DNA from: Dehalococcoidia bacterium | GTDB taxonomy: Bacteria > Chloroflexota > Dehalococcoidia > Lucifugimonadales > UBA3495 | DNA length: 64,000 nt | Assembly: GCA_963667415.1 (NCBI GenBank) | Contig: OY763410.1 | Location: forward strand, 656,657 to 720,656 | Direction of reading: 5' to 3' | Part shown: piece by piece, positions 1-64,000 of the stretch | Layout: every line of letters starts with the position of its first letter | How positions within the stretch are numbered: position 1 is the first letter of the stretch | The notes under the pieces: generated by a model | What the model was told of the DNA's origin: nothing | Seen by the model: only the letters and a program-made list of their open reading frames with translations | Database searches by the model: none | Program-made: the position numbers and the translations under genes

Positions 1-39
1 GCCGATTGTCTCACCCTGTCTGGTCGGCGTCCTGCCAAC

Positions 40-519
40 TCACTCCGCTTTCCAGACCTGGCGGTGAAACACCTCGCCCCTGAGCTCGGAATAAACGATG
101 CTGTCGATGGAGACGGCGAAGCAGTGGAATTCCGGCTCCTCGGGTCGGAAGCCGATGGCGGCAAAAACGGCGTCGGCGAAGCGACTGCGTTCCCCGGGCT
201 CGGTCACATCAACGGCGCTTCCGTAGACCTTGAACTCGCCCTCGGCGCCGTTGGGGTCGGATACGGTGCTGTGCACGACGCAGCGGGGGTCGCGGAGCAA
301 GTCCAGCGCTTTGACCGACCGCCACATCATGCCGAGGTAGAGTTGCCCGTTGACGAAGAAGGGCTCTACCGGCGAAATGCGCGGCCAGCCATCGCGCCGC
401 AGAGTGCCGACCAGCGAGAGGCCGGTGCGGGCGAACTGCGCCTCGCCCAGCGCCGCCAACTGCGGCTCCTGCGCCGCGAACTCACCCCAGGTTGCGGTCA
501 TGGTCGCCCGGTCAACCAC
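40..519 (-). CDS. PPOX-class (pyridoxamine 5'-phosphate oxidase-like, possibly F420/FMN-binding) split-barrel family protein
   Basis: 159-codon ORF with the same GC3-rich codon usage as its neighbours. The segment GTLRRDGWPRISPVEPFF..GQLYLGMM resembles PPOX-type split beta-barrel proteins. The start is ambiguous (GTG 519 or ATG 501). Confidence 0.65.
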   Translation of the reverse strand: MVDRATMTATWGEFAAQEPQLAALGEAQFARTGLSLVGTLRRDGWPRISPVEPFFVNGQLYLGMMWRSVKALDLLRDPRCVVHSTVSDPNGAEGEFKVYGSAVDVTEPGERSRFADAVFAAIGFRPEEPEFHCFAVSIDSIVYSELRGEVFHRQVWKAE

Positions 520-566
520 GTAAAGCTGCCCAGATCTATTGGGTTTTTGGAGATCATAAGGGGCTT

Positions 567-890
567 CTATTCGGCGTTATCCGGAGGCATTTGGTCTAGA
601 TTGATGGCCAACTCAGCAAGAACCTCGTTTAAGGCGACTGTTCTGCCTTCGGAGATGGCCTTCTCGCTTTCGTTTATTCCGGTCATTAGCTCCGGATCGG
701 ATAGTATTTCAATGGTGTCAACTAACGCCTCGAACATTTCCCAGGACATTACGGCCATAACCGGCCGTCCCTTGCGGGTAATCGGGATGACGGTTTAGGA
801 GTCGTTCACCCGGCGTGGTAATTGTGAGAACCGGTTTCTGGCGGCCTTTAGCGCCATCGCCGAGGTTAGCGTATAACTCGAAGCTGACAT
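567..890 (-). pseudogene. Phd/YefM-family antitoxin interrupted by an in-frame TAA (797..795); no partner toxin
   Basis: Minus-strand reading from ATG 890 gives MSASSYTLTSAMALKAARNRFSQLPRRVNDS, then TAA, then TVIPITRKGRPVMAVMSWEMFEALVDTIEILSDPELM... I counted the codons and both halves are in the same frame. Together they match the usual Phd/YefM layout. No toxin ORF follows. Confidence 0.7.
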
Positions 891-1045
891 AATAGCCCTG
901 TCCAGAATATCCAGGAGCATGGCAACGGCAGGTTCGGACAAGCGAATCTCATAATTCATTGATTAGTTAAGCTGAATGTTCATGCACGAACAAGCGAAAA
1001 GAGAACCAAGAGACCGAAACAAGACCGAGAAGAGTCTAAAATGAA

Positions 1046-1070
1046 TCCACGCCCCTTTTGGAGGCGTGGA
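1046..1070 (-). terminator. hairpin downstream of tRNA-Glu (8-bp stem TCCACGCC/GGCGTGGA)
   Basis: Perfect 8-bp inverted repeat at 1046..1053 and 1063..1070 with a 9-nt loop. On the minus strand it is followed by TTCATTTTAG. Confidence 0.45.
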
Positions 1071-1084
1071 CTGTTTTCGAAGTT

Positions 1085-1162
1085 TGGTACCCCGGAGGGG
1101 CTTCGATCCCCTGATCTCCACCTTGAAAGGGTGGCATCCTGACCTGGCTAGACGACCGGGGC
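1085..1162 (-). tRNA. tRNA-Glu (anticodon UUC), CCA encoded
   Basis: The reverse complement reads GCCCCGG TC GTCT AGCCAGGTCA GGAT G CCACC CTTTCAA GGTGG AGATC AGGGG ATCGAAG CCCCT CCGGGGT A CCA. This folds by hand into a cloverleaf with a 7-nt anticodon loop whose anticodon is TTC. The overall sequence is close to bacterial tRNA-Glu. Confidence 0.9.
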
Positions 1163-1199
1163 ACTACCTTTTCAGTTTAGCATACGCCCACGCCGGACG

Positions 1200-2231
1200 C
1201 TACGGGTACACCGCCAGTTCGTCGAGGGACGTGTCCTCGGGGAAGCCGGACATCAGGTTCATGTTCTGCACGGCCTGTCCGGCAGCGCCCTTGACCAGGT
1301 TGTCGAGCACGCTGAACACGGTCAGGCGGCCGGTGCGGCGGTCAATGACCGGGTGCAACAGGCACATGTTGTTGCCGAGGGTCTGCTTGGTCTGGGGCGG
1401 CGCCGACACCACCCTCACGAAGGGGTGGTCGGCGTAGTAGTCGCGGTAGATGTCGACCAGACGCTGCTTGCCTTCGTCGCCGGCCCAGGCGTCGGGGTTG
1501 GCCAGAGGGGCGTAGCAGGAACTGAAGATGCCTCGTGTCATCGGAATCAGGTGGACCTGGAAGGTGACCCGCAACTGCTGCTCGGTCAGCGAATCCAGCT
1601 CCTGGGTTATTTCGGGCAGGTGGCGGTGGCCGTTGACGGCGTAGGCGAAGGCGTTCTCGTTGACCTCGGAGAAGTGGTTGGTCATCACCAGGCTGCGCCC
1701 GCCCCCGGACACGCCGGAGAGGCTGCTGACGATGATGTCGGGGCTGATGACTCCCGCCGCCACGGCGGGGGCGAGGCCCAGGATGGCGCTGGTGGGATAG
1801 CAGCCGGGGTTGGCCACCAGGCGTGCGGCGCGAATCTCGTCGCGGTGCAGCTCGGTGAGCCCGTAAACCGCTTCTTCCAGCAGCGACGGCTTCTGGTGCT
1901 CGACGCCATACCATTCCTCGTACTCGTCGGCGTGTTTCAGGCGGAAGTCGGCGCTGATGTCCACAACCTTGACGCCCTGGTCCAGCACGGGGATGCAGGC
2001 TTCCGCGCTGGCCTTGTGGGGCAGGGCGGAGAACACCAGGTCCAAGCTGCCGCTGAGTTCCGGCTCGATGGTGAGGTCGAGGCTCTCCAGGTGAGGGAAG
2101 ACCTCGCCCAGCTTCTGGCCGGCGGCGCTGCGCCCGGTGACCGATGCTATTTCCACCTCGGGATGGCGACGCAGGATACGGGCCAACTCCGATCCCGAGT
2201 ACCCGGTGACGTTGATGATGCCTACCTTCAC
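1200..2231 (-). CDS. argC: N-acetyl-gamma-glutamyl-phosphate reductase
   Basis: 343 aa. The N-terminus MKVGIINVTGYSGSELARIL and the active-site region NPGCYPTSAILGLAP are characteristic of ArgC. GTG start at 2231 is preceded by AGGAGGG. Confidence 0.93.
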   Translation of the reverse strand: MKVGIINVTGYSGSELARILRRHPEVEIASVTGRSAAGQKLGEVFPHLESLDLTIEPELSGSLDLVFSALPHKASAEACIPVLDQGVKVVDISADFRLKHADEYEEWYGVEHQKPSLLEEAVYGLTELHRDEIRAARLVANPGCYPTSAILGLAPAVAAGVISPDIIVSSLSGVSGGGRSLVMTNHFSEVNENAFAYAVNGHRHLPEITQELDSLTEQQLRVTFQVHLIPMTRGIFSSCYAPLANPDAWAGDEGKQRLVDIYRDYYADHPFVRVVSAPPQTKQTLGNNMCLLHPVIDRRTGRLTVFSVLDNLVKGAAGQAVQNMNLMSGFPEDTSLDELAVYP

Positions 2232-2262
2232 TTTACGGCCCTCCTAAGTCGCTTCCGTGCGC

Positions 2263-2268
2263 ATTATA
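2263..2268 (-). promoter_or_regulatory. candidate -10 box (TATAAT) upstream of argC
   Basis: Perfect TATAAT on the minus strand about 32 nt upstream of the argC GTG. No convincing -35 was seen. Confidence 0.3.
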
Positions 2269-2319
2269 CGCAATTCAAACAGGTCAGTTGAATACACCGA
2301 ATGCAGCGGAAATCGGTCG

Positions 2320-3132
2320 CTATCCCGCGTTCATCAGAACGGGAGGAACGTGGGGCAGCGCGTCAGGGTCTACCGGGGCGGTCTTCGCCGGGCGTCGGGA
2401 CTTGACTGCGGGCTCGTCGGTGGCTTTCTTCGACATCAGCTTTTTGCGGGAAGGGCACATATCGCCCACGCAGCACTCTTCGCAGAGGGGTCGCTGCGCC
2501 CGGCAGACCCGCCGTCCGTGGTTGATGAAGGCCACGTGGAAGTTAAACACGTCGTCCGGGGGCACCTTGGCTTCCATCACGTCGTGGGCCTTATCGGCGT
2601 TGGTCTTGGCGTCGATGGCGCGCAGCCGCTGGCAAACCCGGAATATGTGGGTGTCGATGGCCATCGCCGGCATACCCAGGGAGAAGTTCAGCACGATTCC
2701 AGCGGACTTGGGCCCGATGCCCGGCAGCTGGCGCAGCCACGCCTTCGCTTCATCCAGCGGCATCTCGCGCAGGAAGGACAAGTCGAGCGAGCCGTTGTTG
2801 AGTTCCAGGACCCGCTCCAGGACTTCCTTGATTCTGGGAGCCTTCACTTTCGCCAGCCCGCCCGGCGCGATGGCGTCCTCGATGGCGGCTACATCGCCCC
2901 TAGCGACCGCCTCCAGCGAGCCGAACCGTTCCATCAGCCTGGCGAAGGCGCGGCCCGAATTGATATCGGAGGTGTGCTGGGAGAGGATGGTGAAGACCAT
3001 CTCATCGGTCGGCGGCAGTCTTCGCTCCGACGGAAAGGGGCCGTATTCCTGCGTCATGAGGTCGACGGCCTGGGCAAGGCGCGCCGGAGACATGGTGGGG
3101 CTGCGGCGCTTGGCCTTCTTCTCCGTGGTCAT
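2320..3132 (-). CDS. nth: endonuclease III-like HhH-GPD DNA glycosylase with [4Fe-4S] cluster loop and basic C-terminal tail
   Basis: 270 aa. It has the helix-hairpin-helix LPGIGPKSAGIVL, the region AIDTHIFRV, and a C-x6-C-x2-C-x5-C cluster (CRAQRPLCEECCVGDMC). Confidence 0.85.
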   Translation of the reverse strand: MTTEKKAKRRSPTMSPARLAQAVDLMTQEYGPFPSERRLPPTDEMVFTILSQHTSDINSGRAFARLMERFGSLEAVARGDVAAIEDAIAPGGLAKVKAPRIKEVLERVLELNNGSLDLSFLREMPLDEAKAWLRQLPGIGPKSAGIVLNFSLGMPAMAIDTHIFRVCQRLRAIDAKTNADKAHDVMEAKVPPDDVFNFHVAFINHGRRVCRAQRPLCEECCVGDMCPSRKKLMSKKATDEPAVKSRRPAKTAPVDPDALPHVPPVLMNAG

Positions 3133-3206
3133 GGCGCAGATTCCAGCATTGACACTACGACCCAGGAGCGTAACGGCACCAGGGTCCGCTTCGCTTCACT
3201 CCAGTA

Positions 3207-4223
3207 TCAGAACAGGTGGCAGGCTACGGTGTGGCCGGGAGAGACTTCTTTCACCACGGGGTCCTGCAGCCCGCAGTGGTCCATGACGAACGGGCAACGG
3301 GTATGGAAGTGGCAGCCTGTGGGCGGATTGAGGGGCGACGGGACCTCGCCGGCAAGAATCATCTCTTCCTGCACCGTGTCCGGATGGGACGGCAGGGCCG
3401 CCGACATCAGGGCCTTGGTGTAGGGATGCGACGGGTTCTCGAACAGGTCCTTAACGGGCGACAGCTCCACGACGCGTCCCAGGTACATCACCGCAACCCA
3501 GGTGCACATGTAGCGCACTGTCGCAAGGTGATGGGCGATGAGCATGTAGCTGACGTTGTATTCCGCCTGCAGGTCCTTCAGCAGGTTCATAATCTGGGCG
3601 CGAATGGATACGTCCAGCGCGGAAACCGGCTCGTCCAGCACGATGACCTTGGGATTGAGGGAGAGCGCCCGGGCGATGGCCAGACGCTGGCGCTGTCCGC
3701 CGGAGAACTCGTGGGGGTACAGGTTTGCGTGATACTCGTTAAGGCCCACGTCGTTCAGGAGCTTGAGGACCCGGTCCCGAATCTCTGACCGGCTGATGTC
3801 CCAGTTGATGACCATCGGCTCGGCAATGAGGTCGCGCACCCGCATGCGGGGATTGAGGGAGCTCCAGGGGTCCTGAAACACCGCCTGTACAGAGCGGCGG
3901 TATTCGCGACGGGACTCGCTATCCCCTTCGCGAATATTCTTGCCCTCGAAGCGGATGGAGCCTTCCGTGGGCTCCTCAAGCATCAGCATCATCTTGGCCG
4001 TGGTGCTCTTGCCGCATCCGGACTCTCCGACGATGCCGAGGGTCTCGCCGGGGTGTAGCTGGAAAGAGACGCCGTCCACCGCCTTGATGTGGCCAGTGGT
4101 CTTGCTGAACAGGAGCCCCTTGGTAACCGGGAAATACTTTTTGAGGTCCACTGCTTCCAGCAGGGCCCCGTCTGAGGAGGAGGAAGTCCGTGGTCCGTCA
4201 AGTGTGGCTGTATTTGTACTCAT
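3207..4223 (-). CDS. peptide/nickel-type ABC transporter ATP-binding protein (OppF/DppF-like)
   Basis: 338 aa with Walker A GESGCGKST, signature FSGGQRQR, Walker B VLDEP, and a C-terminal oligopeptide-type extension (PSHPYTKAL..C..C). Confidence 0.92.
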   Translation of the reverse strand: MSTNTATLDGPRTSSSSDGALLEAVDLKKYFPVTKGLLFSKTTGHIKAVDGVSFQLHPGETLGIVGESGCGKSTTAKMMLMLEEPTEGSIRFEGKNIREGDSESRREYRRSVQAVFQDPWSSLNPRMRVRDLIAEPMVINWDISRSEIRDRVLKLLNDVGLNEYHANLYPHEFSGGQRQRLAIARALSLNPKVIVLDEPVSALDVSIRAQIMNLLKDLQAEYNVSYMLIAHHLATVRYMCTWVAVMYLGRVVELSPVKDLFENPSHPYTKALMSAALPSHPDTVQEEMILAGEVPSPLNPPTGCHFHTRCPFVMDHCGLQDPVVKEVSPGHTVACHLF

Positions 4224-4224
4224 A

Positions 4225-5214
4225 TCAGCTCAACCGCCAACAGGAGGCGTGATGACCCGCGTCGATGGCCACCCGATCCGGGTATTCTTCCCGGCATTGG
4301 TCCATCACGTACTGACACCGGGGCGCGAATGGACAGCCCTCGGGCAGGTTGTGAAGGGTGGGCGGTTGCCCCTCGATGGAGTAGAGGCGATCGACGTCCT
4401 CTTCCATCTTGGGCACGGAAGCCAGCAGTGCCTCGGTATAGGGATGCGACGGATTGTTGAAGATGTCTCGAACGCTGCCCTGCTCCACGATGCGCCCGGC
4501 ATACATCACCGCGACGCGGTCGCACATCTTGGCGACGATTCCGAAGTCGTGGGTGATGAAGATGAGCCCGACGTCGGAATCGCGCTGCAGTTCCTTCAGC
4601 AGGGCCAGGTACTGGGCCTGGATGGTTACGTCGAGCGAGGTGGTGGGCTCGTCTGCGATGAGCACCTGGGGCTGGCAAGAGATGCCGATGGCGCCCACGA
4701 CGCGCTGGCGCATGCCGCCGCTCATCTGGTGGGGGTAGTCGCGCATCCGCGTTTCGGCAGCGGGAATGTTCACCTTGCGCAGCACCGACAGGGCCTGCTC
4801 CATGATCGACCGCTTCGGGATGTCCTGGTGAATCTTGATGGCCTCGGAAACCTGGTTTCCGATGGTGAACACCGGGTTGAGGGAGGTCATGGGGTCCTGG
4901 ATGATGAGAGCGATCTTGCTGCCGCGGATGCGGTTCATCTCGCCCTCGGACTTCTGGAGGAGGTCTTCGCCGTCCAGAACGATGCTGCCGGACACGATGC
5001 GCCCCGGAGGCATCGGGATCAGCTGCATCAGGGAGAGCATCGTGACCGACTTGCCTGAGCCGGACTCGCCGACGATGCCGAGCGTTTCTCCACGCCGCAG
5101 GTCGAAGCTGATGCCGTCCACAGCCTTGACCGTGCCCCACCTGGTCGTAAAGTAGGTGCGCAGGTCATCGACCTTGAGAACAACCTCGCGTTCGGTGGCC
5201 ACTTCGGTAGTCAT
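4225..5214 (-). CDS. peptide/nickel-type ABC transporter ATP-binding protein (OppD/DppD-like)
   Basis: 329 aa with Walker A GESGSGKS, signature MSGGMRQR, Walker B IADEPTT. It sits 1 nt upstream of the OppF-like gene. Confidence 0.92.
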   Translation of the reverse strand: MTTEVATEREVVLKVDDLRTYFTTRWGTVKAVDGISFDLRRGETLGIVGESGSGKSVTMLSLMQLIPMPPGRIVSGSIVLDGEDLLQKSEGEMNRIRGSKIALIIQDPMTSLNPVFTIGNQVSEAIKIHQDIPKRSIMEQALSVLRKVNIPAAETRMRDYPHQMSGGMRQRVVGAIGISCQPQVLIADEPTTSLDVTIQAQYLALLKELQRDSDVGLIFITHDFGIVAKMCDRVAVMYAGRIVEQGSVRDIFNNPSHPYTEALLASVPKMEEDVDRLYSIEGQPPTLHNLPEGCPFAPRCQYVMDQCREEYPDRVAIDAGHHASCWRLS

Positions 5215-5316
5215 TTTGCGACCCCTGGGTTTGGATTAAAGGAAAGGGCGCAGGGAACGTCTGGATGAGTCGCTGGTTCTCGCTGCGCCCGGTGCGTTCG
5301 ATGGATCCCCTACATT

Positions 5317-6396
5317 CTACTCTATTTGCCGCAGCCGCGGGTCAAGCCTGTCGCGGAGCCAGTCACCGAACAGGTTCAGCGACATTACTGTCAACATGAT
5401 AGCGATCCCCGGGAAGGTGGAAATCCACCATGAGCCGGTCTCGAACCCCCCGGCGAGGTGGTTGCGTCCGTCCGAAACCATGCCGCCCCAAGTGGCCGTG
5501 GGCGGCGGGACTCCGGCTCCAAGGAAGCTCAGCGTGGCTTCCAGCAGGATCACGATGCCCACCTGCAGGGTGGCCACCACGATCAGCGTGTTGATGGTGC
5601 CCGGGAAGATGTGGACGAACAGGATTCGCGGCGTGGAGGCCCCGGCCACCCTTGCCAGCTGCACGAAGTCCATGCTCTTGAGCTGCAGCACCTCGCCCCG
5701 CAACTGGCGGGCAAAGCGCGGCCAGATGAATATCGTAAGCACCGCTACGATAATGGTCAGTGATTGCCCAAGGGTGGCCACCATCGCCAAGGCTATCAAC
5801 ACCAGTGGGATAGCCAGCAGGATGTCCACGAACCGCATGATCGCTTCGTCGATTACACCGGCGTACCAGCCGGCCACCAAGCCCAGCATAACCCCGATTG
5901 ACCCGCCAACGCCGAGGGTCACAACGGCGGCTAGCAGGGAGATGCGTGCGCCGTATATGACTCGGGAAAGGATGTCCCGGCCAAGCTGGTCGGTTCCCAG
6001 CCAGAATCTGCTGCTGCCTCCTTCCCGAATCACGTCCTCGACTACAAGTGAGTCCCCAATCTGGATGTCCGGGTTTATCGCCTGTGCGTTCGCCAGGGAG
6101 ATCTGGTCGTCTTGCCCGGGCAGTACCCGCTGCACTACCGTCTGGGTGACTGTTTGAGTCTGGGCCTCGTACCAGAAAGGCGGCAGCTTTCGCTCTGCCA
6201 GCGACTGCTTGTTGGGGTCGTGTGGGGAAATCCACGGTGCGGCAATGCCAGCGAAAAGCACCAGCGCCAGCAGAAGCACGGGTATTATCGGCCAGCGCCG
6301 GAAGGCGCGATAGATCCCGGACAGCCGCACTCCAATGCCGCCACTTGCCGGAGTCAGAAAATCGGTTGTTGTGTTGACTGCCATAAAGCCTTTCAC
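5317..6396 (-). CDS. ABC transporter permease (OppC/DppC-like)
   Basis: 359 aa, multi-TM, with a BPD-transporter EAA-like region (ARVAGASTPRILFVHIFP). Confidence 0.88.
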   Translation of the reverse strand: MKGFMAVNTTTDFLTPASGGIGVRLSGIYRAFRRWPIIPVLLLALVLFAGIAAPWISPHDPNKQSLAERKLPPFWYEAQTQTVTQTVVQRVLPGQDDQISLANAQAINPDIQIGDSLVVEDVIREGGSSRFWLGTDQLGRDILSRVIYGARISLLAAVVTLGVGGSIGVMLGLVAGWYAGVIDEAIMRFVDILLAIPLVLIALAMVATLGQSLTIIVAVLTIFIWPRFARQLRGEVLQLKSMDFVQLARVAGASTPRILFVHIFPGTINTLIVVATLQVGIVILLEATLSFLGAGVPPPTATWGGMVSDGRNHLAGGFETGSWWISTFPGIAIMLTVMSLNLFGDWLRDRLDPRLRQIE

Positions 6397-6400
6397 CTGC

Positions 6401-7318
6401 CTATGCGTACCGGATGCGCGGGTCTATGTAGGCGTAAAGCACATCCACTGTGAAGGCGACCAGGACGTATAGCAGAGTGAAAACGACTACAACCCCTTGC
6501 AGCAGCGGGTAGTCGAAGGCGTAAAGCGCGTCGATTGCCAACTTGCCCAGGCCGGGCCACGCGAAGACTGTTTCCACCACCAGCGACCCCGTTACCAGCG
6601 CGCCCAGGGTGACGCCGGCGAAGGTCAGTGGCGGTATCAGGGCGTTGCGGAAGGCGTGACGCATCACGATCCCCCAGTAGGGCACGCCCTTGGCCCGGGC
6701 CAGCTTGATGTATTCCGAGTCCAGCACGTCCAGCATCGCCGAGCGAACCAGCCTGAGGTTGGCCGCAGCGTAATACCAGCCCAGCGTTACCGCCGGCAGG
6801 ACGATGCTGTTCCAGTGGTCCCGTCCGTAGGGCGGGAACAATTCTACGGCCACGGCAAGGAAGATAATCAGCATAATCCCTAACCAGAAGGGCGGGGCCG
6901 ACTGCCCCAACAACGCGACGATCTTTCCGACCTGGTCTATCAGGCTCCCTCTCTTGATGGACGACAGTATGCCCAGCGGTATGCCCACCAGCAGCGACAC
7001 TACGAAAGCCGTCACTCCCAGGTACAGCGTGGCCGGCGTGCGCTCCAGGATGACCTCGGTAACTGGGCGCCCTTCCTTGATCGACATTCCGAAGTCGCCA
7101 CGTAAGGCGTCCCTCAGGAATATGAAGTACTGCTGATAGTAGGGCTTGTCGGTCCCCAACTTCGCCATCATCCGGTCGATGTCTTCCTGCGTGGAATATT
7201 CGTCCAGCATGAGAGACACTGGGTCCCCCGCAGACCGGCTGAGGATGAAAATAATGAGCGAAACGGCCAACAAGGTTACGATGGCCAGGATCAACCGACG
7301 GACCAGGTACTTCTGCAT
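6401..7318 (-). CDS. ABC transporter permease (OppB/DppB-like)
   Basis: 305 aa. N-terminus MQKYLVRRLILAIVTLL and the region YIKLARAKGVP are typical of OppB/DppB permeases. Confidence 0.9.
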   Translation of the reverse strand: MQKYLVRRLILAIVTLLAVSLIIFILSRSAGDPVSLMLDEYSTQEDIDRMMAKLGTDKPYYQQYFIFLRDALRGDFGMSIKEGRPVTEVILERTPATLYLGVTAFVVSLLVGIPLGILSSIKRGSLIDQVGKIVALLGQSAPPFWLGIMLIIFLAVAVELFPPYGRDHWNSIVLPAVTLGWYYAAANLRLVRSAMLDVLDSEYIKLARAKGVPYWGIVMRHAFRNALIPPLTFAGVTLGALVTGSLVVETVFAWPGLGKLAIDALYAFDYPLLQGVVVVFTLLYVLVAFTVDVLYAYIDPRIRYA

Positions 7319-7496
7319 AACTCTCTAGTTCGACTGAGTGAATTGAAAATATGCCTAGGGCTTAATCTATTTCACGTTATTAGACAAAATCGCTATATCA
7401 TCCCGCCCAGCGGCCCTCGTGGCGTAATTACCTTACGAGAGCCGCCGGGCGATTGGTTCCACTTGTCCGCCCTATGCGGAACAATTGGTTGTTGGT

Positions 7497-9473
7497 TTAC
7501 TGACGGTGCTTGATGTACTCGAAGCCGGAGGGAGACCGGACTTCACTGAAGTCAATGGGCCGCCACTCGGGGTCGAGCCGCACACCGATGGGCCAGATCC
7601 CATCGTGGGCGTAGAGGGCGAAAGCCATGACGTTGTCATAGAACCAGCCATAGACATTGCGCTCTTTCTCGGCTACCAGTGCCGGGTTGGTCTCCGCCAG
7701 CAGGTCGGTAATGGCTTCCTCCATCCACGGGTGTTCCGTGCCGTAGCTGAAGGTTGACTTCGCCACGTAGTTGGAGGCGCCGATGGCTGGGGTCAGGCGC
7801 TGGCTGACGGTGTGGCAGGTCGCGCCCTGGAACGTGCGGGTGATAAGTTCCGGCCTGATGGTGGCGTAGGGAATGCTCTGGAGGTCGACATTGATTCCCG
7901 CTTCCTCCCAGTAGCCGGCAACCGCTTGACACGCTTCAACCTCGGCGGGTGCCCCACGGATGGCCGGGACCAGGGTGATGGTGAACTTGTTGTCGGGACC
8001 GTAGCCAGCCTCAGCCAGCAGTTCACGGGCCCTGTCGGGGTCGTACTCGTGGACCCAGCGCGGATCGGCCTTGGCTTCATGGCCCATCCAGTCCCTCAGA
8101 GTCAGCGGCTGGCCGAACCCGGAGAGCAGGGTGTCCACTATCTCCTGGCGGTTGATGGCTATGGCCATGGCCTTCTTGACCTTGACTGCGGTCAGCCATT
8201 CGTCGGAGGTGGGGTCTTCGTTGCAGGACACCCAGGCATTTTCGCAATCCAAGTGCTCGTATGGATTGCCTTCCTTGTCCACGCCGTAGGTCTGGCCGTA
8301 GATGTTCAGACCGGCCTGTCCGGCGTTGGGCCAAGCGACGATTTCAGTGCCTTCCACCGCCTGGACTGCGTCCAGGGAGTCGAAAGCCATCTCCATGATG
8401 TCCAGATCGCCTGCCTGGAAGCCCGCTATGCGAGTGGCCTCCTCGGGGATGGACCACATGTTGAATTCCGCGAAGTACGGGGTCTGCCGCCAGTGATTCT
8501 CCACTGCTGAGAAGCGCCAGACGCGACCGCTGTCGTGGGATTCCACCTTCCAAGGGCCGGTGGCCGAGATGTCTTTGCTGGCCTCTTTGGCGGCCGCTTC
8601 GTATTCCTCGGTCGTCACACCGGGCTCGCTGTAGCGCTCGTCCCAGTTGCCGCCAGCCTGCTCGAACTTGTCGCGGGTCTGCTGCATGCTGACGATGGTC
8701 GTGCTCACGCCGCCCAGGTGGCGCATGAACTCGAAGGCCCGCTGCTGGAGCCAGGGCTCGCCGGTATCGAGTTCCACTGTGTAGTCGTCGATAATAGTCT
8801 GGGAACCGCCGGCATTGCCGACCCAGAAGTCGCCGATGATTCCGGCCCGGGCATTGAGAGAGCCCTCGTGCCATTCCTTGTAGTTCCACAGCACGTCGTT
8901 GATGGTCAGGTTTCCACAGCTATCGGTGCCGGAGGCGCCGCACTTGTTGTGGAACTCGACGTCGTCCCGGACCTTGAAAGTCCAGAACTGGCCGTCATCG
9001 GAAATGTCCCACTCTGAAGCCAGCAGCGGCCCAGGCGAGAGGTCTTGCTGAATCGCAACCATGGACTCGCCGAACGAAACAGCGGAGTACTGGACCCGCG
9101 GGCTAGACATAAACCGCGGATGCCCTTCAAAGACGCCCGTTTCCTTGACGCCGTAGTTCATCACGCCTTCCGGCGCGTGGGAAGGTTCAGCTGCCCTTGT
9201 GGGAGCTGGCATGGGCGTCGAAGTGGGCGGCACCGCGGTGGCCTGTGGCTGTGCGGTGGCCTCGGGCGAGGTTGTCGCGGCCGCAGCAGTAGTGGCTGCA
9301 GGGGCCGTCGTGGCAGCCGGAGCTGACGTCGCAGCCGGCGCCGTCGTCGCTGCAGGAGCCGCAGTGGGCTCTTCCTCTTCCGCAGCGCCGCCGCAGGCGA
9401 CTACCAGCGCCAATGCCAACGCCAGCGCGACTGGGAGCCAGAGTTTGGTGTATAGCGCTCTTGGGTTAATCAC
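7497..9473 (-). CDS. ABC transporter substrate-binding lipoprotein (family 5, peptide/nickel type) with long Ala/Thr/Pro linker
   Basis: The ORF track starts at 9497. GTG 9473 is preceded by AAAGGAGAC and yields the signal peptide MINPRALYTKLWLPVALALALALVVAC (lipobox VVAC). A low-complexity linker follows, then an SBP_bac_5-like body. Confidence 0.88.
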   Translation of the reverse strand: MINPRALYTKLWLPVALALALALVVACGGAAEEEEPTAAPAATTAPAATSAPAATTAPAATTAAAATTSPEATAQPQATAVPPTSTPMPAPTRAAEPSHAPEGVMNYGVKETGVFEGHPRFMSSPRVQYSAVSFGESMVAIQQDLSPGPLLASEWDISDDGQFWTFKVRDDVEFHNKCGASGTDSCGNLTINDVLWNYKEWHEGSLNARAGIIGDFWVGNAGGSQTIIDDYTVELDTGEPWLQQRAFEFMRHLGGVSTTIVSMQQTRDKFEQAGGNWDERYSEPGVTTEEYEAAAKEASKDISATGPWKVESHDSGRVWRFSAVENHWRQTPYFAEFNMWSIPEEATRIAGFQAGDLDIMEMAFDSLDAVQAVEGTEIVAWPNAGQAGLNIYGQTYGVDKEGNPYEHLDCENAWVSCNEDPTSDEWLTAVKVKKAMAIAINRQEIVDTLLSGFGQPLTLRDWMGHEAKADPRWVHEYDPDRARELLAEAGYGPDNKFTITLVPAIRGAPAEVEACQAVAGYWEEAGINVDLQSIPYATIRPELITRTFQGATCHTVSQRLTPAIGASNYVAKSTFSYGTEHPWMEEAITDLLAETNPALVAEKERNVYGWFYDNVMAFALYAHDGIWPIGVRLDPEWRPIDFSEVRSPSGFEYIKHRQ

Positions 9474-9553
9474 TTTGTCTCCTTTCCAATTACACACAAC
9501 TACACCCCCAACGGGTATTGTCCTACCGGCGGGAGTGCGTGCTTAGCGGATGT

Positions 9554-9582
9554 CTTATATTGACTTTCGCGATTTTTGTCAA
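9554..9582 (-). promoter_or_regulatory. sigma70-like promoter TTGACA-N17-TATAAG for the ABC importer operon
   Basis: On the minus strand: TTGACA (9582..9577), a 17-nt spacer, then TATAAG (9559..9554). It lies about 80 nt upstream of the SBP start. Confidence 0.5.
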
Positions 9583-9750
9583 GTGGCTGCTTGCGACGCC
9601 TCTCCGTGACGGTCTCAAATAGGCGCGAGACGAATATCGTAAGAATGAAGGAAAATGCTCGCAGTTTCGTATGAACTGCAGGCGAATTGAAAGATTACCG
9701 ATACAGGAAAATTGCCCGAATAATGGCCAAATTGGCCTAATCGGGCTCGT

Positions 9751-10611
9751 TTAGCGCTCGCCCCGCAGGAATTTCTCGACGTCGCGCAACAACTCTTCGG
9801 GGTCGAGAGGACTGGTGGTGGCGGCGCTTTCGTCGTACTGCCCTTCCAGCTTGGCCACGTAGGACCCGATCTGTTCGTCGGCCTGGATGGCGCGTGCGAC
9901 TTCCTCGTCGAACTTGGCGGCGGCGCCCCGCAACTCCTCCAGCTCGAGCGGTAAGCGCAGCAGGCGGGTGAGAGGCTGGAGCAGCGAATAGGCCACCCGG
10001 TAGTTGGGGGCTGCCTGTAGGTAGTGGGGAGTGTGCCCCCAGATGGACGAATACCCAAGCCCCTGCTTGACGCAGGCGTCCATAACGGAGGAGCTGATTC
10101 CGGTTGGCCCCTGGTAGTTGGAGGAACGTATCTCCCGTCCTTCCAAAAACTCAGACAAGTCAGGCCGGGTCGCGGTACCGCTCAGCTTTACCGGGCGGGT
10201 GTGAGGCACTGCGTCCAACAGGGAGCCGACGTGGATTACCGTCTCCACTCCGTGCTCCTTTGCCAGACTCGCCACTCCCTGGGAATAGGTTCGCCACCGC
10301 AGGTTGGGCTCGACTCCGGTGAAGACCATGATGCCGCTGCCGGTATCCGGGTTATCGAGGTGAAAGAACTCGTTGGCGGGCCAGTGGATGTGCCGCTTTC
10401 CGTCGCGGGTCCGGGTGGTTGTGGGCCTGGTCTGGGTGAAGTCGTAGAACTCCTCCGGGTCGAACTCTGCGAACTTTCTCGCCTTGAGCCTCCGCTTCAG
10501 GAACTTGACCGCGCTGGTTGCGCCCTCTGCGGCATCGGCCCATCCGCTGAACGCTATCAGCAGCGTGCTCAGCTTGCCCTCCGGCTGGTGGTCAACGGAA
10601 AGAAAGTCCAT
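9751..10611 (-). CDS. PAC2 (proteasome assembly chaperone 2-like) family protein
   Basis: 286 aa. The pattern LLIAFSGWADAAEGATSAV...GVEPNLRW...VIHVGSLLDAVPHTRP matches bacterial PAC2-family proteins as I recall them. Confidence 0.7.
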   Translation of the reverse strand: MDFLSVDHQPEGKLSTLLIAFSGWADAAEGATSAVKFLKRRLKARKFAEFDPEEFYDFTQTRPTTTRTRDGKRHIHWPANEFFHLDNPDTGSGIMVFTGVEPNLRWRTYSQGVASLAKEHGVETVIHVGSLLDAVPHTRPVKLSGTATRPDLSEFLEGREIRSSNYQGPTGISSSVMDACVKQGLGYSSIWGHTPHYLQAAPNYRVAYSLLQPLTRLLRLPLELEELRGAAAKFDEEVARAIQADEQIGSYVAKLEGQYDESAATTSPLDPEELLRDVEKFLRGER

Positions 10612-10783
10612 CGTGCTCCCACGCTGGTAAGAATGGCCAAATCAGTCTAACACAGGGAGCAAAGAGGCGCGAAAATCGGCGACCCCGCCGCCTTATTCCA
10701 TGGTTGCAATGCCCTTATTCCGACCGGTTTCGCTCCCGGCCAGGACGGCTGCCGTGGCAGGAATCTTGGGGGACAGCCAGCTG

Positions 10784-11917
10784 TTATCCCTCTTCGAAAC
10801 GGTCCAGGCGAAACAGCGAAAGGTCGTGCGGCGTTTCGCCAAACATGGCGAGGTCTGCCATCACCTCGCCGATGACGCTGGCGAACTTGAACCCGTGGCC
10901 CGAGAATCCTGAGGCGAGGGACACCTGCGGGTAGTCTGGGTGTATGTCGATGATGAAGTGTCCGTCTGGAGAGTTGGTGAACATGCAGGTCTTGAGCGAC
11001 AGCGCCGGTCCGGCCGCGGCGGGGAAATAGCGCTCCACGAAGTTTCTCAGAAGCGTTTCGTCCTCATCGTGAATGTCTCGGTCCAGGTTGTCGGGGTCAA
11101 CGGTCTGGTGCAGGTGGTGCGACCGTCCCACCTTGAAACCTGGCACCCCGTATACCGGGAAGCCATAAAATCGCCCCTCGTCCACGTAGAGCCCGAACAC
11201 AGGGAAGGTGTCGGTCCGGAACAGGTCCGGCCTCTCGGGCTGGAACCATCCCAGCACCTGCCGTTCCGCCACCGCGAACTTCGCCAGCGCCGGTGCGATC
11301 TTCGCGGCCCACGCCCCGGCGGAGACCACCAGGCGCGCCCCGCGGTAGCTTCCCCGGTCGGTGTGTACGACCACGCCCTCGCCCGACGGCTCCCAGTCCA
11401 GCACACGCTCGCGCCCGTGGACTTCGGCGCCCGCCTCCAGGGCAGCATTGACGTGATTGACGATGCATCTTTCCGGCAGCAGGAATCCCCCGTCGGCCTG
11501 GTATACGGCGGAGATATCGTGTTCGAAGCTGTAGCCGGGGAACCTGCGGCTGGTCTCGGTGCCGGTGAGAACCTCGTATGGTATGTGGTGCTCCTCGCAG
11601 GCCGCGATGGCTCCCTGGAAGTATTCGTCCTCGGCATATCCGGCGCGGATTGAGCCGGTGGTGACGAGCAGCTTCTCCCGCGATGCGTTTTCCAGCTGGT
11701 GCCATAACTCGTAGGCCCGTCGCACCAGCGGCACGTAGGAGGGGTGCTCCTGCAGCGTGTAGCGGATCATCCGGGAATAGCCGTGGGACGAACCCATCTC
11801 ATGGGGTACGTCGAATTGCTCCAGGCCCAATGCCTTCCAGCCACGACTGGCAAGGTGGTACAGCGTGGCGCTTCCCATGCCGCCCACACCGATGACAATG
11901 GCGTCGTATTCCTTCAT
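10784..11917 (-). CDS. FAD-dependent sarcosine / N-methyltryptophan oxidase family enzyme (monomeric MSOX/MTOX type)
   Basis: 377 aa with the dinucleotide-binding motif YDAIVIGVGGMGSATLYHLA and the MSOX-like segment GSSHGYSRMIR. Confidence 0.85.
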   Translation of the reverse strand: MKEYDAIVIGVGGMGSATLYHLASRGWKALGLEQFDVPHEMGSSHGYSRMIRYTLQEHPSYVPLVRRAYELWHQLENASREKLLVTTGSIRAGYAEDEYFQGAIAACEEHHIPYEVLTGTETSRRFPGYSFEHDISAVYQADGGFLLPERCIVNHVNAALEAGAEVHGRERVLDWEPSGEGVVVHTDRGSYRGARLVVSAGAWAAKIAPALAKFAVAERQVLGWFQPERPDLFRTDTFPVFGLYVDEGRFYGFPVYGVPGFKVGRSHHLHQTVDPDNLDRDIHDEDETLLRNFVERYFPAAAGPALSLKTCMFTNSPDGHFIIDIHPDYPQVSLASGFSGHGFKFASVIGEVMADLAMFGETPHDLSLFRLDRFEEG

Positions 11918-12007
11918 AACCTCGGTCCCACAAGAAAAGTTCCCTCTCCCCTGAGGGAGAGGGTCATGATGGCGGGATTACCCGCAAGGATCAGTCTACA
12001 CCAGCGC

Positions 12008-12913
12008 CTACCCGCGGGGAATTTCGGTTCCGGGCGTGGTCATACTCAGGGAATAGACCGAGGTGCGGGCAGTGAACAGCATGGTGCGATTGTCATCGCC
12101 GCCCCAAGCGCAGTTGGCCGGTATTTCGGGGAGACGTATGACGCCCATTTTATTGCCCGCGCTGTCGAATACCCAGCAGCCGCCGGGACCGGTGCAGTAA
12201 ACGCGGCCTTCGACGTCGACCTTCATGCCGTCGGGAACGCCGTCCTCGGCAGAGTGCATGGTAGCGAACAGTCGATTGTTGCTCAGCGCACCGTCGGCGG
12301 AAACGTCGAAAGCTCGAATGATCTGGTGCGCACAGACTTCTCCTCGCTCCTTCTGGCCTATGCAGCTGTCGTCCAACCTGGTGATTGCCACGTACAGAAT
12401 GCTCTCGTCGGGCGAGAATGCGAGGCCGTTCGGGTATTCGGTGTCGCGGGTAGCCACAGTGTGGCTGCCGGTCATCGAGACGCGGTGAACGCCACTGAAG
12501 TCCAGCTCACGTTCCTCCGCCGTTAGGCGACCGTTGGGGTCTGTGAAGTACAGCGAACCGTCGGAGCGGCTTACAACGTCGTTGGGGCGGTTGATGCGCT
12601 TCCCGTCGATGTGGGTCGCGATAGCCGAATAGGAGCCGTCGGAGTTCCGACGGCCCAGTTGGCGGTTATCTCCCTCGCAGAGGACCAGGTTGCCGGCCAG
12701 ATCGAAGGTGAGGCCGTTGGAGCCGCCGCTGTTGTCGCGGAAAACCGAATGCTGTCCGTCTGGCGTCATCCGGTGAACCAGTGACGCGCGTATGTCAACG
12801 AATAGCCAGTAGCCGTCGGGGTGCCACAACGGCCCTTCGGTAAACCCGAAGCCAGTGGCGAGTTGCTGCGCTTCCGCGCCGGATTCCACAATGCCGGGTA
12901 GCAAGTCCGCCAT
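12008..12913 (-). CDS. SMP-30/gluconolactonase/LRE-family beta-propeller hydrolase
   Basis: 301 aa with FTEGPLWHPDG, NGLTFD, RPNDVV..DGSLYFTDP and PNGLAFSPDE repeats, typical of the family. Confidence 0.85.
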   Translation of the reverse strand: MADLLPGIVESGAEAQQLATGFGFTEGPLWHPDGYWLFVDIRASLVHRMTPDGQHSVFRDNSGGSNGLTFDLAGNLVLCEGDNRQLGRRNSDGSYSAIATHIDGKRINRPNDVVSRSDGSLYFTDPNGRLTAEERELDFSGVHRVSMTGSHTVATRDTEYPNGLAFSPDESILYVAITRLDDSCIGQKERGEVCAHQIIRAFDVSADGALSNNRLFATMHSAEDGVPDGMKVDVEGRVYCTGPGGCWVFDSAGNKMGVIRLPEIPANCAWGGDDNRTMLFTARTSVYSLSMTTPGTEIPRG

Positions 12914-12996
12914 ACTTCCCCCTGTCGGTGAAGAGTTGGTGATTGTCGATGGAGAGATTGCGGCCGGTTACACATTCACTCCCCTGAATTACGCCT

Positions 12997-13905
12997 TCAG
13001 TCCCGGAGGTGCGACAGGTACTGCTCCTCAAAGTCCATACCCGCTATATCGCTGAAGGACTTCATAAGTCGTCGGGTAACTGGTCCCGGCGTATTCCCGT
13101 CTCCGATACCGGTCCCATTGACCGAGGAGACCGGGCAGATGCACAGGCTGGTCGAGGTCAGGAATGCCTCGTCGGCGGTGTAGGCATCGAACAGGTCGAG
13201 GTCGCGTTCCGTCGTTTCCATACCCAGCCCGTCGGCCAGGTCCAGCACGGTGCGGCGGGTAATTCCCTCCAGCACGTATTGTCCCTTGGGCGTGGCGACG
13301 GCACCGTCCTTGACCAGGAAGATGTTGGAGCCGCGACCCTCCGTCAGGTTGCCCGCTTCGTCCAGCAGGATGGCCCAGGAGCCCGGGTCCGTTCCCTGCG
13401 CTTCCAGGTCGCCAAGCACGAGGTTCAGGTAGTTGTGCGTCTTTGCTCTCGGGCTCATGAAGCGCGGCGGCACGCGGGGCACCGAAGGCGTGGTGACCCT
13501 TGCGCCGTCCCGGTACAGCGGTGCCCGTGAGACAAAGGGTATGGCGTGAGTCTCAATGAGCACCGTCGGCGCTGCCTCACCGGGGCCTTCGACGCCTCGG
13601 GTGATTCGCTGCATCACCCACATGTCCTGGCCGGGAGGCAGTAGCGGATAGTTGTGCTCGACTACCTTGCGCGACCAGTCCTCCATCTCTTCCATGCCGA
13701 TGCCCGGGTCGATACGCACGTATCGCAGGGAATCGTAAAGGCGCTTCACGTGTTCCGTGAGCTTGAAGGGGATGCCGCTGAACGTACGCGCCGCATCGAA
13801 GACCGCGTCGCCGTAGATGAATCCCCTGTCGCGAATGGGGATGCCGGCCTGCGATTCGGGAACCAGGGCCCCATTTAGGAAAACTATCGGTTCGGTATTG
13901 GCCAT
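12997..13905 (-). CDS. class IV aminotransferase (branched-chain / D-amino-acid aminotransferase family)
   Basis: The true start is taken as ATG 13905 (MANTEPIVFLNG...), preceded by GGGAGGGG. The upstream 121 codons of the tracked ORF are Arg/Gly/His-rich and do not look coding. The motif RGFIYGDAVFD is typical of fold type IV. Confidence 0.85.
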   Translation of the reverse strand: MANTEPIVFLNGALVPESQAGIPIRDRGFIYGDAVFDAARTFSGIPFKLTEHVKRLYDSLRYVRIDPGIGMEEMEDWSRKVVEHNYPLLPPGQDMWVMQRITRGVEGPGEAAPTVLIETHAIPFVSRAPLYRDGARVTTPSVPRVPPRFMSPRAKTHNYLNLVLGDLEAQGTDPGSWAILLDEAGNLTEGRGSNIFLVKDGAVATPKGQYVLEGITRRTVLDLADGLGMETTERDLDLFDAYTADEAFLTSTSLCICPVSSVNGTGIGDGNTPGPVTRRLMKSFSDIAGMDFEEQYLSHLRD

Positions 13906-14023
13906 GTCGCCCCTCCCGGCGTCTGGGCGCCGGTGGTAATTTCGCCAAATGATACCAGCAAGCCATTGGTGCTGCCAGCGGCGTCCATGGCTGCCCTGAC
14001 GTTTGCTGGAGGCTACAGATAGA

Positions 14024-14053
14024 GAAGGCCGGAGGATAAAACCTCCGGCCTTC
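14024..14053 (-). terminator. 12-bp stem hairpin (GAAGGCCGGAGG/CCTCCGGCCTTC) downstream of the DUF11 gene
   Basis: Perfect inverted repeat with a 6-nt loop, about 40 nt after the stop of 14094..15938. On the minus strand it is followed by TCTCTATCTGT. Confidence 0.55.
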
Positions 14054-14093
14054 GTTGGCTCCTTGGTTTGGCTCCCGCAGAAGCGGTCGCGTG

Positions 14094-15938
14094 TTAGCGG
14101 GTTACGATCGGTACTTCCAGGACTCCGCGCTCTTCCGCGTCGCCGGGGAAGGTTACGTCGCCGCCCAGGATGTCGATGCCGTGTCCGATGGCGGTGAACT
14201 CGATGCCCAAGGCATCTTCGGGAAGGAACACACCGTTGCCGGCCACTGCCACGGTTACCACACGCCACTCCCAGGTCTCGCCGACTTCCATTATCCCGAA
14301 TTCGCCGTCGTCGTTGGCGTAGTCGCCACCGACGTACTCCATGGAATCGCGGTCGAGGATGATGCCGGTGGGCTCGACTTCGACGTACACGTCGGTCAGC
14401 GGGGAGTCGCCGTCGTTGGTCTCGGTTACCGTCAGGGTCTGGACGACCAGCCGCAGCACCATGGTGTTGTGTTCGCTGAGTCCGATGGCAGTGCTGGGCC
14501 GCAGGATGCTCACGTTGGCGGTGTCGGAGTTCTCCACCGGTCCGCCGTCAGCGGCGGTGGCGGACACCACGGCCTCCGTGGTCAGGTCGGCCGTCATGGC
14601 CCCGCTGATGCACTCGTAGGTCTCTTCGGCACCGGGAGCGAGACTGTTGTAGCTGTTGTTACATTCCGGAACCGTGATGTTGGACACGATAACGTCAGAG
14701 AGTACAGCATCTCCGGCGTTGCCGATGGTTATGTTGAAAGTGGCCGCGTCGCCTTCGCGGATGATCTGATCCTCGGGGTCGATGGAGATGTACAGATCCA
14801 GGGCGAAGACTTCGACGACTACCTCGTCGGAATCGGTCAGCTTGGCGAGGTTGGCTACCTCACCGGACACCGTGGCGATCACGTCGGTGGTGCCCTGCGG
14901 TAGCTCTTCCTGACATGAGTAGGAGACCACTGCGCCGGCTTCCATGGTGCCAAGTGCATTGTCGCAGCTGGGAGCCCCTGGGACGCTGACCACAACGTTG
15001 TCCAGTGCAGTTGTGCCTGGGATGGTCACTTCGATGGTGAAGGTGGCCAAGTTCCCGATGCGGACACGCTGCAATTCAGGCTCGATGTCGACGCCGATCA
15101 GAACGGTCTCGACCGTTACGTCTGCGCTGTCAGTGGACTCGACCTGTGAAAGCTCGTCAGGCACCCCGCCGACCACCTGACCGATGGCCGTAGCCTCGTT
15201 GATTATGTTATTTCCAGGAATCAGGGTGCAGTTGTAGGTCTCGGAAGCACCTACCGCCAAGGTGGCGAATTGCCTTTCGCAGTCCGCTGCCTGGCGGTCG
15301 GAAACGAACACGTTGGACAGTGCAAAGCCACCTGTGTTGTTCACCGTAACGTCGAAGGAGGCGGGCTGGCCGAGATAAACGAGCTGGGTATCCGGGGTCA
15401 TGATCAGCTCGATACCCGGGGGAGACAGCCGCATGGTGCTCGAGACGGCGCCTGAGGCCGCGGGGGCCACCTCGCCTTCCGGCACGCTCAGGGACACGCC
15501 GCCCTGGTAGTTGGCCCTCGCATTCAGTTCGAGGTTGGTGGCGTCGCCCTGGTCAACTACGTATGTCACGGCGGGGGCAACGAACGGGGCACCCACCTGA
15601 ACCGTGGGCACGGTTCCTGCAACCAGTTGTTCCTCGCCATTGGGGAGCGTGATGGATATCGCGCCGCCCTCGTAGTTGCACGCTATGTCGCCTACGGGCA
15701 ACTCGGGAATGGAGAGGATGACCTGGTAGTTGATCGAGGCGCCGTGGTAGGTCTCAGAAACGAAGGCGCCATTGGAATCCGTGGTAAGAATGGAAATACC
15801 GACCGTGGAGACGTTACACCCTACGGGCTCTTCACCGAAGGCGATGGGGCTCCGCGAAGAAATGAGCGCCCCGATCCCGACGGCGATTACCGCCAGCAAA
15901 ATGAACAGCGGGACAGCATTACGTTGAATTAAACTCAT
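14094..15938 (-). CDS. secreted or cell-surface protein with DUF11-type (conserved repeat domain) Ig-like repeats
   Basis: 614 aa with an N-terminal signal/TM segment (PLFILLAVIAVGIGALI). It has at least three roughly 100-aa repeats of the form FxVTVxNTG..L.NV.VS....C......L..G...TY.C. Confidence 0.75.
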   Translation of the reverse strand: MSLIQRNAVPLFILLAVIAVGIGALISSRSPIAFGEEPVGCNVSTVGISILTTDSNGAFVSETYHGASINYQVILSIPELPVGDIACNYEGGAISITLPNGEEQLVAGTVPTVQVGAPFVAPAVTYVVDQGDATNLELNARANYQGGVSLSVPEGEVAPAASGAVSSTMRLSPPGIELIMTPDTQLVYLGQPASFDVTVNNTGGFALSNVFVSDRQAADCERQFATLAVGASETYNCTLIPGNNIINEATAIGQVVGGVPDELSQVESTDSADVTVETVLIGVDIEPELQRVRIGNLATFTIEVTIPGTTALDNVVVSVPGAPSCDNALGTMEAGAVVSYSCQEELPQGTTDVIATVSGEVANLAKLTDSDEVVVEVFALDLYISIDPEDQIIREGDAATFNITIGNAGDAVLSDVIVSNITVPECNNSYNSLAPGAEETYECISGAMTADLTTEAVVSATAADGGPVENSDTANVSILRPSTAIGLSEHNTMVLRLVVQTLTVTETNDGDSPLTDVYVEVEPTGIILDRDSMEYVGGDYANDDGEFGIMEVGETWEWRVVTVAVAGNGVFLPEDALGIEFTAIGHGIDILGGDVTFPGDAEERGVLEVPIVTR

Positions 15939-16378
15939 CGACGTGGCTCCAAAAAAGATGTGGTCTCCATGGTTAGCCGGTACCCTCTTTACCAGCTTTG
16001 GGCTAGTCGCCCGCAGCCTTACATCTCACCCTATCTTGCGCAACCTCGTTGGGCCGCCCGGCAAGTCCGCAAAGCGTCCGCAACATCTTACTAACACTGG
16101 TTGGGTAATTCAACCGTTTGTGTCCGGCATTTTAGGCTAATTCAGGCCAGTTGCCATACGAAACTCGACATTCCCGTCGCGTATGCCGAATTTCCTGCGG
16201 GCGGTATTCAATCACAGAGTGTTCTCAAGGTCAAGCAGAACAGGCCGGATTCACCACTCGTTCGCTGTTCACAGCCCCGTGAATTCCCTTGATGGATTCT
16301 GCGGGAAATACGTCCGGGCGGCTGGTGCCGGTTGCTAGCACACGCCCAGCCTGGGCCCGGCATTGGGGGCTGACATAT

Positions 16379-16413
16379 ACAACGGCCGGAGGGGAGGGAC
16401 CTCCGGCCGTTGT
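16379..16413. other. 14-bp perfect-stem GC-rich hairpin (ACAACGGCCGGAGG / CCTCCGGCCGTTGT)
   Basis: Inverted repeat with a 7-nt loop inside a roughly 660-nt non-coding stretch. It shares its GGCC-core arms with the hairpins at 14024 and 35113. Confidence 0.6.
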
Positions 16414-16555
16414 TAGGAGATTTGCCGGTATTCGACTGCAACCCGTCTGGCGGTTTGGGTTCGCCGGTCAAGTGCAGGTCCGGCACCCGACGCTTCGACG
16501 GACGAAACGACTTCCATGTCCTGCCCGGGCACCGACGTGAAGGCTTCAAATAAGA

Positions 16556-16580
16556 GACCGCCTGAAAAAGGCTCGCGGTC
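16556..16580 (-). terminator. weak hairpin plus T-tract after the small basic protein gene
   Basis: GACCGC/GCGGTC stem with a 13-nt loop, followed on the minus strand by TCTTATTTG. It lies about 25 nt after the stop at 16604. Confidence 0.3.
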
Positions 16581-16603
16581 CGGTTCGTCCCGAGTTGCTG
16601 TCC

Positions 16604-16831
16604 TTAGGACAGGGCCTTGGCCAACTCTTCGGCTTCAGCTTTGCTGAGAATGCGGAAAACCGAGAGGCTGGGATCTTCTTTGGCCACGCCCTTTGCTGCC
16701 GGGCGGCCGTTTTTCATCGTTACCAGTTCAATCTGGTCCATCTCCACCTTTTTGCGCAGCTTGGTGCAGTAGGCGGTCAGCACAGGCATATTCGACTCCG
16801 CATTCTCGGCTTTTGACCTCCGTGGAGGCAT
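16604..16831 (-). CDS. small basic protein (75 aa), DUF5679-like but lacking most zinc-ribbon cysteines
   Basis: ATG 16831 is preceded by GGAAAGAGGTGA. The product is MPPRRSKAENAESNMPVLTAYCTKLRKKVEMDQIELVTMKNGRPAAKGVAKEDPSLSVFRILSKAEAEELAKALS. The longer tracked ORF (to 17236) has a non-coding-like N-terminus. Confidence 0.6.
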   Translation of the reverse strand: MPPRRSKAENAESNMPVLTAYCTKLRKKVEMDQIELVTMKNGRPAAKGVAKEDPSLSVFRILSKAEAEELAKALS

Positions 16832-16886
16832 AGCATCACCTCTTTCCCTGCGGAACACATAACATAATGCCCCGCAATGTCCAAAT

Positions 16887-16915
16887 ATTGTAGGCAAACA
16901 GCTTTGGCGTGTCAA
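16887..16915 (-). promoter_or_regulatory. near-consensus sigma70 promoter TTGACA-N17-TACAAT for the small basic protein gene
   Basis: On the minus strand: TTGACA (16915..16910), an exact 17-nt spacer, then TACAAT (16892..16887). It lies about 55 nt upstream of ATG 16831. Confidence 0.6.
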
Positions 16916-17064
16916 TATAGTGTAGGAACAAAATCGGACAAATGTCTCGACCATGCTGTTGGCTGTTTCTGGTTGACGGTTGCAGGGGCGGCGGGTTGGT
17001 CGAACGCCGCTCTCCGAAGCGCGACCGGGCCCTCCTTCCTTCCGGCATTTGATGTCGGCCTGCG

Positions 17065-17073
17065 TGATAGAAT
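17065..17073 (+). promoter_or_regulatory. candidate extended -10 (TGaTAGAAT) for the phosphatase/kinase genes
   Basis: TG-N-TAGAAT lies 43 nt upstream of ATG 17116. There is no good -35. Confidence 0.3.
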
Positions 17074-17115
17074 ATCGGCAAATTCCAAGGCCATAATCCG
17101 GTGATACAGGTAGCG

Positions 17116-17781
17116 ATGGGCAAGCTATACATAGCACGACACGGCGAGACAGTCTGGAACAGTGAAGGGCGCATACAGGGCCATACGGATGTGGCACTTT
17201 CCGAGCGCGGGCTGGAGCAGGCCCGCTCGCTGGCACGGCGACTGAGGGACGTTTCCTTCGACGCCGCGTATGCCAGCGACCTCAAACGGGCCTTCGAGAC
17301 CGCCGCCACTGTGCTGGAAGGGCGGGACGTTCCGCTGAATCCCACTCCGCGGCTGCGCGAATACCACAAGGGCGCCTTCGAAGGCCTGACCGAACCGGAG
17401 CTGAGGGCCCGTTACCCATCCGAGTATCCCGGCTACATCGCCAAGGACCTCGACTATGCCCCGGAGGGCGGAGAGACCACCCGCGAAGTCAGCACGCGCA
17501 TGACCGAGGTCATCAGCGGAATCAAGGAACGCCACCTTGACGAGAACGTGCTGGTGGTGGGGCACGGCGGTTCCCTTCGGGCAGCCATGATGGCCCTGCT
17601 GGGAATGTCGATGGACGCCAACTGGCGCTTTGTGTTTGGCAATTGCACCCTGACCATTATCGACACCTACCACGACAACGCCGTACTGCGCCTCTTCAAC
17701 GACGGGTCACACCTCGTGGAGCGGGATGGGCAAATTGCAAACGGCGTTGGCGCTTCACGCCCTGCCGTACGCGGAGAATGA
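17116..17781 (+). CDS. histidine phosphatase family protein (phosphoglycerate mutase-like; CobC/alpha-ribazole phosphatase-like)
   Basis: The N-terminus MGKLYIARHGETVWNSEGRIQGHTD carries the RHG catalytic motif, and the later VVGHGG motif is present. ATG 17116 is preferred over GTG 17101. Confidence 0.85.
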   Translation: MGKLYIARHGETVWNSEGRIQGHTDVALSERGLEQARSLARRLRDVSFDAAYASDLKRAFETAATVLEGRDVPLNPTPRLREYHKGAFEGLTEPELRARYPSEYPGYIAKDLDYAPEGGETTREVSTRMTEVISGIKERHLDENVLVVGHGGSLRAAMMALLGMSMDANWRFVFGNCTLTIIDTYHDNAVLRLFNDGSHLVERDGQIANGVGASRPAVRGE

Positions 17782-17785
17782 CGCC

Positions 17786-18721
17786 TTGAACGCCCGACAA
17801 GAACCGAACAGCGAAGAGGGCCCTGCCGATAACAAAGGCATTATTGGTTCCGCTACAGCGAGAGCCCCGGGCGTGTGCGGAGTCCTGGCGCAGGGTGTGC
17901 TCGGCGATATGCCCTTCTCGGTCTCCTGCCCGGTGGACTTCTTTTCGCGAGTGCATGTGGAGTTGCGGCCGGGCTCACCCCGGGTGAGCGCCCCCGAGGG
18001 CTGCGAGAAGACCGTTGCGGCCGTACGCCGCACTCTCATGCACCTGCGCCGGGCCAAGGTGCGCGCCGACGTGCGAATCAACAGCCCCATCCCCAGGAGC
18101 AGGGGCTTGGGCAGCAGCACCGCCGACCTGTCCGCTGCCATCGTCGCTACTTCCCTGGCCCTGGGCGTGGAGCTCACCCCCTACGATATCGCCCAGATTG
18201 CCCTGTCCGTCGAACCCACCGGCGGCGTGATGATGCCAGGCCTGGCGTTGTTCGATCATCGGGCTGGCATGGTCAGGCAGAGCATCGGTCCGCCCCCGCC
18301 AATGGAGATTGTCGCGCTAGACTTTGGCGGATCCTCGAGGTCTGACCTCGAAGGAAACTCCCAGCAATGGCGACTGGTGGACGCCCTGACGGAAGAGGCG
18401 TTGAGCATGATTCGCCGGGGTGTTGCGGAAAAGAACCCCGCCCTGGTCGGGCAGGCGGCCACTATCGCCTCCGAAGCGGCGGGACGGGTCTCCGCCCGTC
18501 CGAGGCTGGCCGAGATTGCCGAGTTCGCCCGCGAGGTCGGAGCGGTTGGCGTGAACGGCGGCCAGAACGAGGGCGTGACCGGTGTGCTGCTGGACGCCAC
18601 CGAACGTCGCGGGAAGTCCACTTACCTGAAGGCGAAGCAGGCCTTTCCAGATGCCGAGACGGTCTATCACTTCAGGGTAATGAGCGGCGGCGTTCTGACC
18701 GTCGACGCGAGCCAAAGCTAG
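17786..18721 (+). CDS. GHMP-kinase family protein, PduX-like (putative L-threonine kinase)
   Basis: GHMP motif PRSRGLGSSTADLSAAIVA, with an N-terminal APGVCGVLAQG segment resembling the PduX CGELxQG motif. Start is uncertain. TTG 17786 lies 5 nt after the upstream stop with GGAG 9 nt upstream; ATG 17726 would overlap the phosphatase gene by 56 nt. Confidence 0.6.
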   Translation: MNARQEPNSEEGPADNKGIIGSATARAPGVCGVLAQGVLGDMPFSVSCPVDFFSRVHVELRPGSPRVSAPEGCEKTVAAVRRTLMHLRRAKVRADVRINSPIPRSRGLGSSTADLSAAIVATSLALGVELTPYDIAQIALSVEPTGGVMMPGLALFDHRAGMVRQSIGPPPPMEIVALDFGGSSRSDLEGNSQQWRLVDALTEEALSMIRRGVAEKNPALVGQAATIASEAAGRVSARPRLAEIAEFAREVGAVGVNGGQNEGVTGVLLDATERRGKSTYLKAKQAFPDAETVYHFRVMSGGVLTVDASQS

Positions 18722-18738
18722 TTCGAGGAAGGGGAACT

Positions 18739-19809
18739 ATGGCGGAGTACAACCTGGCAGTAATTGGCGGCGATGGCGTGGGCCCTGAGGTAATCGCCGA
18801 GGGACGCAAGGTGCTGGAGGCCCTGTCTTCCGCAGGCGGCCCGTCCTTCCGGTTCACCGAGTTTACGTGGGGCAGCGACTATTACCGCGAGACCGGTCGC
18901 CTGATGCCGGAGGACGGACTGGAGCAGCTCTCGGGCTTCGACGCCATCCTGTTCGGCGCGGTGGGCGATCCCAACATTCCCGACCACATCACTTTGCATG
19001 GCCTGTTGCTGCCCATGCGCCGAGGCTTCGACCAGGGCATCTGCGTCCGGCCCGCCTATCTGTACCCCGGCGTTACTTCCCCTGTCGCTGGCAAGCAGGC
19101 CGGCGACATCGACATGGTCATCTTCCGCGAGAACACCGAGGGCGAGTATGCTCCGGTGGGCGGTCGGCTGAACACCGGCACGCCCCACGAGACGGTCATT
19201 CAGAGCAACGTCTTCACCCGGCGCGGCACCGAGCGCATCATCCGCGCCGCCTTCGAGCACTGCGTCCGACGCAACAAGCGCAACAAGGTCACCTCGGTCA
19301 CCAAGTCCAATGCTCAGTCCTTCGGAATGGTCTTCTGGGACGAAGTGTTCGAGGATGTAGCGGCCGACTACCCGCAGGTGGAGACCGAGTCGCTGCTGGT
19401 GGACCGGGCCTGCATGGACTTCGTGCGCTGGCCCGAGGACTTCGACGTGGTGGTGGCCTCCAACCTGTTTGCCGACATCCTTTCAGACATCGCGGCAGTG
19501 GTGACCGGCAGCATGGGCTTGGCCCCCAGCGCCAACATCAACCCAGACAAGGTGCACCCGTCGCTGTTCGAGCCGGTGCACGGCGCAGCCTTCGACATAA
19601 TGGGCCAGGGCATCGCCAACCCCATCGCCACGGTCTCCGCAGTTGCCATGATGCTCGACCACCTGGGCGAGGCGGAAGCCGCCGCCCGAGTAGACGGCGC
19701 CGTGGCCCGCTGCCTGGAAGAGCGCCGCGTCCTCACTGCCGACCTGGGCGGCACCGCCTCCACGTCGCAGATGGGCGACGAGGCCGCACGGCTGGTGCGT
19801 GAGGGGTAG
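18739..19809 (+). CDS. tartrate dehydrogenase / D-malate (decarboxylating) dehydrogenase-like member of the isocitrate-isopropylmalate dehydrogenase family
   Basis: ATG 18739 follows GAGGAAGGGGA. MAEYNLAVIGGDGVGPEV..FDAILFGAVGDPNIPDH..VIFRENTEGEY closely parallels TtuC-type enzymes. The upstream part of the tracked ORF is non-coding-like. Confidence 0.85.
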   Translation: MAEYNLAVIGGDGVGPEVIAEGRKVLEALSSAGGPSFRFTEFTWGSDYYRETGRLMPEDGLEQLSGFDAILFGAVGDPNIPDHITLHGLLLPMRRGFDQGICVRPAYLYPGVTSPVAGKQAGDIDMVIFRENTEGEYAPVGGRLNTGTPHETVIQSNVFTRRGTERIIRAAFEHCVRRNKRNKVTSVTKSNAQSFGMVFWDEVFEDVAADYPQVETESLLVDRACMDFVRWPEDFDVVVASNLFADILSDIAAVVTGSMGLAPSANINPDKVHPSLFEPVHGAAFDIMGQGIANPIATVSAVAMMLDHLGEAEAAARVDGAVARCLEERRVLTADLGGTASTSQMGDEAARLVREG

Positions 19810-19838
19810 GGCAGAGATTTTCGGCGCGGAACGGCCTG

Positions 19839-19890
19839 TTGACAATTTACTCAATGCAGTGAGTAAAATTACTCGCCATGTTGAGTAATT
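19839..19890 (+). promoter_or_regulatory. promoter-like TTGACA-N19-TAAAAT overlapped by two tandem palindromes (TTACTCA-N6-TGAGTAA; AATTACTC-N8-GAGTAATT)
   Basis: TTGACA at 19839..19844 and TAAAAT at 19864..19869. Inverted repeats lie at 19847..19866 and 19867..19890, and the second brackets the ATG at 19878. No SD is present. Confidence 0.45.
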
Positions 19891-21086
19891 TGCAATTCGT
19901 ACGTCCGCAGTCCGAAGTACTCCTGCAACGGCTGAAGGAACCGCGCCGTTTCATCCAAGTCGTCTCCGGTGCCAGGCAGGTGGGAAAAACCACCATGGTT
20001 TCCCAGGTGATCGACCGTTCGGACCTCCCGCACAGGTCTGCCAGTGCTGACCAGCCAACTCTGCGGGGGCCCGAGTGGATCGAGCAACAATGGGACGGGG
20101 CTCGATTGCTGGCACGCGATTCCGACCCATTTGGCGCTGTACTGATTCTTGATGAAATACAGAAGGCCCCAGACTGGGCTGAGGCAGTAAAACGACTATG
20201 GGATGAAGATACCCGAAATGCTGTAAACCTGAAGGTGGTATTACTTGGGAGTGCTCCTCTTCTATTGGGGCGAGGCCTGACAGAGAGTCTTGCCGGTCGG
20301 TTCGAGCGCATTCACCTGCCTCACTGGAGCTATTCAGAGATGCGGGAAGCGTTTGGTGTCTCCCTGGATGAATTCCTGTATTACGGTTCCTACCCAGGCG
20401 CAACTCATTTTATTGATCAACCTGATCGCTGGGCACGGTACATTCGAGATTCGCTCATCGAAACAACGATATCTCGAGACGTGTTTCTGATGTCACGAGT
20501 CGACCGTCCGGCGTTGTTGAGGCGTCTCTTCGAGTTGGGCTGCATATACTCGGGGCAAATTCTTTCCTACAACAAAATGCTGGGCCAGTTGCAGGATGCG
20601 GGCAACACCACGACCCTGGCTCACTATCTGGAGTTGCTGACTTCGGCTGGAATGCTAACAGGACTTCAAAAATTCGCCGGTGCACAGGTTCGCCGCAGGA
20701 ACTCCAGTCCGAAATTCCAGGTTTTGAACACGGCCCTGATGACCGAACAGTCTGGATTTACGCTGGAACAGGCCAAGGACGCTAACGAGTACTGGGGGAA
20801 GCTTGTGGAGTCTGCAGTGGGTGCTCACCTGGCCAATGCGGCTGCCGGTGGTGAATGTGAAGTCTTCTACTGGCGAGACCGCAACCGCGAAGTCGACTTC
20901 GTCATCAGAAATGGACATCGCCTCACTGCTATTGAAGTTAAGAGTGGGCGCACTCCCGATTCTCTACCCGGAATGGCGTCATTCAGCGAGGCTTTTCATC
21001 CTGACCGCAAGTTGCTTGTGGGGAGCGGTGGCATTGAGGTTGAAGAGTTTCTTTCCCGACCTGTCCACCACTGGACAGGGGAATAA
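19878..21086 (+). CDS. AAA-family ATPase with C-terminal DUF4143 domain
   Basis: 402 aa with Walker A SGARQVGKTT and Walker B ILDEIQ. The C-terminal half resembles DUF4143. The gene is visibly AT-richer than its flanks. Confidence 0.8.
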   Translation: MLSNLQFVRPQSEVLLQRLKEPRRFIQVVSGARQVGKTTMVSQVIDRSDLPHRSASADQPTLRGPEWIEQQWDGARLLARDSDPFGAVLILDEIQKAPDWAEAVKRLWDEDTRNAVNLKVVLLGSAPLLLGRGLTESLAGRFERIHLPHWSYSEMREAFGVSLDEFLYYGSYPGATHFIDQPDRWARYIRDSLIETTISRDVFLMSRVDRPALLRRLFELGCIYSGQILSYNKMLGQLQDAGNTTTLAHYLELLTSAGMLTGLQKFAGAQVRRRNSSPKFQVLNTALMTEQSGFTLEQAKDANEYWGKLVESAVGAHLANAAAGGECEVFYWRDRNREVDFVIRNGHRLTAIEVKSGRTPDSLPGMASFSEAFHPDRKLLVGSGGIEVEEFLSRPVHHWTGE

Positions 21087-21707
21087 CTACACCCCCAGGA
21101 CCACTGAGGCCATGCGCTTTTCGAGGGCCTGGCCTATCTGCATGGTGAGGTCGGGGCGCTGGTAGTTGCCCACGGTGCCGATGAAGGCGACGCCCAGAAG
21201 CCTACCCAGGCGGAAGTCCACCACCGTTGACGAGATAAGGCCCGACGGGCCTCCCTGCAGCACGTGGAGGGCCACCGATTCGTCGAAGAACCCGTTGGTC
21301 TCCACCCGCTCGGTCGACACCAACTGATGCCCTTGGCCCACGCTGTCGCCCACGTGGTCCTCGAAGTCCTTGAGGAAGATGTCGTGCATCCAGCTACTGA
21401 CCGACTCGGGGGTGTCGAACAGGTGCACGACCGACGCGGCCATGAAGTCGAAGCCGTCGGGCATCCCCATTTCCGACGTCGGGCCCAGCTCGCGCATATT
21501 GCCGGTAACCCGCCCGGCCTCGAGGAACCGCTCGGCGGTGCTGCCTTCGAAACCGTTGCGGGCCAGCGTCTCGTTGTCCAGTTCCCCCTCACGCACAACC
21601 TGGTGCGCTTGGAAGTCGGCCGGAAACTGGTCCTTATCCAGCACCATTTCGGCCAGTGTTTCCTGTGTAACGCGATATGTAGCTCGGGTGAGTGCAGAGG
21701 TCGCCAA
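21087..21707 (-). CDS. hypothetical protein
   Basis: The ORF has coding-like composition but no recognisable family. TTG 21707 with GGAGGA 5 nt upstream is preferred, because the tracked ATG 21806 lies inside a terminator-like hairpin. Confidence 0.45.
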   Translation of the reverse strand: MATSALTRATYRVTQETLAEMVLDKDQFPADFQAHQVVREGELDNETLARNGFEGSTAERFLEAGRVTGNMRELGPTSEMGMPDGFDFMAASVVHLFDTPESVSSWMHDIFLKDFEDHVGDSVGQGHQLVSTERVETNGFFDESVALHVLQGGPSGLISSTVVDFRLGRLLGVAFIGTVGNYQRPDLTMQIGQALEKRMASVVLGV

Positions 21708-21788
21708 ACCGGTCCTCCGGATCAGACAAGTATTGAGTAGCGACGCGACAGGAACCCCGCTGCTGATCGCACGGGCCTGACACGAAGG

Positions 21789-21815
21789 CGGGCTGCGGAA
21801 GTACACCGCAGCCCG
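21789..21815 (-). terminator. 10-bp stem hairpin (CGGGCTGCGG/CCGCAGCCCG) after the BNR-repeat gene
   Basis: Perfect inverted repeat with a 7-nt loop, 23 nt downstream of the stop at 21838. The trailing sequence is not U-rich. Confidence 0.45.
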
Positions 21816-21837
21816 CGTTGCTTACGGTGCCGGATGT

Positions 21838-22896
21838 TTATCCGCAGACCATAGGATAGATGTGCAAGGAGCGGGTCGACTCCACGGGAAGCATGGTCTT
21901 CTTCCAGGTCGCGCCCGCGTCGCTGCTGCTGTACACCTCGCCGGAGTAGGAGGCACAGCTGATGCGCGACGGCACTGCGGCGTCGATGGCCACCTGCATC
22001 ATACGGCCCGGCGGAACGTCGCCCAGGTCAAGCCGTTCCCAGGTCTGGCCCACATCGCGGCTGCGGAACAGCGCGCCTTCCGGCACGGTGTCCGGAGGGG
22101 CCGCGCCGCCACCGGCACCCGAGGCCAGGTAGATGGTGCTGGGGTCGTCGGGCGCCACGGCCAGGTCGCGGCAGTAGGAGCCGCCGGGGAACATGTCGTC
22201 CACCTGCACGTGCTCCCAGCGAGTGCCGTTGTTGCGCCCGCGGAACATGGCGATCTGCGTGGCAATCTGCACCGTGTCGTGGTCCGCAGAGCTAACCACG
22301 ACCTCGTGAAGGTCGAGGGTGTTGTTGCGGAGGTAGGGCCCGTCCATCAACTGCTTCCAGGTCTGGCCGCCGTCGTGGCTGGCCAGCAGCCCGCCCACTT
22401 CGATGGCGGCGTACATGTTGTTCGGGTCGACCGGGTCCACGGAGATGCCGATGACGCGCTTGCCCAGCGGCGGCATGTAGGTGGTGATGTGGGGGAAGAT
22501 GACACCGCTGGTGTCCATTTCCTGCCAGGTGTCGCCGCCGTCCTGCGAGCGGGCGATGGCGCACGGCTCGTAGCCGGCGAAGATGGTGTTCGGGTCGGAT
22601 GGGTGGGCCGTCAGCGACCACACATCGCGGCCGTCGGCGGGGTCTGCGACCCGCTGCCAGGTGTCGCCGCGGTCGGAACTGCGGTATACGCCGTCCTGCG
22701 TTCCTGCGAACACCACAGCCGGATTGTCGGCCTTGAGCAGCAGAGCCCGAACCTGCGGATTGCCGGGCAGGCCCTTCGAGATGTCGTCCCAGCCGTCCTG
22801 GCCGTCGGCCTGGCGGAAGATGCCGCCATCGCCGATGAAGTCTCCCTCGCCGCCCATTCCGACGTAGGTGTAGGTCAGATGATTGGTTGCGACCAT
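21838..22896 (-). CDS. BNR/Asp-box repeat beta-propeller protein (sialidase / Ycf48-like fold)
   Basis: It carries five S-x-D-x-G-x-T-W boxes: SSDRGDTW, SQDGGDTW, SHDGGQTW, SRDVGQTW, SSDAGATW. ATG 22896 is preceded by CAGGAGAC, and the putative promoter at 22932..22960 would lie inside the longer tracked ORF. Confidence 0.8.
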   Translation of the reverse strand: MVATNHLTYTYVGMGGEGDFIGDGGIFRQADGQDGWDDISKGLPGNPQVRALLLKADNPAVVFAGTQDGVYRSSDRGDTWQRVADPADGRDVWSLTAHPSDPNTIFAGYEPCAIARSQDGGDTWQEMDTSGVIFPHITTYMPPLGKRVIGISVDPVDPNNMYAAIEVGGLLASHDGGQTWKQLMDGPYLRNNTLDLHEVVVSSADHDTVQIATQIAMFRGRNNGTRWEHVQVDDMFPGGSYCRDLAVAPDDPSTIYLASGAGGGAAPPDTVPEGALFRSRDVGQTWERLDLGDVPPGRMMQVAIDAAVPSRISCASYSGEVYSSSDAGATWKKTMLPVESTRSLHIYPMVCG

Positions 22897-22931
22897 ATTC
22901 AAGTCTCCTGTCGTGGTCGTTTGCTTGTAGG

Positions 22932-22960
22932 ATTTTTGGCCCAAGCCATCCTGTTGTCAA
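22932..22960 (-). promoter_or_regulatory. candidate promoter TTGACA-N17-AAAAAT for the BNR-repeat gene
   Basis: On the minus strand: TTGACA (22960..22955), a 17-nt spacer, then AAAAAT (22937..22932). Confidence 0.4.
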
Positions 22961-23144
22961 GGGGCGCGGACGCGAACGGCAGGGTTCAGAAGCGGGCGAC
23001 GTGGCCAATCAGGCGCCTTCTGCCCGGGATTTCACTTCAGCCCGAACGGTCTCCACCGGGCAGAATGAACGGGCAAAAATACCGTGCCGTTGAGGGATGC
23101 GTTGCGACTCCGGTCTCAATTTCCGAGGGCCCCTCACGTAGGGG

Positions 23145-23170
23145 TGTAACATTTTGTAACGTTTTGTAAC
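23145..23170. repeat. three TGTAAC hexamers phased at exactly 10 bp (TGTAACATTT TGTAACGTTT TGTAAC)
   Basis: Direct reading gives copies at 23145, 23155 and 23165. They lie just upstream of a perfect TATAAT at 23189..23194. Confidence 0.8.
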
Positions 23171-23336
23171 ACCAGTATCAATTAGCCCTATAATTGCGAC
23201 GGACCATCCTGATGATTCGGGGCGCCAAATAAGATGCTCAGAAGGATATGTCTCAGAACAATTGTACGATTGATTGCGCTTCAAGGCAAGTTAGAGACTC
23301 CGGCAGCGGAGTGTTCGGAGGCAGGTAGCGCGATGG

Positions 23337-23368
23337 TTATGACGACGGGGCCTTATGACGACGGGGCT
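23337..23368. repeat. tandem duplication of a 16-mer (TTATGACGACGGGGCC / TTATGACGACGGGGCT)
   Basis: Two adjacent copies, 15 of 16 positions identical, in the non-coding region. Confidence 0.85.
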
Positions 23369-23644
23369 TTGGATTGCCGCTTTACGCACTCGCGGGAGTG
23401 ACGGACCTGGTGTTGGCTTATAGCCCGATTCGCAACCCCAGCGGTGGCAAGCTGGGGGGCCAGGTCGCCGATTCACCCGTGATAAAATGCCCGTTGACAG
23501 GGATACAAAATCCGCGACGTCGAGCGGCTTGCCGGAGGCTAGTCGCCATCCGGTGGCGCGACGCCCCGCCTTGCGCTAGTATTTGACGCGACTGTCCGGC
23601 GACGCAGAGCCGTCGGGCCAACTTCCAAGCGAAGGTACACTCGA

Positions 23645-24361
23645 ATGAAGAACAAGGTGTACGCCACCATGGACGAAGCGGTGGCAGGCATCCCCGACGG
23701 CTCCACCATCATGTGCCCCGGCTTCTCCGGCGTCGGCGTTCCCCGCAACCTGCTGGCCGCCGTCAACCGCCAGGGTGCCAAAGAGCTCACCTGCATCTCC
23801 AACAACGCCGGCACCCTCGACGAGTTGGTCGACGTCGGCACCCTGGTCGAGGCGGGTCAGGTCAAGAAGATGGTCTGCGCCTTCACCGCGCCGACACACC
23901 CGTCGATGGTCACGCCCTTCGTCCGCATGTACAACGAGGGCCTGGTCGACGCCGAGCTGGTGCCGCAGGGCACTCTGGCCGAGCGCATTCGCATCGCCGC
24001 CGCGGGCATCGGCGGGTTCTACACCCCGACCTCCGTCGGCACCGAGCTGGCCGAGGGCAAGGAGCACCGCGAGATCAACGGCCGCACCTACGTGCTGGAG
24101 TACCCCCTCAACGCCGACTATGCCCTGGTGCGCGCCTGGAAGGCCGACAAGTTCGGCAACCTCCAGTTCCGCCTGTCGCAGCGCAACTTCAACCCCATCA
24201 TGGCCATGGCCGCGAAGACCACCATCGTCGAGGTCGAGAACGATGTTGTCGAAATCGGCGAGATCGACCCGGACCACGTCCACGTCTCCGGCATCTATGT
24301 CGACCGCGTCGTCAAGATACCCGAGGACGGCATCTGGTCCGGCGCAAAGCCCGGCATCTAA
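23645..24361 (+). CDS. scoA: 3-oxoacid CoA-transferase subunit A
   Basis: 238 aa. MKNKVYATMDEAVAGIPDGSTIMCPGFSGVGVPRNL and ELVPQGTLAERIRAAGAGI-type motifs are typical of family I CoA-transferase alpha subunits. Confidence 0.92.
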   Translation: MKNKVYATMDEAVAGIPDGSTIMCPGFSGVGVPRNLLAAVNRQGAKELTCISNNAGTLDELVDVGTLVEAGQVKKMVCAFTAPTHPSMVTPFVRMYNEGLVDAELVPQGTLAERIRIAAAGIGGFYTPTSVGTELAEGKEHREINGRTYVLEYPLNADYALVRAWKADKFGNLQFRLSQRNFNPIMAMAAKTTIVEVENDVVEIGEIDPDHVHVSGIYVDRVVKIPEDGIWSGAKPGI

Positions 24362-24402
24362 ACGACACTTAATTTGAACGACACTCCGGGGGAGCATCGA
24401 AA

Positions 24403-25080
24403 ATGACCGCCGAGAAGACCAAGCTTACCCGCCAGCAGATGTGCGACCGGCTGGCGATGGAGTTCCAGGACGGCTGGATCGTCAACCTGGGCGTGGGAAT
24501 GCCCACCCTCTGCTCCAACTACGTGGACAACTCGAGGGAGATCATCAACCACTCCGAGAACGGCGTCGTGGGCTACGGGCCGCTGGCCGCCGAGGGTGAG
24601 GAGGACCGGCACCTGGTCAACGCCGGCGGGCAGCACGTCACGCCGCTGGACGGCATGGCCATCGTGCATCACGCCGACTCGTTCATGATGATCCGCGGAG
24701 GCATGATCGACGTCACCGTCATGGGCGCCTACGAGGTTGCCGAGAACGGCGACTTCGCCAACTGGCGCATCCCCAACCGCAAGGGAGGCGGCATCGGCGG
24801 CGCAATGGACCTGGCCGCCTGCGCCCAGCGGGTCTTCATCGCCATGGAGCACACCACTCGCGAGGGCGAGCCGCGGCTGCTCAAGCGCTGCAAGCTGCCC
24901 ATCACCGCGCCCGGCGTGGTCAAGATGCTGGTCACCGACCTGGGCCTGTTCGCCATATCGCCCGACGGCTTCGAGCTGGTGGAGAACGCCCCCGGCTGGA
25001 ATCCCGAGGACATCCAGGAGCTGACCGAGGCGAAGGTACACGTCTCGCCGAACCTGAAGGAGTTCCGGTTCCGCGACTGA
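24403..25080 (+). CDS. scoB: 3-oxoacid CoA-transferase subunit B
   Basis: 225 aa with VNLGVGMPT and the catalytic-Glu segment SENGVVG, typical of beta subunits. Confidence 0.92.
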   Translation: MTAEKTKLTRQQMCDRLAMEFQDGWIVNLGVGMPTLCSNYVDNSREIINHSENGVVGYGPLAAEGEEDRHLVNAGGQHVTPLDGMAIVHHADSFMMIRGGMIDVTVMGAYEVAENGDFANWRIPNRKGGGIGGAMDLAACAQRVFIAMEHTTREGEPRLLKRCKLPITAPGVVKMLVTDLGLFAISPDGFELVENAPGWNPEDIQELTEAKVHVSPNLKEFRFRD

Positions 25081-25103
25081 CGGTCCCGTGCGGCGCCAAT
25101 AGC

Positions 25104-25132
25104 AGAGCCGGGCCGCACATCGTCCCGGCTCT
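25104..25132. terminator. 9-bp stem hairpin between convergent genes (AGAGCCGGG/CCCGGCTCT)
   Basis: Perfect inverted repeat with an 11-nt loop, followed on the plus strand by TCCTTTGGG. It lies between the scoB stop and the stop of the 950-aa gene. Confidence 0.5.
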
Positions 25133-25155
25133 TCCTTTGGGCAACTTCAGGTGCG

Positions 25156-28008
25156 TTACTTCAGGCGAATCAGGCTCCACCCGGCGTTCAGCAGGTCGCC
25201 CTGGAACTCCACCTGCGCCGTTGTCTCCAGCCACACGATGTCGCCGGTGCCGACGTAGGTCAGGTCGTTCAGCTCCGACAGCTCCTCCGGGACGTTGGGG
25301 TCGAACAGGTTCCACACCTGGGTCTCGTTCACGTAGCGCCACACCGCGATCAGCGACCCCTCGCTGATCAGGTCACGGAACACCCGCGCCGGGGGCCCGC
25401 TCAGCGGCAGCGGCGCAACGGTGATGGTGTGGGTCAGCACCACGCCTCCCGCCACCACCCGCAGCGGCTGGTCGCCCACCTGCGTGCCGGGGACGCGGAC
25501 CTCGACCTCGAATGCGCCGGTCTCGTCGGTGGTCGGCGCCGGGAAGGGGGTGACGTTCCTGCCGTCGATCTCGATGGGGCGCACGATGGCGAAGGGTGGC
25601 AGGTCGCGGCCGGTGATGGTCAGCAGGTCGCCTACCGAGACTTCCGCCGGCTCAGTCGCGATCGTGCTCAGCGCGGGCGAGTGGGTGGCAGACGCCGAGA
25701 CTTCTGTGCCGGAAACTTCCGCCTGCACCGTGACCGGGTACGAGCGGCCGATTTCCGCCGACAGCGGCACCCGGAACGGCAGCGACACGTTGCCGCTGGC
25801 GTTGGCGAACCCGGCGGCGACGTGGGTGTCGGCGTAGGTCACCCTCACCGGGGTGTTGGCGATGAAGCCGGTGCCGGTGACCGTGACCTCGGTGCCCGCG
25901 CGGCTCTCCGACGGCGACAACGTCACCGCCGGCTCGGGGACGGTCAGTGTGCCGGTGCCGAGGGTGTTGTTCTCGCTTTCGACGCGTACCTCGTAACTTC
26001 CAACGCGATTAATGACAGGAACAGTGACCGTGAAGGATACGAATCCAGTGGTGGAGATTTCGAATTGCTCGCTGCCATGAACCGGCACGCCGTTTATCTG
26101 GACTGATTCTATGAAGCCGCCCCGGCCGAACCCGAAGCCGGAGACGGTCACCCGCTGGCCGCGTACTGCGGTTGCGGGCGAGAGGGTGAGGGAGCGGCCT
26201 TCGATTTCGACCGTGGACTTGGTGATAGCGATGGGGTCATCGGATCTGAATTTCTGAGTTAGATTTCCGTCTAGACTTCCCCATTCCTCCTCGTTCTCAA
26301 TTCTCGAGCAGGGCTTCCTGTCTTCAGCATTATCACCGATGACCCTTCCATCTATGGAGTAGTCGAGTTGCCGGTGATCAAAGACCGCTACAGTCTGCTC
26401 CCCTGGTGGAATATCAGACGGAACGTCCACCGTCAACGTAATTCTGCCATTGATTGTAGGAGGCGAATCAGGGTGATGGATGCAATTTTCGTACTTAATT
26501 GCTTGTGATAGAAACTTTCCTTCATCGCCGCTACGTGCGTCTCTGTCGGTGAACTGCACGGATTCTCCGGCAATCTGGACCGCGACGACTTCGTCACGGT
26601 CTTCTTCCCAGTCGGTAATGATGATTTTCAGACTGGAGCCCAGACCAACCGTCGCAGGTTCGAAAGACATGGAACTCCTGATATCGAATTCCACTGTGAC
26701 GTCCTCACCCTCGCTGTCCCTGGCCCTTATCCTGTACTTGGGGCTGCCGGGTTCGCCTTGTGCCGTCAGCTTCGCCTTGAACGCGCCTCTGGACGTTTTC
26801 TCCGAAGCCAGGGTCTCGCCCGGGTCGATTCGTTCATTGTCGTTTGCGTCGTGGTAGACGGTAACCGTCCCAGCTGCGTAACCCTTGCCATCCAGGGTGA
26901 ACTCGCTGCCTCGAGCGCCTTCCGGGGGATTCAACGTGGTCGTTCTTCTGACCACAGCTTCAATTGTGTCCACTTCATCGGAAACGAATGAGGAAACCTT
27001 GATTTCGTAGATACCTGCCGAGAAAGGGTTCCTGATTCGGGCCAGGTTGGTGAATGTGATCGAGTAATAGCCCATAAACGATATCGGTTCGGTTTCTTTC
27101 TCCGGCACAGCGAAAACTACCCGCTCTCCCTGAACCACCACTTCGGATGGATTGAAGGTCTTGTTACCGTCATAGCGTACTTGAATTCTGGACGTAGATA
27201 TTGTATTCGGAACGACAAAGCCGGAGTCTGCAGACGGCCCCGAAAAATCAACAACAATTTCGTCTGTCTCACTAATGAGAGCTTCGGCGTAGGTGTGCAA
27301 TTCAACACGCACAGTGGCACTGGGAACCGTGGAGGAAATGGGGTTCTTGACGATGACGAAATTCTTGTCTGATGCCTGTACCCGGCCAGCATTGCCAGCC
27401 CCATCTTCGAAGAAGATGTCCACTTCATACGGCTGTTCGCCTTCGAAGTTGTCGAAGCCCCGGGGGGTTTCAGGCGTTTCGATGCCAGCGTCCGGTCCGA
27501 TGGTGATGGTGACGTAGTCACCCACGATTAGAGAGTTAACGCCGACTGATAGCTCAAGCTCTTTTCCGTCAACACTCGCAGCTGTTACGGTTACTGTATC
27601 GCCGTCGCTGTCGACAGCTGTAATCGAGTTTACCGGTGGGTCTGGATTTAGCAGGTCGAAGGATTGTTCGAACCCGATGATAATTCTGTCGCCTGGATCG
27701 TTATATTTTTCAAAGTCGTCAGGCAAGTATGCCTTGAAGACCAGCCCTTCTTCGCGCCCTCCATCGCGGCCCCCGTCGACTTCGAAGGAGTGTTCGTGGT
27801 AGGGCTTTTGGTGCGTAGGAGTGGAGCAAGGTACTGGCCTGCTGCGGAAGTCGTCGTGCATGTCATCGACGCCAACGCACGGGTGCGCGGCCACGCTGGC
27901 GGGGCCCGGCGGGGAGAGGGTGGCGAGGAAGAGGGCGGCGAGGAGCGTCGCGGCCAGCAGCAGCGCGATGCCGAGGTTTCTGGCGAGGTGTCGGTTTGTC
28001 TGTGCCAT
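25156..28008 (-). CDS. very large secreted repeat protein with IPT/TIG-like Ig-fold repeats
   Basis: 950 aa with a signal/TM segment (LGIALLLAATLLAALFLATL). It has repeated VTVSGFGF / VTVTGTGF / LTITGRDL modules and no enzymatic motifs. Base composition switches within the ORF. Confidence 0.75.
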   Translation of the reverse strand: MAQTNRHLARNLGIALLLAATLLAALFLATLSPPGPASVAAHPCVGVDDMHDDFRSRPVPCSTPTHQKPYHEHSFEVDGGRDGGREEGLVFKAYLPDDFEKYNDPGDRIIIGFEQSFDLLNPDPPVNSITAVDSDGDTVTVTAASVDGKELELSVGVNSLIVGDYVTITIGPDAGIETPETPRGFDNFEGEQPYEVDIFFEDGAGNAGRVQASDKNFVIVKNPISSTVPSATVRVELHTYAEALISETDEIVVDFSGPSADSGFVVPNTISTSRIQVRYDGNKTFNPSEVVVQGERVVFAVPEKETEPISFMGYYSITFTNLARIRNPFSAGIYEIKVSSFVSDEVDTIEAVVRRTTTLNPPEGARGSEFTLDGKGYAAGTVTVYHDANDNERIDPGETLASEKTSRGAFKAKLTAQGEPGSPKYRIRARDSEGEDVTVEFDIRSSMSFEPATVGLGSSLKIIITDWEEDRDEVVAVQIAGESVQFTDRDARSGDEGKFLSQAIKYENCIHHPDSPPTINGRITLTVDVPSDIPPGEQTVAVFDHRQLDYSIDGRVIGDNAEDRKPCSRIENEEEWGSLDGNLTQKFRSDDPIAITKSTVEIEGRSLTLSPATAVRGQRVTVSGFGFGRGGFIESVQINGVPVHGSEQFEISTTGFVSFTVTVPVINRVGSYEVRVESENNTLGTGTLTVPEPAVTLSPSESRAGTEVTVTGTGFIANTPVRVTYADTHVAAGFANASGNVSLPFRVPLSAEIGRSYPVTVQAEVSGTEVSASATHSPALSTIATEPAEVSVGDLLTITGRDLPPFAIVRPIEIDGRNVTPFPAPTTDETGAFEVEVRVPGTQVGDQPLRVVAGGVVLTHTITVAPLPLSGPPARVFRDLISEGSLIAVWRYVNETQVWNLFDPNVPEELSELNDLTYVGTGDIVWLETTAQVEFQGDLLNAGWSLIRLK

Positions 28009-28046
28009 GCCGCGTCAGGCGTGCCGGTGGCCGGGCCCCGGACGGC

Positions 28047-28796
28047 CTAGAAGTACGCCGCTCCGCCGTTGACGTGCAGGGTCTGTCCGGTGACGAAGCC
28101 GCAGTCGTCGGTGGCGAAGAAGACGCAGGCCGCCGCGATATCGTCGACGTGGCCCAGTCTTGCCAGCGGTATGTCCGCCGTGTCGCCCATGTTCTGACCG
28201 GGATACCAGGCCAGGTCGCGGCTGGTGTCGATGCGGCCCGGCGACACCACGTTGATGCGTATGTTGTGCGGAGCGAACTCCGAGGCCAGCCCGCGGGCCA
28301 GGCCCACGATGCCCATCTTGGCCGCCGAGACGTGGGAGCGCTCGGCCGAGCCGTTCCACGCGCCGTCGCCGGTCAGGAACACGATGCGGCCGAATCCGTT
28401 GGCCTGCATCGCGGGCAGCGCGTTGTGGGCGCAGTAGAACGCGCCGTCCAGCACCACGCCGCGCACGTGCTCCCAGTCGGCCAGCGCCAGTTCGGTGAAG
28501 GGCTTGTGAGGACGTATGGCGGCGTTGCTTATCAGCACGTCCACCTGCCCGAAGCGCTCCGCCGCCGCGGCGAACATCCGCGCCACCTGCTCGTGGTCGG
28601 ACACGTCGGCCAGCGCCGCCATGGCGTCCACGCCCAGCGCCCTGACTTCCTCGGCCACGGCTTCGGCCTCATCCTGGTTCGAACGAGCGTTGACCACCAC
28701 GTTGGCGCCCTCGCCCGCCAGCTTCAGGGCAATGGCTCGCCCTATGTTGCGTCCGGACCCGGTGACCAGAGCCGTTTTCCCTTGTAGTCGTGTCAT
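28047..28796 (-). CDS. short-chain dehydrogenase/reductase (SDR) fold protein, atypical active site
   Basis: 249 aa with a TGSGRNIGRA cofactor motif and FabG-like length. The expected S...YxxxK appears to be replaced (LTGDGA...HVSAAK). Confidence 0.8.
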   Translation of the reverse strand: MTRLQGKTALVTGSGRNIGRAIALKLAGEGANVVVNARSNQDEAEAVAEEVRALGVDAMAALADVSDHEQVARMFAAAAERFGQVDVLISNAAIRPHKPFTELALADWEHVRGVVLDGAFYCAHNALPAMQANGFGRIVFLTGDGAWNGSAERSHVSAAKMGIVGLARGLASEFAPHNIRINVVSPGRIDTSRDLAWYPGQNMGDTADIPLARLGHVDDIAAACVFFATDDCGFVTGQTLHVNGGAAYF

Positions 28797-28880
28797 GTCG
28801 GCAAACCTCTTTGCGAAAGTGATTATATGGCGTCTGCATGCCGTACAGCATATCTATTTTCTGTACAGAGTGTGAAGGAA

Positions 28881-28959
28881 GCGTGAACAATCGTTCGATC
28901 GCGTGAACGCTGTTCGCAAGCCAGCCCGCTGTTCCTTGTGCCCCCAACCGTTCCTTGTG
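28881..28959. promoter_or_regulatory. cluster of direct repeats in the SDR/cupin divergent intergenic region
   Basis: GCGTGAAC occurs at 28881 and 28901 (period 20), each copy followed by a GAAC..GTTC dyad. GTTCCTTGTG occurs at 28931 and 28950 (period 19). Confidence 0.5.
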
Positions 28960-29028
28960 GCATGGATTATACTTGCGTGGGCGCTCTGACCTTGTGCCCT
29001 TCACATAACTATTTCAGCCGTTTCGGCT

Positions 29029-29376
29029 ATGGAGATGATCATGCTGGTCCGCATTTACACCGGCGACGACGGCCAGTCCCACCTCGAAGAACTCGGTATG
29101 CCCAGCGAGGATGTGCTGCGCGTCACCACCAAGCCCGGCGAGGACCTCGTGTTCCGCCGCTCCGCCGAGAACAGCTTCAGCGACTGGCACCATCCCACCC
29201 GCCGCCAGTACCTCATCGTCCTCGAGGGACAGATGGAGGTCATTTGCGGTGACGGCACGACCCGCCAGTTCAATCCCGGCGACGTGCTGCTGGCCGAGGA
29301 CATGACCGGCCAGGGCCACCAGACCCGCGCCATCAACGGCAGCTACCGCAGCCTCAGCATGGGCATCCCCGACTAG
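29029..29376 (+). CDS. cupin domain protein
   Basis: 111-115 aa with a small beta-barrel pattern (WHHPTRRQYLIVLEGQMEV...GDVLLAED..GQGHQT). ATG 29041 has the better SD (GGAGA) than ATG 29029. Confidence 0.7.
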   Translation: MEMIMLVRIYTGDDGQSHLEELGMPSEDVLRVTTKPGEDLVFRRSAENSFSDWHHPTRRQYLIVLEGQMEVICGDGTTRQFNPGDVLLAEDMTGQGHQTRAINGSYRSLSMGIPD

Positions 29377-29439
29377 CACCTTGGCCATTTCGTCCTCCCG
29401 CCCATCCGGACGCAGCAGTCCGCCAATGAGCGCCGCCAA

Positions 29440-30741
29440 TTGGTAGCGGGCGCACCGCCTTCCTCGGCTACTCCCTCCCTGTGGAGCCGGATAACCGGGC
29501 CGTGGCAGGTTCCCTCCTTCCGCTGGTACTGGGCCGGTTCGCTGGCCCAGTCGATGTCCCAGGGCATGCAGTTCCTGGTGCTGGGATGGCTTGTGCTGGA
29601 TGTCACGGACGACAAGACACAGCTGGGCCTGACGATATCACTGTACGGCCTGCCCAACATCGCCTTCCTGATGGCTGGCGGCATCATCGCCGACCGGATG
29701 GACCGCAAGCTGCTTCTGATGGTCACGCAGGCGATGGTGGGAACGCTGATAGCCGTCCTGGCCGTGCTCACCATCACCGACAACGTGGCCCTCTGGCACA
29801 TCTATCTCTCGGCGGCCCTGCTGGGCGTGCTGCAGGCGTTGAACATGCCCGCCCGCCTGGCGATGCTCGCGGACCTCGTGGGCGAGCGCAGGCTGCTGGA
29901 CGCCGTGGCCCAGTTCAATATGGCGCAGCACGCCGGGAGGATTGTGGGGCCTCCGGTGGCCGGGGTTCTCATCGACCTGTGGGGCATGGGCGTTGTGCTG
30001 GTCCTGAACGCCGCCTGCTATGGGGCCAGCGTTCTCCTGGTGTCCATGGTGCGCGGGGCGTACAGTCGGCCCGAGGCCGGTCGCCAGCCGCTGCTGAGCC
30101 ACATAGGAGAGGGGCTGGCGATCATCCGCGATACCCCGATGATGTTGACGGTGCTCGTCATGACCTGCGTCTTCGGCGGGTTCGGGATGGCGCACCTCCA
30201 GGTGATACCCGCCTTCGCCAAGGAGCAGCTCGACAGCGGCGCATCCGAGGTCGGGCTGTTGCTGCTCGGCTCGGGAATCGGAGCACTCATCGGCAGCATG
30301 ACCCTGACGCTGATGCACCGGGCCTGGCTGTACCGCTGGCTGCTCTTCTGCCTGGTTACCTTTTCCGGACTGCTGACGCTGTTTGCCTGGAGCGGCTCCC
30401 TCGACGACCTGACCGGTTCGGCCTGGAATGGCTGGTTCTGGGTGACATGGGTGTTCGTTTTGCTGGTGGGGATTGTGGCCATTGGCTGGGTATGGCCCCT
30501 GACAACCACGATAATGCAGCTATCGTCTCCCCCGGAGCTGCGCGGCAGGGTGATGGGAGTGATCCACCTCGTACCCGGCCTGCACTTCCTTGGGGCCTGG
30601 CCCCTGACGCTGGCCGCCGCCGGAATAGGCTGGCCGCTGGCGATAACTGGAGCCGCAGGGGCCACTCTGCTCGTCGCGCTAACCTTCGGACTCGCTCGGA
30701 AGACAGGCCGTGAACTGGCTTCCCACCCGGCTTCCACTTGA
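29440..30741 (+). CDS. MFS transporter (MFS_3 / enterobactin-exporter-like), copy 1
   Basis: 433 codons with about 12 TM segments and the motifs FRWYWAGS and IADRMDRKLLL. There is no ATG near the N-terminus, so the start is uncertain (TTG 29440). Confidence 0.85.
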   Translation: MVAGAPPSSATPSLWSRITGPWQVPSFRWYWAGSLAQSMSQGMQFLVLGWLVLDVTDDKTQLGLTISLYGLPNIAFLMAGGIIADRMDRKLLLMVTQAMVGTLIAVLAVLTITDNVALWHIYLSAALLGVLQALNMPARLAMLADLVGERRLLDAVAQFNMAQHAGRIVGPPVAGVLIDLWGMGVVLVLNAACYGASVLLVSMVRGAYSRPEAGRQPLLSHIGEGLAIIRDTPMMLTVLVMTCVFGGFGMAHLQVIPAFAKEQLDSGASEVGLLLLGSGIGALIGSMTLTLMHRAWLYRWLLFCLVTFSGLLTLFAWSGSLDDLTGSAWNGWFWVTWVFVLLVGIVAIGWVWPLTTTIMQLSSPPELRGRVMGVIHLVPGLHFLGAWPLTLAAAGIGWPLAITGAAGATLLVALTFGLARKTGRELASHPAST

Positions 30742-30859
30742 TGGTGGCGCATTGCGCACCCGGCCGTCTTTTCGCGTACACTGTCGACGAATCGCCGACA
30801 ATTACGGTAGTGGAAATCCCTCCTCGTGCCCCTGAGAAACAGGCCTTGAGCAACGCGCG

Positions 30860-32161
30860 TTGGTAGCACAGTCATCCGCAACCCTGGGTAATCCGTCCTA
30901 CTGGAGCCGGATGCGGGGACCATGGCGGGTCGGCGGCTTCCGCTGGTACTGGCTGGCGTCCTTCACCCAGTCGGTGGGCCAGGGAATGCAGTTCCTCGTC
31001 CTAGGATGGCTGGTGCTGGAACTTACCGGCTCCTCCATCCAGCAACTCGGCCTTGTGGTGTTCCTTTACGGCATACCGAACACCCTGATGTTGCCTTTCG
31101 GCGGCATGATTGCCGACCGGATGAACCGCAAGCTGCTTCTCATCTTCACCCAGGCCGGCGTTGGTGTGCTCATCGGCATTACGGCGCTGCTTTCCCTTTC
31201 CGATGTCATTGCCCTTTGGCACATATACGTGGCCGTCGCCGTGCTGGGCGTGCTGCAGGCCCTGAACCAGCCGGCGCGGGTGACCATGCTCTCTGACCTG
31301 GTCGGGCATGGCGCGCTTCTCGACGCGGTGGCGCAGTTCAACGCCGCGGTACATATTGGACGCATCGTGGGCCCTCCCCTGGTCGGAATCCTCATCGACG
31401 GCGTCCCCTACATAGCCGACCGGTTCGACATCTGGGGCATCGGCACCGGGCTCTTGGCCAACGCGGCCTTCTATGGGGCCAGCGTGCTCTTCGTCCTCCC
31501 CATTCGCTGGACCTCCAGTGCCGCCGCCCCGGCTCGTGAGCCGCTGGTGCAGAACTTCATCAACGGCCTGTCGGTCATCAAGAACACCCCGGTGCTGCTG
31601 ACCGTCATCGTGCTGACCTGCTCCTTCGGCGGCTTCGGGATGTCTCACCTCCAAGTGATACCCGCCTTCGCCAAGGACCAGCTTGGGTCGGACGCCACCC
31701 GCGCCGGCCTGATGCTGCTGGCATCGGGCATCGGGTCCCTTATCGGCAACATCGCCCTGACTTTCATGAACCGCGCCTGGCTCTACCGTTGGCTGCTGGT
31801 GTGCCTCGTGACCATGGCGGTCATGCTGACCGCCTTCGGCTGGTCCACGTCCTTCTGGGTGGCCTGGGCGCTGTTCCTCGTGGTGGGAATCGTCAGCCTG
31901 GGCACCGTCTGGCCTCTGTCCACCACCATCCTGCAGCTCGCGTGCCCTGCTGAGGTTCGCGGCCGCGTGATGGGCATACTTCACTTCACCCCCGGATTCC
32001 ACTACCTGTTCGCGCTGCCGCTTTCCTTCGTTGCGGCTTCCGCCGGATGGCCGCTGGCGATAACCGGGGCCGCTGGGCTGATGCTCCTGATGACCATCTG
32101 GTTCGGCGTGGGCCGGAGCGCGGGCCGCGAGCTCGCCGCCCGCCCCGCTGCCGTGACGTGA
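30860..32161 (+). CDS. MFS transporter (MFS_3 type), copy 2 (tandem paralog)
   Basis: 433 codons, collinear with copy 1 over its full length (about 60% identity by eye). The alternative start ATG 30911 is preceded by GGAG. Confidence 0.85.
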   Translation: MVAQSSATLGNPSYWSRMRGPWRVGGFRWYWLASFTQSVGQGMQFLVLGWLVLELTGSSIQQLGLVVFLYGIPNTLMLPFGGMIADRMNRKLLLIFTQAGVGVLIGITALLSLSDVIALWHIYVAVAVLGVLQALNQPARVTMLSDLVGHGALLDAVAQFNAAVHIGRIVGPPLVGILIDGVPYIADRFDIWGIGTGLLANAAFYGASVLFVLPIRWTSSAAAPAREPLVQNFINGLSVIKNTPVLLTVIVLTCSFGGFGMSHLQVIPAFAKDQLGSDATRAGLMLLASGIGSLIGNIALTFMNRAWLYRWLLVCLVTMAVMLTAFGWSTSFWVAWALFLVVGIVSLGTVWPLSTTILQLACPAEVRGRVMGILHFTPGFHYLFALPLSFVAASAGWPLAITGAAGLMLLMTIWFGVGRSAGRELAARPAAVT

Positions 32162-32186
32162 TGCTCCAGCAGGGAGCCTTCGTCCT

Positions 32187-32215
32187 TGACACCCTGCCGC
32201 CTGATGGTTAGATTG
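32187..32215 (+). promoter_or_regulatory. candidate promoter TTGACA-N17-TAGATT for the LLM cassette
   Basis: TTGACA at 32187..32192, a 17-nt spacer, TAGATT at 32210..32215. It lies about 65 nt upstream of ATG 32282. Confidence 0.5.
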
Positions 32216-32281
32216 CGGAGCAGGCCCGTTTCCTCTTTTGGAACCGTCCGATAGCTATGTAATTTCCCAGGAGCCGCTTCG

Positions 32282-33445
32282 ATGAAAGACACTATTGAGG
32301 TATTCTGGTTTTCCGAACAGCCCTACGCCCATGTCAGCGATTCTGACCTGGAGCAGTACGACTCCGGCAGGCTGGGCTTTCCCAACACCTTCTTCGACCC
32401 GGAGAAGGCCCACGTTCTCTATAACCAGTACCATGAGCAGTACCAGCTGGCCGACGAGGTCGGCTTCGACGGCATCATGTCCAACGAGCACCACGCTTCC
32501 TACTGGTGCATGAAGCCCGCCGTCAACCTGGACGCCGCAGTCATCTCCAAGCTGACTAAGAACACGAAAATCGCCATCCTCGGCAACGTCATAGCCGTCA
32601 ACGACCCCATCCGCATGGCCGAGGAAATCGCCATGCTCGACTGCTTCTCCAACGGTCGCATCATCTCCGGCTTCGTGCGCGGCACCGCCGTCGAGAGCCT
32701 GGCCGGCGGCATCATCCCCGCTGAGAACCGCGCCCGCTTCGAAGAGGCCCACGACCTCATCATCAAGTGCTGGACCGAGCCGGGCCCCTTCCGCTACGAG
32801 GGCCAGTACTACCACTACCGGGCCGTCAACCCGTGGGTGCTGCCGGTGCAGGACCCGCACCCGCCCATCTGGTTCCCCGGCCTCTCCAGCGCGGAGAGCG
32901 TCGTTTGGGCCGCCAGCCACCAGCACCCCTATATGAACCTGGGTTCCCTCCTCGACTACACCGAGGGACTGAAGGGCGTGTACATCGACACCGCCAAGGA
33001 AGTCGGGTTCACGCCGGGGCCGGAGCACTTCGGCTACCTGCTCCGCGTGTTCTGCGCCGACACCGATGAGAAGGCCCAGCGCATCGGCGAGACCTTCCTC
33101 TGGACCGAGAACCATCGCAACCGGGGCCCCGTCGAGCACAACGACCCGCCCGGCTACCAGTCCCGCGAGGCGGTGCGCATCCAGCGACAGCTCCCGGGCG
33201 CAGGTGGCTTCGGGCGCCGCATGACCTACCAGGAACTGCAGGATGTCGACAACGTCATCGTCGGCAGCCCCGACACCGTGACCCGAAAGCTGAGCAACAT
33301 CATCGAGCGTCTGAACCCGGGATACCTGCACATCTACGGCAACGAGGGCGACATGGACCACCCCGACGTGCTGCGCTCCATCGAGCTGTTGGGCCGCGAG
33401 GTCATCCCGGCCCTGCACGAAATCCAGCTACAGCCCTACGAGTAG
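32282..33445 (+). CDS. luciferase-like (LLM class) flavin-dependent oxidoreductase
   Basis: 387 aa with an LLM-type TIM-barrel pattern (FDGIMSNEHH...ILGNVIAVNDPIRMAEEIAMLD..SNGRIISGF). SD AGGAG lies upstream. Confidence 0.85.
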   Translation: MKDTIEVFWFSEQPYAHVSDSDLEQYDSGRLGFPNTFFDPEKAHVLYNQYHEQYQLADEVGFDGIMSNEHHASYWCMKPAVNLDAAVISKLTKNTKIAILGNVIAVNDPIRMAEEIAMLDCFSNGRIISGFVRGTAVESLAGGIIPAENRARFEEAHDLIIKCWTEPGPFRYEGQYYHYRAVNPWVLPVQDPHPPIWFPGLSSAESVVWAASHQHPYMNLGSLLDYTEGLKGVYIDTAKEVGFTPGPEHFGYLLRVFCADTDEKAQRIGETFLWTENHRNRGPVEHNDPPGYQSREAVRIQRQLPGAGGFGRRMTYQELQDVDNVIVGSPDTVTRKLSNIIERLNPGYLHIYGNEGDMDHPDVLRSIELLGREVIPALHEIQLQPYE

Positions 33446-33489
33446 CAGGCAGGCGGTTCGTCGCCCCGGTTCCGGAGCGGGAGAAACTG

Positions 33490-33780
33490 GTGCAGCAACC
33501 GAGCGCTACACTCGTTATCACGGTGAACACCACCAGCGGTGGGCCGTGGCAGCACGTGTACCTCCTTCCGGAGGACAGAGGACTGCGGGACGAGATAGTA
33601 AGCGACATAAACAAGAAAATCGCGCTTCTGGAACAATCGACCGGAATAATTTTTCTGCCGAACCCGTCCGCCGTGTACAACGTCAGCAACATTGTGCGTT
33701 TCGGATGGAGCCTCACCAGCCCTTCGCAACGGGATGTGGACGAAGTCGAACGGCAGCTCGGCCTCAACATACCCCGGTAA
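33490..33780 (+). CDS. hypothetical 96-aa protein between two LLM genes
   Basis: GTG 33490 is preceded by GGGAGA at 5-nt spacing. No family was recognised. It is visibly AT-richer than the flanking genes, and the only competing ORFs are antisense shadows. Confidence 0.5.
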   Translation: MQQPSATLVITVNTTSGGPWQHVYLLPEDRGLRDEIVSDINKKIALLEQSTGIIFLPNPSAVYNVSNIVRFGWSLTSPSQRDVDEVERQLGLNIPR

Positions 33781-33819
33781 TCGCCTGGAACGAAAACAAA
33801 GGCACCAACGGAGAAGACC

Positions 33820-34983
33820 ATGATTACCAAGTTCGACAGCTTGTTCGCCGGCCACGTGGATATGACCAACATCGGCTACGGCGGCACCGCGGTCAACGAC
33901 CGCGTCTTTGACAACGACCACCTGTCCTCCGTCTTCCCCAAGTCCGAGGCCATCGCGAAGACCATGGACGAAAACGGCTACGACACCATGTGGATGGCGG
34001 AGCACCACTTCCAGCCCGAGGGCTACGAGTGCATACCCAACCTCATCATGCTCAACGTCCACCTCGCCCACCTGACCAAGGACCTCAAGTTCGGTTGCGG
34101 CTTCAACATCGCCCCGATGTGGCATCCACTGCGTTTGGCCGAGGACTTCGCCACCGCCGACATCCTGACCGGCGGCCGCGTCATCTTCGGCGTGGGCCGC
34201 GGCTACCACACCCGCGAGATCGAAACCTTCGGCTCGCCGCTGCAGGACCAGGACGCCAACCGCGAGCTGTTCGAGGAGCAGGTCGATATCATCTTCAAGG
34301 CCTTCAACGAGGAGTCGTGGTCGCACCAGGGCAAGAACTACACCCTGCCGCCCGAGGTGCCCTACCGCGGCTATACCCTGAAGGAGCTGACCCTGGTCCC
34401 CCGTCCGACGAAGCTACCCGTAGAGTGTTGGCAGCCCATCCAGGGCGGCACGCAGCGCGCCCTGGACTTCATGGTCAAGCACAACATCAAGGGCATCATC
34501 GGCGGCGGCGTGGCCGAGGGCGGCGCGATGGACAGCGTCATCTACGGCTATCGCGACGCCATGATTCGCGCCGGACATGAGGAACCCGAGCCGGGCACCA
34601 ACATCAGCGTCGGCTTCCACTTCCATCTCGCACCGTCGGTGGAGCAGGCGATGGACGAGGCCCAGGGCTTCTTCGAGGAGAACCTGAAGATGTTCGGCCC
34701 GCTGCGCCTGTCCCGCCGACTCTCCGACGAGGAGATACGCGACATCGGCGACCCAAGCCGTGCGCCCACCGCCGGGCTGCCCACCATCCAGGGTGCGGTC
34801 GAGGGCGGTGCGTTCCTGGCCGGCCCGCCCGACCGCGTCATCGAGCAGCTCAAGGCCGTCGAGAAGCAGTATCCGGGCCTCGAGCGCGTCGGCGTCAGCC
34901 ACCCCGTGGGCACCCCCCAGAGCGTCATCACCGAGCAACTCGAGTGGTTCGCCAAGGAAGTCATGCCCGAGTTCAAGAAGTAG
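33820..34983 (+). CDS. luciferase-like (LLM class) flavin-dependent oxidoreductase
   Basis: 387 aa with YDTMWMAEHHF...PLRLAEDFATADILTGGRVIFGVGRGY, typical of LLM monooxygenases. SD GGAGAA lies upstream. Confidence 0.88.
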   Translation: MITKFDSLFAGHVDMTNIGYGGTAVNDRVFDNDHLSSVFPKSEAIAKTMDENGYDTMWMAEHHFQPEGYECIPNLIMLNVHLAHLTKDLKFGCGFNIAPMWHPLRLAEDFATADILTGGRVIFGVGRGYHTREIETFGSPLQDQDANRELFEEQVDIIFKAFNEESWSHQGKNYTLPPEVPYRGYTLKELTLVPRPTKLPVECWQPIQGGTQRALDFMVKHNIKGIIGGGVAEGGAMDSVIYGYRDAMIRAGHEEPEPGTNISVGFHFHLAPSVEQAMDEAQGFFEENLKMFGPLRLSRRLSDEEIRDIGDPSRAPTAGLPTIQGAVEGGAFLAGPPDRVIEQLKAVEKQYPGLERVGVSHPVGTPQSVITEQLEWFAKEVMPEFKK

Positions 34984-35112
34984 ACGGGATATGCCGAGCC
35001 GGGCGAGCATGGACCAAGTGCAACGCCTTGTAGGGTCGTTTGATCATTGAGCCTGTGATGGTATAGACTAACAGTGTTGAACCACCCCACTCGCTTCATA
35101 GCGACTGGGCGT

Positions 35113-35143
35113 CAACGGCCACCTCCTAAAGAGGTGGCCGTTG
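35113..35143 (+). terminator. 13-bp stem hairpin (CAACGGCCACCTC/GAGGTGGCCGTTG) after the LLM cassette
   Basis: Perfect inverted repeat with a 5-nt loop, followed by CATTTGT. It lies 130 nt after the stop at 34983 and 17 nt before the NYN gene ATG. Confidence 0.5.
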
Positions 35144-35160
35144 CATTTGTAGGTCCATTG

Positions 35161-35805
35161 ATGAAGACCAACGTTTATATCGACGGCTTCAATCTGTACT
35201 TCGGGGCCCTCAAGGATACGCCCTTCAAGTGGCTTAATCTCTCCGCAATGTGTCAAATGCTTCTACCGGGTCGGAGCATCGGTAAAATCAGGTACTTCAC
35301 CGCACGGGTTATCCCGATGCAAAACGATAGGCAGGCCCCCAACAGGCAAGACACTTACTTGCGAGCACTGGAAACCCTACCGGAATTGACTGCTCACTTT
35401 GGCAGGTTTTCATCTCATCCAGCTTACGCCCCAGCCTATCCTCTCACTTTTTCGACCATAGATGGGAGTACCCGTACCGTCCGAATTCTCAAGACGGAAG
35501 AGAAGCGTACGGATGTGAACCTTGCAACTCTCTTGCTGATGGACTGTGTGGACGAAGCTTTTGAAGAGGCCGCGATTATTTCCAATGATTCTGACCTCCT
35601 GCTTCCGATTGAATATGCAATACATAAGTTCGGCAAGACAGTCGGAGTAATCAACCCTCATCGTCGGAACAAAGTGAGCCAGGAACTTGCCAAAGCCGCT
35701 AGCTGGACATATAGAGAAATCAACCGCAGCGTGCTCGCTGCCAGTCAGTTTCCCGACGTTGTTGAGCACCCCCGCGGCTCGATCACCAAGCCGTCTGCAT
35801 GGTGA
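35161..35805 (+). CDS. NYN-domain (LabA/DUF88-like) putative ribonuclease
   Basis: MKTNVYIDGFNLYFG...EEKRTDVNLA...IISNDSDLLLPI matches the NYN/PIN-like acidic-residue pattern. The gene lies in an AT-richer pocket. ATG 35161 was chosen. Confidence 0.75.
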   Translation: MKTNVYIDGFNLYFGALKDTPFKWLNLSAMCQMLLPGRSIGKIRYFTARVIPMQNDRQAPNRQDTYLRALETLPELTAHFGRFSSHPAYAPAYPLTFSTIDGSTRTVRILKTEEKRTDVNLATLLLMDCVDEAFEEAAIISNDSDLLLPIEYAIHKFGKTVGVINPHRRNKVSQELAKAASWTYREINRSVLAASQFPDVVEHPRGSITKPSAW

Positions 35806-35826
35806 TTCACGCTGCCTATCTCCGCG

Positions 35827-35855
35827 TTGACACGCCCATAGGCCCGTCTTACACT
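35827..35855 (+). promoter_or_regulatory. candidate promoter TTGACA-N17-TACACT for the selenoprotein operon
   Basis: TTGACA at 35827..35832, an exact 17-nt spacer, TACACT at 35850..35855. It lies about 50 nt upstream of ATG 35907. Confidence 0.5.
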
Positions 35856-35906
35856 CGCAGGCGACGCACGCTTCGGTCCCTTCCCAAAACTCCGCGAGTG
35901 TAGACG

Positions 35907-36941
35907 ATGCTGACAACCGAGCTTACCGACGCCATTGAGTTGATGTTCGAGACCGGCTGGACCGATGGCCTGCCCGTCGTGCCGCCGTCCGAGGAACTGG
36001 TCCGCCGCTTCGTGGCCCATACCGGGCGCGATGGCAACGAGCTCATCGCGGAGCTGCCCCCGCTGGAGGGCCGCGCCACCGTGGAGCGCATCGCCGTCAA
36101 CGCCGTCATGGCCGGTTGCATCCCCGAGCACATGCCCGTCGTCATCACCGCCCTGCAGGCCATGATGGACGAGCGATTCAACCTGCGCGGCGTAATGTGC
36201 TCCACTGGCATCCACACGCCGTTGCTCATCGTCAACGGCCCGGCGGTGCAGAAGCTGGACATCAATGGCGGCTACAACTGCTTCGGTGCAGGCTGGCGGG
36301 CCAACGCCACCATTGGCCGCGCCGTGAAGCTGGCGCTGGTCAACCTGGGCGGCGCAGTCCCTGGCGAGACCAACAAGGCAACCTTCGGCCACCCCGGCGC
36401 CTACACCTACTGCGTTGCAGAGGACGAGGCAGCCAACCCGTGGACGCCGATGCACGTCGAGATGGGCTACGCCGCCGCCGACAGCACCGTCACCGTGTTC
36501 CCCGCCGAGGCGCCACACAACGTCATGTACCACGCCTCCAACTCCCGCGACTTCCTGACCGTGTTGGCCGACACCATGTGCCCCCTGGGCAACGTCCAGA
36601 TGTACGTGATGGGCGACACCTTCGTTGCCATCGGACCGGAGCACACCAAGTTTCTCCACGCCGACGGCTGGAACAAGCGGGACATCCGGCAGTTCCTCTT
36701 CGAGCACGCCCGCAAGCCGGTTCGCATGATAAAGCACGGCGGCCCTCCCCAGGGCGACGCCCGCCGCGGCCACTTCTGGCCCAAATTCATCGACGCCGAG
36801 GACGACGACCAGATGGTCCCGGTGGTGCGTGCGCCCGACCGCATCCACATCTTCGTGGCGGGAGGCGCCGGTGGCCCCCACTCGGTCTACCTGCCCGGCT
36901 GGGGTTCCCGCGCCGTAACCCGCAAGATAGAAGGCATTTAG
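35907..36941 (+). CDS. conserved-looking protein of unknown function (344 aa), first gene of the selenoprotein operon
   Basis: Strong coding signal. The sequence includes MLTTELTDAIELMFETGWTDGLPVVPPSEELV...NAVMAGC...GVMCSTGIHTP. I cannot assign a family. The antisense 378-aa ORF is a GC shadow. Confidence 0.75.
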   Translation: MLTTELTDAIELMFETGWTDGLPVVPPSEELVRRFVAHTGRDGNELIAELPPLEGRATVERIAVNAVMAGCIPEHMPVVITALQAMMDERFNLRGVMCSTGIHTPLLIVNGPAVQKLDINGGYNCFGAGWRANATIGRAVKLALVNLGGAVPGETNKATFGHPGAYTYCVAEDEAANPWTPMHVEMGYAAADSTVTVFPAEAPHNVMYHASNSRDFLTVLADTMCPLGNVQMYVMGDTFVAIGPEHTKFLHADGWNKRDIRQFLFEHARKPVRMIKHGGPPQGDARRGHFWPKFIDAEDDDQMVPVVRAPDRIHIFVAGGAGGPHSVYLPGWGSRAVTRKIEGI

Positions 36942-36979
36942 GGGACATCCATTCCTGCAATAGCAATGGTGAGGAAACT

Positions 36980-37537
36980 ATGACTGCTACCAACGTCGAA
37001 GAACGCCTGAGACAGATGGGCCTGATGAGTCCCGTCGACCCTGACGCCGCCAATCGCTGGCGTCCCGCCCCTAGGCTCGACACCCTCCACGGCAAGGTGG
37101 GCGGTTTTCTGGGCAATCGGAAGGCCAACTCCGCGCTGCTGCTGCACAATGTTCGCGAGCTGCTGGACCGCGATATGGAGCTCGGCGACTCCATGGCCGT
37201 GGACAAGTACGTCTACTCCCGCCCGGCCGCCGACGATATCATTGACGACCTGGCCGTGCGCTGCGACTTCGTGGTGACTGCCATCGCGGATTGAGGGTCC
37301 TGCACCGCGTGCAGTGTGCACGACGCGATGACCCTCGAGAACCGCGGCGTCCCGACGGTGGTGCTGTGCACCGACCCGTTTCTGAACTCGGCCTTCCGCC
37401 ACGCCAACACCTTCGGCCGCCGCGACTTCCGGCCCCTCGGCTTCCCGCATCCGCTGGGTGGCCTGACCCCGGACCAGGTGTCCGTGCGTGCCGGCGAGCT
37501 GGAGCAAGCCGTGATTGATGTGCTGACGACGTATTAG
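36980..37537 (+). CDS. UGSC-motif selenoprotein (predicted Sec at codon 105 encoded by TGA 37292..37294)
   Basis: ATG 36980 is preceded by GGTGAGGAA. The tracked ORFs 36116..37294 and 37316..37537 are in the same frame (offset 1200 nt) and are separated only by TGA. Read-through gives ..DFVVTAIAD-U-GSCTACSVHDAMTLENRGVPTVVLCTDPF.. A SECIS-like hairpin directly follows the TGA. Confidence 0.75.
37295..37334 (+). promoter_or_regulatory. putative bacterial SECIS stem-loop
   Basis: By hand folding, the lower stem is GGGUC(37295-99)/GACCC(37330-34). The upper stem is CGCGUGCA(37306-13)/UGCACG-A-CG(37317-25). The apical loop is GUG (37314-16), which places G and U at +23/+24 from the UGA, as I recall for E. 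coli fdhF. Confidence 0.55.
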
Positions 37538-37618
37538 CAGCCTTCCGTAGCCCTTCTTCCCCCTGTGAAGTCAGGGTCACCGCTTTACCCGTAACGCAAC
37601 TAAAACAGGAGGCCCACG

Positions 37619-38512
37619 ATGGCAACCGTAGGCAGGGGCAAGTACACGTACGAGGTGGTCCCAGACTGGGAGAAGCTGCCCGAAGGCTGGGTGCTGGGCC
37701 AGACCGCCATCGTCACCGACTCACGGGACCGCGTCTACCTCTTCAACCGAGGCGATCACCCGCTGATCGTCCTCGACCGCGACGGCAACTTCCTCACCTC
37801 CTGGGGCGAGGGACAGCTTCCCGACGCCCACGGCATGTACATCGACGGCGAGGAGAACCTGTACATGCCCGTGAAGAACAGCCATGTCGTCCTGAAGTAC
37901 GACCCCAAGGGCAACCTGCTGATGACCATGGGCGAATGGGACGAGCCCTCCGACACTGGTTGGTCGGGCAACTACAGCGACACCGTCGAGCGCGCCGCCG
38001 GGCCCTTCAACCGGCCCAGCGACATCGCCATTCACCCCAGCGGCGACCTGTTCATCTCCGACGGATACGGCAACGCCCGCGTCCACCGTTTCACCAACAG
38101 CGGTCAACTCGTCGAGTCCTGGGGCAAGCCCGGCAAGACCGGACACGGAGAGTTCCACGTTCCCCACGGCGTTTGGGTGCATACCGATGGCCGCGTGTTT
38201 GTGGCCGACCGCGAGAACAACCGCATCCAGATATTCGATGACCGCGGCAACTTCCTCGAGCAGTGGCTGGGCCTCGCCCGCCCCTGCGACATCTACATCG
38301 ACGCCGACGAAGCTATCTTCGTACCCGAGCTTGACGGCTTCATGACCATCCTCGATATGGACGGCGACATCCTCGCCCGCTGGGGCAGCCCCGTCGAGGT
38401 GGAACACGGCCAGGGCGCCCACGCCGTCTGGGTAGATTCCCACGGCGACATCTACGTCAACCAGAACCTCGAGGGCCATCGGCTGGTCAAGTATCGCCAC
38501 GTAGGTGAGTAG
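37619..38512 (+). CDS. NHL-repeat six-bladed beta-propeller, peptidyl-alpha-hydroxyglycine alpha-amidating lyase (PAL)-like
   Basis: 297 aa with repeated blades such as FNRPSDIAIHPSGDLFISDGYGNARVHRF and HGVWVHTDGRVFVADRENNRIQIFD. SD ACAGGAGG lies upstream. Confidence 0.8.
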   Translation: MATVGRGKYTYEVVPDWEKLPEGWVLGQTAIVTDSRDRVYLFNRGDHPLIVLDRDGNFLTSWGEGQLPDAHGMYIDGEENLYMPVKNSHVVLKYDPKGNLLMTMGEWDEPSDTGWSGNYSDTVERAAGPFNRPSDIAIHPSGDLFISDGYGNARVHRFTNSGQLVESWGKPGKTGHGEFHVPHGVWVHTDGRVFVADRENNRIQIFDDRGNFLEQWLGLARPCDIYIDADEAIFVPELDGFMTILDMDGDILARWGSPVEVEHGQGAHAVWVDSHGDIYVNQNLEGHRLVKYRHVGE

Positions 38513-38585
38513 CGTCGCGAGGGCTTACCGGCGGCGGTCGCGGGTAGTCAGTCCCGCCGGGCATCAACACCTAGGAGCGGCTTAA

Positions 38586-39599
38586 ATGCGCATAGCCTAC
38601 CAGGTTGGCCACGTCGTTCACCGCGATTCCATCGACCACCAACAGCAGTGGCAGAACCATCTGGCGCAGTTTCGCGCATCGCGGGACGCCGGGTTCGACA
38701 TCTATTGCTGGGGCCACCACTACCTCATCGACCCCTTCCAGCACTTCCAGCCGTGGCCGGTCCTGGCCCGGCTGGCGGCCGAACCGGGCGACATGACCCT
38801 GGCGACATCGATACTGCTGCTGCCGCTTCTGAACCCCGTCGATGTGGCGGAGCAGGCTGCCACCCTGGACCACATCGCCGAGGGCCGCTTCGTCCTCGGC
38901 ATCGGCCTCGGTTACCGTCCCGAGGAGTTCGAGGCCTTTGGCGTCAGCATGTCGGAGCGGGGAGCCCGTTGCACCGAGGCCATGCACCTCATGCGCCGGC
39001 TGTGGAGCGAGGACGAGGTAACTCATCACGGGAAATTCTTCAACGTCACCGGAGCGAAGCCGACCGCGCGGCCCTACCAGAAGCCATATCCCAAGGTCTG
39101 GCAGGCGGCTATGAGCGACCCGGCCATCCGGCGCGTGGCGCGCGAGGGCGAGATTCTGTACGTCGGCCCGGCCCAGTCCAACGAGTCCGTTCGCCACCAG
39201 ATAGACCTCTACCATCGCACCCTCGAAGAGTCCGGACACGATGACCCCGGGGAAATGGTCATCGTACGCGAGTTTTACTGTGCCCCCACCCGCGAGGAGG
39301 CCTTGACCAGAGCCCAGGCAAACTTCGCCACAAAGTACGAGGTCTATGCCCAGCATGGCCTGCACGGCACCGACGGCGAACTCACCCGCAAAGTGACCGG
39401 CGACATGGAGTCGCTCATGGACGACACCTTCCTGGTCGGCAGCCCCGAGGAATGTATCGAGCAGATTGCCGCCTACCACGAAATGGGCTTCACCGACGTC
39501 GCCATTCGCCTGTTCTATCCGGAAATGTCCCAGGGCGAGGTGCTGGAACATATCGATCTCGTAGGACAAGAGGTGATTCCCGCCCTGCACGCGCTCTGA
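38586..39599 (+). CDS. luciferase-like (LLM class) flavin/F420-dependent oxidoreductase
   Basis: 337 aa with LLLPLLNPVDVAEQAATLDHIAEGRFVLGIGLGYRPEEFEAFG, typical of LLM enzymes. Confidence 0.88.
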   Translation: MRIAYQVGHVVHRDSIDHQQQWQNHLAQFRASRDAGFDIYCWGHHYLIDPFQHFQPWPVLARLAAEPGDMTLATSILLLPLLNPVDVAEQAATLDHIAEGRFVLGIGLGYRPEEFEAFGVSMSERGARCTEAMHLMRRLWSEDEVTHHGKFFNVTGAKPTARPYQKPYPKVWQAAMSDPAIRRVAREGEILYVGPAQSNESVRHQIDLYHRTLEESGHDDPGEMVIVREFYCAPTREEALTRAQANFATKYEVYAQHGLHGTDGELTRKVTGDMESLMDDTFLVGSPEECIEQIAAYHEMGFTDVAIRLFYPEMSQGEVLEHIDLVGQEVIPALHAL

Positions 39600-39601
39600 G
39601 C

Positions 39602-39632
39602 AACCCGGGCTTTCTTCCCGGGTTTTCTTTGT
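39602..39632 (+). terminator. rho-independent terminator (AACCCGGG-CTTTCTT-CCCGGGTT + TTCTTTGT)
   Basis: Perfect 8-bp GC-rich stem with a 7-nt loop and a T-rich tail, starting 3 nt after the stop codon. Confidence 0.75.
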
Positions 39633-39745
39633 AGCCACTCAGCCTGCTGTTACAATTGACGTTTACGCGGCATCCGGCATGTCCTGTCCGGGCGGCCGGA
39701 ACTCAGCGTGCCCCTTCCGGGGCCCGGCCGCTGCGGCCATTTGAG

Positions 39746-40321
39746 ATGTTTGAAGCCGCCATATGGATCGGAGTCGCCCTCTTCGGCTTGGCTTTGCTGG
39801 CCGTAGTCGAGCGCGTCCGCTCCAGCGCCTTCATGAAGGCCAATGGCGAGACGATCAAGGCATACCTCCCGACTGCCGCTCTTGCCCTGCTTGGATTCAT
39901 TGCCGGCTCCCTCGCCTACCTGTTCTTCTTCCTCTTTTTCATGATCGACATCTGGCAGTACGCCCTCGTAATCGGCGGCCTGATATTTGTCTTGTTGTTC
40001 GTCCGCATCCGGCGGAACTGGTCTGAATTTGCGAAGGTTGCCCCGTCCCCTTCGGGTCGGGTCGAGCAGCAATCACCCGCTTCCACCGGTCTGTTCCCGC
40101 GGATTGGGACCCTCATTCTTCAGGTCGCCGGGGCCATGGTGGCCCTGTTCATGATGCTTCCCGTATTGACCGGATTGTGTCTCCTCTACAACTTCGTGGC
40201 CCTCATAGCGGGAAGCGCCATCGCCAACCTCTTGCTTGCCGCCTCTGCTCTCTGTCTGGCGGCATACCTTTTCAGCCGCCTGCGCTCCCCGGCGCCATCC
40301 GACGCCGAGGGGCCCGACTGA
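39746..40321 (+). CDS. hypothetical integral membrane protein
   Basis: 191 aa from ATG 39746, with about five hydrophobic helices (IWIGVALFGLALLAVV, LALLGFIAGSLAYLFFFLFFMI and others). No family was recognised. Confidence 0.55.
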   Translation: MFEAAIWIGVALFGLALLAVVERVRSSAFMKANGETIKAYLPTAALALLGFIAGSLAYLFFFLFFMIDIWQYALVIGGLIFVLLFVRIRRNWSEFAKVAPSPSGRVEQQSPASTGLFPRIGTLILQVAGAMVALFMMLPVLTGLCLLYNFVALIAGSAIANLLLAASALCLAAYLFSRLRSPAPSDAEGPD

Positions 40322-40382
40322 CCGCTTCGCCCGGCAGACCGGTTCCAATGCGAATTTCCACACTGGCCAACAGGAGAGGACC

Positions 40383-41567
40383 ATGACCACTCAGAGTTCC
40401 CTGCTCACGATCGGCGACTACGAAGCCCGCGCCAAGGAGACCATGCCCAAGGCTCTGTTCGACAGGCTCTTCGGGGACCTTGACGCTCACGACTGGACCA
40501 CCAACACCGCCAATGTGCGCGCCATGGAGGCTGTCAAGCTCCGTCCTCGGGTCCTGGTTGACGTCAGCGAAATTGACCTGTCAACCGAGGTGCTGGGCCA
40601 GCGCATCAGCATGCCGGTGATGCTTGCTCCCACTGGCACCCACCAGCGCGCCCACCCGGCCGGTGAGTTGGCCGCGGCCCGCGCCGCCGCCTCCGCCGAC
40701 ACCATCATGGGCCTGAGCACCGCCTCCAGCTACAGCATCGAGGAGGTGGCAGAGGTCGCCGACAATCCTCTCTGGTTTCAGCTCTACTTCTTCCAGGACC
40801 GCGAGTTGACCGAAATTCTGGTGCGCCGCGCCGAGAACGCCGGCTACACCGCCATGATGCTTACCGTCGACAACCTGGGCGCCAACTCGCGCGAGCGCGA
40901 ATTTCGCTACGCCTACATCCTGGACCAGGAGCGCATCCTCAAGAACTTCGACGGCATCGAGCTTCCGAACCTGCCCAACCAGGGCAACTTCTCCGAGAGC
41001 TTCGAGCACGCCCTCAACTGGCGCGACCTGGAATGGCTGCGTTCGCTGACTTCCATGCCGCTGGTGGTCAAGGGAATCCAGACCGCCGAGGATGCCCGCC
41101 TCTGTGTCGAGCACGGCGCCGAGGCGCTGGTGGTATCCAACCACGGCGGCCATGCCCTGCAGGGTACCGAGGGCTCCATCGACATGCTCCCATCCATCGC
41201 CGACACTGTGGGAGACCGCCTCGAGGTCTACCTCGACGGCGGCATACGCAAGGGAGCCGATGTGCTCAAGGCCCTGGCTCTTGGCGCAAAGGCTACTTTC
41301 GTCGGACGGCCCATCTTCTGGGGTCTTTCCGTCGGGGGAGAGGCGGGTCTCACTCACTGCCTCGAAATCCTGCGCAACGAACTCAGCGTCGCCATGGGCC
41401 TCTGCGGCGTCACCGATGCCCGGCAGGTCGACCGCTCCGTGGCCCAGGACCCGGCAGCGGGTGGCTCTTCCGTCGTGGGCGACCTCGAGCGCCTCGCCCG
41501 CCTACTCGACCAAGGCTACCTCACGAGTGAGGAGTTCGAGTCCCAGAAGTCCCGCCTCCTGGGTTAA
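40383..41567 (+). CDS. FMN-dependent alpha-hydroxy acid dehydrogenase/oxidase (LldD/glycolate oxidase family) with C-terminal SHOCT domain
   Basis: ATG 40383 follows CAGGAGAGGA. The TIM-barrel motifs are present (MLAPTGTHQRAHP, LWFQLYF, VVKGIQT, VSNHGGHAL, DGGIRKGADVLKALALGA). The tail is DLERLARLLDQGYLTSEEFESQKSRLLG. Confidence 0.88.
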   Translation: MTTQSSLLTIGDYEARAKETMPKALFDRLFGDLDAHDWTTNTANVRAMEAVKLRPRVLVDVSEIDLSTEVLGQRISMPVMLAPTGTHQRAHPAGELAAARAAASADTIMGLSTASSYSIEEVAEVADNPLWFQLYFFQDRELTEILVRRAENAGYTAMMLTVDNLGANSREREFRYAYILDQERILKNFDGIELPNLPNQGNFSESFEHALNWRDLEWLRSLTSMPLVVKGIQTAEDARLCVEHGAEALVVSNHGGHALQGTEGSIDMLPSIADTVGDRLEVYLDGGIRKGADVLKALALGAKATFVGRPIFWGLSVGGEAGLTHCLEILRNELSVAMGLCGVTDARQVDRSVAQDPAAGGSSVVGDLERLARLLDQGYLTSEEFESQKSRLLG

Positions 41568-41590
41568 AATGGGCGCAGGAGGCAAGCATA

Positions 41591-41869
41591 ATGGAAGTGA
41601 AAGCTAGGTACGCCAATGGGGTGCTGACGCCCCTCGACCCCCTCGAGCTTGAGGAGGGGTCTGTGGTCGTGGTGGACATCAAGCCTGCGTCCGCTCAAGC
41701 TCCCTATGGCGCTAGGTTGTATAGCGCCATGTCAGACATCCAGGAAGAATTGGAGCGTATCTATCAGCTTCCCGACGACGACCCCAAGAAATACACGATG
41801 CTCCTTGATACGGAAGATTTATATATCTACTTGGACAAGGAGATCAGGTATATGGAAAGCAAGGGATGA
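41591..41869 (+). CDS. antitoxin (DUF104/AF2212-like N-terminus) of a VapBC-type module
   Basis: 92 aa. MEVKARYANGVLTPLDPLELEEGSVVVVDI matches the DUF104 antitoxin pattern. It overlaps the PIN toxin gene by 4 nt (ATGA). Confidence 0.7.
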   Translation: MEVKARYANGVLTPLDPLELEEGSVVVVDIKPASAQAPYGARLYSAMSDIQEELERIYQLPDDDPKKYTMLLDTEDLYIYLDKEIRYMESKG

Positions 41870-42294
41870 TCGTGCCGGATGTCAACCTGCTGATATACGC
41901 ACACAATGAACAAGCCCCTGAGCACGATAACGCCTTGGATTGGTGGACAGGCTTGCTCGCGGGAACCGAGGCGATAGGGTTGCCGTGGGCCGTTTCGACA
42001 GGTTTCGTGAGAGTAATATCTAACCCAAGTGCCGTAAGACCTCCTTTGACAACTCTGGCTGCGGTAGACCAAGTGCAGAGTTGGTTGGAATACGACCACG
42101 TAACGCCCATTCAACCGGGCGCAAGTCATTTGGAATACTTCCGCCGCAATCTCACCGTTCAGCTTGGAGGGCCCAACCTGGTGCCGGACGCCCACATCGC
42201 CGCCCTGGCATTGGAGTACGACGCCAAAGTTCATTCCGCTGACACGGACTTCGGGCGTTTCCCCGGGGTCCGCTGGCGCAACCCATTGGCCTGA
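41866..42294 (+). CDS. vapC: PIN-domain ribonuclease toxin
   Basis: 142 aa with MIVPDVNLLIYAH...LVPDAHIAALALEYDAKVHSADTDFGRF, the PIN acidic residues in the Rv0301-like family pattern. Confidence 0.85.
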   Translation: MIVPDVNLLIYAHNEQAPEHDNALDWWTGLLAGTEAIGLPWAVSTGFVRVISNPSAVRPPLTTLAAVDQVQSWLEYDHVTPIQPGASHLEYFRRNLTVQLGGPNLVPDAHIAALALEYDAKVHSADTDFGRFPGVRWRNPLA

Positions 42295-42347
42295 CGGGAC
42301 GCACTTGGCCCGTTTGCGGCAACACATCTCAACTCTACGGAGCACCC

Positions 42348-43238
42348 ATGGAAATCGGAGTCATCTTTCCCCAGACTGAAATCGAGCCCGACGTCGCGGC
42401 TATACGCGACTTCGCTCAGGCCGCCCAGGAAATGGGCTACTCGTATTTCTTCGTCGCCGACCACGTGCTCGGGGCCGACGCCAGCGCCTACGACCACCCG
42501 CTTTTCGGCATGTACAACCACGAGTCGGTGGTGCACGAGTCGCTGACGACCATGGGCTACCTTGCCGCAGTCGTCCCCGGCATGGGCCTCATGACCGGCA
42601 TCCTCATCCTGCCCCAGAGGCAGACCGCCCTCGTCGCCAAGCAGGCCGCCGAGATCGACGTACTCTGCGGCGGCAAGCTGCGTCTCGGCATCGGCGTGGG
42701 CTGGAACTTCGTCGAGTACGAAGCCCTCGGAATGAACTTTCAGGACCGCGGCGCCCGCAGCGCGGAGCAGGTACAGCTCATGCGTGAGCTGTGGACCAAG
42801 GAGACGGTGGACTTCCACGGCAAGTGGCACGACATCACCCACGCCGGCATCAATCCCCTGCCCGTGCAGCGCCCCATACCCGTCTGGCTCGGCGTTGGCA
42901 GTCCGGCAGCACCCATTCCCCCCGACGTCGCCCTCCGCCGCGTCGCTCGCATCGCCGACGGCTGGTGCCCCAACTTCGGCCCTGACGAAGCCGGATACGC
43001 GATGCAGGAGAAGGTGCACGGCTACATGGCCGAATACGGCCGCGATCCGTCCGAGCTCGGACTCGACGGTCGCCTGAAAACCGCAGGCAACTCGCCCGAA
43101 GACTGGATTGAAGAGGTCGCCGGTTGGCGCACGATGGGCGCGTCTCACCTCTCCATCGAGAACCGCCGCGGAGGGCTGAAGACCGCTGACGACCATATCG
43201 ATATGATGCGCCGCTTCAGGGAAGCTGTGGAATTCTAG
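42348..43238 (+). CDS. LLM class F420-dependent oxidoreductase (Rv2161c-like subgroup)
   Basis: 296 aa with MEIGVIFPQTE...YSYFFVADHVLG...ILILPQRQTALVAKQAAEIDVLCGGKLRLGIGVGW. Confidence 0.85.
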   Translation: MEIGVIFPQTEIEPDVAAIRDFAQAAQEMGYSYFFVADHVLGADASAYDHPLFGMYNHESVVHESLTTMGYLAAVVPGMGLMTGILILPQRQTALVAKQAAEIDVLCGGKLRLGIGVGWNFVEYEALGMNFQDRGARSAEQVQLMRELWTKETVDFHGKWHDITHAGINPLPVQRPIPVWLGVGSPAAPIPPDVALRRVARIADGWCPNFGPDEAGYAMQEKVHGYMAEYGRDPSELGLDGRLKTAGNSPEDWIEEVAGWRTMGASHLSIENRRGGLKTADDHIDMMRRFREAVEF

Positions 43239-43252
43239 GTCCGCCTGATTCC

Positions 43253-43681
43253 ATGCGCCAGTTCCAGCCTCGCGACCCCGACTACGCCGACCGCGTCGCT
43301 GCCGCCTTCCGGGATGGGTCCACCGCCTCGCAGTGGGGCGGCGAACTCACGTCCGTCTCTCCCGGCGGGATGGAAATCGCGCTGACCTTCCGCGACGATG
43401 CCTCGGGCGGTCCAGGCATGTCGCATCGCAGCATCGTCGCAGGCCTATTGGACGATGCCTGCCTGCTGGCCGCACTCACACTGGCATCCCCCGGCGACCA
43501 GGTGCATACCATCGAGTACAAGGTGAACTTCCTGGCCGTGGCCACCGGCGAACAGGTCGTAGTCCGCGCCGAGGTGCTGCGCCCCGGTCGCACCATCACC
43601 GTGTGCCGTGCCGAAGCCAACTCCGGCGACACCCCAGTAGCCCGGATGCTGGCCACCCTGTCCGTTTCCCGACCCGGATAG
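43253..43681 (+). CDS. PaaI-family hotdog-fold thioesterase
   Basis: 142 aa with the pattern GGMEIALTF...SIVAGLLDDA...HTIEYKVNFL...V.A.VLRPGRTITVCRAE. Confidence 0.75.
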   Translation: MRQFQPRDPDYADRVAAAFRDGSTASQWGGELTSVSPGGMEIALTFRDDASGGPGMSHRSIVAGLLDDACLLAALTLASPGDQVHTIEYKVNFLAVATGEQVVVRAEVLRPGRTITVCRAEANSGDTPVARMLATLSVSRPG

Positions 43682-43790
43682 ACGACTTGCATTCACCCGT
43701 TGGGAAAGGCAGGAAGGCTCCAGCACCCGGCAGTGGCGCGGCCATCCGGTGTTTGCTACACTCGAACCACCAACCCGAAAGGAGACCACG

Positions 43791-44567
43791 ATGATCGGAC
43801 AGCTAGTTCGCTACGAATTGCAGGAAGGAGTTGCCTTCCTCACCCTCAACAACCCCGGCCGCCGCAACGCCCTGTCATCGGAGCTTCTGGGCGAGCTAAA
43901 AGAGCTGCTCCGCGAATTCGAAACTGACGACTCCGTACGCGTCGTGGTGCTGCGTTCCGAGGGCCCCGTCTTCAGTTCCGGCCACGACCTGAACGAGATC
44001 ATCGACCGCGACGCCGAGGCCTACACCGCCGTCTTCGCCCTCTGCACCGAGGTCATGGAGGCCATTCGCCTGCTGCCTAAGCCGGTCATCGCCCAGGTGC
44101 AGGGCCTCGCCACTGCCGCCGGCTGCCAGCTCGTCGCCACCTGCGACCTCGCCGTCGCCGCCGAGTCCGCCGCCTTCGCCACCCCCGGCGTGCAGATCGG
44201 CCTGTTCTGCACCACCCCCGGCGTGGCATTGGCTCGTTCCGTCGCCACGACGAAGAAAGCCATGGAGATGCTGCTGACCGGCACGCCCGTCTCGGCGTCC
44301 GAAGCTCTCGAGATCGGTCTCATCAACCGCGTGGTTTCCGACGACGAACTCGACGCCAACGTGGCTGCCCTCGCCAGCCAGATAGCCTCCGCCAGCGCCC
44401 AGACTCTCGCCGTGGGCAAGCCCGCCTTCTACCGGCAGATCGAGCTCGACCGCCCCGCCGCTTACGAGATGGCCCAGAAGGTGATGGTCGACAACCTCTT
44501 GAAGGAAGACGCCCACGAAGGCATCACCGCCTTCCTCCAGAAGCGCGACCCGGAGTGGAAGTACTGA
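43791..44567 (+). CDS. enoyl-CoA hydratase/isomerase (crotonase) family protein
   Basis: ATG 43791 follows GAAAGGAGA. The sequence has LTLNNPGRRNALS, FSSGHDL and AQVQGLATAAGCQLVATCDLAVAA. Confidence 0.9.
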   Translation: MIGQLVRYELQEGVAFLTLNNPGRRNALSSELLGELKELLREFETDDSVRVVVLRSEGPVFSSGHDLNEIIDRDAEAYTAVFALCTEVMEAIRLLPKPVIAQVQGLATAAGCQLVATCDLAVAAESAAFATPGVQIGLFCTTPGVALARSVATTKKAMEMLLTGTPVSASEALEIGLINRVVSDDELDANVAALASQIASASAQTLAVGKPAFYRQIELDRPAAYEMAQKVMVDNLLKEDAHEGITAFLQKRDPEWKY

Positions 44568-44571
44568 CCCG

Positions 44572-45000
44572 CTAAATCACCACCAGGTGCTCTTCCGTTG
44601 CCCCTCGCACTGCGGCCAGCGGAATGCGCCTGTCGAGGGTGACAAGTCTCGCGCCGTGGGCAACAGCGAGGGCCAGTAGATAAACGTCGGTGAGCTGTCT
44701 ATATCCAGACAGGTGGCGGAAATCTACCGTTGCGTCGTCCAAAATGCTGATATTGTCGGTGAAGAAATGGTGAGACTGACTGGACACAGCAACCCGCAAT
44801 AGATCAAGGGCCGCCATGATATTCAGCGGGCGAGGGTATTGTGGCTGGGACAAAATGCGGAGGCATCCGTTTTGCGTCAATGGGCAGGAAGCCCACCCTT
44901 TTTCCGAGTTGGTGCTGAACCAAGTAGATACGACCGCGTGATCGTCGTGATTCATGTCAAGCAACGCGATGAGGCAGCTTACGTCATACAGCGACCGCAA
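44572..45000 (-). CDS. vapC: PIN-domain ribonuclease toxin
   Basis: 142 codons from TTG 45000. LYDVSCLIALLDMNHDDH...LTDVYLLALAVAHGARLVTLDRRI fits the PIN pattern. The gene is AT-richer than its flanks. Confidence 0.8.
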   Translation of the reverse strand: MRSLYDVSCLIALLDMNHDDHAVVSTWFSTNSEKGWASCPLTQNGCLRILSQPQYPRPLNIMAALDLLRVAVSSQSHHFFTDNISILDDATVDFRHLSGYRQLTDVYLLALAVAHGARLVTLDRRIPLAAVRGATEEHLVVI

Positions 45001-45003
45001 ATT

Positions 45004-45207
45004 TCAAATATCCAGGTCGTCTCGAATCTGGTTTACCATTTCGTTAGTTACTACGTAGTCGCTGAGAGGAATAGTCTTGATTCCATATCGCTCTAGATCG
45101 ACTGCTTCAATCGGTCGTATTTCAATCTCCACGCTCAGCCCCTCAAGTAAGTGCAACGGCTCATCGAACACTATGGTCTGACCCTTGACTTTTCCCCGCA
45201 GTTTCAT
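45004..45207 (-). CDS. antitoxin partner of PIN toxin (DUF104-like)
   Basis: 67 aa (MKLRGKVKGQTIVFDEPLHLLEGLSVEIEI...). Its stop lies 3 nt before the toxin start. Confidence 0.65.
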   Translation of the reverse strand: MKLRGKVKGQTIVFDEPLHLLEGLSVEIEIRPIEAVDLERYGIKTIPLSDYVVTNEMVNQIRDDLDI

Positions 45208-45430
45208 CGCCCTTTCCTCTGAGACTTCTTCGTTTCATTCTACCCCATACGACCGTCCCGTCTAAATTCACTCGCCACAACAGTCCTACTGTCGAGTGGC
45301 AAGATTAACCTCCGGACAAAGCAAATCCGCGGCTATGTCTGGCGCTCTTCCCGTGGTCGAGACAAGCGTTCTCCAGCCACTCCGCGGAATTCACGATTGC
45401 CGCCAGGCTATGCGCCGACCGCGTTGATCC

Positions 45431-46510
45431 CTAGAACGTGATCACGCTCCGCGCCACGCTGCCTTCCTTCATGTACCCGAAGGCGTCGTTGATGTCCTCC
45501 AGGCCGATGCGACGCGACACCAGTTCGTCCAGCTTCAACCGGCCCTGCAGGTAGAACTCCACGTACTGCGGCATGTGCGTTCGAAAGTGGTTCGACCCCA
45601 TGCTGCTGCCCTGGATGCGCTTCTCGCGCAGGAATGACGGGCCGTCCAGCTCGATCTTCGTGCCCTGGGGGATCATACCGATGACTGTGGCAGTGCCACC
45701 GGCCCGCAGCATGTGGAACGACTGCTCGGCCGTTTCCTTCTTGCCGATGGCCTCGAAAGAGTAGTCAACGCCTCCGTTGGTCAGGTCCCTGACCTTATCC
45801 ACCACGTCTCCGCCCGATGCATCGATCACGTCGGTGGCTCCGAACTCCTGGGCCAGCGACAGCTTCGTCTCCACCGCATCGATGGCGATGATGCGCAGCG
45901 CACCGGCCAGCGCCGCGCCCTGGATAGCGTTCAGGCCCACGCCGCCGCAGCCGATGACTGCCACGGTGCTGCCGGGTCGCACGGCCGCCGTGTTCAGCGC
46001 CGCGCCCAGGCCGGTGGTCGCCCCGCAGCCGATGAGCGCCAGCTGCTCGAACGGCACATCCCGGTCGATCCTTACCACCGCGTTCTCGTGCACCAGCATC
46101 TGCTCGGCGTATGCAGACAGGTTGGCGAACTGCATCACCTCCTCACCGCTCTGGCTGAGGCGGGGCGTCTCGTTGCGTCCCCGGGTCAGCCCGGTGCGCG
46201 AGCACAGCACTGTGCGGCCCTCGGTGCACCGTTCGCAGGTGCCGCAGAAGACCGACAGGCAGGTGATGACCCGGTCGCCGGGCTTCACGTAGTCCACCAG
46301 GTCGCCCACCGCCTCGATGGTCCCCGCCGCCTCGTGCCCCAGGATTATTGGCGTCGGCGTCGAGTACAGACCCTCGACGAAATGCAGGTCGCTGTGGCAC
46401 ACGCCCGAGGCCCCGGTTCGCACCAGCACCTCCCGAGGGCCTGGTGATGCCACATCAATTTCCTCGATTTCCAGGGGCTGGTTTACTTCCCGCATCACTG
46501 CTGCTTTCAT
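45431..46510 (-). CDS. zinc-dependent alcohol dehydrogenase (class III / MDR family)
   Basis: 359 aa with GVCHSDLH, GHEAAGTIEAVG, CGTCERC and the GxGxxG segment VIGCGGVGL. Confidence 0.9.
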   Translation of the reverse strand: MKAAVMREVNQPLEIEEIDVASPGPREVLVRTGASGVCHSDLHFVEGLYSTPTPIILGHEAAGTIEAVGDLVDYVKPGDRVITCLSVFCGTCERCTEGRTVLCSRTGLTRGRNETPRLSQSGEEVMQFANLSAYAEQMLVHENAVVRIDRDVPFEQLALIGCGATTGLGAALNTAAVRPGSTVAVIGCGGVGLNAIQGAALAGALRIIAIDAVETKLSLAQEFGATDVIDASGGDVVDKVRDLTNGGVDYSFEAIGKKETAEQSFHMLRAGGTATVIGMIPQGTKIELDGPSFLREKRIQGSSMGSNHFRTHMPQYVEFYLQGRLKLDELVSRRIGLEDINDAFGYMKEGSVARSVITF

Positions 46511-46570
46511 AGCTCACCTGTCTCAATTTCTATTGGCGTGGATTGAATTTAACCGTCGAACCTGAGTCTG

Positions 46571-47728
46571 TCAAAGCTGTCCCGTACCAAGTCCCTCAAT
46601 CCACGGCATCACCACCCGCTCGTTGACTCCCGAGCAGTGCGAGTGTCCCCACTCCGGCAGCTCCTCGTACCGCGCGTCATACCCCAGCCGCTGCAGCAGG
46701 GCATGGCCCGTCCGTATCTGCTCCACCGGGAATATGTGGTCGTGGGCCCCGTGCACGATGCAGATGGGCAGTTCGATCCCCTGCTTGCGGCGCAGCAAAT
46801 CGTCCATCATCCCGGTGAAGTCGCCCGCCACCGGCGCAATTCCGGCGAACAGGTCAGGCCTGCCCAGTCCCAACAGGTACGTGAACGTCCCGCCGTCCGA
46901 CAGCCCCGACAGGTATACCCGACTTCGGTCCACCTCGTATTCCGCGCATACCTCATCCAGCATGGCCGCAATCGAAGATATGTCGCGCCCCGGCTGCAGA
47001 ATCGACCACGTTACGTCCAGCGACTTGGGCGCCAGTATCATGTAGCCCTTGCTCTTGGCTGGCCGCAGCCACGACCACAGGTAGTGGTCGCCTCGCCCGT
47101 ATGCCCCGTGCAGGCTCACGATGAGCGGCCACTTCCGACTGGGCGAGTAGCTTTCCGGCACGAACAGCGAGTAGTCCGCCATCGGAGCGCCCCGCCTGCG
47201 GTGAATCACACCTACCGGAAAATCGTCGTCTGGCGATGCTGTTTCCAGCGCTTCCTCGTTCGCCACCGCCTCGGACAGCAGCCAGTATTGCCGCAGCGTC
47301 GGCGTGTGCTCCCGGATGCCGTAAAGCAGGTTGTAGCCGCGGTACAAAGCCCGCCGCATATCCAGCCCGGCCAGCGAATAGCCGCTTTCGTTCGCGCTCA
47401 GGAACGTCTGCGCTGCATTGCCCAGGTGCCGGACCGCCGCTGACAGCCCTTCGTGCAACCCGCGCATTTCGTCAGGGGGAGTTGCCTGTCCAAGGGCGAC
47501 GGCCAGCTCGGCTAACCCGTCGGGCGCAACTTCCCGCAGCTGCGATTGAAACTCGCCCAGCCGCTCGATTCGAAAGTTCTCCTGTATAGACTCGAAAGTC
47601 CGCAGAAACGCCAGCAGCGTTTTCTCCGAGTTTCCAACGGTGTCCTTATACTGCTCGCCCGTCATGTAACTGTCCTGATTTCGGCTGAATGACTTGGCGA
47701 TGGTAGTTGTCCTCGCAATTTCGGTCAA
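46571..47728 (-). CDS. alpha/beta-fold esterase (PHB depolymerase / carboxylesterase-like) with N-terminal extra domain
   Basis: 385 aa with PLIVSLHGAYGRG, the nucleophile elbow GLSDGG and the C-terminal HGAHDHIFP. Confidence 0.75.
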   Translation of the reverse strand: MTEIARTTTIAKSFSRNQDSYMTGEQYKDTVGNSEKTLLAFLRTFESIQENFRIERLGEFQSQLREVAPDGLAELAVALGQATPPDEMRGLHEGLSAAVRHLGNAAQTFLSANESGYSLAGLDMRRALYRGYNLLYGIREHTPTLRQYWLLSEAVANEEALETASPDDDFPVGVIHRRRGAPMADYSLFVPESYSPSRKWPLIVSLHGAYGRGDHYLWSWLRPAKSKGYMILAPKSLDVTWSILQPGRDISSIAAMLDEVCAEYEVDRSRVYLSGLSDGGTFTYLLGLGRPDLFAGIAPVAGDFTGMMDDLLRRKQGIELPICIVHGAHDHIFPVEQIRTGHALLQRLGYDARYEELPEWGHSHCSGVNERVVMPWIEGLGTGQL

Positions 47729-47807
47729 CCTTTGCCGACGAATAGCATTGCGCCTATAATCCTGTCCAACCGATACCGTAAAAGACGAACCGGAAGGAGA
47801 CTGGACT

Positions 47808-48629
47808 ATGGCGACTGCAAGTGTGAACGGCGCGGAACTCTACTACGAGGAATCCGGCAGCGGCCCTCCCATCATCCTGTCCCCGGGCGGATTGCAGGGC
47901 GTGGCCAGCAGCTACGGGCCGGTTATCGAGGCCCTGTCACAGGAGCACCGCGTCATCGTCTACGACCGGCGCTTCGGCGGCCAGTCCCGCAGCCCCATGG
48001 TGGTGCAGACTTGGGACATGGTTTGCGACGACGTCTTCGGGCTGCTGGACGCCCTGGACATCGAGCAGGCCTACCTCGGCGGGGGCTCCTTCGGCGCTGC
48101 CATATCCTTCGGCTGCGCCTCTCGCCGCCCCGAGCGTGTCCGCGCCATCTTCCCCTCCAACATTGCCGGCGGAGTCATCTGCGACGGCTACCTAACCTCC
48201 AAGCTGTTCAAGAGCATGGAGATTGCTGCAGCCGACGGAATCGGCGCGGTGATAGACGCCTTCGATGCCGACGACCGGTTCGCGCCCTTCAGCCCCGAGA
48301 TTGCCCAGACCGACGCCGATTACCGTCGGGAACTGGAAGCAATGGACACCGAGGAGTTCATCCAGGTGATGCGCGACACCATCTATGCCCTTTTCGGCCC
48401 GCTGTACCCCACCCTCGGCAGCACCAAGCAGATGCTGGGCAGCATCCGCGTCCCCACGATGATCATGCCGGGCTGGAACGACGTCCACCCACGCGCCGTG
48501 GCCGAGATGGCCCACCGGCACGTCCCCAACAGCCAGTGGGGCGAGTGCAAGCCGCACTCGGACGAACCCGAAAAGTATGCCAAGCGAGTGATCCAGTTCC
48601 TCTCCCAGGTCGAATCCAACGGCGCCTAG
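47808..48629 (+). CDS. alpha/beta hydrolase
   Basis: 273 aa with LYYEESGSGPPIIL, the GGGSFGA nucleophile elbow and a C-terminal His region. Confidence 0.85.
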   Translation: MATASVNGAELYYEESGSGPPIILSPGGLQGVASSYGPVIEALSQEHRVIVYDRRFGGQSRSPMVVQTWDMVCDDVFGLLDALDIEQAYLGGGSFGAAISFGCASRRPERVRAIFPSNIAGGVICDGYLTSKLFKSMEIAAADGIGAVIDAFDADDRFAPFSPEIAQTDADYRRELEAMDTEEFIQVMRDTIYALFGPLYPTLGSTKQMLGSIRVPTMIMPGWNDVHPRAVAEMAHRHVPNSQWGECKPHSDEPEKYAKRVIQFLSQVESNGA

Positions 48630-48943
48630 CCGCTGAATTCGCTTAAGGGAATTTCCGCTGGTTCAGGGATCAGAGGCTCGATATGACTCACATCAGTCGA
48701 GCCTCTCGCCTTTTCAAGGTCATACATCCTCTGCAGGTTCATCCAGGACTCCGGCGTCATTCGCAGTGCCTTGCCGATACGCATTGCCGTGTCCGCTGAA
48801 ATTGACCGAGTACCGTGAACTATCTCGTTGATGCGGCGCGGCGAAACTCCGATGGTAGTCGCCAGACGATATTGGCTTATTTCTAACTCTTCCAGTATTT
48901 CTGCTAAGTGTTCTCCTGGATGGATGGGAGCAGTGTAGTCCAA
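48626..48943 (-). CDS. higA: HigA-family antitoxin (XRE helix-turn-helix)
   Basis: 105 aa with IHPGEHLAEILEELEISQYRLATTIGVSPRRINEIVHGTRSISADTAMRIGKAL, typical of HigA. Confidence 0.88.
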   Translation of the reverse strand: MDYTAPIHPGEHLAEILEELEISQYRLATTIGVSPRRINEIVHGTRSISADTAMRIGKALRMTPESWMNLQRMYDLEKARGSTDVSHIEPLIPEPAEIPLSEFSG

Positions 48944-48956
48944 GACCTTCGCCTCC

Positions 48957-49235
48957 CTAGTGGTAGTCCACTATTTCGATTTCCCTGGCGCCCTCATGAG
49001 TCCAACTAAAGCAGACTCTCCATTGGTCGTTAATGCGAATGCTGAATTGGCCCTCGCGGTTCCCCCTGAGCATTTCCAAACGCATGGATGGAGGAACAGT
49101 CAAGTCCAGCAGGTCATCTGCTGTCATAACACGCTGAAGCCTCGTCCGGGCCCTCCTCATGACGTCCGGCGGTAGCCGACGTGAGAACTGGCCTAAGAAT
49201 ATAAGCTCCGTCTCTCTGTCAGCGAATACCCTCAA
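48957..49235 (-). CDS. higB: HigB-family toxin (RelE/ParE superfamily, plasmid-maintenance killer type)
   Basis: 92 codons from TTG 49235, ending ...LRGNREGQFSIRINDQWRVCFSWTHEGAREIEIVDYH. The toxin-first gene order is typical of HigBA. Confidence 0.8.
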   Translation of the reverse strand: MRVFADRETELIFLGQFSRRLPPDVMRRARTRLQRVMTADDLLDLTVPPSMRLEMLRGNREGQFSIRINDQWRVCFSWTHEGAREIEIVDYH

Positions 49236-49305
49236 ATTATAATAACACTCGACGTTAATAACGCAATACGCAATGACGTGGCTTGCAGCTCAAAGGGCCT
49301 TGCCG

Positions 49306-50637
49306 CTACACCGTCACCCCCGTGAAGTTGAAGCTGCCCAGCTTCAGCGCAGGCACCCGGGTGGCGAAGCCGACCTCGTTCAGCACCAGCTTGGCCTCGT
49401 CGCCCACTCCCTCCACGCTGTTAAGCGCATCCACGTACGACTGCGTGAAACGCAGGTCCTTCACCGGGTGCTGTATCTCGCCGTCTTCGATCAGGAACGT
49501 GCCGTCCCGGGTCATGCCTGTCATCACGCAGCCCTTGTTGTGCGACAGCCGAGTGTAGAAGAACCGCGTGATGTACAACCCCCGCTCCGTCGACGCGATC
49601 AGCTCCTCGACCGACTTGTCCCCGGCCCGCATGAATATGTTGGATGCGATGGGCGGGCCGACGAAATATGACTGGTGCCCGGTCGAACCCACTCCGTCCT
49701 GCGCCGCGGTGTACGTGTTGTGCACCGGCCCGTTGACCACTCCACTTTCGACAAGTTCCACCCGGTGGCGCGGCACTCCCTCCACGTCGAATGGCACCGG
49801 CCAACCGTCCAGCGACCCCCCGTCGTCCCAGATGGACACCGATTCGCTCATCGCCCGTGTGCCCAGCAGGTCGCACATCCAGCTCCTGCCCTCCTGTACC
49901 GCTTGCGCGCCCATCCCGTACAGCGACAGCGCCTCCAGGATGTCGTCGACCGCGTAGTGGTCCAGCACCACCGTGTACTCTCCCGGAGACACCGGCTGCG
50001 GGTCGCGACCCCGCACCGCCTTGTCCACCGCCTCTGATGCCAGGGCCGGATAGTCGATCCCGTCCAGCCGCCACGACCCGCCCTTGGCCCACCCGGCCGA
50101 TGTGTCGCTTCGTGTCGTGATGATCAGCCCGGCGAAGGTCCCGGCATGGTACGCGCGGACGCCCCGGCTGCTCACCACCGCTATCTCCTGCACGCCCGTG
50201 CGGCAGGCACCGGCTGTGTCCAGCCCCTCGGCCGCCCCCTGTCGGCACACCTCGCCGACCATCTGCGCCCGCGTCATCGGAGAGCAGGCGGCTGCCGACT
50301 CATCCCAGCTCGCCACCCGCGATGCGGCCTGCGGCTCCGGCAGTCCGGGGAACGCCGGGTCCTCCGGCATCAGCAGGGCGTTCCGCTTCGCCGCCTCCAT
50401 CGCCCGCCGTATGCCATCATCGGAATGGTCGTTGGTCGTCGCCCGTCCCAGCCTCTGCCCCTCGACCGCTCGGATATTCAGCGTCACATTGCTGTGGGAA
50501 ACATTCTGGTGAATGGCGTTGCCCGCAAACCTGGTCAGCCCCAGGTCCTGGCTGCTCAGGTAGATGTCAGCCTGCTCTGCCGTCGATAGCGACAGCGCCC
50601 GCTCCAGCAGCGCCAGTGCTGCATCTTCGCCGATCAT
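49306..50637 (-). CDS. pmbA: TldD/PmbA-family metalloprotease (PmbA/TldE-like subunit)
   Basis: ATG 50637 overlaps the tldD stop as ATGA. The product begins MIGEDAALALLERALS... and is 443 aa. The tracked N-terminal extension was rejected. Confidence 0.85.
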   Translation of the reverse strand: MIGEDAALALLERALSLSTAEQADIYLSSQDLGLTRFAGNAIHQNVSHSNVTLNIRAVEGQRLGRATTNDHSDDGIRRAMEAAKRNALLMPEDPAFPGLPEPQAASRVASWDESAAACSPMTRAQMVGEVCRQGAAEGLDTAGACRTGVQEIAVVSSRGVRAYHAGTFAGLIITTRSDTSAGWAKGGSWRLDGIDYPALASEAVDKAVRGRDPQPVSPGEYTVVLDHYAVDDILEALSLYGMGAQAVQEGRSWMCDLLGTRAMSESVSIWDDGGSLDGWPVPFDVEGVPRHRVELVESGVVNGPVHNTYTAAQDGVGSTGHQSYFVGPPIASNIFMRAGDKSVEELIASTERGLYITRFFYTRLSHNKGCVMTGMTRDGTFLIEDGEIQHPVKDLRFTQSYVDALNSVEGVGDEAKLVLNEVGFATRVPALKLGSFNFTGVTV

Positions 50638-52079
50638 CGCATCACCCCCACGCGCACGTTGCGGAATCTGGCTGGGGACGCGCCGTGGCCCGTGTGCCCC
50701 AGTTGACCGGGCTGTCCCTTGCCGCAGTTGGGGGTGCCCCACATGGTCCAGTGGCTGTCGTTGCACACGGCGTCGCACGAGTTCCAGAACTCCGGTGTGA
50801 TGCCGGTGTACGTGCAGTTTCGCAGCAGGCGACCCAGCTTGCCCTTCTTGATCTCGTAGCCGACCTCGGTGCCGAACTGGAAGTTGTAGCGCCGGTCGTC
50901 GATGGACCAGGACCGGTTCGTGTCCACCAGGATGCCGTCATCCGTGTCTGCGATCAGGTCCTCCAGGCTCCAGTCTCCCGGCTCCAGCGAAACGTTCGTC
51001 ATGCGAATCAGTGGCAGCCGGTTCCACGACGACGCCCGCATCGTGCCGTTGGACGGCATCCCCAGCGTCGCCGCTGTCTCCCGCGACATCAGGTACCCGA
51101 CGAACCGTCCCGCCTCCACCACGGGCGTGGACTGCGCCGGAACGCCCTCGTCATCCCAGCCGAAGGACCCCAGCCCAGGCAGCCGGACGCTGTCGGCTGT
51201 GATGTTCACCTGCTCCGACCCGTAGCTGAAGTTGCGCAGCTTCTCGGTGGTCAGAAACGACGTTCCCGCGTACGCTGCCTCCGATCCAAGCACCCGGTCC
51301 AGCTCGATGGCGTGCCCGCACGACTCGTGTATCTGCAGACCCACCTGCGAGCCGCCGATGATGAGCGTCGTCGTGATGTCCGACGGACACCGGTCTGCCG
51401 TCAGCAGCTCCACCGCCTCGTTCGCCACCCGTTCCGCGTTGCCGACGATGTCGAAGTCGCGCACGAACTCCCACCCGCTGCATCCCTGCTGCCGCCCCAT
51501 CGAGTTCGGGTAGGAACGCCGCTGCACCTCGCCGTTGCCCACCGCCGTCGCCTGTATGCCGCCCCCGGCCTCGAAGATGGTCTGCTCCACGTCCGCCCCT
51601 TCGCTGTTGGCGAAGGACTTCCGCTCGCGTATGAAGATGAGGTTCCCCGTGCGCGCCGATATGTCGCCAACCCGCCCCATACGCTCGTCCGCCTCCAGCA
51701 GCAGCGCCACTTTCTCCTCCGGCGAAACGCCGAACGGGTCCATCTCAACGGGCGTCGTATACGTGCCCCGGCTGATCACCGGAGGCCCCAACTCCACTTT
51801 CGGCCCGCCCGACGTCGCCGACGCCTTGGCGATCTCCACCGCCAGCGCCGTGGCCTGGTCGACTGCCTCCGCCGTCATCGTGCTGGTCGAGGCGAAACCC
51901 CACGCACCGTCCACCACCACCCGCACCCCGATGCCCATCGACTCGTCGGTGCTGATGACATCCACCACGCCCGTCCGAACCGAGTACCGTTCCTGCGCTG
52001 TATCCACCATCCGCGCATCCGCATACGACGCTCCCCGCGCCGCTGCCGTATCCAGCGCGCGGGCAATCAGACTGTCCAT
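50634..52079 (-). CDS. tldD: TldD-family metalloprotease
   Basis: 481 aa with YADARMV, GIGVRVVVDGAWGFAST and the HESCGHAIELD metal-binding motif. Confidence 0.9.
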   Translation of the reverse strand: MDSLIARALDTAAARGASYADARMVDTAQERYSVRTGVVDVISTDESMGIGVRVVVDGAWGFASTSTMTAEAVDQATALAVEIAKASATSGGPKVELGPPVISRGTYTTPVEMDPFGVSPEEKVALLLEADERMGRVGDISARTGNLIFIRERKSFANSEGADVEQTIFEAGGGIQATAVGNGEVQRRSYPNSMGRQQGCSGWEFVRDFDIVGNAERVANEAVELLTADRCPSDITTTLIIGGSQVGLQIHESCGHAIELDRVLGSEAAYAGTSFLTTEKLRNFSYGSEQVNITADSVRLPGLGSFGWDDEGVPAQSTPVVEAGRFVGYLMSRETAATLGMPSNGTMRASSWNRLPLIRMTNVSLEPGDWSLEDLIADTDDGILVDTNRSWSIDDRRYNFQFGTEVGYEIKKGKLGRLLRNCTYTGITPEFWNSCDAVCNDSHWTMWGTPNCGKGQPGQLGHTGHGASPARFRNVRVGVMR

Positions 52080-52204
52080 AACGCTAGTCTCCCCGATGTA
52101 GTCTGTCGCGATTCTGGGTTATTGTAAGCGGAGGCGCAAGGCCGCCCCTCTCCTTGCGACCGCCAAGCTGCAAGGGTATGCTCTGTTGCAAGAGAGGTTT
52201 ACTG

Positions 52205-52489
52205 ATGGCCATCAAAATTAGCGAGGAACTACTGAAGCGCGTCCAGTGGAAGGTGGATGCAGGCATATACTCGTCCCCCGACGAAGTGATCGAGCATGCA
52301 TTGGAACTTCTCGACGAATACGACGTCGAAATTGCTAGAATGCGGGACCTCGTACAGGAAGGTTTGGACGATATAAAGGCGGGGCGCTATACCACGTACA
52401 CCGAGGAAACTTTGGATAGCCTTGTAGAAGACGTTAAGCGCCGGGCCTTGAAAAGGTTGGAATCGCGAAAAGAGACTCGCATCAGCTGA
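52205..52489 (+). CDS. parD: ParD-family antitoxin
   Basis: 94 aa from ATG 52205 with VDAGIYSSPDEVIEHALELLDE, typical of ParD (COG3609-like). Its stop overlaps the toxin ATG (TGATG). Confidence 0.75.
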   Translation: MAIKISEELLKRVQWKVDAGIYSSPDEVIEHALELLDEYDVEIARMRDLVQEGLDDIKAGRYTTYTEETLDSLVEDVKRRALKRLESRKETRIS

Positions 52490-52788
52490 TGCCTGAATAT
52501 CGCCTTACTGAAAGGTCGGAACTGGAAATGGAAGGCATATGGGCGTACCTGTATCTGAATGCCAGTGAGCAGATTGCTGACGAGCAGGTATCTCGGATAA
52601 AGGACAGTTTCCGCCTCTTGGTGCGGAATCCCGAAATGGGGTCATCTCGCGCAAACTATGAGCCCGGTATTCGGAGGCACAACGTTGCACGTACCCCCTT
52701 TTTCGTGCTGTATCGCTTGATCGATGATGGCATCGAAATAGTGCGTGTAATTCACGGCAGTAGAAATCTTTCCAGAGTTCTCGAATAG
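52489..52788 (+). CDS. parE: ParE-family toxin (RelE/ParE superfamily)
   Basis: 99 aa with ...MEGIWAYL...NPEMGSSRANYEPGIRRHNVARTPFFVLYRLIDDGIEIVRVIHGSRN. Confidence 0.8.
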   Translation: MPEYRLTERSELEMEGIWAYLYLNASEQIADEQVSRIKDSFRLLVRNPEMGSSRANYEPGIRRHNVARTPFFVLYRLIDDGIEIVRVIHGSRNLSRVLE

Positions 52789-52800
52789 AGATCTATAACC

Positions 52801-54228
52801 TCACTCCAGCGGCGGCCTCCGCCGGTGCCAGCCCGTCACCTGTTGGTAGGCGTGGGCCACCCGGAACAGCAATCCCTCCGCCATCGGCTTCCCCACAATC
52901 TGCAGCGACAACGGCAGATTGTCCGCCGTGAACCCGCACGGTATCGACAGCGCCGGCACCCCCGCTACGTTGAACGCCCCCGTGAAGTTACGCACTCCCG
53001 CTATCCTGCTCCGTGCATCCTCCTGGCTCGTGATGCCCGCCGCCTCCGGCAGCAGCGGCGCACCCGTCGGCGACGTCGGCAGCACGATGACGTCCACCTC
53101 CTCCAGAGCATCCAGCACCGCCTGGCGTATCAGCGTCCGCACCTTCTGCGACTTGTAGTACGCCTGTGCCGGCGTCAGTATCGCGGTCAACAGCCGCACC
53201 CGCGTGTTGTGGTCGTACTCTCCCGCCCGCGTCTGAAGACGCTCGTAGTGCACCGATGCGCCGTCCATGTCGGTGATGCACTTCGACACCGCCCCGGCGT
53301 TCTCCACGATGGGTATGGAAACTTCCCGCGTCGTCGCTCCCAGCTCGCCCAGCTGCGCCACTGCCGACTCTATGACCTGCTGCACCTCCGGCGCCAGTCC
53401 TCCCTCGGCCACCTTCTCCCGCAACACGCCAACCCGCAGCCCGTCGACGCCACCCTGTATCTCCTGTGCGTAGTCCGGCGCTGGCGCGTTCCACGAGTAC
53501 GGGTCCTCCGGGTCGTGGCCCACGATGGCCTGGAAGGTGAGTGCACAGTCCTCCGCCGACCGCGAGATTGGGCCCACCGTGTCCATCGACCACGACACTC
53601 CGGCCACACCGCGTCGGCTGACCAGCCCCCACGTCGGCCGCAGGCCCGTCAGTCCGCTCCACGCCGCCGGTATCCGCGTCGATCCGCCCGTGTCCTCCGC
53701 CAGTGCTGTGGCGCACAGGAACGCCGCCGTCGCTGCCGCCGAGCCGCTGCTCGATATTCCGGGGTTCCTCGACAGGTCCCACGGATTGCGCGGCTGCCCG
53801 CCCGGGTGGTGAAAGCTCTCGCCCAGCGCAAACTCCGACAGGTTCAGCTTCCCCAGCAGCACGGCCCCTGCTTCCTTCAGCTTCGCCACCACCACGGCGT
53901 CCTGGTCCGGCACGTGGTCCCACTCCAGTGCCGACCCGTAGGTCGTGCGAATCCCTGCCGTATCGAACTGGTCCTTCACCGCCACGGGCACACCGTGCAG
54001 CGGCCCCCGGTACTGCCCCGAAGCGATGGCCTGCTCCGCCTCCCGCGCCGCCTGCCTGGCCTCATCTGCGCACACGGTGATGTACGAGTTCACCCGCCCG
54101 TCGATTCGGTCGATGCGCTCCAGGTACGCCTCGGTGGCCTCCACCGGTGACACTTCGCCGTTCCGTATCAGCCGTCCCAGTTCCGCCGCGCTGAGAAAGG
54201 GTATGTCGCTTCTCTGGATGTCCGCCAT
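52801..54228 (-). CDS. amidase (amidase-signature family, GatA-like)
   Basis: 475 aa with LHGVPVAVKDQF and the GISSSGSAAATAA signature. Confidence 0.9.
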   Translation of the reverse strand: MADIQRSDIPFLSAAELGRLIRNGEVSPVEATEAYLERIDRIDGRVNSYITVCADEARQAAREAEQAIASGQYRGPLHGVPVAVKDQFDTAGIRTTYGSALEWDHVPDQDAVVVAKLKEAGAVLLGKLNLSEFALGESFHHPGGQPRNPWDLSRNPGISSSGSAAATAAFLCATALAEDTGGSTRIPAAWSGLTGLRPTWGLVSRRGVAGVSWSMDTVGPISRSAEDCALTFQAIVGHDPEDPYSWNAPAPDYAQEIQGGVDGLRVGVLREKVAEGGLAPEVQQVIESAVAQLGELGATTREVSIPIVENAGAVSKCITDMDGASVHYERLQTRAGEYDHNTRVRLLTAILTPAQAYYKSQKVRTLIRQAVLDALEEVDVIVLPTSPTGAPLLPEAAGITSQEDARSRIAGVRNFTGAFNVAGVPALSIPCGFTADNLPLSLQIVGKPMAEGLLFRVAHAYQQVTGWHRRRPPLE

Positions 54229-54318
54229 CAGGGCCGCTCCGTCAGTTTGAATTCACGAAAGAGGCGCTGGGATGTGTCCCAGCGCCTCGCATTGTAACTG
54301 CTGCTGTGCCGTTTAGCC

Positions 54319-54780
54319 CTAGTCCGCCGGCGACGCTTCCAGTTCGTAGGGGTCGAGAACCGCGCCCGTATCCCGCATGAACTGCCGCGCATCCTCGTCG
54401 AAGAGGTTCTGGAAGAAGATTTCGATCCGGTTGCCGCTGGGGTCGAAGCAGTAGAAGCTCTTGGTCAGCCCGTGGTCAGCGGTGAAGTCGATGGGATACC
54501 CGGCATCCTTCACCCGCCCGTAAATCTCCTGCAACTCCGGCTCGCCGCCCTCCAGCGCCAGCGCCGTATGCGAAAGCCCGGGGCTCCCCGTTTCCACGCC
54601 CTCGGGAGCCTTGATAAGCGCGATGTCATGGTCCGACTCGCCAAAGGACAGAAACGCCATGTCCATTCCTTGGTCGTGGTTCATTAGCTCCATGCCCAGC
54701 GCGTTGGTGTACCAGTCGATGGCCTCGACGGTGTCCTTCACGTTCAACACCACGTGGCCCACTCTCGCAATCCTAGCCAT
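54319..54780 (-). CDS. VOC-family (glyoxalase / extradiol dioxygenase-like) protein
   Basis: ATG 54780 follows GAGGAGGGAAG. The sequence has MARIARVGHVVLNVKD...LSHTALALE...FYCFDPSGNRIEIF. The tracked N-terminal extension was rejected. Confidence 0.8.
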   Translation of the reverse strand: MARIARVGHVVLNVKDTVEAIDWYTNALGMELMNHDQGMDMAFLSFGESDHDIALIKAPEGVETGSPGLSHTALALEGGEPELQEIYGRVKDAGYPIDFTADHGLTKSFYCFDPSGNRIEIFFQNLFDEDARQFMRDTGAVLDPYELEASPAD

Positions 54781-54901
54781 GGCTTCCCTCCTCGAAGAGC
54801 GTTTGCGCCAGCATACAGACCACCCGCGCCCCGTGCAAGTCAGCTTGCGTCGATGCAGTGTGCTACCATTGGTCACAATCTGACAGCGGACAAAGTCCCG
54901 T

Positions 54902-55630
54902 ATGACATCGAGACTTACCGACGCCCACCCAGTCGTCCTTCGTTACAGGAACGTTCTTCCTGAGGGATACCTGTGTCCCGACCCCGAGTACCGAGTCGAT
55001 AGTTTGTATCAGAGTCCCGCCATAAGCGAATCGGAAGTGATTCTGCGCGATCACTTCTCCACACGGTCTGATGTGTTTGTCGATGCCGGTGGCTTCGTCT
55101 TCTACGACACCAGCGACCTCAACCGCCGGGTCAGACCCGACCTGCACATTGCTTTTGGCGTGGATTCCGAGGCCATTTATGGACGCAATGGATTCGTCAT
55201 AGAGGAAGTGGGCAAGCCGCCCGACTTCGTGCTTGAGGTGGGTTCTCCCAGTACCCATCGAGTGGACACCGAAACAAAGCCGGGGCTCTACTCCCGCATC
55301 GGCGTGGGTGAATACTGGCGATTCGACCCACTGGGCGGCGAAAACTACGGGTACGCTCTCGCCGGAGACCTACTGGTCGAAGGGACGTACCAGCCCATCC
55401 CTGTCAATTCCGAGCCGGACGGCATGACTTGGGGTTACAGTCCCATTCTGGACCTCAACCTCTGTGCACGAGGAGACAGGCTGCTGTTCCACGATCCGAA
55501 GACCGGCCTTTACCTGATGAATCTGCCGGAAGCGAAAGCCGCGCTTTCAGAGCAGACTGCCGCCCTTCAATCCGCCAACGCCGAGGCGGACAGGCTCCGC
55601 GAAGAGCTTCGACGCCTGCGGGGCGAATAG
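54902..55630 (+). CDS. Uma2-family (DUF820) putative endonuclease with C-terminal coiled coil
   Basis: 242 aa with PDLHIAFG...PPDFVLEVGSPST...K...Y..IGVGEYWRFDP, typical of Uma2. The tail is AALQSANAEADRLREELRRLRGE. Confidence 0.75.
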   Translation: MTSRLTDAHPVVLRYRNVLPEGYLCPDPEYRVDSLYQSPAISESEVILRDHFSTRSDVFVDAGGFVFYDTSDLNRRVRPDLHIAFGVDSEAIYGRNGFVIEEVGKPPDFVLEVGSPSTHRVDTETKPGLYSRIGVGEYWRFDPLGGENYGYALAGDLLVEGTYQPIPVNSEPDGMTWGYSPILDLNLCARGDRLLFHDPKTGLYLMNLPEAKAALSEQTAALQSANAEADRLREELRRLRGE

Positions 55631-55642
55631 CGTCCCGCTCCC

Positions 55643-57223
<1,581 letters not shown>

Positions 57224-57253
57224 TACGCCTCTCACAAACCTGAACGTCGGCGC

Positions 57254-58678
57254 TTACCCGAACCGCACGTACTCGAAATCCCACTGCTTACCGTCGATGC
57301 CCCGCACCGGCGGTGCAATCCACCCCGCTATCCTCCCAGGCTCAATCACCCGGCGCATCAGCGAGTCCACGTACGCCATATCCTCCGCCGTCGGAAGCCA
57401 CCGCCCCTCGTTGGTCTGCCACTCCTCCTCGCTCACCACCCGCCCGTCTGGCGACACATGCACCCCCGCCGCGTTGCCGATGCGCCGGTTGAAGAACCGG
57501 TGCGGCAGTTCGAGGCGGAAGTCCACCCCCAGCGACTCCAGCGCCCGGTTCCACCGGTCCAGTCCTCGCTGGCAGTCCTTGATGTAGTCGTCCCTCAGCC
57601 GCTCGTTCACCGCCGCCAGCGCCGATATCTCCTCCACGCCGATGCTGCCGTCTCGCACCGTGTGAACCGGCCAAAGGCCCTCCGTCAGGCGGTGGTCGTC
57701 GTCAAGCCGCGACTCCAGGTAGCGTCCCTTCAGTCCGGCGGTGAAGTAGTTGGCCGCGTTGGTCGACACCTCCTGCCCGAACAGGTCCACCGACACGCTG
57801 TAGTGGAAGTTGATGTACTTCTGTATTGTGGGCAGGTCGATGACCCCGGCCGCCCGCAGCCGCTCCGAATCGTCCGTGCCCAGTTCGTTCATCACCTCGC
57901 CCGTCCGCTGCACCACCCGCATCACGCCCGTCTCCCCGACGAACATGTGGTGCGCTTCCTCCGTGAGCATGAACCGGCAGGTGCGCGACAGCGGGTCAAA
58001 ACCCGACTCCGCCAGCGCGGCCAGTTGGTACTTGCCGTCCCTGTCCGTGAAGAAGGTGAACATCAGGTACGACAGCCAGTTCGGCGTCGCCTCGTTGAAC
58101 GCACCCAGTATGCGCGGCCGGTCGGCGTCCCCCGAGTGCCGCTCCAGCATCGCCTCGGCTTCCTCGCGCCCGTCCCGCCCGAAGTAGGCGTGCAGCAGGT
58201 ACACCATTGCCCACAGGTGCCGCCCTTCCTCCACATTGATCTGGAACAGGTTGCGCAGGTCGTACAGCGACGGGCAGGTCAGCCCCAGCCGACGCTGCTG
58301 CTCCACCGACGCCGGCTCCGTGTCGCCCTGTGTCACGATCAGCCGTCGCAGCGGCGCACGGTACTCCCCCGGCACCTCCTGCCACACCGGATCGCCGAGG
58401 TGGTCCCCGAACGATATCGTGCGTTCTGCCTCGGGCTTGGCGAGAAATATGCCCCAGCGATACTCCGGCATCTTCACGAACCCGAAGTTGGCCCACCCGT
58501 CCGTCTCCACGCTGATGGCCGTGCGGAGGTACACATCGAAGTCCGTGGAGCCGTCCGGCCCCATCTCGTGCCACCACTTCATATAGTTCGGCTGCCACGA
58601 CTCCAGCGCCCGCTGCAGCCGCCGGTTGTCCGACAACCCTACATTGTTAGGTATCCTGTCCGTATAGTTGATGCTCAT
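57254..58678 (-). CDS. boxB: benzoyl-CoA 2,3-epoxidase (oxygenase) subunit B
   Basis: 474 aa. MSINYTDRIPNNVGLSDN..LQRALESWQPNY..WW..MGP and the diiron segment VEEGRHLWAMVYLL match BoxB as I recall it. Confidence 0.88.
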   Translation of the reverse strand: MSINYTDRIPNNVGLSDNRRLQRALESWQPNYMKWWHEMGPDGSTDFDVYLRTAISVETDGWANFGFVKMPEYRWGIFLAKPEAERTISFGDHLGDPVWQEVPGEYRAPLRRLIVTQGDTEPASVEQQRRLGLTCPSLYDLRNLFQINVEEGRHLWAMVYLLHAYFGRDGREEAEAMLERHSGDADRPRILGAFNEATPNWLSYLMFTFFTDRDGKYQLAALAESGFDPLSRTCRFMLTEEAHHMFVGETGVMRVVQRTGEVMNELGTDDSERLRAAGVIDLPTIQKYINFHYSVSVDLFGQEVSTNAANYFTAGLKGRYLESRLDDDHRLTEGLWPVHTVRDGSIGVEEISALAAVNERLRDDYIKDCQRGLDRWNRALESLGVDFRLELPHRFFNRRIGNAAGVHVSPDGRVVSEEEWQTNEGRWLPTAEDMAYVDSLMRRVIEPGRIAGWIAPPVRGIDGKQWDFEYVRFG

Positions 58679-58724
58679 GGCAAATGCCCCTTGGTGGAGG
58701 TCCGACCCCCGGCCGGCGAACCCG

Positions 58725-59075
58725 TCAGATATACAACAACTGATTTCGCATCTCGTCTGCGGTAATCCGGTTCAACAATGGGACCAGGCGTCGTGCAACT
58801 TGATATGGCCGCCTGCGGACCGCAATGATGATTCCAGAGAGATCGCGTCCTGCTGACAGGAATTGGAGATGCAGTTCCTAGAAATCTTCGCGGTTGTGCG
58901 TTACCACGCAAAAGCTTCGCTCCACGGCATAAGCAAGCTGCTCTGAGTCGGGCTTGCTTAAATTACCGGCGTCTCTGTCCGTTTCTGCCCTGAATCCCCA
59001 TGCGGCGACCAGTTCTCCTATAACAACGGCCACATCCTCGTCTAGGTAGACGCTCGTGAACAGTTCGCTGTTCAG
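58725..59075 (-). pseudogene. DUF5615-like (PIN-like/Mut7-C) toxin remnant with in-frame TAG (58880..58878) and no canonical start
   Basis: The minus frame reads ..LFTSVYLDEDVAVVIGELVAAWGFRAETDRDAGNLSKPDSEQLAYAVERSFCVVTHNREDF-TAG-ELHLQFLSAGRDLSGIIIAVRRRPYQVARRLV...LYI-TGA. I checked the frame by codon counting. The partner DUF433 gene lies directly upstream. Confidence 0.6.
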
Positions 59076-59368
59076 AGATGCCTCACGATTGGGTGGATGA
59101 GTTCATCTGGCACCCTGTTTCTTTCGATGTGGTCCATGATCTCTTCCGAGTGATCGCAAAAGTAACTGAGGGCGTCAAACACGGCGGCCAGGCTCAGGTG
59201 GGGCAGTCCGCTTGGAATCTCCTCCGGAGCATACCCCAGGCGCCACAGTTCCACGATCGCCCGCACCGGAGTGCGCGTGCCCTTGATGATGGGCTCCTCG
59301 CTCAGTATGCCTTCCTTCCGGACGATGTAGCAGTGCTCCGTGGGAGTCACTTTCGGCTCTTCCGCCAT
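59072..59368 (-). CDS. DUF433-domain protein (antitoxin-like)
   Basis: 98 aa with PIIKGTRTPVRAIVELWRLGYAPEEI...LSLAAVFDALSYF, typical of DUF433. Confidence 0.8.
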   Translation of the reverse strand: MAEEPKVTPTEHCYIVRKEGILSEEPIIKGTRTPVRAIVELWRLGYAPEEIPSGLPHLSLAAVFDALSYFCDHSEEIMDHIERNRVPDELIHPIVRHL

Positions 59369-59461
59369 TATTCATCCTTACCAGGTTGTCGTCTGATACC
59401 CGAAGCCACCGTCACGGTCGGCCCTTCCGAACCGTCTGGTCTCAGCGCCTACGCCCGCCTC

Positions 59462-61162
59462 CTACGCCCGCCGCCGGTCGAACTCCGCCCGCGCCCCGGT
59501 GCCGTACGCCTGCAGCGCGCCCTGGCTCCCCGACGCGTTGGGCCGCTGGAAAATCCAGTTCTGCCACGCGCTCAGCCGCCCGAATATCTTGCTCTCCAGC
59601 GTCTCCGGCCCGCCGAAGCGCAGGTTCGCCTCCATCCCCGTCAGCGCGTCCGGCGAAAAGCTCGCCCGCTCCTCCAGCGCCAGCCGCACCTCATCCTCCC
59701 AGTCGATATCGTCGGGAATGAACGTCACTAGCCCCAGCTCCAGCGCCGCCTCGGCGTCCAGGTCGCGGCCCACGTGTTCCGCCAGTTCGTCCACGTACAG
59801 GAAGCGCCCCTCCACCCGTGTCAGCCCGTTGACCATCGGCAGCGGCCCGAAGTTCATTCCAGTCAGCCGCACCGTCGGCGGCTCCTCATCGTCCTCCAGC
59901 ACGCCGTCCAGCATATAGCACCGGTCTGCCGCCAGCGCCAGCTCCAGCAGCGTCCCCGCGAAGCAGCTCCCCGGCTCCACCAGCGCCACCAGCGAACGCG
60001 AGCTCACGTCCAGCCGTTTCAGCGTCCGCTTCAGGTACAGCGTCACCTCCCGCGCCAGCCAGTGCTCGGCGTTTGCCAGCAGCAGGTCGTCGTACGCCTG
60101 CACCACCTCGGCGTCCCCCGAGGTGCGGAACACCCACGTCCCGACTTCGCCCTCGTTGGTGCGCAGGTGCAGAATCGCGTCGTCCAGCTCCCGCGCCAGC
60201 GCCAGCGGCCAGAACCGGTCTCCCTCCGCGTGCATGCCCTCGGCGTCTTGTGGCGGCGGACCGTCCGGCCCCCGCACATCGAAGTACGCCGCGCCAAGCT
60301 GCCGGTCAATCTCCACCCTTACGTACTCGTACGACACTCCGCCGTCCGTGAACTCCCGGGCCAGCGGCCCCAGCGCGATGCCTTCCCCCGCCTCCGGACG
60401 CACTCCCTCCGAGGCCATCGCCGCCGCCCGTTCCGCCACCACCTCGTCGAACCGCGAGCGAGGCGCAACCTCGTCCACCAGCTTCCACTCCACTGCCCGC
60501 GGACCACGCACCCCCTCCGACGCCGTGCAGAGGAAGTCCGCGTGGTCCCGCCGTACCCGGCGCTTGTCCACCAGCCGCGTCAGCCCACCAGTGCCCGGCA
60601 GCACCGCCAAAAGCGGCAGCTCCGGCAGGGCAACCGTGCTCGAACCGTCGTCGATCAGGATAATGTGGTCGCAGGCCAGAGCCAGCTCATAACCGCCACC
60701 CGCCGCAGGACCGTTCACCGCGCAGATGTAACGCTGGCCCGAGTGCTCGCTGGCGTCTTCGATGCCGTTGCGGGTCTCGTTCGTGAACTTGCAGAAGTTC
60801 ACCTTGAGCGCGTGGTCAGCCTGCGCCAGCATCCGGATGTTCGCCCCCGCGCAGAACACCCTGTCGTGCCCCGAGGTCACCACCACCGCGCCGACTTCCG
60901 GGTGCTCGAACCGCAGCCGCTGCACCGCGTCATACAGCTCGATATCCACGCCCAGGTCATACGAGTTCAGCTTCAGCTCGTAGCCCGCACCGCCCTCGGT
61001 AAAGCGATGGAGAGGCGCGTCCTCCTGCACCAGCATCGTCAGCCGCGCCACTGCGCCATCCACCTCGAGCCGCCAGTGCCGGTACTGCCCCGGCGACGTC
61101 GCGAAATCGATTCGCCCGCCGTCCGCTTTTTCTTGCTTCAGGGTAGTCTTCGCCGAAGCCAT
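59462..61162 (-). CDS. boxC: 2,3-epoxybenzoyl-CoA dihydrolase (benzoyl-CoA-dihydrodiol lyase)
   Basis: 566 aa from ATG 61162 with ..PGQYRHWRLEVDG.., a crotonase-like core (FCAGANI, VNGPAAGGGYELALACD) and a long C-terminal domain. The tracked N-terminal extension was rejected. Confidence 0.85.
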   Translation of the reverse strand: MASAKTTLKQEKADGGRIDFATSPGQYRHWRLEVDGAVARLTMLVQEDAPLHRFTEGGAGYELKLNSYDLGVDIELYDAVQRLRFEHPEVGAVVVTSGHDRVFCAGANIRMLAQADHALKVNFCKFTNETRNGIEDASEHSGQRYICAVNGPAAGGGYELALACDHIILIDDGSSTVALPELPLLAVLPGTGGLTRLVDKRRVRRDHADFLCTASEGVRGPRAVEWKLVDEVAPRSRFDEVVAERAAAMASEGVRPEAGEGIALGPLAREFTDGGVSYEYVRVEIDRQLGAAYFDVRGPDGPPPQDAEGMHAEGDRFWPLALARELDDAILHLRTNEGEVGTWVFRTSGDAEVVQAYDDLLLANAEHWLAREVTLYLKRTLKRLDVSSRSLVALVEPGSCFAGTLLELALAADRCYMLDGVLEDDEEPPTVRLTGMNFGPLPMVNGLTRVEGRFLYVDELAEHVGRDLDAEAALELGLVTFIPDDIDWEDEVRLALEERASFSPDALTGMEANLRFGGPETLESKIFGRLSAWQNWIFQRPNASGSQGALQAYGTGARAEFDRRRA

Positions 61163-61183
61163 TGCAATCCCGCCGCCCACGCA

Positions 61184-61211
61184 ATTCTTACTATCCGTGA
61201 TTCTTACTATC
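61184..61211. repeat. 12-nt direct repeat ATTCTTACTATC x2 (period 16) in the boxC/LLM divergent control region
   Basis: Identical copies at 61184..61195 and 61200..61211, 22-50 nt upstream of the boxC start. Confidence 0.85.
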
Positions 61212-61252
61212 ATTGTAACAAACAGGACTCTCCCACAGATGGCCTGCGCCGG

Positions 61253-61282
61253 TTGACCCGCCTGCGGCCCGCTACGTAAACT
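61253..61282 (+). promoter_or_regulatory. candidate promoter TTGACC-N18-TAAACT for the LLM gene at 61329
   Basis: TTGACC at 61253..61258, an 18-nt spacer, TAAACT at 61277..61282. It lies about 45 nt upstream of the ATG. Confidence 0.4.
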
Positions 61283-61328
61283 CTCCCAACTCCAATCCCC
61301 GGTATCTCCCTCCCCCACAGGAGTCACG

Positions 61329-62294
61329 ATGAAATACGGATTCACCATTCCCGGCAGCGGTCCCCTGACCGCCCCTCCGGTGATGAGCGAAATTGTCAGG
61401 AGTGGCGAGGAACTGGGATTCGACTTCCTGGTATGCCCCGACCACATCATCTTCCCTCGCGACGTCTCCTCACCCTACCCATACAACGAGGAGGGAGTGC
61501 ACCCGGGCACCCTCACCGGCGAATGCCTCGATCAGCTTACGATGCTGGCCTTCATTGCTGGCCAGACCACCACGCTCGGCCTCGGCACCAGCGTGATGAT
61601 CGTCCCCCACCGCAATCCCCTTTTGGCAGCCAAGGCCATCGCCACCCTCGACGTACTGTCCGGCGGCCGCGTGATCCTGGGGGTAGGCGTCGGCTGGCTC
61701 CGCGAGGAGTTCGAGGTGCTGGGCCTGCCTCCCTTCGACGAACGTGGTCAGGTCACCGACGAATACCTCCGCGCCTTCATCGAGCTCTGGACCAGCGACA
61801 ACCCCAGTTTCCACGGTAAATACGTCCAGTTCGACGACATCAGCTTCCTGCCCAAGCCTGTCCAGAAGCCGCACCCGCCCATCTGGATCGGTGGCGAGAG
61901 CGGCCCGGCCATCCGTCGCGCCGCCGAGCTCGGCAATGGCTGGCACCCCCTGGGTGTCAACCCGCATACGCCTTTGTCAGAGCCCGAACAACTACAGCAG
62001 GCCATGCGGCGTCTGGCTTCCCGCGCCGAGCGGGCCGGCCGCGACCCGGCCGAAATCGAAATCGGCTTCCGCGTTGCCGGTCTCAACCTAGCCCATTCCG
62101 GCTCCGCAGGAGACCGCCCCCGCTTCGCCGGCAACCCCGAGCAGGTTGCCGAGGACATCCGCGCCTACCAGGACATCGGTGTCTCCAGTCTCGTCTTCGA
62201 CATCGGCGGCGTGGCCAGCTCCCGCGTCTCGGGCGCAGCCCCGGTGATTGAAACGATGGAGCAACTCTCCCAACAGGTATGGCCGCAGGTGTAG
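61329..62294 (+). CDS. LLM class F420-dependent oxidoreductase (Rv2161c-like subgroup)
   Basis: 321 aa with FDFLVCPDHIIFP...VMIVPHRNPLLAAKAIATLDVLSGGRVILGVGVGWLREEFE. SD ACAGGAG lies upstream. Confidence 0.88.
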   Translation: MKYGFTIPGSGPLTAPPVMSEIVRSGEELGFDFLVCPDHIIFPRDVSSPYPYNEEGVHPGTLTGECLDQLTMLAFIAGQTTTLGLGTSVMIVPHRNPLLAAKAIATLDVLSGGRVILGVGVGWLREEFEVLGLPPFDERGQVTDEYLRAFIELWTSDNPSFHGKYVQFDDISFLPKPVQKPHPPIWIGGESGPAIRRAAELGNGWHPLGVNPHTPLSEPEQLQQAMRRLASRAERAGRDPAEIEIGFRVAGLNLAHSGSAGDRPRFAGNPEQVAEDIRAYQDIGVSSLVFDIGGVASSRVSGAAPVIETMEQLSQQVWPQV

Positions 62295-62488
62295 GGCGCT
62301 GGAAGGCAATCATCCCCGGCAGTGGAGCAGGGCCTTTTAATTGTAGCTAATCCGTTGGCCCTGAGCCTGTCGAAGGGCCGTCCGTTCGTGGTTCGACGGG
62401 ATCACCATGAACGGACTTGACGGCTTGACTGCGAAAACTAATGGACCCTGAGCGGAGCGCTATATTGCCCTGAAAGGAACGCCCCTGC

Positions 62489-63259
62489 CTACCCCCGCCG
62501 GTAGTCCGGCTCCCGTCCCTCGCGCACTGCCGCCAACGCCTCCCCGTGGTCCGGCGACCCCATCGCCACGGCCTGACGTCGCAGGTATTCCTCGAAGAAC
62601 TGACCGTGCGTGTAGTCCTGGTACGCCGATAGCATCAGCTTCGTCTGCCGCGCCCCCTCCGAGCTGATGGACAGGTAGTGCTGTGTCAACCGCTCAACCT
62701 CGGCGTCAAAGTTCCACGGGTCGACGACATAGTCCACCAGCCCGATGCGCAGCGCCTCGTTTCCGTCCACGTACTCCCCCGACAGCGCCATCCGCTTCGC
62801 CCGCCCCAGCCCGACGTATCGCGGCAGCCGGTACGTCCCCAGTCCCGGGATGAATCCCTCCTTCGCCGCCGGCAGCCCCAGTTGGCAATCCGCCGTTGCG
62901 ATGCGTATGTCGCAGGCCAGCGGCAGTTGCAGCCCGCCGCCCAGTGCGTATCCCTGTATCCCGCACAGCACCACCTTGTCCGAAAGCTCCAGCAGCCGCA
63001 GCGCCCGGTCCCAGTGGTAGAAGTACGCCTGCGGAGTCTCCCCCGCCGCCAGCTCCTTCAGGTCGATGCCCGCGCAGAACGCACGCCCCTCACCGCGCAC
63101 GACTACCGCTCGCGCCGTCGCATCGTCGTGAATCGCCTGCGCCGCGTGATGCAGCTCCACCGTCCCCCGATAGTCGACCGCGTTCAAGGCTTCGGGCCTG
63201 CTCAGCGTCAGCCTGATGAGGTCCCCGTCGCTCTCATACCGCATCGTTTCCAGTTCCAA
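62489..63259 (-). CDS. enoyl-CoA hydratase/isomerase (crotonase) family protein
   Basis: 256 aa with LTLSRPEALNAVD, FCAGIDL and IQGYALGGGLQLPLACDIRIA. Confidence 0.9.
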   Translation of the reverse strand: MELETMRYESDGDLIRLTLSRPEALNAVDYRGTVELHHAAQAIHDDATARAVVVRGEGRAFCAGIDLKELAAGETPQAYFYHWDRALRLLELSDKVVLCGIQGYALGGGLQLPLACDIRIATADCQLGLPAAKEGFIPGLGTYRLPRYVGLGRAKRMALSGEYVDGNEALRIGLVDYVVDPWNFDAEVERLTQHYLSISSEGARQTKLMLSAYQDYTHGQFFEEYLRRQAVAMGSPDHGEALAAVREGREPDYRRG

Positions 63260-63381
63260 GGCTCCACCCCGATGAAAGAATGTGATAAGCCTGCCCTTTC
63301 ATTCAGGCAACTACTGTGAAGGCGGGCGGCTGCGCGAATGGACGCCCAGCGCGCAGGGTGGTAACCGAACGGTTGCAGCGC

Positions 63382-64000
63382 CTAAATCCGCCGGTTGTCC
63401 ACCACCCGTACCGCCTTCCCCTCGCTCCGTGCCAGTTGCCGCGGCGCGACCACCTCCACCCGGCACCCGACGCCCAGCGCGCTCTGCAATGTTGCCGCCA
63501 ATGTCCGGCCCACTATCGAATAGACGTCCGTGTCACCCAGCAACGATTCCGACGCCTCCACTCGCACCGTCAGCTCGTCCATCCGCGTCTCGCCCCGCTC
63601 CAGGTGCAGTTCGTATTGCGGCTCCAGACCCTCAATCCGCAGCAATGCGGCCTCAATCTGCGACGGAAACACGTTCACGCCTCGAATGATCAGCATATCG
63701 TCCGTCCGCCCCACAGGCTTGCTCATCCGCGCCGTCGTCCGTCCGCACTCGCACTGCCCGCGTTCCAGCCGCGTCAGGTCTCCGGTGCGGTACCGCAACA
63801 GCGGCAGGGCCTCTTTGGTGACGCACGTCAGCACCAGCTCCCCGACTTCCCCGTCACCGAGCGATGCCCCCGTGTCAGGATCCACCACTTCGGGGATGAA
63901 GTGGTCCTCCGCCAAGTGCAGCCCCTGCTTGTACGGACACTCCATCGCCACCGCAGGCCCCATCACCTCCGACAGCCCGTAGATGTCCAGCGCCGTGATG
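63382..64000 (-). CDS. paaK: phenylacetate-CoA ligase, C-terminal part (gene continues beyond the window end)
   Basis: The frame is open to position 64000 (..ITALDIYGLSEVMGPAVAMEC..). LLRYRTGDLT..C.CGRT..R..K..GRTDDMLIIRGVNVFPSQIE is characteristic of PaaK. Confidence 0.85.
   Translation of the reverse strand, partial: ITALDIYGLSEVMGPAVAMECPYKQGLHLAEDHFIPEVVDPDTGASLGDGEVGELVLTCVTKEALPLLRYRTGDLTRLERGQCECGRTTARMSKPVGRTDDMLIIRGVNVFPSQIEAALLRIEGLEPQYELHLERGETRMDELTVRVEASESLLGDTDVYSIVGRTLAATLQSALGVGCRVEVVAPRQLARSEGKAVRVVDNRRI

What the first reader, a model, noticed from the sequence alone, without database searches (positions are those of the whole stretch)
35827..39632. Promoter-to-terminator unit: unknown 344-aa protein + UGSC selenoprotein + PAL-like NHL propeller + LLM oxidoreductase
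A TTGACA-N17-TACACT promoter (35827..35855) and a textbook terminator (39602..39632) bracket four same-strand genes separated by short gaps of 38, 81 and 73 nt, each with its own SD. The first gene (GWTDGLPVVPPSEELV.., NAVMAGC, GVMCSTG) has no family I can name. It is followed 38 nt later by the UxxC selenoprotein, an arrangement suggesting an enzyme plus a dedicated redox partner. The unit ends with a lyase-like beta-propeller and a flavin/F420 monooxygenase. This combination is not a pathway I recognise and may be an uncharacterised selenium-dependent oxidative or reductive module.
Basis: inference. Interest (0 to 1): 0.78.

Follow-up and report, generated by a model that had tools for sequence, protein, structure and literature searches.

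The report
Selenoprotein UGSC with its conserved partner enzyme
The unnamed 344-aa protein is the conserved, often fused, partner of the abundant UGSC selenoprotein of unknown function, and the pair most likely forms a thioredoxin-driven reductase, while the two downstream genes are only local neighbours.

Summary
Gene 2 is a real UGSC selenoprotein. It has an in-frame TGA at 37292-94. A hairpin at 37308-22 with a G-U-N loop is kept in 117 of 133 unique homologues, with compensatory changes.

The core unit is two genes, not four. Starting from the 344-aa gene ("p344"), 58 of 72 informative genome loci carry UGSC next to it on the same strand, across many phyla. Starting from UGSC, 26 of 26 informative metagenome loci carry p344. 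About a third of the 150 best family representatives are p344-UGSC fusions.

p344 has no Pfam, NCBIfam or PDB relative, yet at least 7,100 clusters exist. Relatives are fused or adjacent to thioredoxin reductase, thioredoxin, Redoxin and ferredoxin:thioredoxin-reductase domains (for example trxB-trxA-p344-UGSC in Arthrobacter). UGSC models as flavodoxin-like and weakly resembles the Sec region of GrdB/PrdB.

Best reading: a selenol/thiol-dependent reductase with an unknown substrate. NHL and LLM follow the pair only in close Dehalococcoidia relatives, and some of those have other genes inserted between.

The parts
35827..35855 (+). Sigma-70-like promoter TTGACA-N17-TACACT upstream of p344
   Evidence: Scan match 10 of 12. 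The -35 and -10 hexamers are conserved in 15 of 18 close relatives despite divergent spacer and flanks. The motif is absent in L001, L004 and L010.
35907..36941 (+). p344: 344-aa protein of an unnamed family, proposed substrate-binding or catalytic subunit. Near-invariant C71 (NAVMAGC) and C169 (YTYC), plus motifs W-x-DGLP-x-x-PPT, RANATIGRA and VAGG-x-G-x-HS.
   Evidence: No Pfam, NCBIfam or PDB-sequence hit. 7,895 homologues among 8,000 scored candidates in the clustered database and 7,109 50%-identity clusters. Conservation. AF2 pTM 0.84 alone, and pLDDT 92 in a natural fusion. Best PDB fold match has TM only 0.30-0.34.
36980..37537 (+). UGSC-family selenoprotein, 185 aa, Sec105 in the motif D-U-G-S-C-T-A-C
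   Evidence: Translation. PF24696 6e-44; NF041046 121.5 bits. Homologues carry TGA at this codon in 147 of 150 sites and TGC in 3. The domain models as flavodoxin-like. Sub-threshold hits to GrdB/PrdB models around the Sec.
37292..37294 (+). Sec codon (UGA)
37308..37322 (+). SECIS-type hairpin CGUGCA-GUG-UGCACG, nt 17-31 after the U of UGA. In this clade a lower stem extends it to 37292..37337.
   Evidence: Fold. All 6 bp form in 117 of 133 unique homologues, the loop is G-U-N in 128 of 133, and the Ser codon is AGU in 119 of 133. 95% of cells are paired; covariation is 0.308 against 0.118 in shuffles (0 of 500 reach it); 22 of 60 sequences carry a C-G to G-C swap.
37619..38512 (+). NHL-repeat beta-propeller protein (297 aa); a clade-specific neighbour, not part of the conserved module
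   Evidence: PF01436. PDB sequence hits: TRIM-NHL 1.6e-34 and PAL 3fvz 5e-20. Present downstream only in L001-L018.
38586..39599 (+). Luciferase-like (LLM class) oxidoreductase (337 aa); a clade-specific neighbour
   Evidence: PF00296 4.5e-62. Best NCBIfam hit is TIGR03619, F420-type, 146 bits against a 167-bit cut-off. Synteny holds only in the close clade.
39602..39634 (+). Intrinsic-terminator-like hairpin plus T-run
   Evidence: Scan; fold energy -13.3 kcal/mol. Not conserved in relatives.

Best explanation
The functional unit is the two-gene pair p344 plus UGSC.

UGSC is a genuine selenoprotein. Sec105 is inserted at UGA with the help of a conserved hairpin 16 nt downstream. Its redox-active U-x-x-C motif sits at the N-terminus of a helix in a flavodoxin-like domain.

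p344 is the partner subunit and probably carries the substrate site, with two near-invariant cysteines. I infer that the two form a complex that reduces a small organic substrate, probably a carboxylic acid taken up by TRAP or TTT transporters or handled by CoA-transferases. The Sec/Cys pair delivers the electrons and ends as a selenenylsulfide. That bond is re-reduced by a thioredoxin-type chain: NAD(P)H to TrxB, to Trx or Redoxin, to UGSC; or ferredoxin through an FTR-like domain. This is the logic of glycine and D-proline reductase.

Shown: Sec decoding, the conserved pairing and fusions, and the attachment of thioredoxin-system modules in relatives.

Inferred: physical complex, direction of electron flow, role of C71 and C169, and nature of the substrate.

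In this genome the pair has its own conserved promoter. The NHL and LLM genes downstream are lineage-specific neighbours that may act on the same compound.
For: Sec decoding.

Pairing:
- 58 of 72 informative genome loci seeded from p344 carry UGSC.
- 26 of 26 informative metagenome loci seeded from UGSC carry p344.
- Both gene orders occur, always on the same strand.

Fusions:
- In-frame fusions occur in L062, L078 and L050.
- 49 of the 150 best family representatives carry UGSC parts.
- AF2 of the natural fusion P0163 gives pLDDT 92.3 and pTM 0.92 over both domains.

Redox chain:
- p344 fused to a TrxR-like domain (P0204).
- p344 fused to FeThRed_B (P0168, P0227).
- p344 fused to AhpC-TSA/Redoxin (P0184, P0207).
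- A Redoxin gene lies directly upstream of p344 in 13 metagenome loci that also carry UGSC.
- Gene orders trxB-trxA-p344-UGSC (Arthrobacter), p344-UGSC-trxB (Roseovarius) and trxB-TTT-SDR-p344-UGSC (Variovorax).

GrdB/PrdB-like Sec region: 7 of 28 UGSC members hit TIGR01917 and TIGR01918 (best E-value 1.9e-4), always at model positions about 323-397.

Catabolic context and paralogy:
- CaiB-type CoA-transferase in 17 of 167 loci, TTT binding proteins in 11, LysR in 8.
- Four pairs within 17 kb in L050.
Against: - No substrate or activity is known for any member.
- p344 shows no similarity to GrdE or PrdA, or to any thiol-dependent reductase.
- The GrdB/PrdB similarity is sub-threshold.
- 14 of 72 informative p344 loci (Poribacteria, Rokubacteria and others) have no UGSC nearby.
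- Some fused UGSC domains have lost both Sec and Cys (P0178, P0143, Sporomusa, Vibrio) while p344 keeps its cysteines. p344 can therefore work without a redox-active UGSC.
- No thioredoxin-system gene lies in this window's cluster.
- I could not read model coordinates, so the proximity of Sec105 to C71 and C169 is untested.
Confidence: 0.6

Rival explanations
1. All four genes (p344, UGSC, NHL, LLM) form one operon that encodes a single selenium-dependent pathway.
For: The four genes share a strand with short gaps and a flanking promoter and terminator. The order p344-UGSC...NHL-LLM(-FMN_dh) is kept in all 18 close relatives.
Against: NHL and LLM are absent next to the pair in all 63 more distant genome loci and in the cultured examples. 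Close relatives carry inserted genes between UGSC and NHL, some on the opposite strand. LLM genes are simply abundant in this genome, with four in 11 kb. The terminator is not conserved.
Confidence: 0.15
2. p344 is a metal or Fe-S dependent hydro-lyase or isomerase. UGSC supplies a Sec or Cys ligand, or serves only in activation or assembly. There is no net substrate reduction.
For: The only fold hit is the class I fumarate hydratase alpha subunit, an Fe-S hydro-lyase (E-value 7e-4). Fusion proteins with a degenerate UGSC domain (no Sec or Cys) sit next to aconitase X and DUF126 in Sporomusa and Vibrio, with extra cysteines in the conserved loop. Fused NifU-like and FeThRed_B domains are Fe-S related.
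Against: The fold hit has TM only 0.30-0.34 and rmsd 16 Å. Only two cysteines are near-invariant in p344. The trxB-trxA operons and the TrxR and Redoxin fusions are most simply electron donors.
Confidence: 0.2
3. The pair is an antioxidant or repair system, such as a peroxidase or sulfoxide reductase, rather than a catabolic enzyme.
For: AhpC-TSA/Redoxin fusions and the links to Trx and TrxB. Most prokaryotic selenoproteins are thiol oxidoreductase-like (PMC2398784).
Against: There are multiple paralogous pairs per locus. The pairs sit beside LysR regulators, transporters and CoA-transferases. UGSC is flavodoxin-like, not Trx-fold.
Confidence: 0.12
4. The TGA is a true stop, so the locus is a split gene or a pseudogene.
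For: Gene callers split the gene into 105-aa and 71-aa products.
Against: TGA is conserved at the same codon in 147 of 150 homologues, with the reading frame kept. Cys (TGC) sits at that codon in full-length homologues. The downstream hairpin shows covariation and an AGU-only Ser codon.
Confidence: 0.01

Closest known systems
UGSC family (seleno)protein (Pfam PF24696, NCBIfam NF041046; the 'UGSC-containing protein' of Zhang and Gladyshev)
   Same: Gene 2 is a member: it has the HMM hit, the U-G-S-C motif and the Sec codon. The literature lists the family among the most abundant selenoproteins in ocean metagenomes, with unknown function (PMC2398784, PMC1976440, PMC13188914).
   Different: The family description covers only the selenoprotein. 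The near-obligate p344 partner, the thioredoxin-system links and the flavodoxin-like fold are not in the papers I could read. The 2008 paper guessed a Trx-like fold. It mentions a fusion to an undefined domain 'Unknown_1', which is probably p344, but the figure is held only as an image.
Glycine reductase protein B (GrdE/GrdB) and D-proline reductase (PrdA/PrdB), re-reduced by a thiol/thioredoxin system
   Same: Both have a selenoprotein subunit with U-x-x-C encoded next to a larger partner subunit. There is recurrent weak sequence similarity around the Sec. trxB and trxA sit in the same operon in some relatives. The grd operon organisation is from my own knowledge.
   Different: HMM scores are far below the family cut-offs. 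p344 is unrelated to the pyruvoyl proproteins GrdE and PrdA. No GrdA, GrdC or GrdD equivalents are present. The hosts are mostly aerobic heterotrophs, including haloarchaea.
Thioredoxin-dependent reductases with fused Trx-fold modules, such as Msr-Trx fusions and peroxiredoxins
   Same: They depend on a dithiol relay, and redoxin or TrxR domains are fused to the catalytic domain.
   Different: There is no sequence or fold similarity, and p344 has no PDB relative.
Bacterial SECIS of the E. coli fdhF type
   Same: Both have a hairpin directly downstream of UGA with G and U in the apical loop, at about +23 and +24. The fdhF numbering is from memory.
   Different: The stem is shorter (6 bp, 3-nt loop) and lies entirely within conserved coding sequence. 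No Rfam family matched.

Membership tests
UGSC family (PF24696 / NF041046) | Pfam HMM score above the gathering threshold | tested here: met
   150.6 bits against a 25-bit cut-off, covering 17-183 of 185 aa.
UGSC family (PF24696 / NF041046) | NCBIfam equivalog cut-off | tested here: inconclusive
   121.5 bits against a 125-bit cut-off, with Sec written as Cys. All 28 relatives hit the model, best 2.2e-49.
UGSC family (PF24696 / NF041046) | U/C-G-S-C motif with Sec encoded by an in-frame UGA | tested here: met
   D-U-G-S-C at codon 105. TGA is conserved in 147 of 150 homologous sites.
Bacterial selenoprotein gene | SECIS hairpin just downstream of UGA, under RNA-level selection | tested here: met
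   95% of cells paired, covariation above all 500 shuffles, AGU-only Ser codon.
Bacterial selenoprotein gene | selA, selB, selC and selD present in the genome | not testable with these tools
   Only a tRNA-Glu was found in the 64-kb window. The rest of the genome is not available.
Selenoprotein B of glycine/sarcosine/betaine/D-proline reductases (GrdB/PrdB) | HMM score above the family cut-off | tested here: not met
   TIGR01917 16.9 bits against 602; TIGR01918 13.3 bits against 65. Hits are recurrent but sub-threshold in 7 of 28 relatives.
Selenoprotein B of glycine/sarcosine/betaine/D-proline reductases (GrdB/PrdB) | Adjacent pyruvoyl proprotein partner (GrdE or PrdA) | tested here: not met
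   p344 and 30 relatives gave no GrdE, PrdA or Gly_reductase hit even at E-value 10.
Selenoprotein B of glycine/sarcosine/betaine/D-proline reductases (GrdB/PrdB) | Coupling to a thioredoxin-type reductant | tested here: inconclusive
   Seen in relatives by operon and fusion, but not in this window.
Luciferase-like monooxygenase (LLM) class | PF00296 domain across the protein | tested here: met
   210.6 bits, residues 15-303. The F420 subfamily TIGR03619 scores below its cut-off, so the cofactor is unresolved.
NHL beta-propeller / peptidyl-alpha-hydroxyglycine lyase (PAL)-like | NHL repeats | tested here: met
   PF01436, 2 stretches. PDB sequence hits: TRIM-NHL 1.6e-34 and PAL 3fvz 5e-20.
NHL beta-propeller / peptidyl-alpha-hydroxyglycine lyase (PAL)-like | PAL zinc ligands and catalytic residues | not tested
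   No residue-level alignment to PAL was made.

The most novel reading that the evidence does not exclude
p344 plus UGSC is a previously undescribed class of thioredoxin-driven, selenocysteine-dependent reductase. Its catalytic subunit has a fold with no relative in the PDB. It acts on small organic acids in aerobic heterotrophs across bacteria and haloarchaea. [quoted passage not shown]
Probability: 0.4. Interest if true: 0.85.

Novelty: new variant of a known kind. Interest (0 to 1): 0.68.

Why it matters
UGSC has been listed for about twenty years among the most abundant prokaryotic selenoproteins, with no function assigned (PMC1976440, PMC2398784, PMC13188914). Three results turn it into a testable enzyme system:
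- It almost always comes with one specific, unnamed partner protein.
- The two are frequently fused.
- Relatives recruit TrxB, Trx, Redoxin or FTR modules.

Cys-type versions exist in culturable organisms: Arthrobacter sp. ERGS1:01, Roseovarius sp. THAF8, Variovorax sp. SRS16, Paracoccus versutus, Achromobacter, Mycobacterium gordonae and Natrinema. Genetics and biochemistry are therefore possible without selenocysteine expression.

The work also exposes a very large protein family (at least 7,100 clusters at 50% identity) that has no Pfam or NCBIfam model and no structural relative.

Tried and rejected
- p344 found nothing in Pfam, NCBIfam, or PDB sequence and profile searches, even at E-value 10.
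- Foldseek of p344 alone gave only a weak match to class I fumarate hydratase alpha (TM 0.30-0.34, rmsd 16 Å). I rejected it as evidence of homology.
- Foldseek of the fusion model matched only the UGSC domain.
I repeated it with 6 sequences. That seed motif overlaps the SECIS-constrained peptide, so it is biased towards Sec-type genes.
- Figure S1A of PMC2398784 (the UGSC/'Unknown_1' fusion) is held only as an image. Its identity with p344 could not be confirmed.
- The terminator is not conserved.
- A search for sel genes, tRNA-Sec or a second pair in the window found none.
- The model tools return no coordinates, so I could not measure the distance from Sec105 to C71 or C169.
- I considered self-cleavage of p344 at a Cys to form a pyruvoyl group, as in GrdE and PrdA. 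C71 lies between two helices, and nothing else supports the idea, so I kept it only as a low-probability sub-variant.


Full report
**1. Observation**

The region holds four same-strand ORFs exactly as described:
- p344 at 35907..36941.
- A UGSC gene at 36980..37537, which reads through a TGA at 37292-37294 to give ...VTAIAD-U-GSCTACSVHD....
- An NHL-repeat protein at 37619..38512.
- An LLM-class oxidoreductase at 38586..39599.

The gaps are 38, 81 and 73 nt. The consensus scan returns TTGACA-N17-TACACT at 35827..35855 and a hairpin plus T-run at 39602..39624. Sites of both kinds occur at chance frequency in this 9.5-kb stretch.

Pfam and NCBIfam confirm UGSC (PF24696, 6e-44), NHL and Bac_luciferase. 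They give nothing for p344.

The closest relatives are Dehalococcoidia MAGs at 91-95% protein identity. The window is 62.5% G+C.

**2. The selenoprotein is real**

I compared 150 homologous UGSC sites from 161 fetched loci and the window. The codon aligned with U105 is TGA in 147 and TGC in 3: Achromobacter, Mycobacterium gordonae and an Actinomycetota MAG.

A hairpin sits 16 nt after the UGA, at window 37308..37322 (CGUGCA-GUG-UGCACG). Among 133 unique sequences:
- All six pairs form in 117.
- The loop is G-U-N in 128.
- The serine codon that supplies the loop G-U is AGU in 119, and never UCN or AGC, despite GC-rich third positions.

On a 60-sequence alignment 95% of cells pair. The covariation score is 0.308 against 0.118 in shuffles, and none of 500 shuffles reach it. 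Twenty-two sequences carry a C-G to G-C swap, in which Cys UGC changing to Trp UGG is compensated in the Val/Ile codon. Slid registers collapse.

This is a SECIS-type element. The loop G and U lie at about +23 and +24, which is how I remember the E. coli fdhF element. No Rfam family matched. The window holds no sel genes or tRNA-Sec, so the Sec machinery could not be checked.

**3. The conserved unit is p344 plus UGSC**

A scan of one genome per GTDB species, seeded with p344 motifs, gave 80 loci. They come from Dehalococcoidia, Methylomirabilota/Rokubacteria, Binatia, Alpha- and Betaproteobacteria, Entotheonella, Poribacteria and Actinomycetota.

UGSC lies next to p344 on the same strand in 58 of the 72 loci that have at least 1 kb on both sides. 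In the subset below 60% identity the figure is 41 of 55. Both gene orders occur: 46 sites have p344 first and 18 have UGSC first, counting TGA-bearing sites.

The reciprocal test used a metagenome scan seeded with a UGSC motif. It found p344 in 68 of 80 loci, and in 26 of 26 loci with at least 1.3 kb on both flanks.

The 14 UGSC-less loci are Poribacteria, Rokubacteria/Methylomirabilota and a few others. The six I inspected showed no obvious substitute partner.

No third gene is generally conserved. NHL, LLM4 and the FMN-dependent dehydrogenase follow the pair only in L001-L018, where p344 identity is at least 73%. In L002, L008, L009 and L018 extra low-GC3 genes are inserted between UGSC and NHL, and some are on the opposite strand.

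Upstream, the NYN-domain gene (35164..35802 scanned; ORF from 35074) is present in some relatives and absent in L001 and L004. In those two, a pair of LLM genes abuts p344.

The promoter motif GCG-TTGAC[AG]-N17-TACACTC is kept in 15 of 18 close relatives amid divergent sequence. It is missing in L001, L004 and L010. The terminator is not conserved.

**4. Fusions**

A profile search over 1.84 billion representatives finds 7,109 clusters at E-value 1e-3 or better, and 2,102 at 1e-30 or better. The best 150 break down as follows:
- 76 are p344 alone.
- 32 carry the post-UGA part of UGSC at their N-terminus. These are Sec-type UGSC-p344 fusions cut short by gene callers.
- 13 carry a full N-terminal UGSC domain, either Cys-type or degenerate.
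- 4 carry the pre-UGA part of UGSC at their C-terminus.
- 7 are tandem p344 duplications.
- 18 carry other extensions that the UGSC profile does not explain.

In-frame fusions are also seen directly in L062, L078 and L050. The 2008 GOS paper mentions a UGSC/'Unknown_1' fusion, which is probably this one, but its figure is not readable here.

AF2 on the natural fusion P0163 gives pLDDT 92.3 and pTM 0.92 over 528 residues. The highly conserved loop PG..DKATFGHPG.YTYC is below pLDDT 50 in p344 alone and is confident in the fusion. The fusion alignment was deeper, so this comparison is only suggestive.

**5. Clues to function**

Other fusions attach thiol or disulfide modules to p344:
- A thioredoxin-reductase-like domain with CAVC (P0204).
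- The FTR catalytic-subunit domain (P0168, which also carries UGSC, and P0227).
- AhpC-TSA/Redoxin domains with CxxC (P0184, P0207; P0238 by similarity).
- A roughly 85-aa CxxC domain with a weak NifU-like hit.

A Redoxin gene sits directly upstream of p344 in 13 metagenome loci that also carry UGSC.

Annotated cultured examples:
- Arthrobacter sp. ERGS1:01: trxB-trxA-p344-UGSC.
- Roseovarius sp. THAF8: LysR | p344-UGSC-trxB, beside a CaiB/BaiF CoA-transferase and a TRAP transporter.
- Variovorax sp. SRS16: trxB-TTT-SDR-p344-UGSC.
- Natrinema (an archaeon): UGSC-p344-DUF6282-NAD(P)-binding protein-MFS transporter.
- All of these are Cys-type.

In Achromobacter, M. gordonae and an Actinomycetota MAG the order is LysR | p344-UGSC-CoA-transferase. 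TrxB follows in two of them and an acyl-CoA dehydrogenase in one. Their p344 ends in a CxxxxC tail.

Across 167 loci I counted CoA-transferase in 17, SDR in 17, Redoxin in 13, TTT binding proteins in 11, TrxB in 8, LysR in 8 and aconitase X in 3. L050 holds four pairs within 17 kb. That pattern fits a substrate-diversified catabolic family.

**6. Folds and remote similarity**

The UGSC domain models as a flavodoxin-like three-layer sandwich, with Sec at the start of the helix after strand 3. Foldseek matches flavodiiron flavodoxin domains, azoreductases and lumazine synthase with probability 0.98-1.0. It is not the Trx-like fold guessed in 2008.

Seven of 28 UGSC members hit the GrdB and 'various selenoprotein B' models (best 1.9e-4). 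Four hit PrdB, three hit GrdF and two hit GrdH. The hits fall at model positions about 323-397. From memory, that region holds the Sec of GrdB. This is a lead, not a proof.

p344 has no PDB relative. The best match is class I fumarate hydratase alpha, with E-value 7e-4, TM 0.30-0.34 and rmsd 16 Å.

Across 151 sequences C71 is kept in 96% and C169 in 91%. D20, G21, P23, N133, R138, E172 and W179 are each conserved in at least 97% (the positions printed are one lower than these).

**7. Interpretation**

The best-supported model is a two-subunit selenol/thiol-dependent reductase. p344 binds the substrate. UGSC delivers electrons through its U-x-x-C motif and is recycled by thioredoxin-type donors, analogous in logic to Grd and Prd reductases.

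The substrate is unknown. Transporters, LysR regulators and CoA-transferases suggest small carboxylic acids.

Points against:
- Some fused UGSC domains lack both Sec and Cys. Examples are the Sporomusa termitida and Vibrio europaeus fusions, which sit next to aconitase X.
- Some lineages lack UGSC near p344 altogether.

An Fe-S or metal hydro-lyase reading therefore keeps about 0.2 probability.

**8. Verdict**

The UGSC gene itself belongs to a known family of unknown function. The conserved partner family, the fusion pattern and the attached redox chain are not described in the literature I could search. I rate this a new variant of a known kind, namely Sec-dependent, thioredoxin-linked reductases, with interest 0.68.

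Noticed in passing
window 35074..35805: A NYN-domain gene (PF01936, 9e-7) lies between the upstream LLM pair and p344. It is present in relatives L002, L003 and L005, fragmentary in L012, and absent in L001 and L004. It looks like a variable insertion.
   Followed up: partly
window 32282..33445, 33820..34983, 38586..39599, 42348..43238: Four luciferase-like (LLM) paralogues lie within 11 kb. From memory, this fits the flavin-monooxygenase expansions reported for SAR202-type Dehalococcoidia. It means LLM adjacency alone says little about function.
   Followed up: partly
window 41591..41869 and 41866..42294: An AF2212-like antitoxin overlaps a PIN-domain toxin (VapBC-like pair). In relative L001 the PIN gene is replaced by an N6/N4 DNA methyltransferase.
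   Followed up: partly
window 40383..41567: An FMN-dependent alpha-hydroxy-acid dehydrogenase or oxidase (PF01070, 4e-118) carries a C-terminal SHOCT domain. It is syntenic with the cluster in most close relatives.
   Followed up: no
window 39656..40321: A 221-aa hydrophobic ORF with no Pfam hit. Relative L001 has a 189-aa gene without annotation at the same place.
   Followed up: no
L165 6281..8005 (Sporomusa termitida pSPTER) and L166 5323..7008 (Vibrio europaeus pVEu): Fusion proteins of 561-574 aa whose UGSC-like domain has lost both Sec and Cys (..GDMGTS..), while the p344 cysteines are kept. They are encoded beside aconitase X and DUF126. This may be a non-redox or differently wired subfamily.
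   Followed up: partly
P0125, P0128, P0139, P0150, P0166, P0189 (database proteins of 709-741 aa): Tandem duplications of the whole p344 domain in one polypeptide. They hint that p344 works as a dimer.
   Followed up: no
L063, L075, L077 (Achromobacter, Actinomycetota MAG, Mycobacterium gordonae): Cys-type p344 proteins end in a conserved C-terminal C-x-x-x-x-C tail (..DCSDGACRL). The tail is absent from the window protein and could be an extra redox shuttle.
   Followed up: no
L050 (Betaproteobacteria MAG), whole 17-kb locus: Four separate UGSC/p344 pairs, all Sec-type, lie within 17 kb, and one of them is fused.
   Followed up: partly
L002 9838..10254, L008 9673..11497, L009 9660..10226, L018 9659..10036: Small low-GC3 genes of unknown function are inserted between UGSC and NHL in close relatives, some on the opposite strand.
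   Followed up: no

What the first reader, a model, noticed from the sequence alone, without database searches (positions are those of the whole stretch)
36980..37537. Hidden selenoprotein gene: a UGSC-motif ORF with an in-frame TGA (predicted Sec105)
The ORF track ends one ORF at TGA 37292..37294 (..DFVVTAIAD) and starts another at GTG 37316. The two are in the same frame (37316-36116 = 1200 nt), and the seven intervening codons (GGG TCC TGC ACC GCG TGC AGT) are open. Read-through from ATG 36980, which has a strong SD (GGTGAGGAA), gives a 185-codon product with ..AIAD-U-GSC-TAC.. This places the TGA in a UxxC redox-type motif. The downstream 73 codons have neighbour-like codon bias but no SD or start of their own. 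From memory, a UGSC-containing selenoprotein family was described in marine metagenome selenoproteome surveys; this needs verifying. Standard gene callers would truncate or split this gene.
Basis: partly seen in the sequence, partly recalled or inferred. Interest (0 to 1): 0.9.

Follow-up and report, generated by a model that had tools for sequence, protein, structure and literature searches.

The report
Mis-called UGSC-family selenoprotein gene

Summary
Observation confirmed; interpretation supported. ATG 36980 to TAG 37537 is one 185-codon gene with an in-frame TGA (37292-37294, codon 105) in the motif AIAD-U-GSC. The read-through product matches Pfam PF24696 "UGSC family" end to end (6e-44) and NCBIfam NF041046 "UGSC family (seleno)protein" at 121.5 bits (cut-off 125). 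TGA sits at this codon in 80/80 related Dehalococcoidia/SAR202 genomes and 62/67 distant metagenomic genes; the other 5 have TGC. In Cys-type homologs this column is an invariant Cys. The 80 codons after the TGA are under purifying selection (pN/pS 0.18). A hairpin CGUGCA-GUG-UGCACG follows the TGA, its loop at G23-U24 as in the E. coli fdhF SECIS. It is frozen at synonymous sites in 105 distinct Sec-type sequences and absent from Cys-type genes. The family has been known since 2005-2008, so this is a new, mis-annotated member of a known kind: all 120 best database homologs stop at ..AIAD. Extra findings: a conserved, sometimes fused partner gene (35907-36941) with no Pfam, NCBIfam or PDB match; a flavodoxin-like rather than thioredoxin fold; and remote similarity to Stickland-reductase selenoprotein B. 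Not tested: selA/selB/selD/tRNA-Sec in this genome.

The parts
36980..37537 (+). UGSC-family selenoprotein gene, 185 codons plus TAG stop; Sec at codon 105
   Evidence: Translation. Pfam PF24696 150.6 bits over residues 17-183. NCBIfam NF041046 121.5 bits. tblastn of 80 related genomes spans residues 1-185.
36968..36976 (+). Shine-Dalgarno-like GGTGAGGAA, ending 3 nt before ATG 36980
   Evidence: Read directly from the sequence. N-termini of close homologs (MT(T)ATNVEERL) agree with this start.
37292..37294 (+). In-frame TGA read as selenocysteine (Sec105) in the motif D-U-G-S-C
   Evidence: TGA in 80/80 related genomes and 62/67 distant genes, with 5 TGC. Aligns with an invariant Cys in Cys-type homologs. 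TGA is also an ordinary stop for 14 of 48 window genes, so the code is not reassigned.
37308..37322 (+). Core SECIS hairpin CGUGCA-GUG-UGCACG: 6-bp stem, apical loop G23 U24 G25 (37314-37316) counted from the U of UGA
   Evidence: MFE fold, z -2.5 to -3.1. Same hairpin and register in the folds of nearly all of the 46 distinct distant Sec-type sequences. Core pairs formed in 104-105 of 105 distinct sequences, loop always GUN. Same G23/U24 register as the E. coli fdhF SECIS. Absent from TGC-type genes.
37289..37324 (+). Footprint of suppressed synonymous variation: codon -1 and codons +2 to +10 around the TGA
   Evidence: Codon entropy is 0-0.44 bit here, against about 1 bit in flanking codons, across 79 distinct SAR202-clade genes. 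Ser +7 is AGT in 104/105 sequences although AGT is 4.6% of Ser codons in the window's genes.
37292..37337 (+). Extended predicted stem-loop: lower stem nt 1-8 with 39-46 enclosing the core hairpin; only partly conserved
   Evidence: MFE structure. Lower-stem pairs hold in 24-58 of 58 SAR202-type sequences and less often in other clades. Weak evidence.
35907..36941 (+). Partner gene 'up344' (344 aa), uncharacterised family; invariant Cys71 in AVMAGC
   Evidence: Immediately upstream in 79/80 related loci and in 55 of 57 assessable distant loci. 42% identical (E 5e-82) to the C-terminal domain of UGSC fusion protein P0247. No Pfam, NCBIfam or PDB match.
37619..38512 (+). NHL-repeat beta-propeller gene; a clade-specific neighbour
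   Evidence: Pfam NHL. Downstream in 80/80 SAR202-clade loci but in only 1 of 74 distant loci.
38586..39599 (+). Luciferase-like (LLM) flavin oxidoreductase gene; a clade-specific neighbour
   Evidence: Pfam Bac_luciferase 4.5e-62. Present in 76/80 SAR202-clade loci.
35827..35855 (+). Promoter-like site (TTGACA-17-TACACT) about 50 nt upstream of the partner gene
   Evidence: Consensus scan only: 1 site found against 0.8 expected by chance. Weak.
39602..39624 (+). Terminator-like hairpin right after the LLM gene; possible end of a partner-UGSC-NHL-LLM operon
   Evidence: Consensus scan only. Weak.

Best explanation
36980-37537 is a single gene for a 185-residue selenoprotein of the UGSC family.

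Recoding: during translation, UGA105 is read as selenocysteine. The mRNA forms a SECIS hairpin just downstream (stem CGUGCA/UGCACG, loop GUG, with G23-U24 at the same distance from the UGA as in E. coli fdhF). By the established bacterial mechanism, this hairpin recruits SelB-GTP-Sec-tRNA(Sec) to the ribosome.
- Shown here: the conserved TGA, the conserved hairpin, the selected downstream reading frame, and Cys at this position in Cys-type homologs.
- Inferred: SelB binding and actual Sec insertion.

Protein function: the protein is a small flavodoxin-like alpha/beta domain. The Sec sits at a strand-to-helix junction and is the family's one invariant catalytic residue. In this clade Cys108 can close a selenenylsulfide with it. 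The protein works with the product of the upstream gene (35907-36941), which is fused to UGSC in many other bacteria and has its own invariant Cys. Given the remote similarity to the Sec-bearing region of glycine/sarcosine/betaine/proline reductase selenoprotein B, the pair is most likely a two-component Sec-dependent reductase. A fusion of UGSC to a pyridine-nucleotide-disulphide oxidoreductase suggests it is recycled by a thiol or NAD(P)H system. The substrate is unknown. All of this protein-function paragraph is inference.
For: - Family membership: Pfam UGSC 6e-44 across both halves; NCBIfam 'UGSC family (seleno)protein' 2.8e-35.
- TGA conservation: 80/80 and 62/67. The frame stays open 76-84 codons after it in all 80 relatives.
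- Selection: pN/pS 0.18 downstream.
- Homologs: column 105 is an invariant Cys in 28 full-length Cys-type homologs.
- Hairpin: z-score -2.5 to -3.1. Near-zero synonymous variation in codons +2 to +10. Core pairs formed in 104-105 of 105 sequences and loop always GUN. fdhF SECIS register verified. Cys-type genes lack the hairpin.
- Genetic code: TGA is a normal stop elsewhere in the window.
- Literature: UGSC is an established selenoprotein family.
- Partner: synteny 79/80 and 55/57; fusion homology 5e-82; dozens of fusions.
- Fold: fusion model pLDDT 89, pTM 0.91, with flavodoxin-like matches.
- Selenoprotein B similarity: 13 of 29 members hit TIGR01917, best 2.6e-5, plus GrdF, GrdH and PrdB models.
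- Reductase fusion: UGSC plus Pyr_redox_2.
- Indirect: SelA/SelB COGs are reported in most sponge-symbiont bins, and several closest relatives are sponge-derived MAGs.
Against: - No tRNA-Sec, selA, selB or selD was found in the window, and the rest of the genome could not be searched.
- The hairpin stem is invariant, so there is no compensatory covariation. Its conservation is entangled with the conserved peptide C-S-V-H-D.
- No Rfam SECIS model matches.
- The NCBIfam score is 3.5 bits below the curated cut-off, with U replaced by C.
- Hits to selenoprotein B models are far below their cut-offs.
- The partner shows no similarity to the pyruvoyl proteins GrdE/PrdA.
- The structure was modelled on a fusion homolog (P0247), not on the window protein.
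- The second Cys of UxxC is missing in most fusions, so a simple U/C redox pair cannot be the family-wide mechanism.
Confidence: 0.9

Rival explanations
1. The TGA is a genuine stop. The locus encodes a 104-residue protein ending ..AIAD and, separately, a 73-residue protein started at GTG 37316, or nothing downstream.
For: This is how every gene caller has treated the relatives. Short fragments called from internal starts also exist in databases. TGA is a normal stop in 14 of 48 window genes.
Against: The Pfam model and 28 Cys-type homologs are continuous across the site. The seven codons between the TGA and the GTG are conserved as protein. There is no SD before GTG 37316. The downstream part is more conserved than the upstream part and its frame is maintained relative to the TGA in 80/80 genomes. 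The 5 TGC variants join the two halves.
Confidence: 0.02
2. Pseudogene or sequencing/assembly error: a TGC or TGT codon was mutated or misread as TGA.
For: A single-base change separates TGC/TGT from TGA, and Cys-type homologs exist.
Against: The same TGA is present in 80 independent genome assemblies and 62 metagenomic contigs. Purifying selection continues after it. A dedicated RNA hairpin accompanies TGA but not TGC.
Confidence: 0.01
3. The UGA is read through, but with an amino acid other than Sec (for example Cys or Trp), or with Sec delivered by a non-canonical route in a lineage without standard SelB.
For: The Sec machinery was not observed for this genome. No Rfam SECIS model matches. 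The hairpin lacks covariation support.
Against: The hairpin has the canonical bacterial SECIS position and a GU-containing loop in the same register as fdhF. The family is an accepted Sec family in many Sec-decoding bacteria. The aligned residue in homologs is Cys, the usual Sec counterpart. The window shows no other in-frame TGA of this kind.
Confidence: 0.05
4. Functional rival: the protein is a thioredoxin-fold thiol/selenol-disulfide oxidoreductase acting on its own through the UxxC pair, as the 2008 GOS paper suggested, with no dedicated partner.
For: The UxxC motif sits at the N-terminus of a helix, as in thioredoxin-like proteins. The literature calls it 'likely Trx-like fold'. A fusion to a TrxR-like flavoprotein exists.
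Against: The high-confidence model matches flavodoxin-like folds, and no thioredoxin appears among the top 50 hits. The second Cys is absent from most fusion proteins. The partner gene is adjacent or fused almost without exception. Weak hits go specifically to selenoprotein B models rather than Trx families.
Confidence: 0.15

Closest known systems
UGSC family (seleno)protein (NCBIfam NF041046; Pfam PF24696; 'UGSC-containing protein' of Zhang & Gladyshev, PMC2398784)
   Same: Same domain end to end, same length class (about 175-190 aa), same U-G-S-C motif at the family's invariant Cys/Sec column, and Sec forms far outnumber Cys forms. This gene is a member.
   Different: Nothing essential. It belongs to a Dehalococcoidia/SAR202-type clade whose members are all truncated in public annotation. 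Its SECIS stem is the short 6-bp version, whereas clades with a TCG codon at +5 have up to 10 bp.
E. coli fdhF SECIS element (the archetypal bacterial SECIS)
   Same: A hairpin immediately 3' of the UGA, with the apical loop carrying G23-U24 counted from the U of UGA, and a 3' arm U26 G27 C28 A29 C30 identical in sequence and register.
   Different: Triloop GUN instead of tetraloop GGUC. No bulged U17 (the bulge is recalled from memory). The stem is embedded in a conserved peptide motif. SelB binding was not tested.
Selenoprotein B of the glycine/sarcosine/betaine/D-proline reductases (GrdB, GrdF, GrdH, PrdB; TIGR01917/TIGR01918)
   Same: Recurrent weak profile matches covering the Sec region (window residues 91-161 against GrdB profile 333-397). 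Both have a UxxC-type Sec motif (the GOS table gives UxxC for PrdB; for GrdB it is recalled from memory) and both work with a second protein.
   Different: Scores are far below family cut-offs (16.9 against 602 bits). UGSC is a 185-aa stand-alone domain, not a ~430-aa protein. The partner is unrelated to the pyruvoyl proproteins GrdE/PrdA. The hosts appear to be free-living or symbiotic marine and soil bacteria rather than Stickland fermenters (inference). It is not a member.
Thioredoxin-fold UxxC/CxxU selenoproteins (Trx-like, Prx-like, SelW-like)
   Same: A redox-type U-x-x-C motif at the start of a helix; abundant in aquatic metagenomes.
   Different: The predicted fold is flavodoxin-like, not thioredoxin-like. 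The second Cys is not universally conserved. UGSC has an obligatory partner gene.

Membership tests
UGSC family (Pfam PF24696) | Score above the Pfam gathering threshold over the full-length domain | tested here: met
   150.6 bits against a cut-off of 25; residues 17-183 match profile positions 4-171 of 172.
UGSC family (seleno)protein (NCBIfam NF041046) | Score at or above the curated equivalog cut-off of 125 bits | tested here: inconclusive
   121.5 bits, E 2.8e-35, with U replaced by C. This is 3.5 bits short but is by far the best family. All 29 aligned members hit the model.
UGSC family | U/C-G-S-C motif at the invariant catalytic column | tested here: met
   D-U-G-S-C at 104-108. Columns 105 and 108 are invariant in alignment A1.
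Bacterial selenoprotein gene | In-frame UGA conserved among orthologs and aligned with Cys in homologs | tested here: met
   80/80 and 62/67 TGA, 5 TGC; Cys in 28 full-length homologs.
Bacterial selenoprotein gene | Coding sequence under selection downstream of the UGA | tested here: met
   pN/pS 0.18 over 60 codons after the TGA against 80 relatives. The C-terminal part has median 89% identity.
Bacterial selenoprotein gene | SECIS stem-loop directly downstream of the UGA with a G/U-containing apical loop at the canonical distance | tested here: met
   6-bp stem, loop G23 U24 N25, in the window and in 105 distinct sequences. The register equals that of fdhF. Support comes from conservation, not covariation.
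Bacterial selenoprotein gene | Genome encodes selA, selB, selD and tRNA-Sec | not testable with these tools
   None is in the 64-kb window and no tRNA-Sec is in the 60 related loci scanned. Indirect support: SelA/SelB are reported in most sponge-symbiont bins.
Bacterial selenoprotein gene | Sec actually inserted (75Se labelling or mass spectrometry) | not testable with these tools
   Requires an experiment.
Rfam bacterial SECIS families | Match to a curated SECIS covariance model | tested here: not met
   No SECIS family matched at gathering score or at E up to 10; only chance hits (mir-933, MIAT) appeared.
Selenoprotein B of Stickland reductases (GrdB/PrdB, TIGR01917/01918/04483) | Score above the family cut-off | tested here: not met
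   16.9 bits against 602.2, and 13.3 against 65.45. This is only a recurrent weak similarity, in 13 of 29 members.
Selenoprotein B of Stickland reductases | Pyruvoyl-proprotein partner (GrdE/PrdA) encoded alongside | tested here: not met
   The conserved partner up344 matches no Pfam or NCBIfam family in any of 35 members.
Thioredoxin-fold redox selenoproteins | Thioredoxin fold | tested here: not met
   The AlphaFold model of a fusion homolog (pLDDT 89) matches flavodoxin-like folds such as lumazine synthase, flavodoxin-like domains, PurE and GATase, and no thioredoxin appears among the top 50 hits. The model is of homolog P0247, not of the window protein.

The most novel reading that the evidence does not exclude
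UGSC and its invariably linked partner (a family of at least 7,895 proteins with no Pfam or NCBIfam model and no solved-structure match) form a previously unrecognised two-component selenocysteine-dependent reductase. It would be distantly derived from the Sec domain of the Stickland-reductase B proteins but would use a non-pyruvoyl partner. It is widespread in marine, sponge-associated and soil bacteria, and in SAR202-type Dehalococcoidia it is wired to an NHL propeller and a flavin monooxygenase for breakdown of some recalcitrant compound.
Probability: 0.3. Interest if true: 0.65.

Novelty: new member of a known kind. Interest (0 to 1): 0.35.

Why it matters
The gene itself is ordinary for the selenoprotein field: the UGSC family has been catalogued since the Sargasso Sea and GOS surveys and has Pfam and NCBIfam models. 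It matters in three practical ways.

- **Annotation.** In this collection, the whole Dehalococcoidia/SAR202-type clade has the gene truncated to about 104 residues labelled 'hypothetical protein'. Selenoproteome and selenium-use estimates for these abundant marine and sponge-associated bacteria are therefore too low.
- **SECIS detector.** The SECIS of this family is so stereotyped (NCG-UGC-AGU-NUG-CAC-GAC) that it can serve as a simple detector for the family.
- **Function.** UGSC is one of the most abundant aquatic selenoprotein families and still has no known function. Four observations turn 'uncharacterised redox protein' into a testable two-protein enzyme hypothesis: a near-obligatory partner gene that is often fused, a flavodoxin-like rather than thioredoxin fold, a Sec/Cys that is invariant while the second Cys is dispensable, and a remote link to GrdB/PrdB.

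Tried and rejected
- **Rfam.** Scans at gathering score over the whole window and at E up to 10 over 37200-37420 found no SECIS family, only chance hits.
- **tRNA-Sec.** ARAGORN found only tRNA-Glu in the window and no tRNA-Sec in 60 related loci.
- **Other split genes.** A scan for other TGA-split coding pairs in the window found none with a coding signature on both sides.
- **Sec machinery.** Pfam scans of 20 further window genes found no selA/selB/selD.
- **Solved structures.** PDB sequence searches with the UGSC profile and with the partner gave nothing significant. Foldseek of the partner model gave no convincing fold (best TM 0.30, class I fumarate hydratase).
- **GrdE/PrdA hypothesis.** The idea that the partner is a GrdE/PrdA-like pyruvoyl proprotein got no support.
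- **Metagenome scan.** The first attempt, with a 15-sequence alignment, failed for lack of a conserved stretch. A 5-sequence alignment worked.
- **Covariation.** The core SECIS stem never varies, so it gives no compensatory changes. I therefore rely on synonymous-site conservation and the Cys-type control.
- **P0023.** This 187-aa hit is a frameshifted call, not a full-length form.
- **'Unknown_1'.** Figure S1A of the GOS paper is held only as an image, so I could not confirm that 'Unknown_1' is the up344 family.
- **SAR202 literature.** The search for SAR202 plus selenocysteine found nothing specific beyond the sponge-bin COG observation.
Full report
**1. The observation**

An ORF in the frame of ATG 36980 ends at TGA 37292-37294 after ..DFVVTAIAD. 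A second ORF in the same frame starts at GTG 37316. The seven codons between them are open. GGTGAGGAA lies at 36968-36976, ending 3 nt before the ATG. Read-through gives 185 codons ending at TAG 37535-37537, with the TGA as codon 105 in AIAD-U-GSC-TAC. Among 196 same-frame ORF pairs in the window that are split by one TGA, this is the only one with the genome's coding GC signature (about 0.67/0.45/0.8 at codon positions 1/2/3) on both sides.

**2. One gene, of a known family**

With U written as C, the 185-aa product matches Pfam PF24696 'UGSC family' over residues 17-183 (profile 4-171 of 172; 150.6 bits, E 6e-44). It also matches NCBIfam NF041046 'UGSC family (seleno)protein' (121.5 bits, E 2.8e-35, curated cut-off 125). 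The match spans both sides of the TGA.

- It is listed in the 2016 comparative survey (26 organisms) and in the 2022 and 2026 reviews, the latter citing NF041046.
- It was also reported in Geodermatophilaceae, which encode Sec with UAG.
- The reviews say its function is uncharacterised.

**3. Comparative test of the TGA**

A scan of one genome per species returned 80 loci, all from Dehalococcoidia/Chloroflexota MAGs, including 'SAR202 cluster' and sponge-derived bins. They are 70-96% identical, and tblastn alignments span residues 1-185.
- Codon 105 is TGA in 80/80, followed by 76-84 open codons in every case.
- Against these relatives, pN/pS is 0.18 for the 60 codons after the TGA and 0.27 for the 60 before it.
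- The C-terminal part is more conserved (median 89% identity) than the N-terminal part (72%).

A search of 1.84 billion representative proteins with the 80 residues after the TGA found 263 relatives of two kinds. The first kind is 65-90-aa fragments that begin a few residues after the Sec site; these are Sec forms called from internal starts. The second kind is full-length 175-200-aa proteins that read D-C-G-S-C at the aligned position. In an alignment of the window protein with 28 of these, only four columns are invariant: P18, C105 (the Sec position), C108 and F134.

A metagenome scan seeded with distant Sec-type fragments gave 74 further loci, mostly soil and sediment contigs. Of these, 62 have TGA, 5 have TGC, and 7 could not be resolved.

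TGA is not reassigned in this genome: 14 of 48 window genes end in TGA.

**4. The SECIS element**

The RNA after the UGA folds into a hairpin with a 6-bp stem CGUGCA/UGCACG (window 37308-37313 and 37317-37322) and loop GUG (37314-37316). The z-score is -2.5 to -3.1 against dinucleotide shuffles.

Across 79 distinct SAR202-clade genes, codon -1 and codons +2 to +10 show essentially no synonymous variation (0-0.44 bit), while flanking codons carry about 1 bit. The same hairpin, with the same register, is predicted in nearly all of the 46 distinct distant Sec-type sequences folded.

Over 105 distinct sequences, codons +5 to +10 read NCG, TGC (103), AGT (104), NTG, CAC (105), GAC (97). AGT is only 4.6% of Ser codons in the window's genes. 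The six core pairs are formed in 104-105 of 105 sequences, and the loop is always GUN. The five TGC-type genes have a different sequence there and no equivalent hairpin.

Counting from the U of UGA, the loop occupies G23-U24-N25. I checked the E. coli fdhF SECIS that I recalled from memory. The 46-mer TGACACGGCCCATCGGTTGCAGGTCTGCACC... matches in 5,419 of 5,426 E. coli genomes (>=99% identity in 5,413 of 5,420 records), inside fdhF. Its loop GGUC is G22-C25, and its 3' arm U26-C30 has the same sequence and register as here.

Caveats:
- The stem never varies, so there is no compensatory covariation. The argument rests on synonymous-site freezing, the Cys-type control and positional equivalence.
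- No Rfam SECIS model matches.
- The lower stem predicted for the window (nt 1-8 with 39-46) is only partly conserved.

**5. What was not shown**

No tRNA-Sec or sel gene lies in the window, and no tRNA-Sec was found in the 60 related loci scanned. The only outside support is a report that SelA and SelB COGs co-occur in most sponge-symbiont bins of various phyla (PMC5649159), and several of the closest relatives are sponge MAGs. Sec insertion itself needs an experiment.

**6. Annotation status**

All 120 best hits in a 5.8-billion-protein collection cover only 54-56% of the query and are 104-128 aa (plus one frameshifted 187-aa call). The five inspected end at, or frameshift just before..AIAD. 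The few that carry names are called 'hypothetical protein'. The best hit scores 208 bits. A full-length close relative would score far higher, so none is present.

**7. Context and function (beyond the finding)**

*The partner gene.* The gene just upstream (35907-36941, 344 aa, 'up344') accompanies UGSC in 79/80 related loci. In the distant loci with enough upstream sequence to judge, it does so in 55 of 57, always on the same strand and 9-431 nt away. It is 42% identical (E 5e-82) to the C-terminal domain of P0247, a protein whose N-terminal domain is UGSC, and 36% identical to that of P0244. Dozens of such 520-580-aa fusions exist, and NCBI names one 'UGSC family (seleno)protein'. The GOS paper mentions a UGSC/'Unknown_1' fusion, which is probably this one, but its figure is an image so I could not check.

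The partner family has at least 7,895 members. It has no Pfam or NCBIfam match in any of 35 members and no PDB sequence match. Its AlphaFold model (pTM 0.84) has no convincing structural neighbour, the best TM-score being 0.30. It carries an invariant Cys (C71, AVMAGC).

*The active site.* In the fusion alignment, the Cys at the Sec position is invariant, but the motif is mostly C-G-T-S. The second Cys of 'UxxC' is therefore dispensable.

*The fold.* A fusion model (pLDDT 89, pTM 0.91) places that Cys at the end of a beta-strand and the start of a helix in an alpha/beta domain. The structural neighbours of this domain are flavodoxin-like folds (lumazine synthase, flavodoxin-like domains, PurE, glutamine amidotransferase), and no thioredoxin appears among the top 50 hits.

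*Remote relatives.* Of 29 diverse UGSC proteins, 13 weakly hit glycine reductase selenoprotein B (best E 2.6e-5). Others hit the GrdF, GrdH, PrdB and generic selenoprotein-B models, and almost nothing else turns up. In the window protein the matched stretch is residues 91-161 against GrdB profile positions 333-397, which includes Sec105. From memory, the GrdB Sec lies near position 350; I did not verify this residue by residue.

*Other fusions.* UGSC is also found fused to a pyridine-nucleotide-disulphide oxidoreductase, to NifU-like domains and to an SDR.

*Clade-specific neighbours.* The NHL propeller and LLM oxidoreductase genes downstream are conserved only within the SAR202-type clade. 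A promoter-like and a terminator-like site bracket the four genes, but these are consensus matches only.

**8. Most likely mechanism**

Shown: a conserved UGA, a conserved fdhF-like hairpin at the canonical distance, and a selected downstream frame.

Inferred from the established bacterial Sec pathway: SelB-GTP-Sec-tRNA(Sec) binds the hairpin and inserts Sec at codon 105.

Inferred from fold, conservation, synteny, fusions and the selenoprotein-B similarity: Sec105 is the nucleophile of a two-protein reductase formed with up344, recycled through Cys108 and/or a thiol or NAD(P)H system. The substrate is unknown.

**9. Verdict**

I put confidence that this is a UGSC-family selenoprotein gene at about 0.9, the main gap being the unobserved Sec machinery. 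It is a new, mis-annotated member of a known family, not a new kind of element, so overall interest is moderate to low (0.35). The more novel reading is that UGSC plus its unmodelled partner form an unrecognised Sec-dependent two-component reductase related to the Stickland B proteins. The evidence does not exclude this (probability about 0.3), and it would be of clear interest to the selenoprotein field (0.65).

Noticed in passing
window 32282-33445, 33820-34983, 38586-39599, 42348-43238 (all +): Four luciferase-like (LLM) flavin monooxygenase paralogs lie within 11 kb. Around them are two tandem MFS transporters (29440-30741, 30860-32161) and an FMN-dependent dehydrogenase with a SHOCT tail (40383-41567). 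This looks like the paralog-rich catabolic islands described for SAR202 (the SAR202 comparison is from memory).
   Followed up: partly
window 35074-35805 (+): A NYN-domain gene sits between the LLM gene and the partner gene. It is present in only 16 of 80 related loci, so it looks like a variable insertion into an otherwise conserved gene order.
   Followed up: partly
window 25156-28008 (-) and 57254-58678 (-): Two large ORFs with a clear coding signature (950 aa and 474 aa) have no Pfam match at E <= 1e-5.
   Followed up: no
L022 and L024 (both from OZ244112.1, at 100455-113009 and 4001152-4013706): One Dehalococcoidia chromosome carries two copies of the UGSC locus about 3.9 Mb apart, with identical 72-nt sequence around the TGA. 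This is either a duplication or an assembly artefact.
   Followed up: no
window 35907-36941 (+) and proteins P0271-P0390: The partner of UGSC belongs to a family of at least 7,895 proteins, all 'hypothetical', with no Pfam or NCBIfam model and no PDB fold match. It is a large family with no annotation at all.
   Followed up: yes
alignment A5 (fusion proteins P0247, P0391-P0480): In most UGSC-partner fusions the motif is C-G-T-S rather than C-G-S-C. The second Cys of the 'UxxC redox motif' is therefore not a family-wide requirement.
   Followed up: partly
proteins P0242, P0208, P0130, P0154: UGSC domains also occur fused to a pyridine-nucleotide-disulphide oxidoreductase, to NifU-like domains and to a short-chain dehydrogenase.
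   Followed up: partly
L119, L120 (metagenome contigs Ga0307374_10039162, Ga0307372_10004731): These Sec-type UGSC genes have 177 open codons after the TGA instead of about 80. Their sequence right after the TGA resembles P0130, so they may be Sec-type versions of the UGSC-NifU fusion.
   Followed up: no
window 35827-35855 (+) and 39602-39624 (+): A promoter-like site and a terminator-like hairpin bracket partner-UGSC-NHL-LLM, suggesting a four-gene operon. These are consensus matches only, at about the chance rate for promoters.
   Followed up: no
window 1085-1162 (-): tRNA-Glu (anticodon UUC), the only tRNA gene in the window.
   Followed up: no

What the first reader, a model, noticed from the sequence alone, without database searches (positions are those of the whole stretch)
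37295..37334. SECIS-like stem-loop directly after the TGA, with apical G/U at +23/+24
My hand folding of UGA GGGUCCUGCACCGCGUGCAGUGUGCACGACGCGAUGACCC gives an imperfect 40-nt hairpin. The lower stem is 37295-99/37330-34 and the upper stem is 37306-13/37317-25 with a bulged A37323. The apical loop is GUG at 37314-16. Counting the U of UGA as +1, the loop G and U fall at +23 and +24. As I recall, the E. coli fdhF SECIS presents its essential G23/U24 to SelB at the same positions, and the upper stem GCAG-loop-UGCAC resembles fdhF GCAGGUCUGCAC. A competing 6-bp hairpin (CUGCAC-CGC-GUGCAG, 37300..37314) also exists.
Basis: partly seen in the sequence, partly recalled or inferred. Interest (0 to 1): 0.7.

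Follow-up and report, generated by a model that had tools for sequence, protein, structure and literature searches.

The report
Selenocysteine insertion hairpin, UGSC gene
The hairpin just after the in-frame TGA at 37292 is a genuine, strongly conserved bacterial selenocysteine-insertion (SECIS) element in a gene of the already described UGSC selenoprotein family, so it is a correct but ordinary find.

Summary
Observation confirmed and interpretation supported. Gene 36980-37537 (+) is a UGSC-family protein (Pfam PF24696, 6e-44) with an in-frame TGA at 37292-94.

RNAfold gives a 6-bp stem, 37308-13 paired with 37317-22. The apical loop is GUG at 37314-16, which puts G and U at +23/+24 from the U of UGA. 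The five inner pairs have probability 0.97-0.98 (closing A-U pair 0.64), and the competing hairpin about 0.01.

In all 168 TGA-bearing homologous loci the hairpin sits at the same ungapped distance. G23 and U24 are invariant in the 52 distinct core sequences compared.

In the orthologues, synonymous sites of codons +3..+10 are almost frozen. This includes AGT, the rarest Ser codon in the window.

Three of the six stem pairs show compensatory double changes, some of which change the encoded amino acid. RNAalifold recovers the same helix on its own. Four Cys (TGC/TGT) homologues lack the hairpin.

All structural criteria of the published bacterial SECIS model are met. The E. coli fdhF bulged U17 is absent, the lower stem is not conserved outside the window's clade, and no Rfam model matches.

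No sel genes or tRNA-Sec lie in the window, so Sec decoding is inferred rather than shown.

The UGSC selenoprotein family has been known since at least 2007-2008, so novelty is low.

Side finding: the adjacent 344-aa ORF, which matches no Pfam family, is a conserved partner. In one locus it is fused to the UGSC gene.

The parts
36980..37537 (+). UGSC-family selenoprotein gene: 185 codons, with an in-frame TGA at codon 105 and the motif D-U-G-S-C.
   Evidence: Translation. Pfam PF24696 UGSC at 6e-44, covering residues 17-183 across the TGA. NCBIfam NF041046 'UGSC family (seleno)protein' scores 121.5 bits against a cutoff of 125. tblastn matches span residues 1-185 in the 80 genome loci.
37292..37294 (+). 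UGA read as selenocysteine (inferred).
   Evidence: TGA is at this codon in 80/80 genome loci, 76/80 metagenome loci and 12/12 further divergent loci. The other 4 metagenome loci have TGC or TGT. Full-length CGSC homologues exist.
37308..37322 (+). SECIS core hairpin. The 5' arm is 37308-13 (CGUGCA), the apical loop is 37314-16 (GUG) and the 3' arm is 37317-22 (UGCACG), i.e. +17..+31.
   Evidence: MFE and ensemble structures. RNAalifold consensus on 52 distinct cores. 98.4% of cells are paired, 3 of 6 pairs show double changes, and 0 of 500 shuffles reach the observed values.
37314..37315 (+). Loop G23 and U24, the presumed SelB contact (GpU).
   Evidence: Invariant in 116 distinct 57-nt sequences and in 52 distinct cores. 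They are the 2nd and 3rd bases of the Ser codon AGT, which makes up 3.8% of Ser codons in window ORFs but 78/78 here.
37301..37327 (+). Middle helix enclosing the core: U10-G36, G11-C35, C12-G34 (37301-03 with 37325-27). The alternative is C15-G34 and G16-C33 with A32 bulged.
   Evidence: p = 0.56-0.75 for the first pairing and 0.2-0.29 for the alternative. The extension pairs are only 64% paired across the family.
37291..37338 (+). Lower helix of the roughly 48-nt hairpin (37291-99 with 37330-38). It includes the UGA itself.
   Evidence: p of about 1.0 in this sequence. Across the family only 71-77% of cells are paired and there is no covariation, so it is probably accessory.
36968..36975 (+). 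Shine-Dalgarno-like GGUGAGGA, 4 nt before the ATG at 36980.
   Evidence: Read directly from the sequence. Not otherwise tested.
35907..36941 (+). Conserved 344-aa partner ORF of unknown function, probably the 'Unknown_1' domain of the GOS paper.
   Evidence: Directly upstream of the UGSC gene in 79/80 orthologous loci. Adjacent in divergent loci too. Fused in frame to UGSC in L164. No Pfam, NCBIfam or PDB relative.

Best explanation
The element is a bacterial SECIS. It is a hairpin inside the coding sequence whose 6-bp upper stem (+17..+31) displays a GpU (G23, U24) in a 3-nt loop, or a 5-nt loop if the A22-U26 pair opens.

Inferred mechanism, by analogy with E. coli and Moorella: the C-terminal domain of the elongation factor SelB, loaded with GTP and Sec-tRNA(Sec), binds this loop and stem while the ribosome approaches. 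The fixed spacing then places Sec-tRNA(Sec) at the A-site UGA (37292-94). Release factor 2 is outcompeted and selenocysteine is inserted, giving a 185-residue UGSC (UxxC) redox protein.

Shown here:
- the structure;
- its exact and invariant register relative to UGA;
- RNA-level selection (frozen synonymous sites and compensatory changes);
- its absence from Cys homologues.

Inferred, not shown: SelB binding, actual Sec insertion, and the presence of selA/selB/selC/selD in this genome.

The lower helix that contains the UGA is strong in this sequence. It is not conserved across the family and is probably accessory.
For: Structure: MFE and centroid agree. Upper-stem pairs have p = 0.97-0.98, and G23/U24 are unpaired with p >= 0.99.

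Gene identity: Pfam UGSC at 6e-44 across the TGA. The family is listed as a selenoprotein family in PMC2398784, PMC9312934 and PMC13188914.

TGA conservation: 168 of 172 homologous loci carry TGA at this codon and 4 carry TGC/TGT. Most of the 150 listed representatives (211 clusters at 50% identity with E <= 0.001) end exactly at this position. All 30 that I aligned do so.

Translation continues past the TGA. Downstream codons have aa conservation near 1.0 with synonymous entropy of about 1-1.9 bits.

RNA-level selection: codons +3..+10 have synonymous entropy 0-0.29, against a gene mean of 0.96. No window is as low in 200000 permutations. The invariant AGT and GCG codons are non-preferred.

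Covariation over 52 distinct cores:
- Pair 19-29 changes from U-A to C-G, to A-U and to U-G.
- Pair 18-30 changes from G-C to A-U (both changes synonymous) and to G-U.
- Pair 21-27 changes from C-G to G-C and to U-G.
- 98.4% of cells are paired and 0 of 500 shuffles reach the observed values.
- Several of these changes alter the peptide (C->R with H->R; C->S with H->L; C->W with H->R) while keeping the pair.

Control: the Cys homologues have CC at +23/24 and do not form the helix. Their peptides vary freely at U+6..U+9.

The published bSECIS criteria are all met.

TGA is an ordinary stop for 10 of 37 confident ORFs in the window, so the genetic code is not reassigned.
Against: - No selA, selB, selD or tRNA-Sec was found in the 64-kb window or in the flanks of the orthologous loci L001-L080, so Sec competence of this organism is not demonstrated here.
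- No Rfam SECIS model matches, even at E <= 10.
- The E. coli determinant bulged U17 is absent.
- The core is so conserved that covariation rests on about 6-7 independent events.
- The isolated 43-nt fold is not significantly more stable than shuffles.
- NCBIfam NF041046 scores 121.5, just under its 125-bit cutoff, with C substituted for U.
Confidence: 0.9

Rival explanations
1. The hairpin is a by-product of protein-level conservation of the peptide GSCTACSVHD. The palindrome UGCA...UGCA arises simply from two Cys codons and has no RNA function.
For: The peptide downstream of U is nearly invariant in the 80 orthologues. The same repeated UGCA also creates the competing hairpin at 37300-14.
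Against: Synonymous sites are frozen on non-preferred codons: AGT 78/78 and GCG 78/78. No comparable run appears in 200000 permutations. When amino acids at U+6 or U+9 do change, both change together so that the base pair survives. Cys homologues vary freely at these residues and have no hairpin.
Confidence: 0.03
2. The TGA is a real stop, or the gene is a pseudogene or assembly error. In that case 36980-37294 and a downstream ORF (GTG 37316-37537) are separate genes, and the hairpin acts in termination, reinitiation or mRNA stability.
For: Public gene callers annotate exactly this: two ORFs of about 101-104 and 58-78 aa, both hitting PF24696. No sel genes are in the window.
Against: The two parts stay in the same frame with zero spacing in all 168 TGA-bearing loci, and no indel separates the UGA from the loop. 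One Pfam domain match spans both parts. Homologues with TGC/TGT at the same codon are single ORFs. No U-tract follows the hairpin. The candidate GTG start lies in the hairpin loop and has no Shine-Dalgarno sequence.
Confidence: 0.02
3. The hairpin stimulates read-through of UGA by a standard tRNA (Trp, Cys or Arg near-cognate) rather than SelB-dependent Sec insertion.
For: The Sec machinery could not be checked for this genome. Downstream RNA structures can stimulate stop-codon read-through in other systems (general knowledge).
Against: The position aligns with the redox Cys of CGSC homologues. The loop carries the GpU at the E. coli register. All structural criteria of the bSECIS model are met. 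The family is curated as a selenoprotein family. SelA and SelB are reported in most sponge-symbiont bins of a study that includes SAR202 (PMC5649159).
Confidence: 0.04

Closest known systems
Bacterial SECIS consensus (bSECIS model of Zhang and Gladyshev, as restated in PMC13188914)
   Same: It lies in the coding region directly 3' of an in-frame UGA. It has a small apical loop beginning G-U, a 6-bp upper stem, 19 nt between the UGA and the loop, and an MFE well below -7.5 kcal/mol.
   Different: Nothing structural. [quoted passage not shown]
E. coli fdhF SECIS
   Same: G and U are at +23/+24. The 3' arm UGCAC occupies +26..+30 in both. The 5' arm UGCA is also shared. The UGA lies in the lower helix, and the overall hairpin is about 40 nt. 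Some family members read UGCAGUCUGCAC, one G short of the fdhF sequence UGCAGGUCUGCAC.
   Different: The loop is 3 nt (GUG) rather than 4 nt (GGUC). There is no bulged U17: C17 pairs with G31, and only the L161-type variants have a bulged A17. The host is a Chloroflexota/Dehalococcoidia bacterium, and its SelB was not examined.
UGSC-containing selenoprotein family (Pfam PF24696, NCBIfam NF041046; GOS selenoproteome, PMC2398784)
   Same: Same domain and same U-G-S-C motif. The family is overwhelmingly Sec rather than Cys: 255 Sec against 21 Cys in GOS, and 168 against 4 here.
   Different: This copy comes from a SAR202/Dehalococcoidia-type genome. In public records its orthologues are annotated only as truncated hypothetical proteins. 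With C in place of U it scores 121.5 bits against NF041046, just under the 125-bit cutoff.
Glycine reductase selenoprotein B (GrdB, TIGR01917)
   Same: Weak local similarity around the Sec region: UGSC residues 91-161 against GrdB residues 333-397, E = 0.0024. GOS lists the same UxxC motif type for the UGSC family and for proline reductase PrdB.
   Different: The score is far below the cutoff (16.9 against 602 bits). The protein is much smaller and its gene neighbourhood is different. It is not a member.

Membership tests
Bacterial SECIS (bSECIS consensus model) | Stem-loop in the coding region immediately 3' of an in-frame UGA | tested here: met
   The hairpin spans 37291-37338 and the UGA is at 37292-94, in frame in a UGSC ORF.
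Bacterial SECIS (bSECIS consensus model) | Apical loop of 3-9 nt on an upper stem of 4-16 bp | tested here: met
   The loop is 3 nt (GUG) and the stem is 6 bp. RNAalifold gives the same result on 52 cores.
Bacterial SECIS (bSECIS consensus model) | G in one of the first two loop positions, usually followed by G or U | tested here: met
   The loop starts G23-U24. Both bases are invariant in all Sec forms compared.
Bacterial SECIS (bSECIS consensus model) | 16-37 nt between the UGA and the apical loop | tested here: met
   19 nt (+4..+22). The distance is identical, with no indel, in all aligned Sec loci.
Bacterial SECIS (bSECIS consensus model) | MFE <= -7.5 kcal/mol | tested here: met
   -17.1 kcal/mol for the 43-nt element and -30.5 for 61 nt. 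The 15-nt core alone is -6.3.
Bacterial SECIS (bSECIS consensus model) | Binds SelB and directs Sec insertion at the UGA | not testable with these tools
   Needs a reporter assay, a binding assay or a 75Se/MS experiment.
Bacterial SECIS (bSECIS consensus model) | Host genome encodes selA, selB, selD and tRNA-Sec | tested here: inconclusive
   None was found in the 64-kb window or in the flanks of L001-L080. The rest of the genome is not available.
E. coli fdhF-type SECIS | G23 and U24 exposed in the apical loop | tested here: met
   G at 37314 (+23) and U at 37315 (+24) are unpaired with p >= 0.99. The fdhF loop GGUC lies at +22..+25. The key positions are named in PMC8659212.
E. coli fdhF-type SECIS | Bulged U17 on the 5' side of the upper stem | tested here: not met
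   Position +17 is C and pairs with G31 (CG in 50 of 52 cores). A bulge at position 17 (an A) appears only in the L161/L168/L172 variants.
E. coli fdhF-type SECIS | Minimal 17-nt stem-loop at +15..+31, 11 nt after the UGA | tested here: inconclusive
   The conserved core is +17..+31. The extension to +15/+16 (pairing with +33/+34, A32 bulged) has p = 0.2-0.29 here and is only 64% paired across the family.
UGSC family (seleno)protein | Match to the family profile above its curated threshold | tested here: met
   Pfam PF24696 scores 150.6 bits against a gathering score of 25. The stricter NCBIfam equivalog NF041046 scores 121.5 against 125 bits, with C substituted for U.
UGSC family (seleno)protein | U(TGA)-G-S-C motif at the position of the CGSC motif in Cys homologues | tested here: met
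   The motif is D-U-G-S-C at codons 104-108. Cys homologues have CGSC at the aligned position.
Rfam SECIS families | Covariance-model match at or near the gathering score | tested here: not met
   No SECIS family hit at the gathering threshold over the whole window, nor at E <= 10 over 37100-37500. I take this to mean that Rfam has no model of this bacterial type.

The most novel reading that the evidence does not exclude
Two readings go beyond 'one more SECIS'.

First, the UGSC SECIS may be a family-wide, almost sequence-invariant RNA motif (CGUGCA-GUN-UGCACG at +17..+31, in the same register as E. coli fdhF). This motif would itself dictate the 'conserved' peptide C-S-[V/L/M/I]-H downstream of the UGSC motif. 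That peptide would then be an RNA footprint and not a functional protein motif.

Second, the selenoprotein may work as one half of a widespread two-component enzyme, fused in some loci, together with the uncharacterised 344-aa family. That family has at least 7895 homologues, no Pfam family and no solved fold. Its chemistry is unknown, and it appears abundant in SAR202/Dehalococcoidia.
Probability: 0.5. Interest if true: 0.45.

Novelty: new member of a known kind. Interest (0 to 1): 0.3.

Why it matters
The finding corrects a systematic annotation error. In public MAG records this gene is split into two 'hypothetical' ORFs. Selenium use by SAR202/Dehalococcoidia-type bacteria is therefore under-counted.

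The alignment and covariance model built here (A5, R1) could seed an Rfam family for this bacterial SECIS type, which Rfam currently misses.

The same G23/U24 register as fdhF suggests the element might be read by E. coli-like SelB. That would make heterologous expression of this selenoprotein testable.

The tight link, and occasional fusion, with a very large uncharacterised 344-aa family gives a concrete handle on the unknown function of an abundant aquatic selenoprotein family.

Tried and rejected
- Rfam scans found nothing relevant, either at the gathering threshold over the whole window or at E <= 10 over 37100-37500.

- A six-frame scan for other in-frame TGAs was too noisy in this 62.5% GC window. 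After filtering on GC3 and hairpin geometry only 37292 and 28195 remained. The site at 28195 is antisense to an SDR gene and was rejected.

- The covariance-model search of the window gave a second hit at 32824-32859(-), 12.6 bits, reading TGCGGGTCCTGCACC. For a moment it looked like a CGSC paralogue. It is antisense to a luciferase-like monooxygenase gene, so it is a chance match.

- The model found no extra SECIS in the flanks of the 80 orthologous loci.

- The 30-sequence divergent alignment was too diverse for a metagenome pattern scan, so I used a 10-sequence subset.

- tblastn with E. coli SelA, SelB and SelD against the window and loci found nothing.

- Sequence searches of the PDB found no relatives of either protein.

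- A Foldseek search with the AF2 model of the 344-aa partner gave no convincing match. The best was class-I fumarate hydratase, E about 1e-3, TM 0.25.

Full report
THE OBSERVATION

The window reads GAU UGA GGG UCC UGC ACC GCG UGC AGU GUG CAC GAC GCG AUG ACC CUC from 37289. RNAfold of 37285-37345 gives identical MFE and centroid structures. The energy is -30.5 kcal/mol, z = -4.58, and 0 of 200 dinucleotide shuffles fold as well.

The structure has three parts:
- A 6-bp upper stem, CGUGCA/UGCACG (37308-13 with 37317-22).
- A GUG loop at 37314-16.
- A 9-bp lower helix (37291-99 with 37330-38) that contains the UGA.

In the ensemble the upper-stem pairs have p = 0.97-0.98 (closing pair A22-U26, 0.64). 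G23 and U24 are unpaired with p >= 0.99. The competing hairpin at 37300-14 has p of about 0.01, although alone it is as stable as the core (-6.5 against -6.3 kcal/mol).

The MFE instead pairs U10-G36, G11-C35 and C12-G34.

Folding energy alone is weak evidence. The 43-nt element has z = -1.61. A stem of 6 bp or more with a GU loop exactly at +23/24 occurs at 5e-4 of window positions, so 0.84 are expected over all 1632 TGA triplets.

THE GENE

The ORF 36980-37537 has 185 codons and a single in-frame TGA at codon 105, in the motif D-U-G-S-C. With C in place of U it matches Pfam PF24696 'UGSC family' at 6e-44, covering residues 17-183 across the TGA. It scores 121.5 bits against NCBIfam NF041046 'UGSC family (seleno)protein', just under the 125-bit cutoff.

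The UGSC-containing protein is a described selenoprotein family. The GOS metagenomes contained 255 Sec forms and 21 Cys forms (PMC2398784). The family is also listed in recent reviews.

TGA is an ordinary stop for 10 of 37 confident ORFs in the window, so the genetic code is not reassigned.

HOMOLOGUES

A scan of GTDB species genomes returned 80 loci, all from Dehalococcoidia, SAR202 or Chloroflexota MAGs. They are 68-96% identical over residues 1-185, and all 80 carry TGA at the same codon.

A search of 1.84 billion cluster representatives found 211 clusters at E <= 0.001. Of the 150 listed, most are 95-110 aa long and end exactly where the query's residue 104 aligns, i.e. they are truncated at the stop. 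A few full-length forms have CGSC.

A metagenome scan with a more distant subfamily gave 80 further loci: 76 with TGA and 4 with TGC or TGT. Twelve still more divergent loci all have TGA.

Downstream of the TGA the protein is under purifying selection. Amino-acid conservation is near 1.0 while synonymous entropy is 1-1.9 bits. The region is therefore translated.

RNA-LEVEL SELECTION

Across 79 distinct orthologous sequences the mean synonymous entropy of degenerate codons is 0.96 bits. Codons +3..+10 (TGC ACC GCG TGC AGT GTG CAC GAC) have only 0-0.29 bits, with a mean of 0.10. This is the lowest sliding window in the stretch analysed, codons -66..+79. In 200000 permutations no 8-codon window was as low.

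The frozen codons are not the preferred ones. AGT is 3.8% of Ser codons in the window's ORFs but 78/78 at codon +7. GCG is 32% of Ala codons but 78/78 at codon +5. G23 and U24 are the second and third bases of that AGT.

COVARIATION

All Sec loci align without a single gap from the UGA to beyond the hairpin. They collapse to 52 distinct core sequences of the form CGUGCA-GUN-UGCACG. The third loop base is free (G, A, U or C), while G23 and U24 are invariant.

The stem pairs vary as follows:
- Pair 19-29 is U-A in 46 cores, C-G in 2 (peptide C->R with H->R), A-U in 2 (C->S with H->L), U-G in 1 and mismatched in 1.
- Pair 18-30 is G-C in 49, A-U in 1 (both changes synonymous) and G-U in 2.
- Pair 21-27 is C-G in 50, G-C in 1 and U-G in 1.
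- Pair 20-28 never varies.

Overall 98.4% of cells in the 6-bp helix are paired, and 3 of the 6 pairs show double changes. None of 500 shuffles reaches any of the five measures, and slid controls fall to 12-58% paired. RNAalifold, given no structure, returns exactly this helix and loop.

By contrast the lower helix is only 71-77% paired and the extension pairs 64%, with little or no covariation.

THE CYS CONTROL

The four TGC/TGT loci have CC at +23/24 and do not form the helix. Full-length Cys-form proteins vary freely at positions U+6..U+9. Sec forms keep C-S-[V/L/M/I]-H there, or replacements that preserve the base pairs. That peptide therefore looks imposed by the RNA.

COMPARISON WITH KNOWN ELEMENTS

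The published bacterial SECIS model requires four things: a 3-9 nt loop on a 4-16 bp stem, a G in the first two loop positions (usually followed by G or U), 16-37 nt between the UGA and the loop, and an MFE of -7.5 kcal/mol or lower (PMC13188914). All four are met.

I recalled the E. coli fdhF SECIS sequence from memory and checked it. It matches fdhF at 100% in the listed records and at 99% or more in 5413 of 5420 matching records. It folds with a GGUC loop at +22..+25. PMC8659212 states that U17, G23 and U24 are its conserved positions and that U17 and G23 bind SelB.

The present element shares G23/U24 and the 3' arm UGCAC at +26..+30. It has a 3-nt loop and no bulged U17. It therefore works like the fdhF element but is not a strict copy of it. 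Rfam has no matching model.

That SelB's C-terminal winged-helix domain recognises a loop GpU is established knowledge from the E. coli and Moorella systems. I cite that point from memory.

WHAT IS NOT SHOWN

No tRNA-Sec, selA, selB or selD lies in the window or in the flanks of L001-L080, and I could not reach the rest of the genome. SelB binding and Sec insertion are inferred. The only indirect support is a report that SelA and SelB co-occur in most sponge-symbiont bins, in a study that includes SAR202 (PMC5649159).

OTHER CANDIDATES IN THE WINDOW

A geometry and GC3 filter left one other site, at 28195. It is antisense to an SDR gene. The covariance model built from the 52 cores finds 37292-37333 at 63.8 bits. 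The next hit scores 12.6 bits and is antisense to a monooxygenase gene. The model finds exactly one hit in each orthologous locus.

SIDE FINDING

The 344-aa ORF at 35907-36941 has no Pfam, NCBIfam or PDB relative. It nevertheless has at least 7895 homologues. It lies directly upstream of the UGSC gene in 79 of 80 orthologous loci and is adjacent in divergent loci as well.

In L164 the UGSC reading frame runs on into a homologue of this ORF. The result is a 536-codon fusion, with 43% identity and E = 4e-87 to the window ORF. This matches the 'UGSC/Unknown_1' fusion mentioned in the GOS paper.

An AlphaFold model of the 344-aa protein (pLDDT 81, pTM 0.85) has no convincing PDB fold match.

VERDICT

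The element is a new instance of a known kind, in a selenoprotein family that is already described. Interest is therefore modest (0.3).

Noticed in passing
window 35907-36941 (+); L164:1501-3111: A 344-aa ORF directly upstream of the UGSC gene has no Pfam, NCBIfam or PDB relative but at least 7895 homologues. It is adjacent to UGSC genes in 79/80 orthologous loci and in most divergent loci. In L164 it is fused in frame to the UGSC gene (536 codons; 43% identity, 4e-87). The AF2 model (pLDDT 81) has no convincing PDB fold match. It is probably the 'Unknown_1' partner named in the GOS paper.
   Followed up: partly
window 35907-39599 (+): A four-gene order is conserved in 75-79 of the 80 Dehalococcoidia loci: the 344-aa ORF, the UGSC selenoprotein, an NHL-repeat beta-propeller (37619-38512) and a luciferase-like/F420-type oxidoreductase (38586-39599). 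This suggests one functional unit.
   Followed up: partly
window 37310-37321 (codons U+6..U+9, C-S-V-H): The peptide C-S-[V/L/M/I]-H after UGSC is conserved only in Sec forms. Cys forms vary freely there. Where Sec forms do change it, both residues change so that the base pair is kept. The 'motif' therefore looks like a footprint of the SECIS RNA rather than a protein requirement.
   Followed up: partly
window 37289-37291: The Asp codon before the UGA is GAT in 79/79 distinct orthologues, although GAT is only 14% of Asp codons in the window. In the more distant subfamily GAC is also common (U 93, C 23 of 116). The U could pair with A47 in the lower helix or be a context effect on UGA decoding.
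   Followed up: partly
public records of loci L001-L174: Gene callers split this gene everywhere into an N-terminal ORF of about 100 aa and a C-terminal ORF of 42-78 aa. Both hit PF24696 and are named 'hypothetical protein'. This is a systematic mis-annotation of a selenoprotein.
   Followed up: yes
whole window (37 confident ORFs): Stop codon usage is TAG 19, TGA 10 and TAA 8. In my experience TGA is usually the commonest stop in a genome of 62.5% GC, so its low share here is unexpected.
   Followed up: no
window 37250-37462 (UGSC residues 91-161): There is weak similarity to glycine reductase selenoprotein B (TIGR01917 positions 333-397, E = 0.0024) and to sarcosine reductase GrdF, around the Sec region. 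This may reflect a distant relationship to the GrdB/PrdB selenoproteins.
   Followed up: no
window 32824-32859 (-): TGCGGGTCCTGCACC resembles the start of the UGSC SECIS region with Cys in place of Sec (CM hit, 12.6 bits). It lies antisense to a luciferase-like monooxygenase gene at 32282-33445 (+), so it is a chance match.
   Followed up: yes
window 28195 (+): A TGA followed by a 5-bp hairpin with a GU-containing loop, in an open high-GC3 frame. It is antisense to the short-chain dehydrogenase gene at 28047-28796 (-), so it is spurious.
   Followed up: yes
L161, L162, L168, L172 (+17 of the SECIS): One UGSC subfamily has A at +17, which RNAfold leaves bulged on the 5' side of the stem (GUC-A-GUGCA). 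This is the position of the bulged U17 in E. coli fdhF.
   Followed up: no
window 1085-1162 (-): tRNA-Glu (UUC) is the only tRNA in the window. There is no tRNA-Sec.
   Followed up: yes
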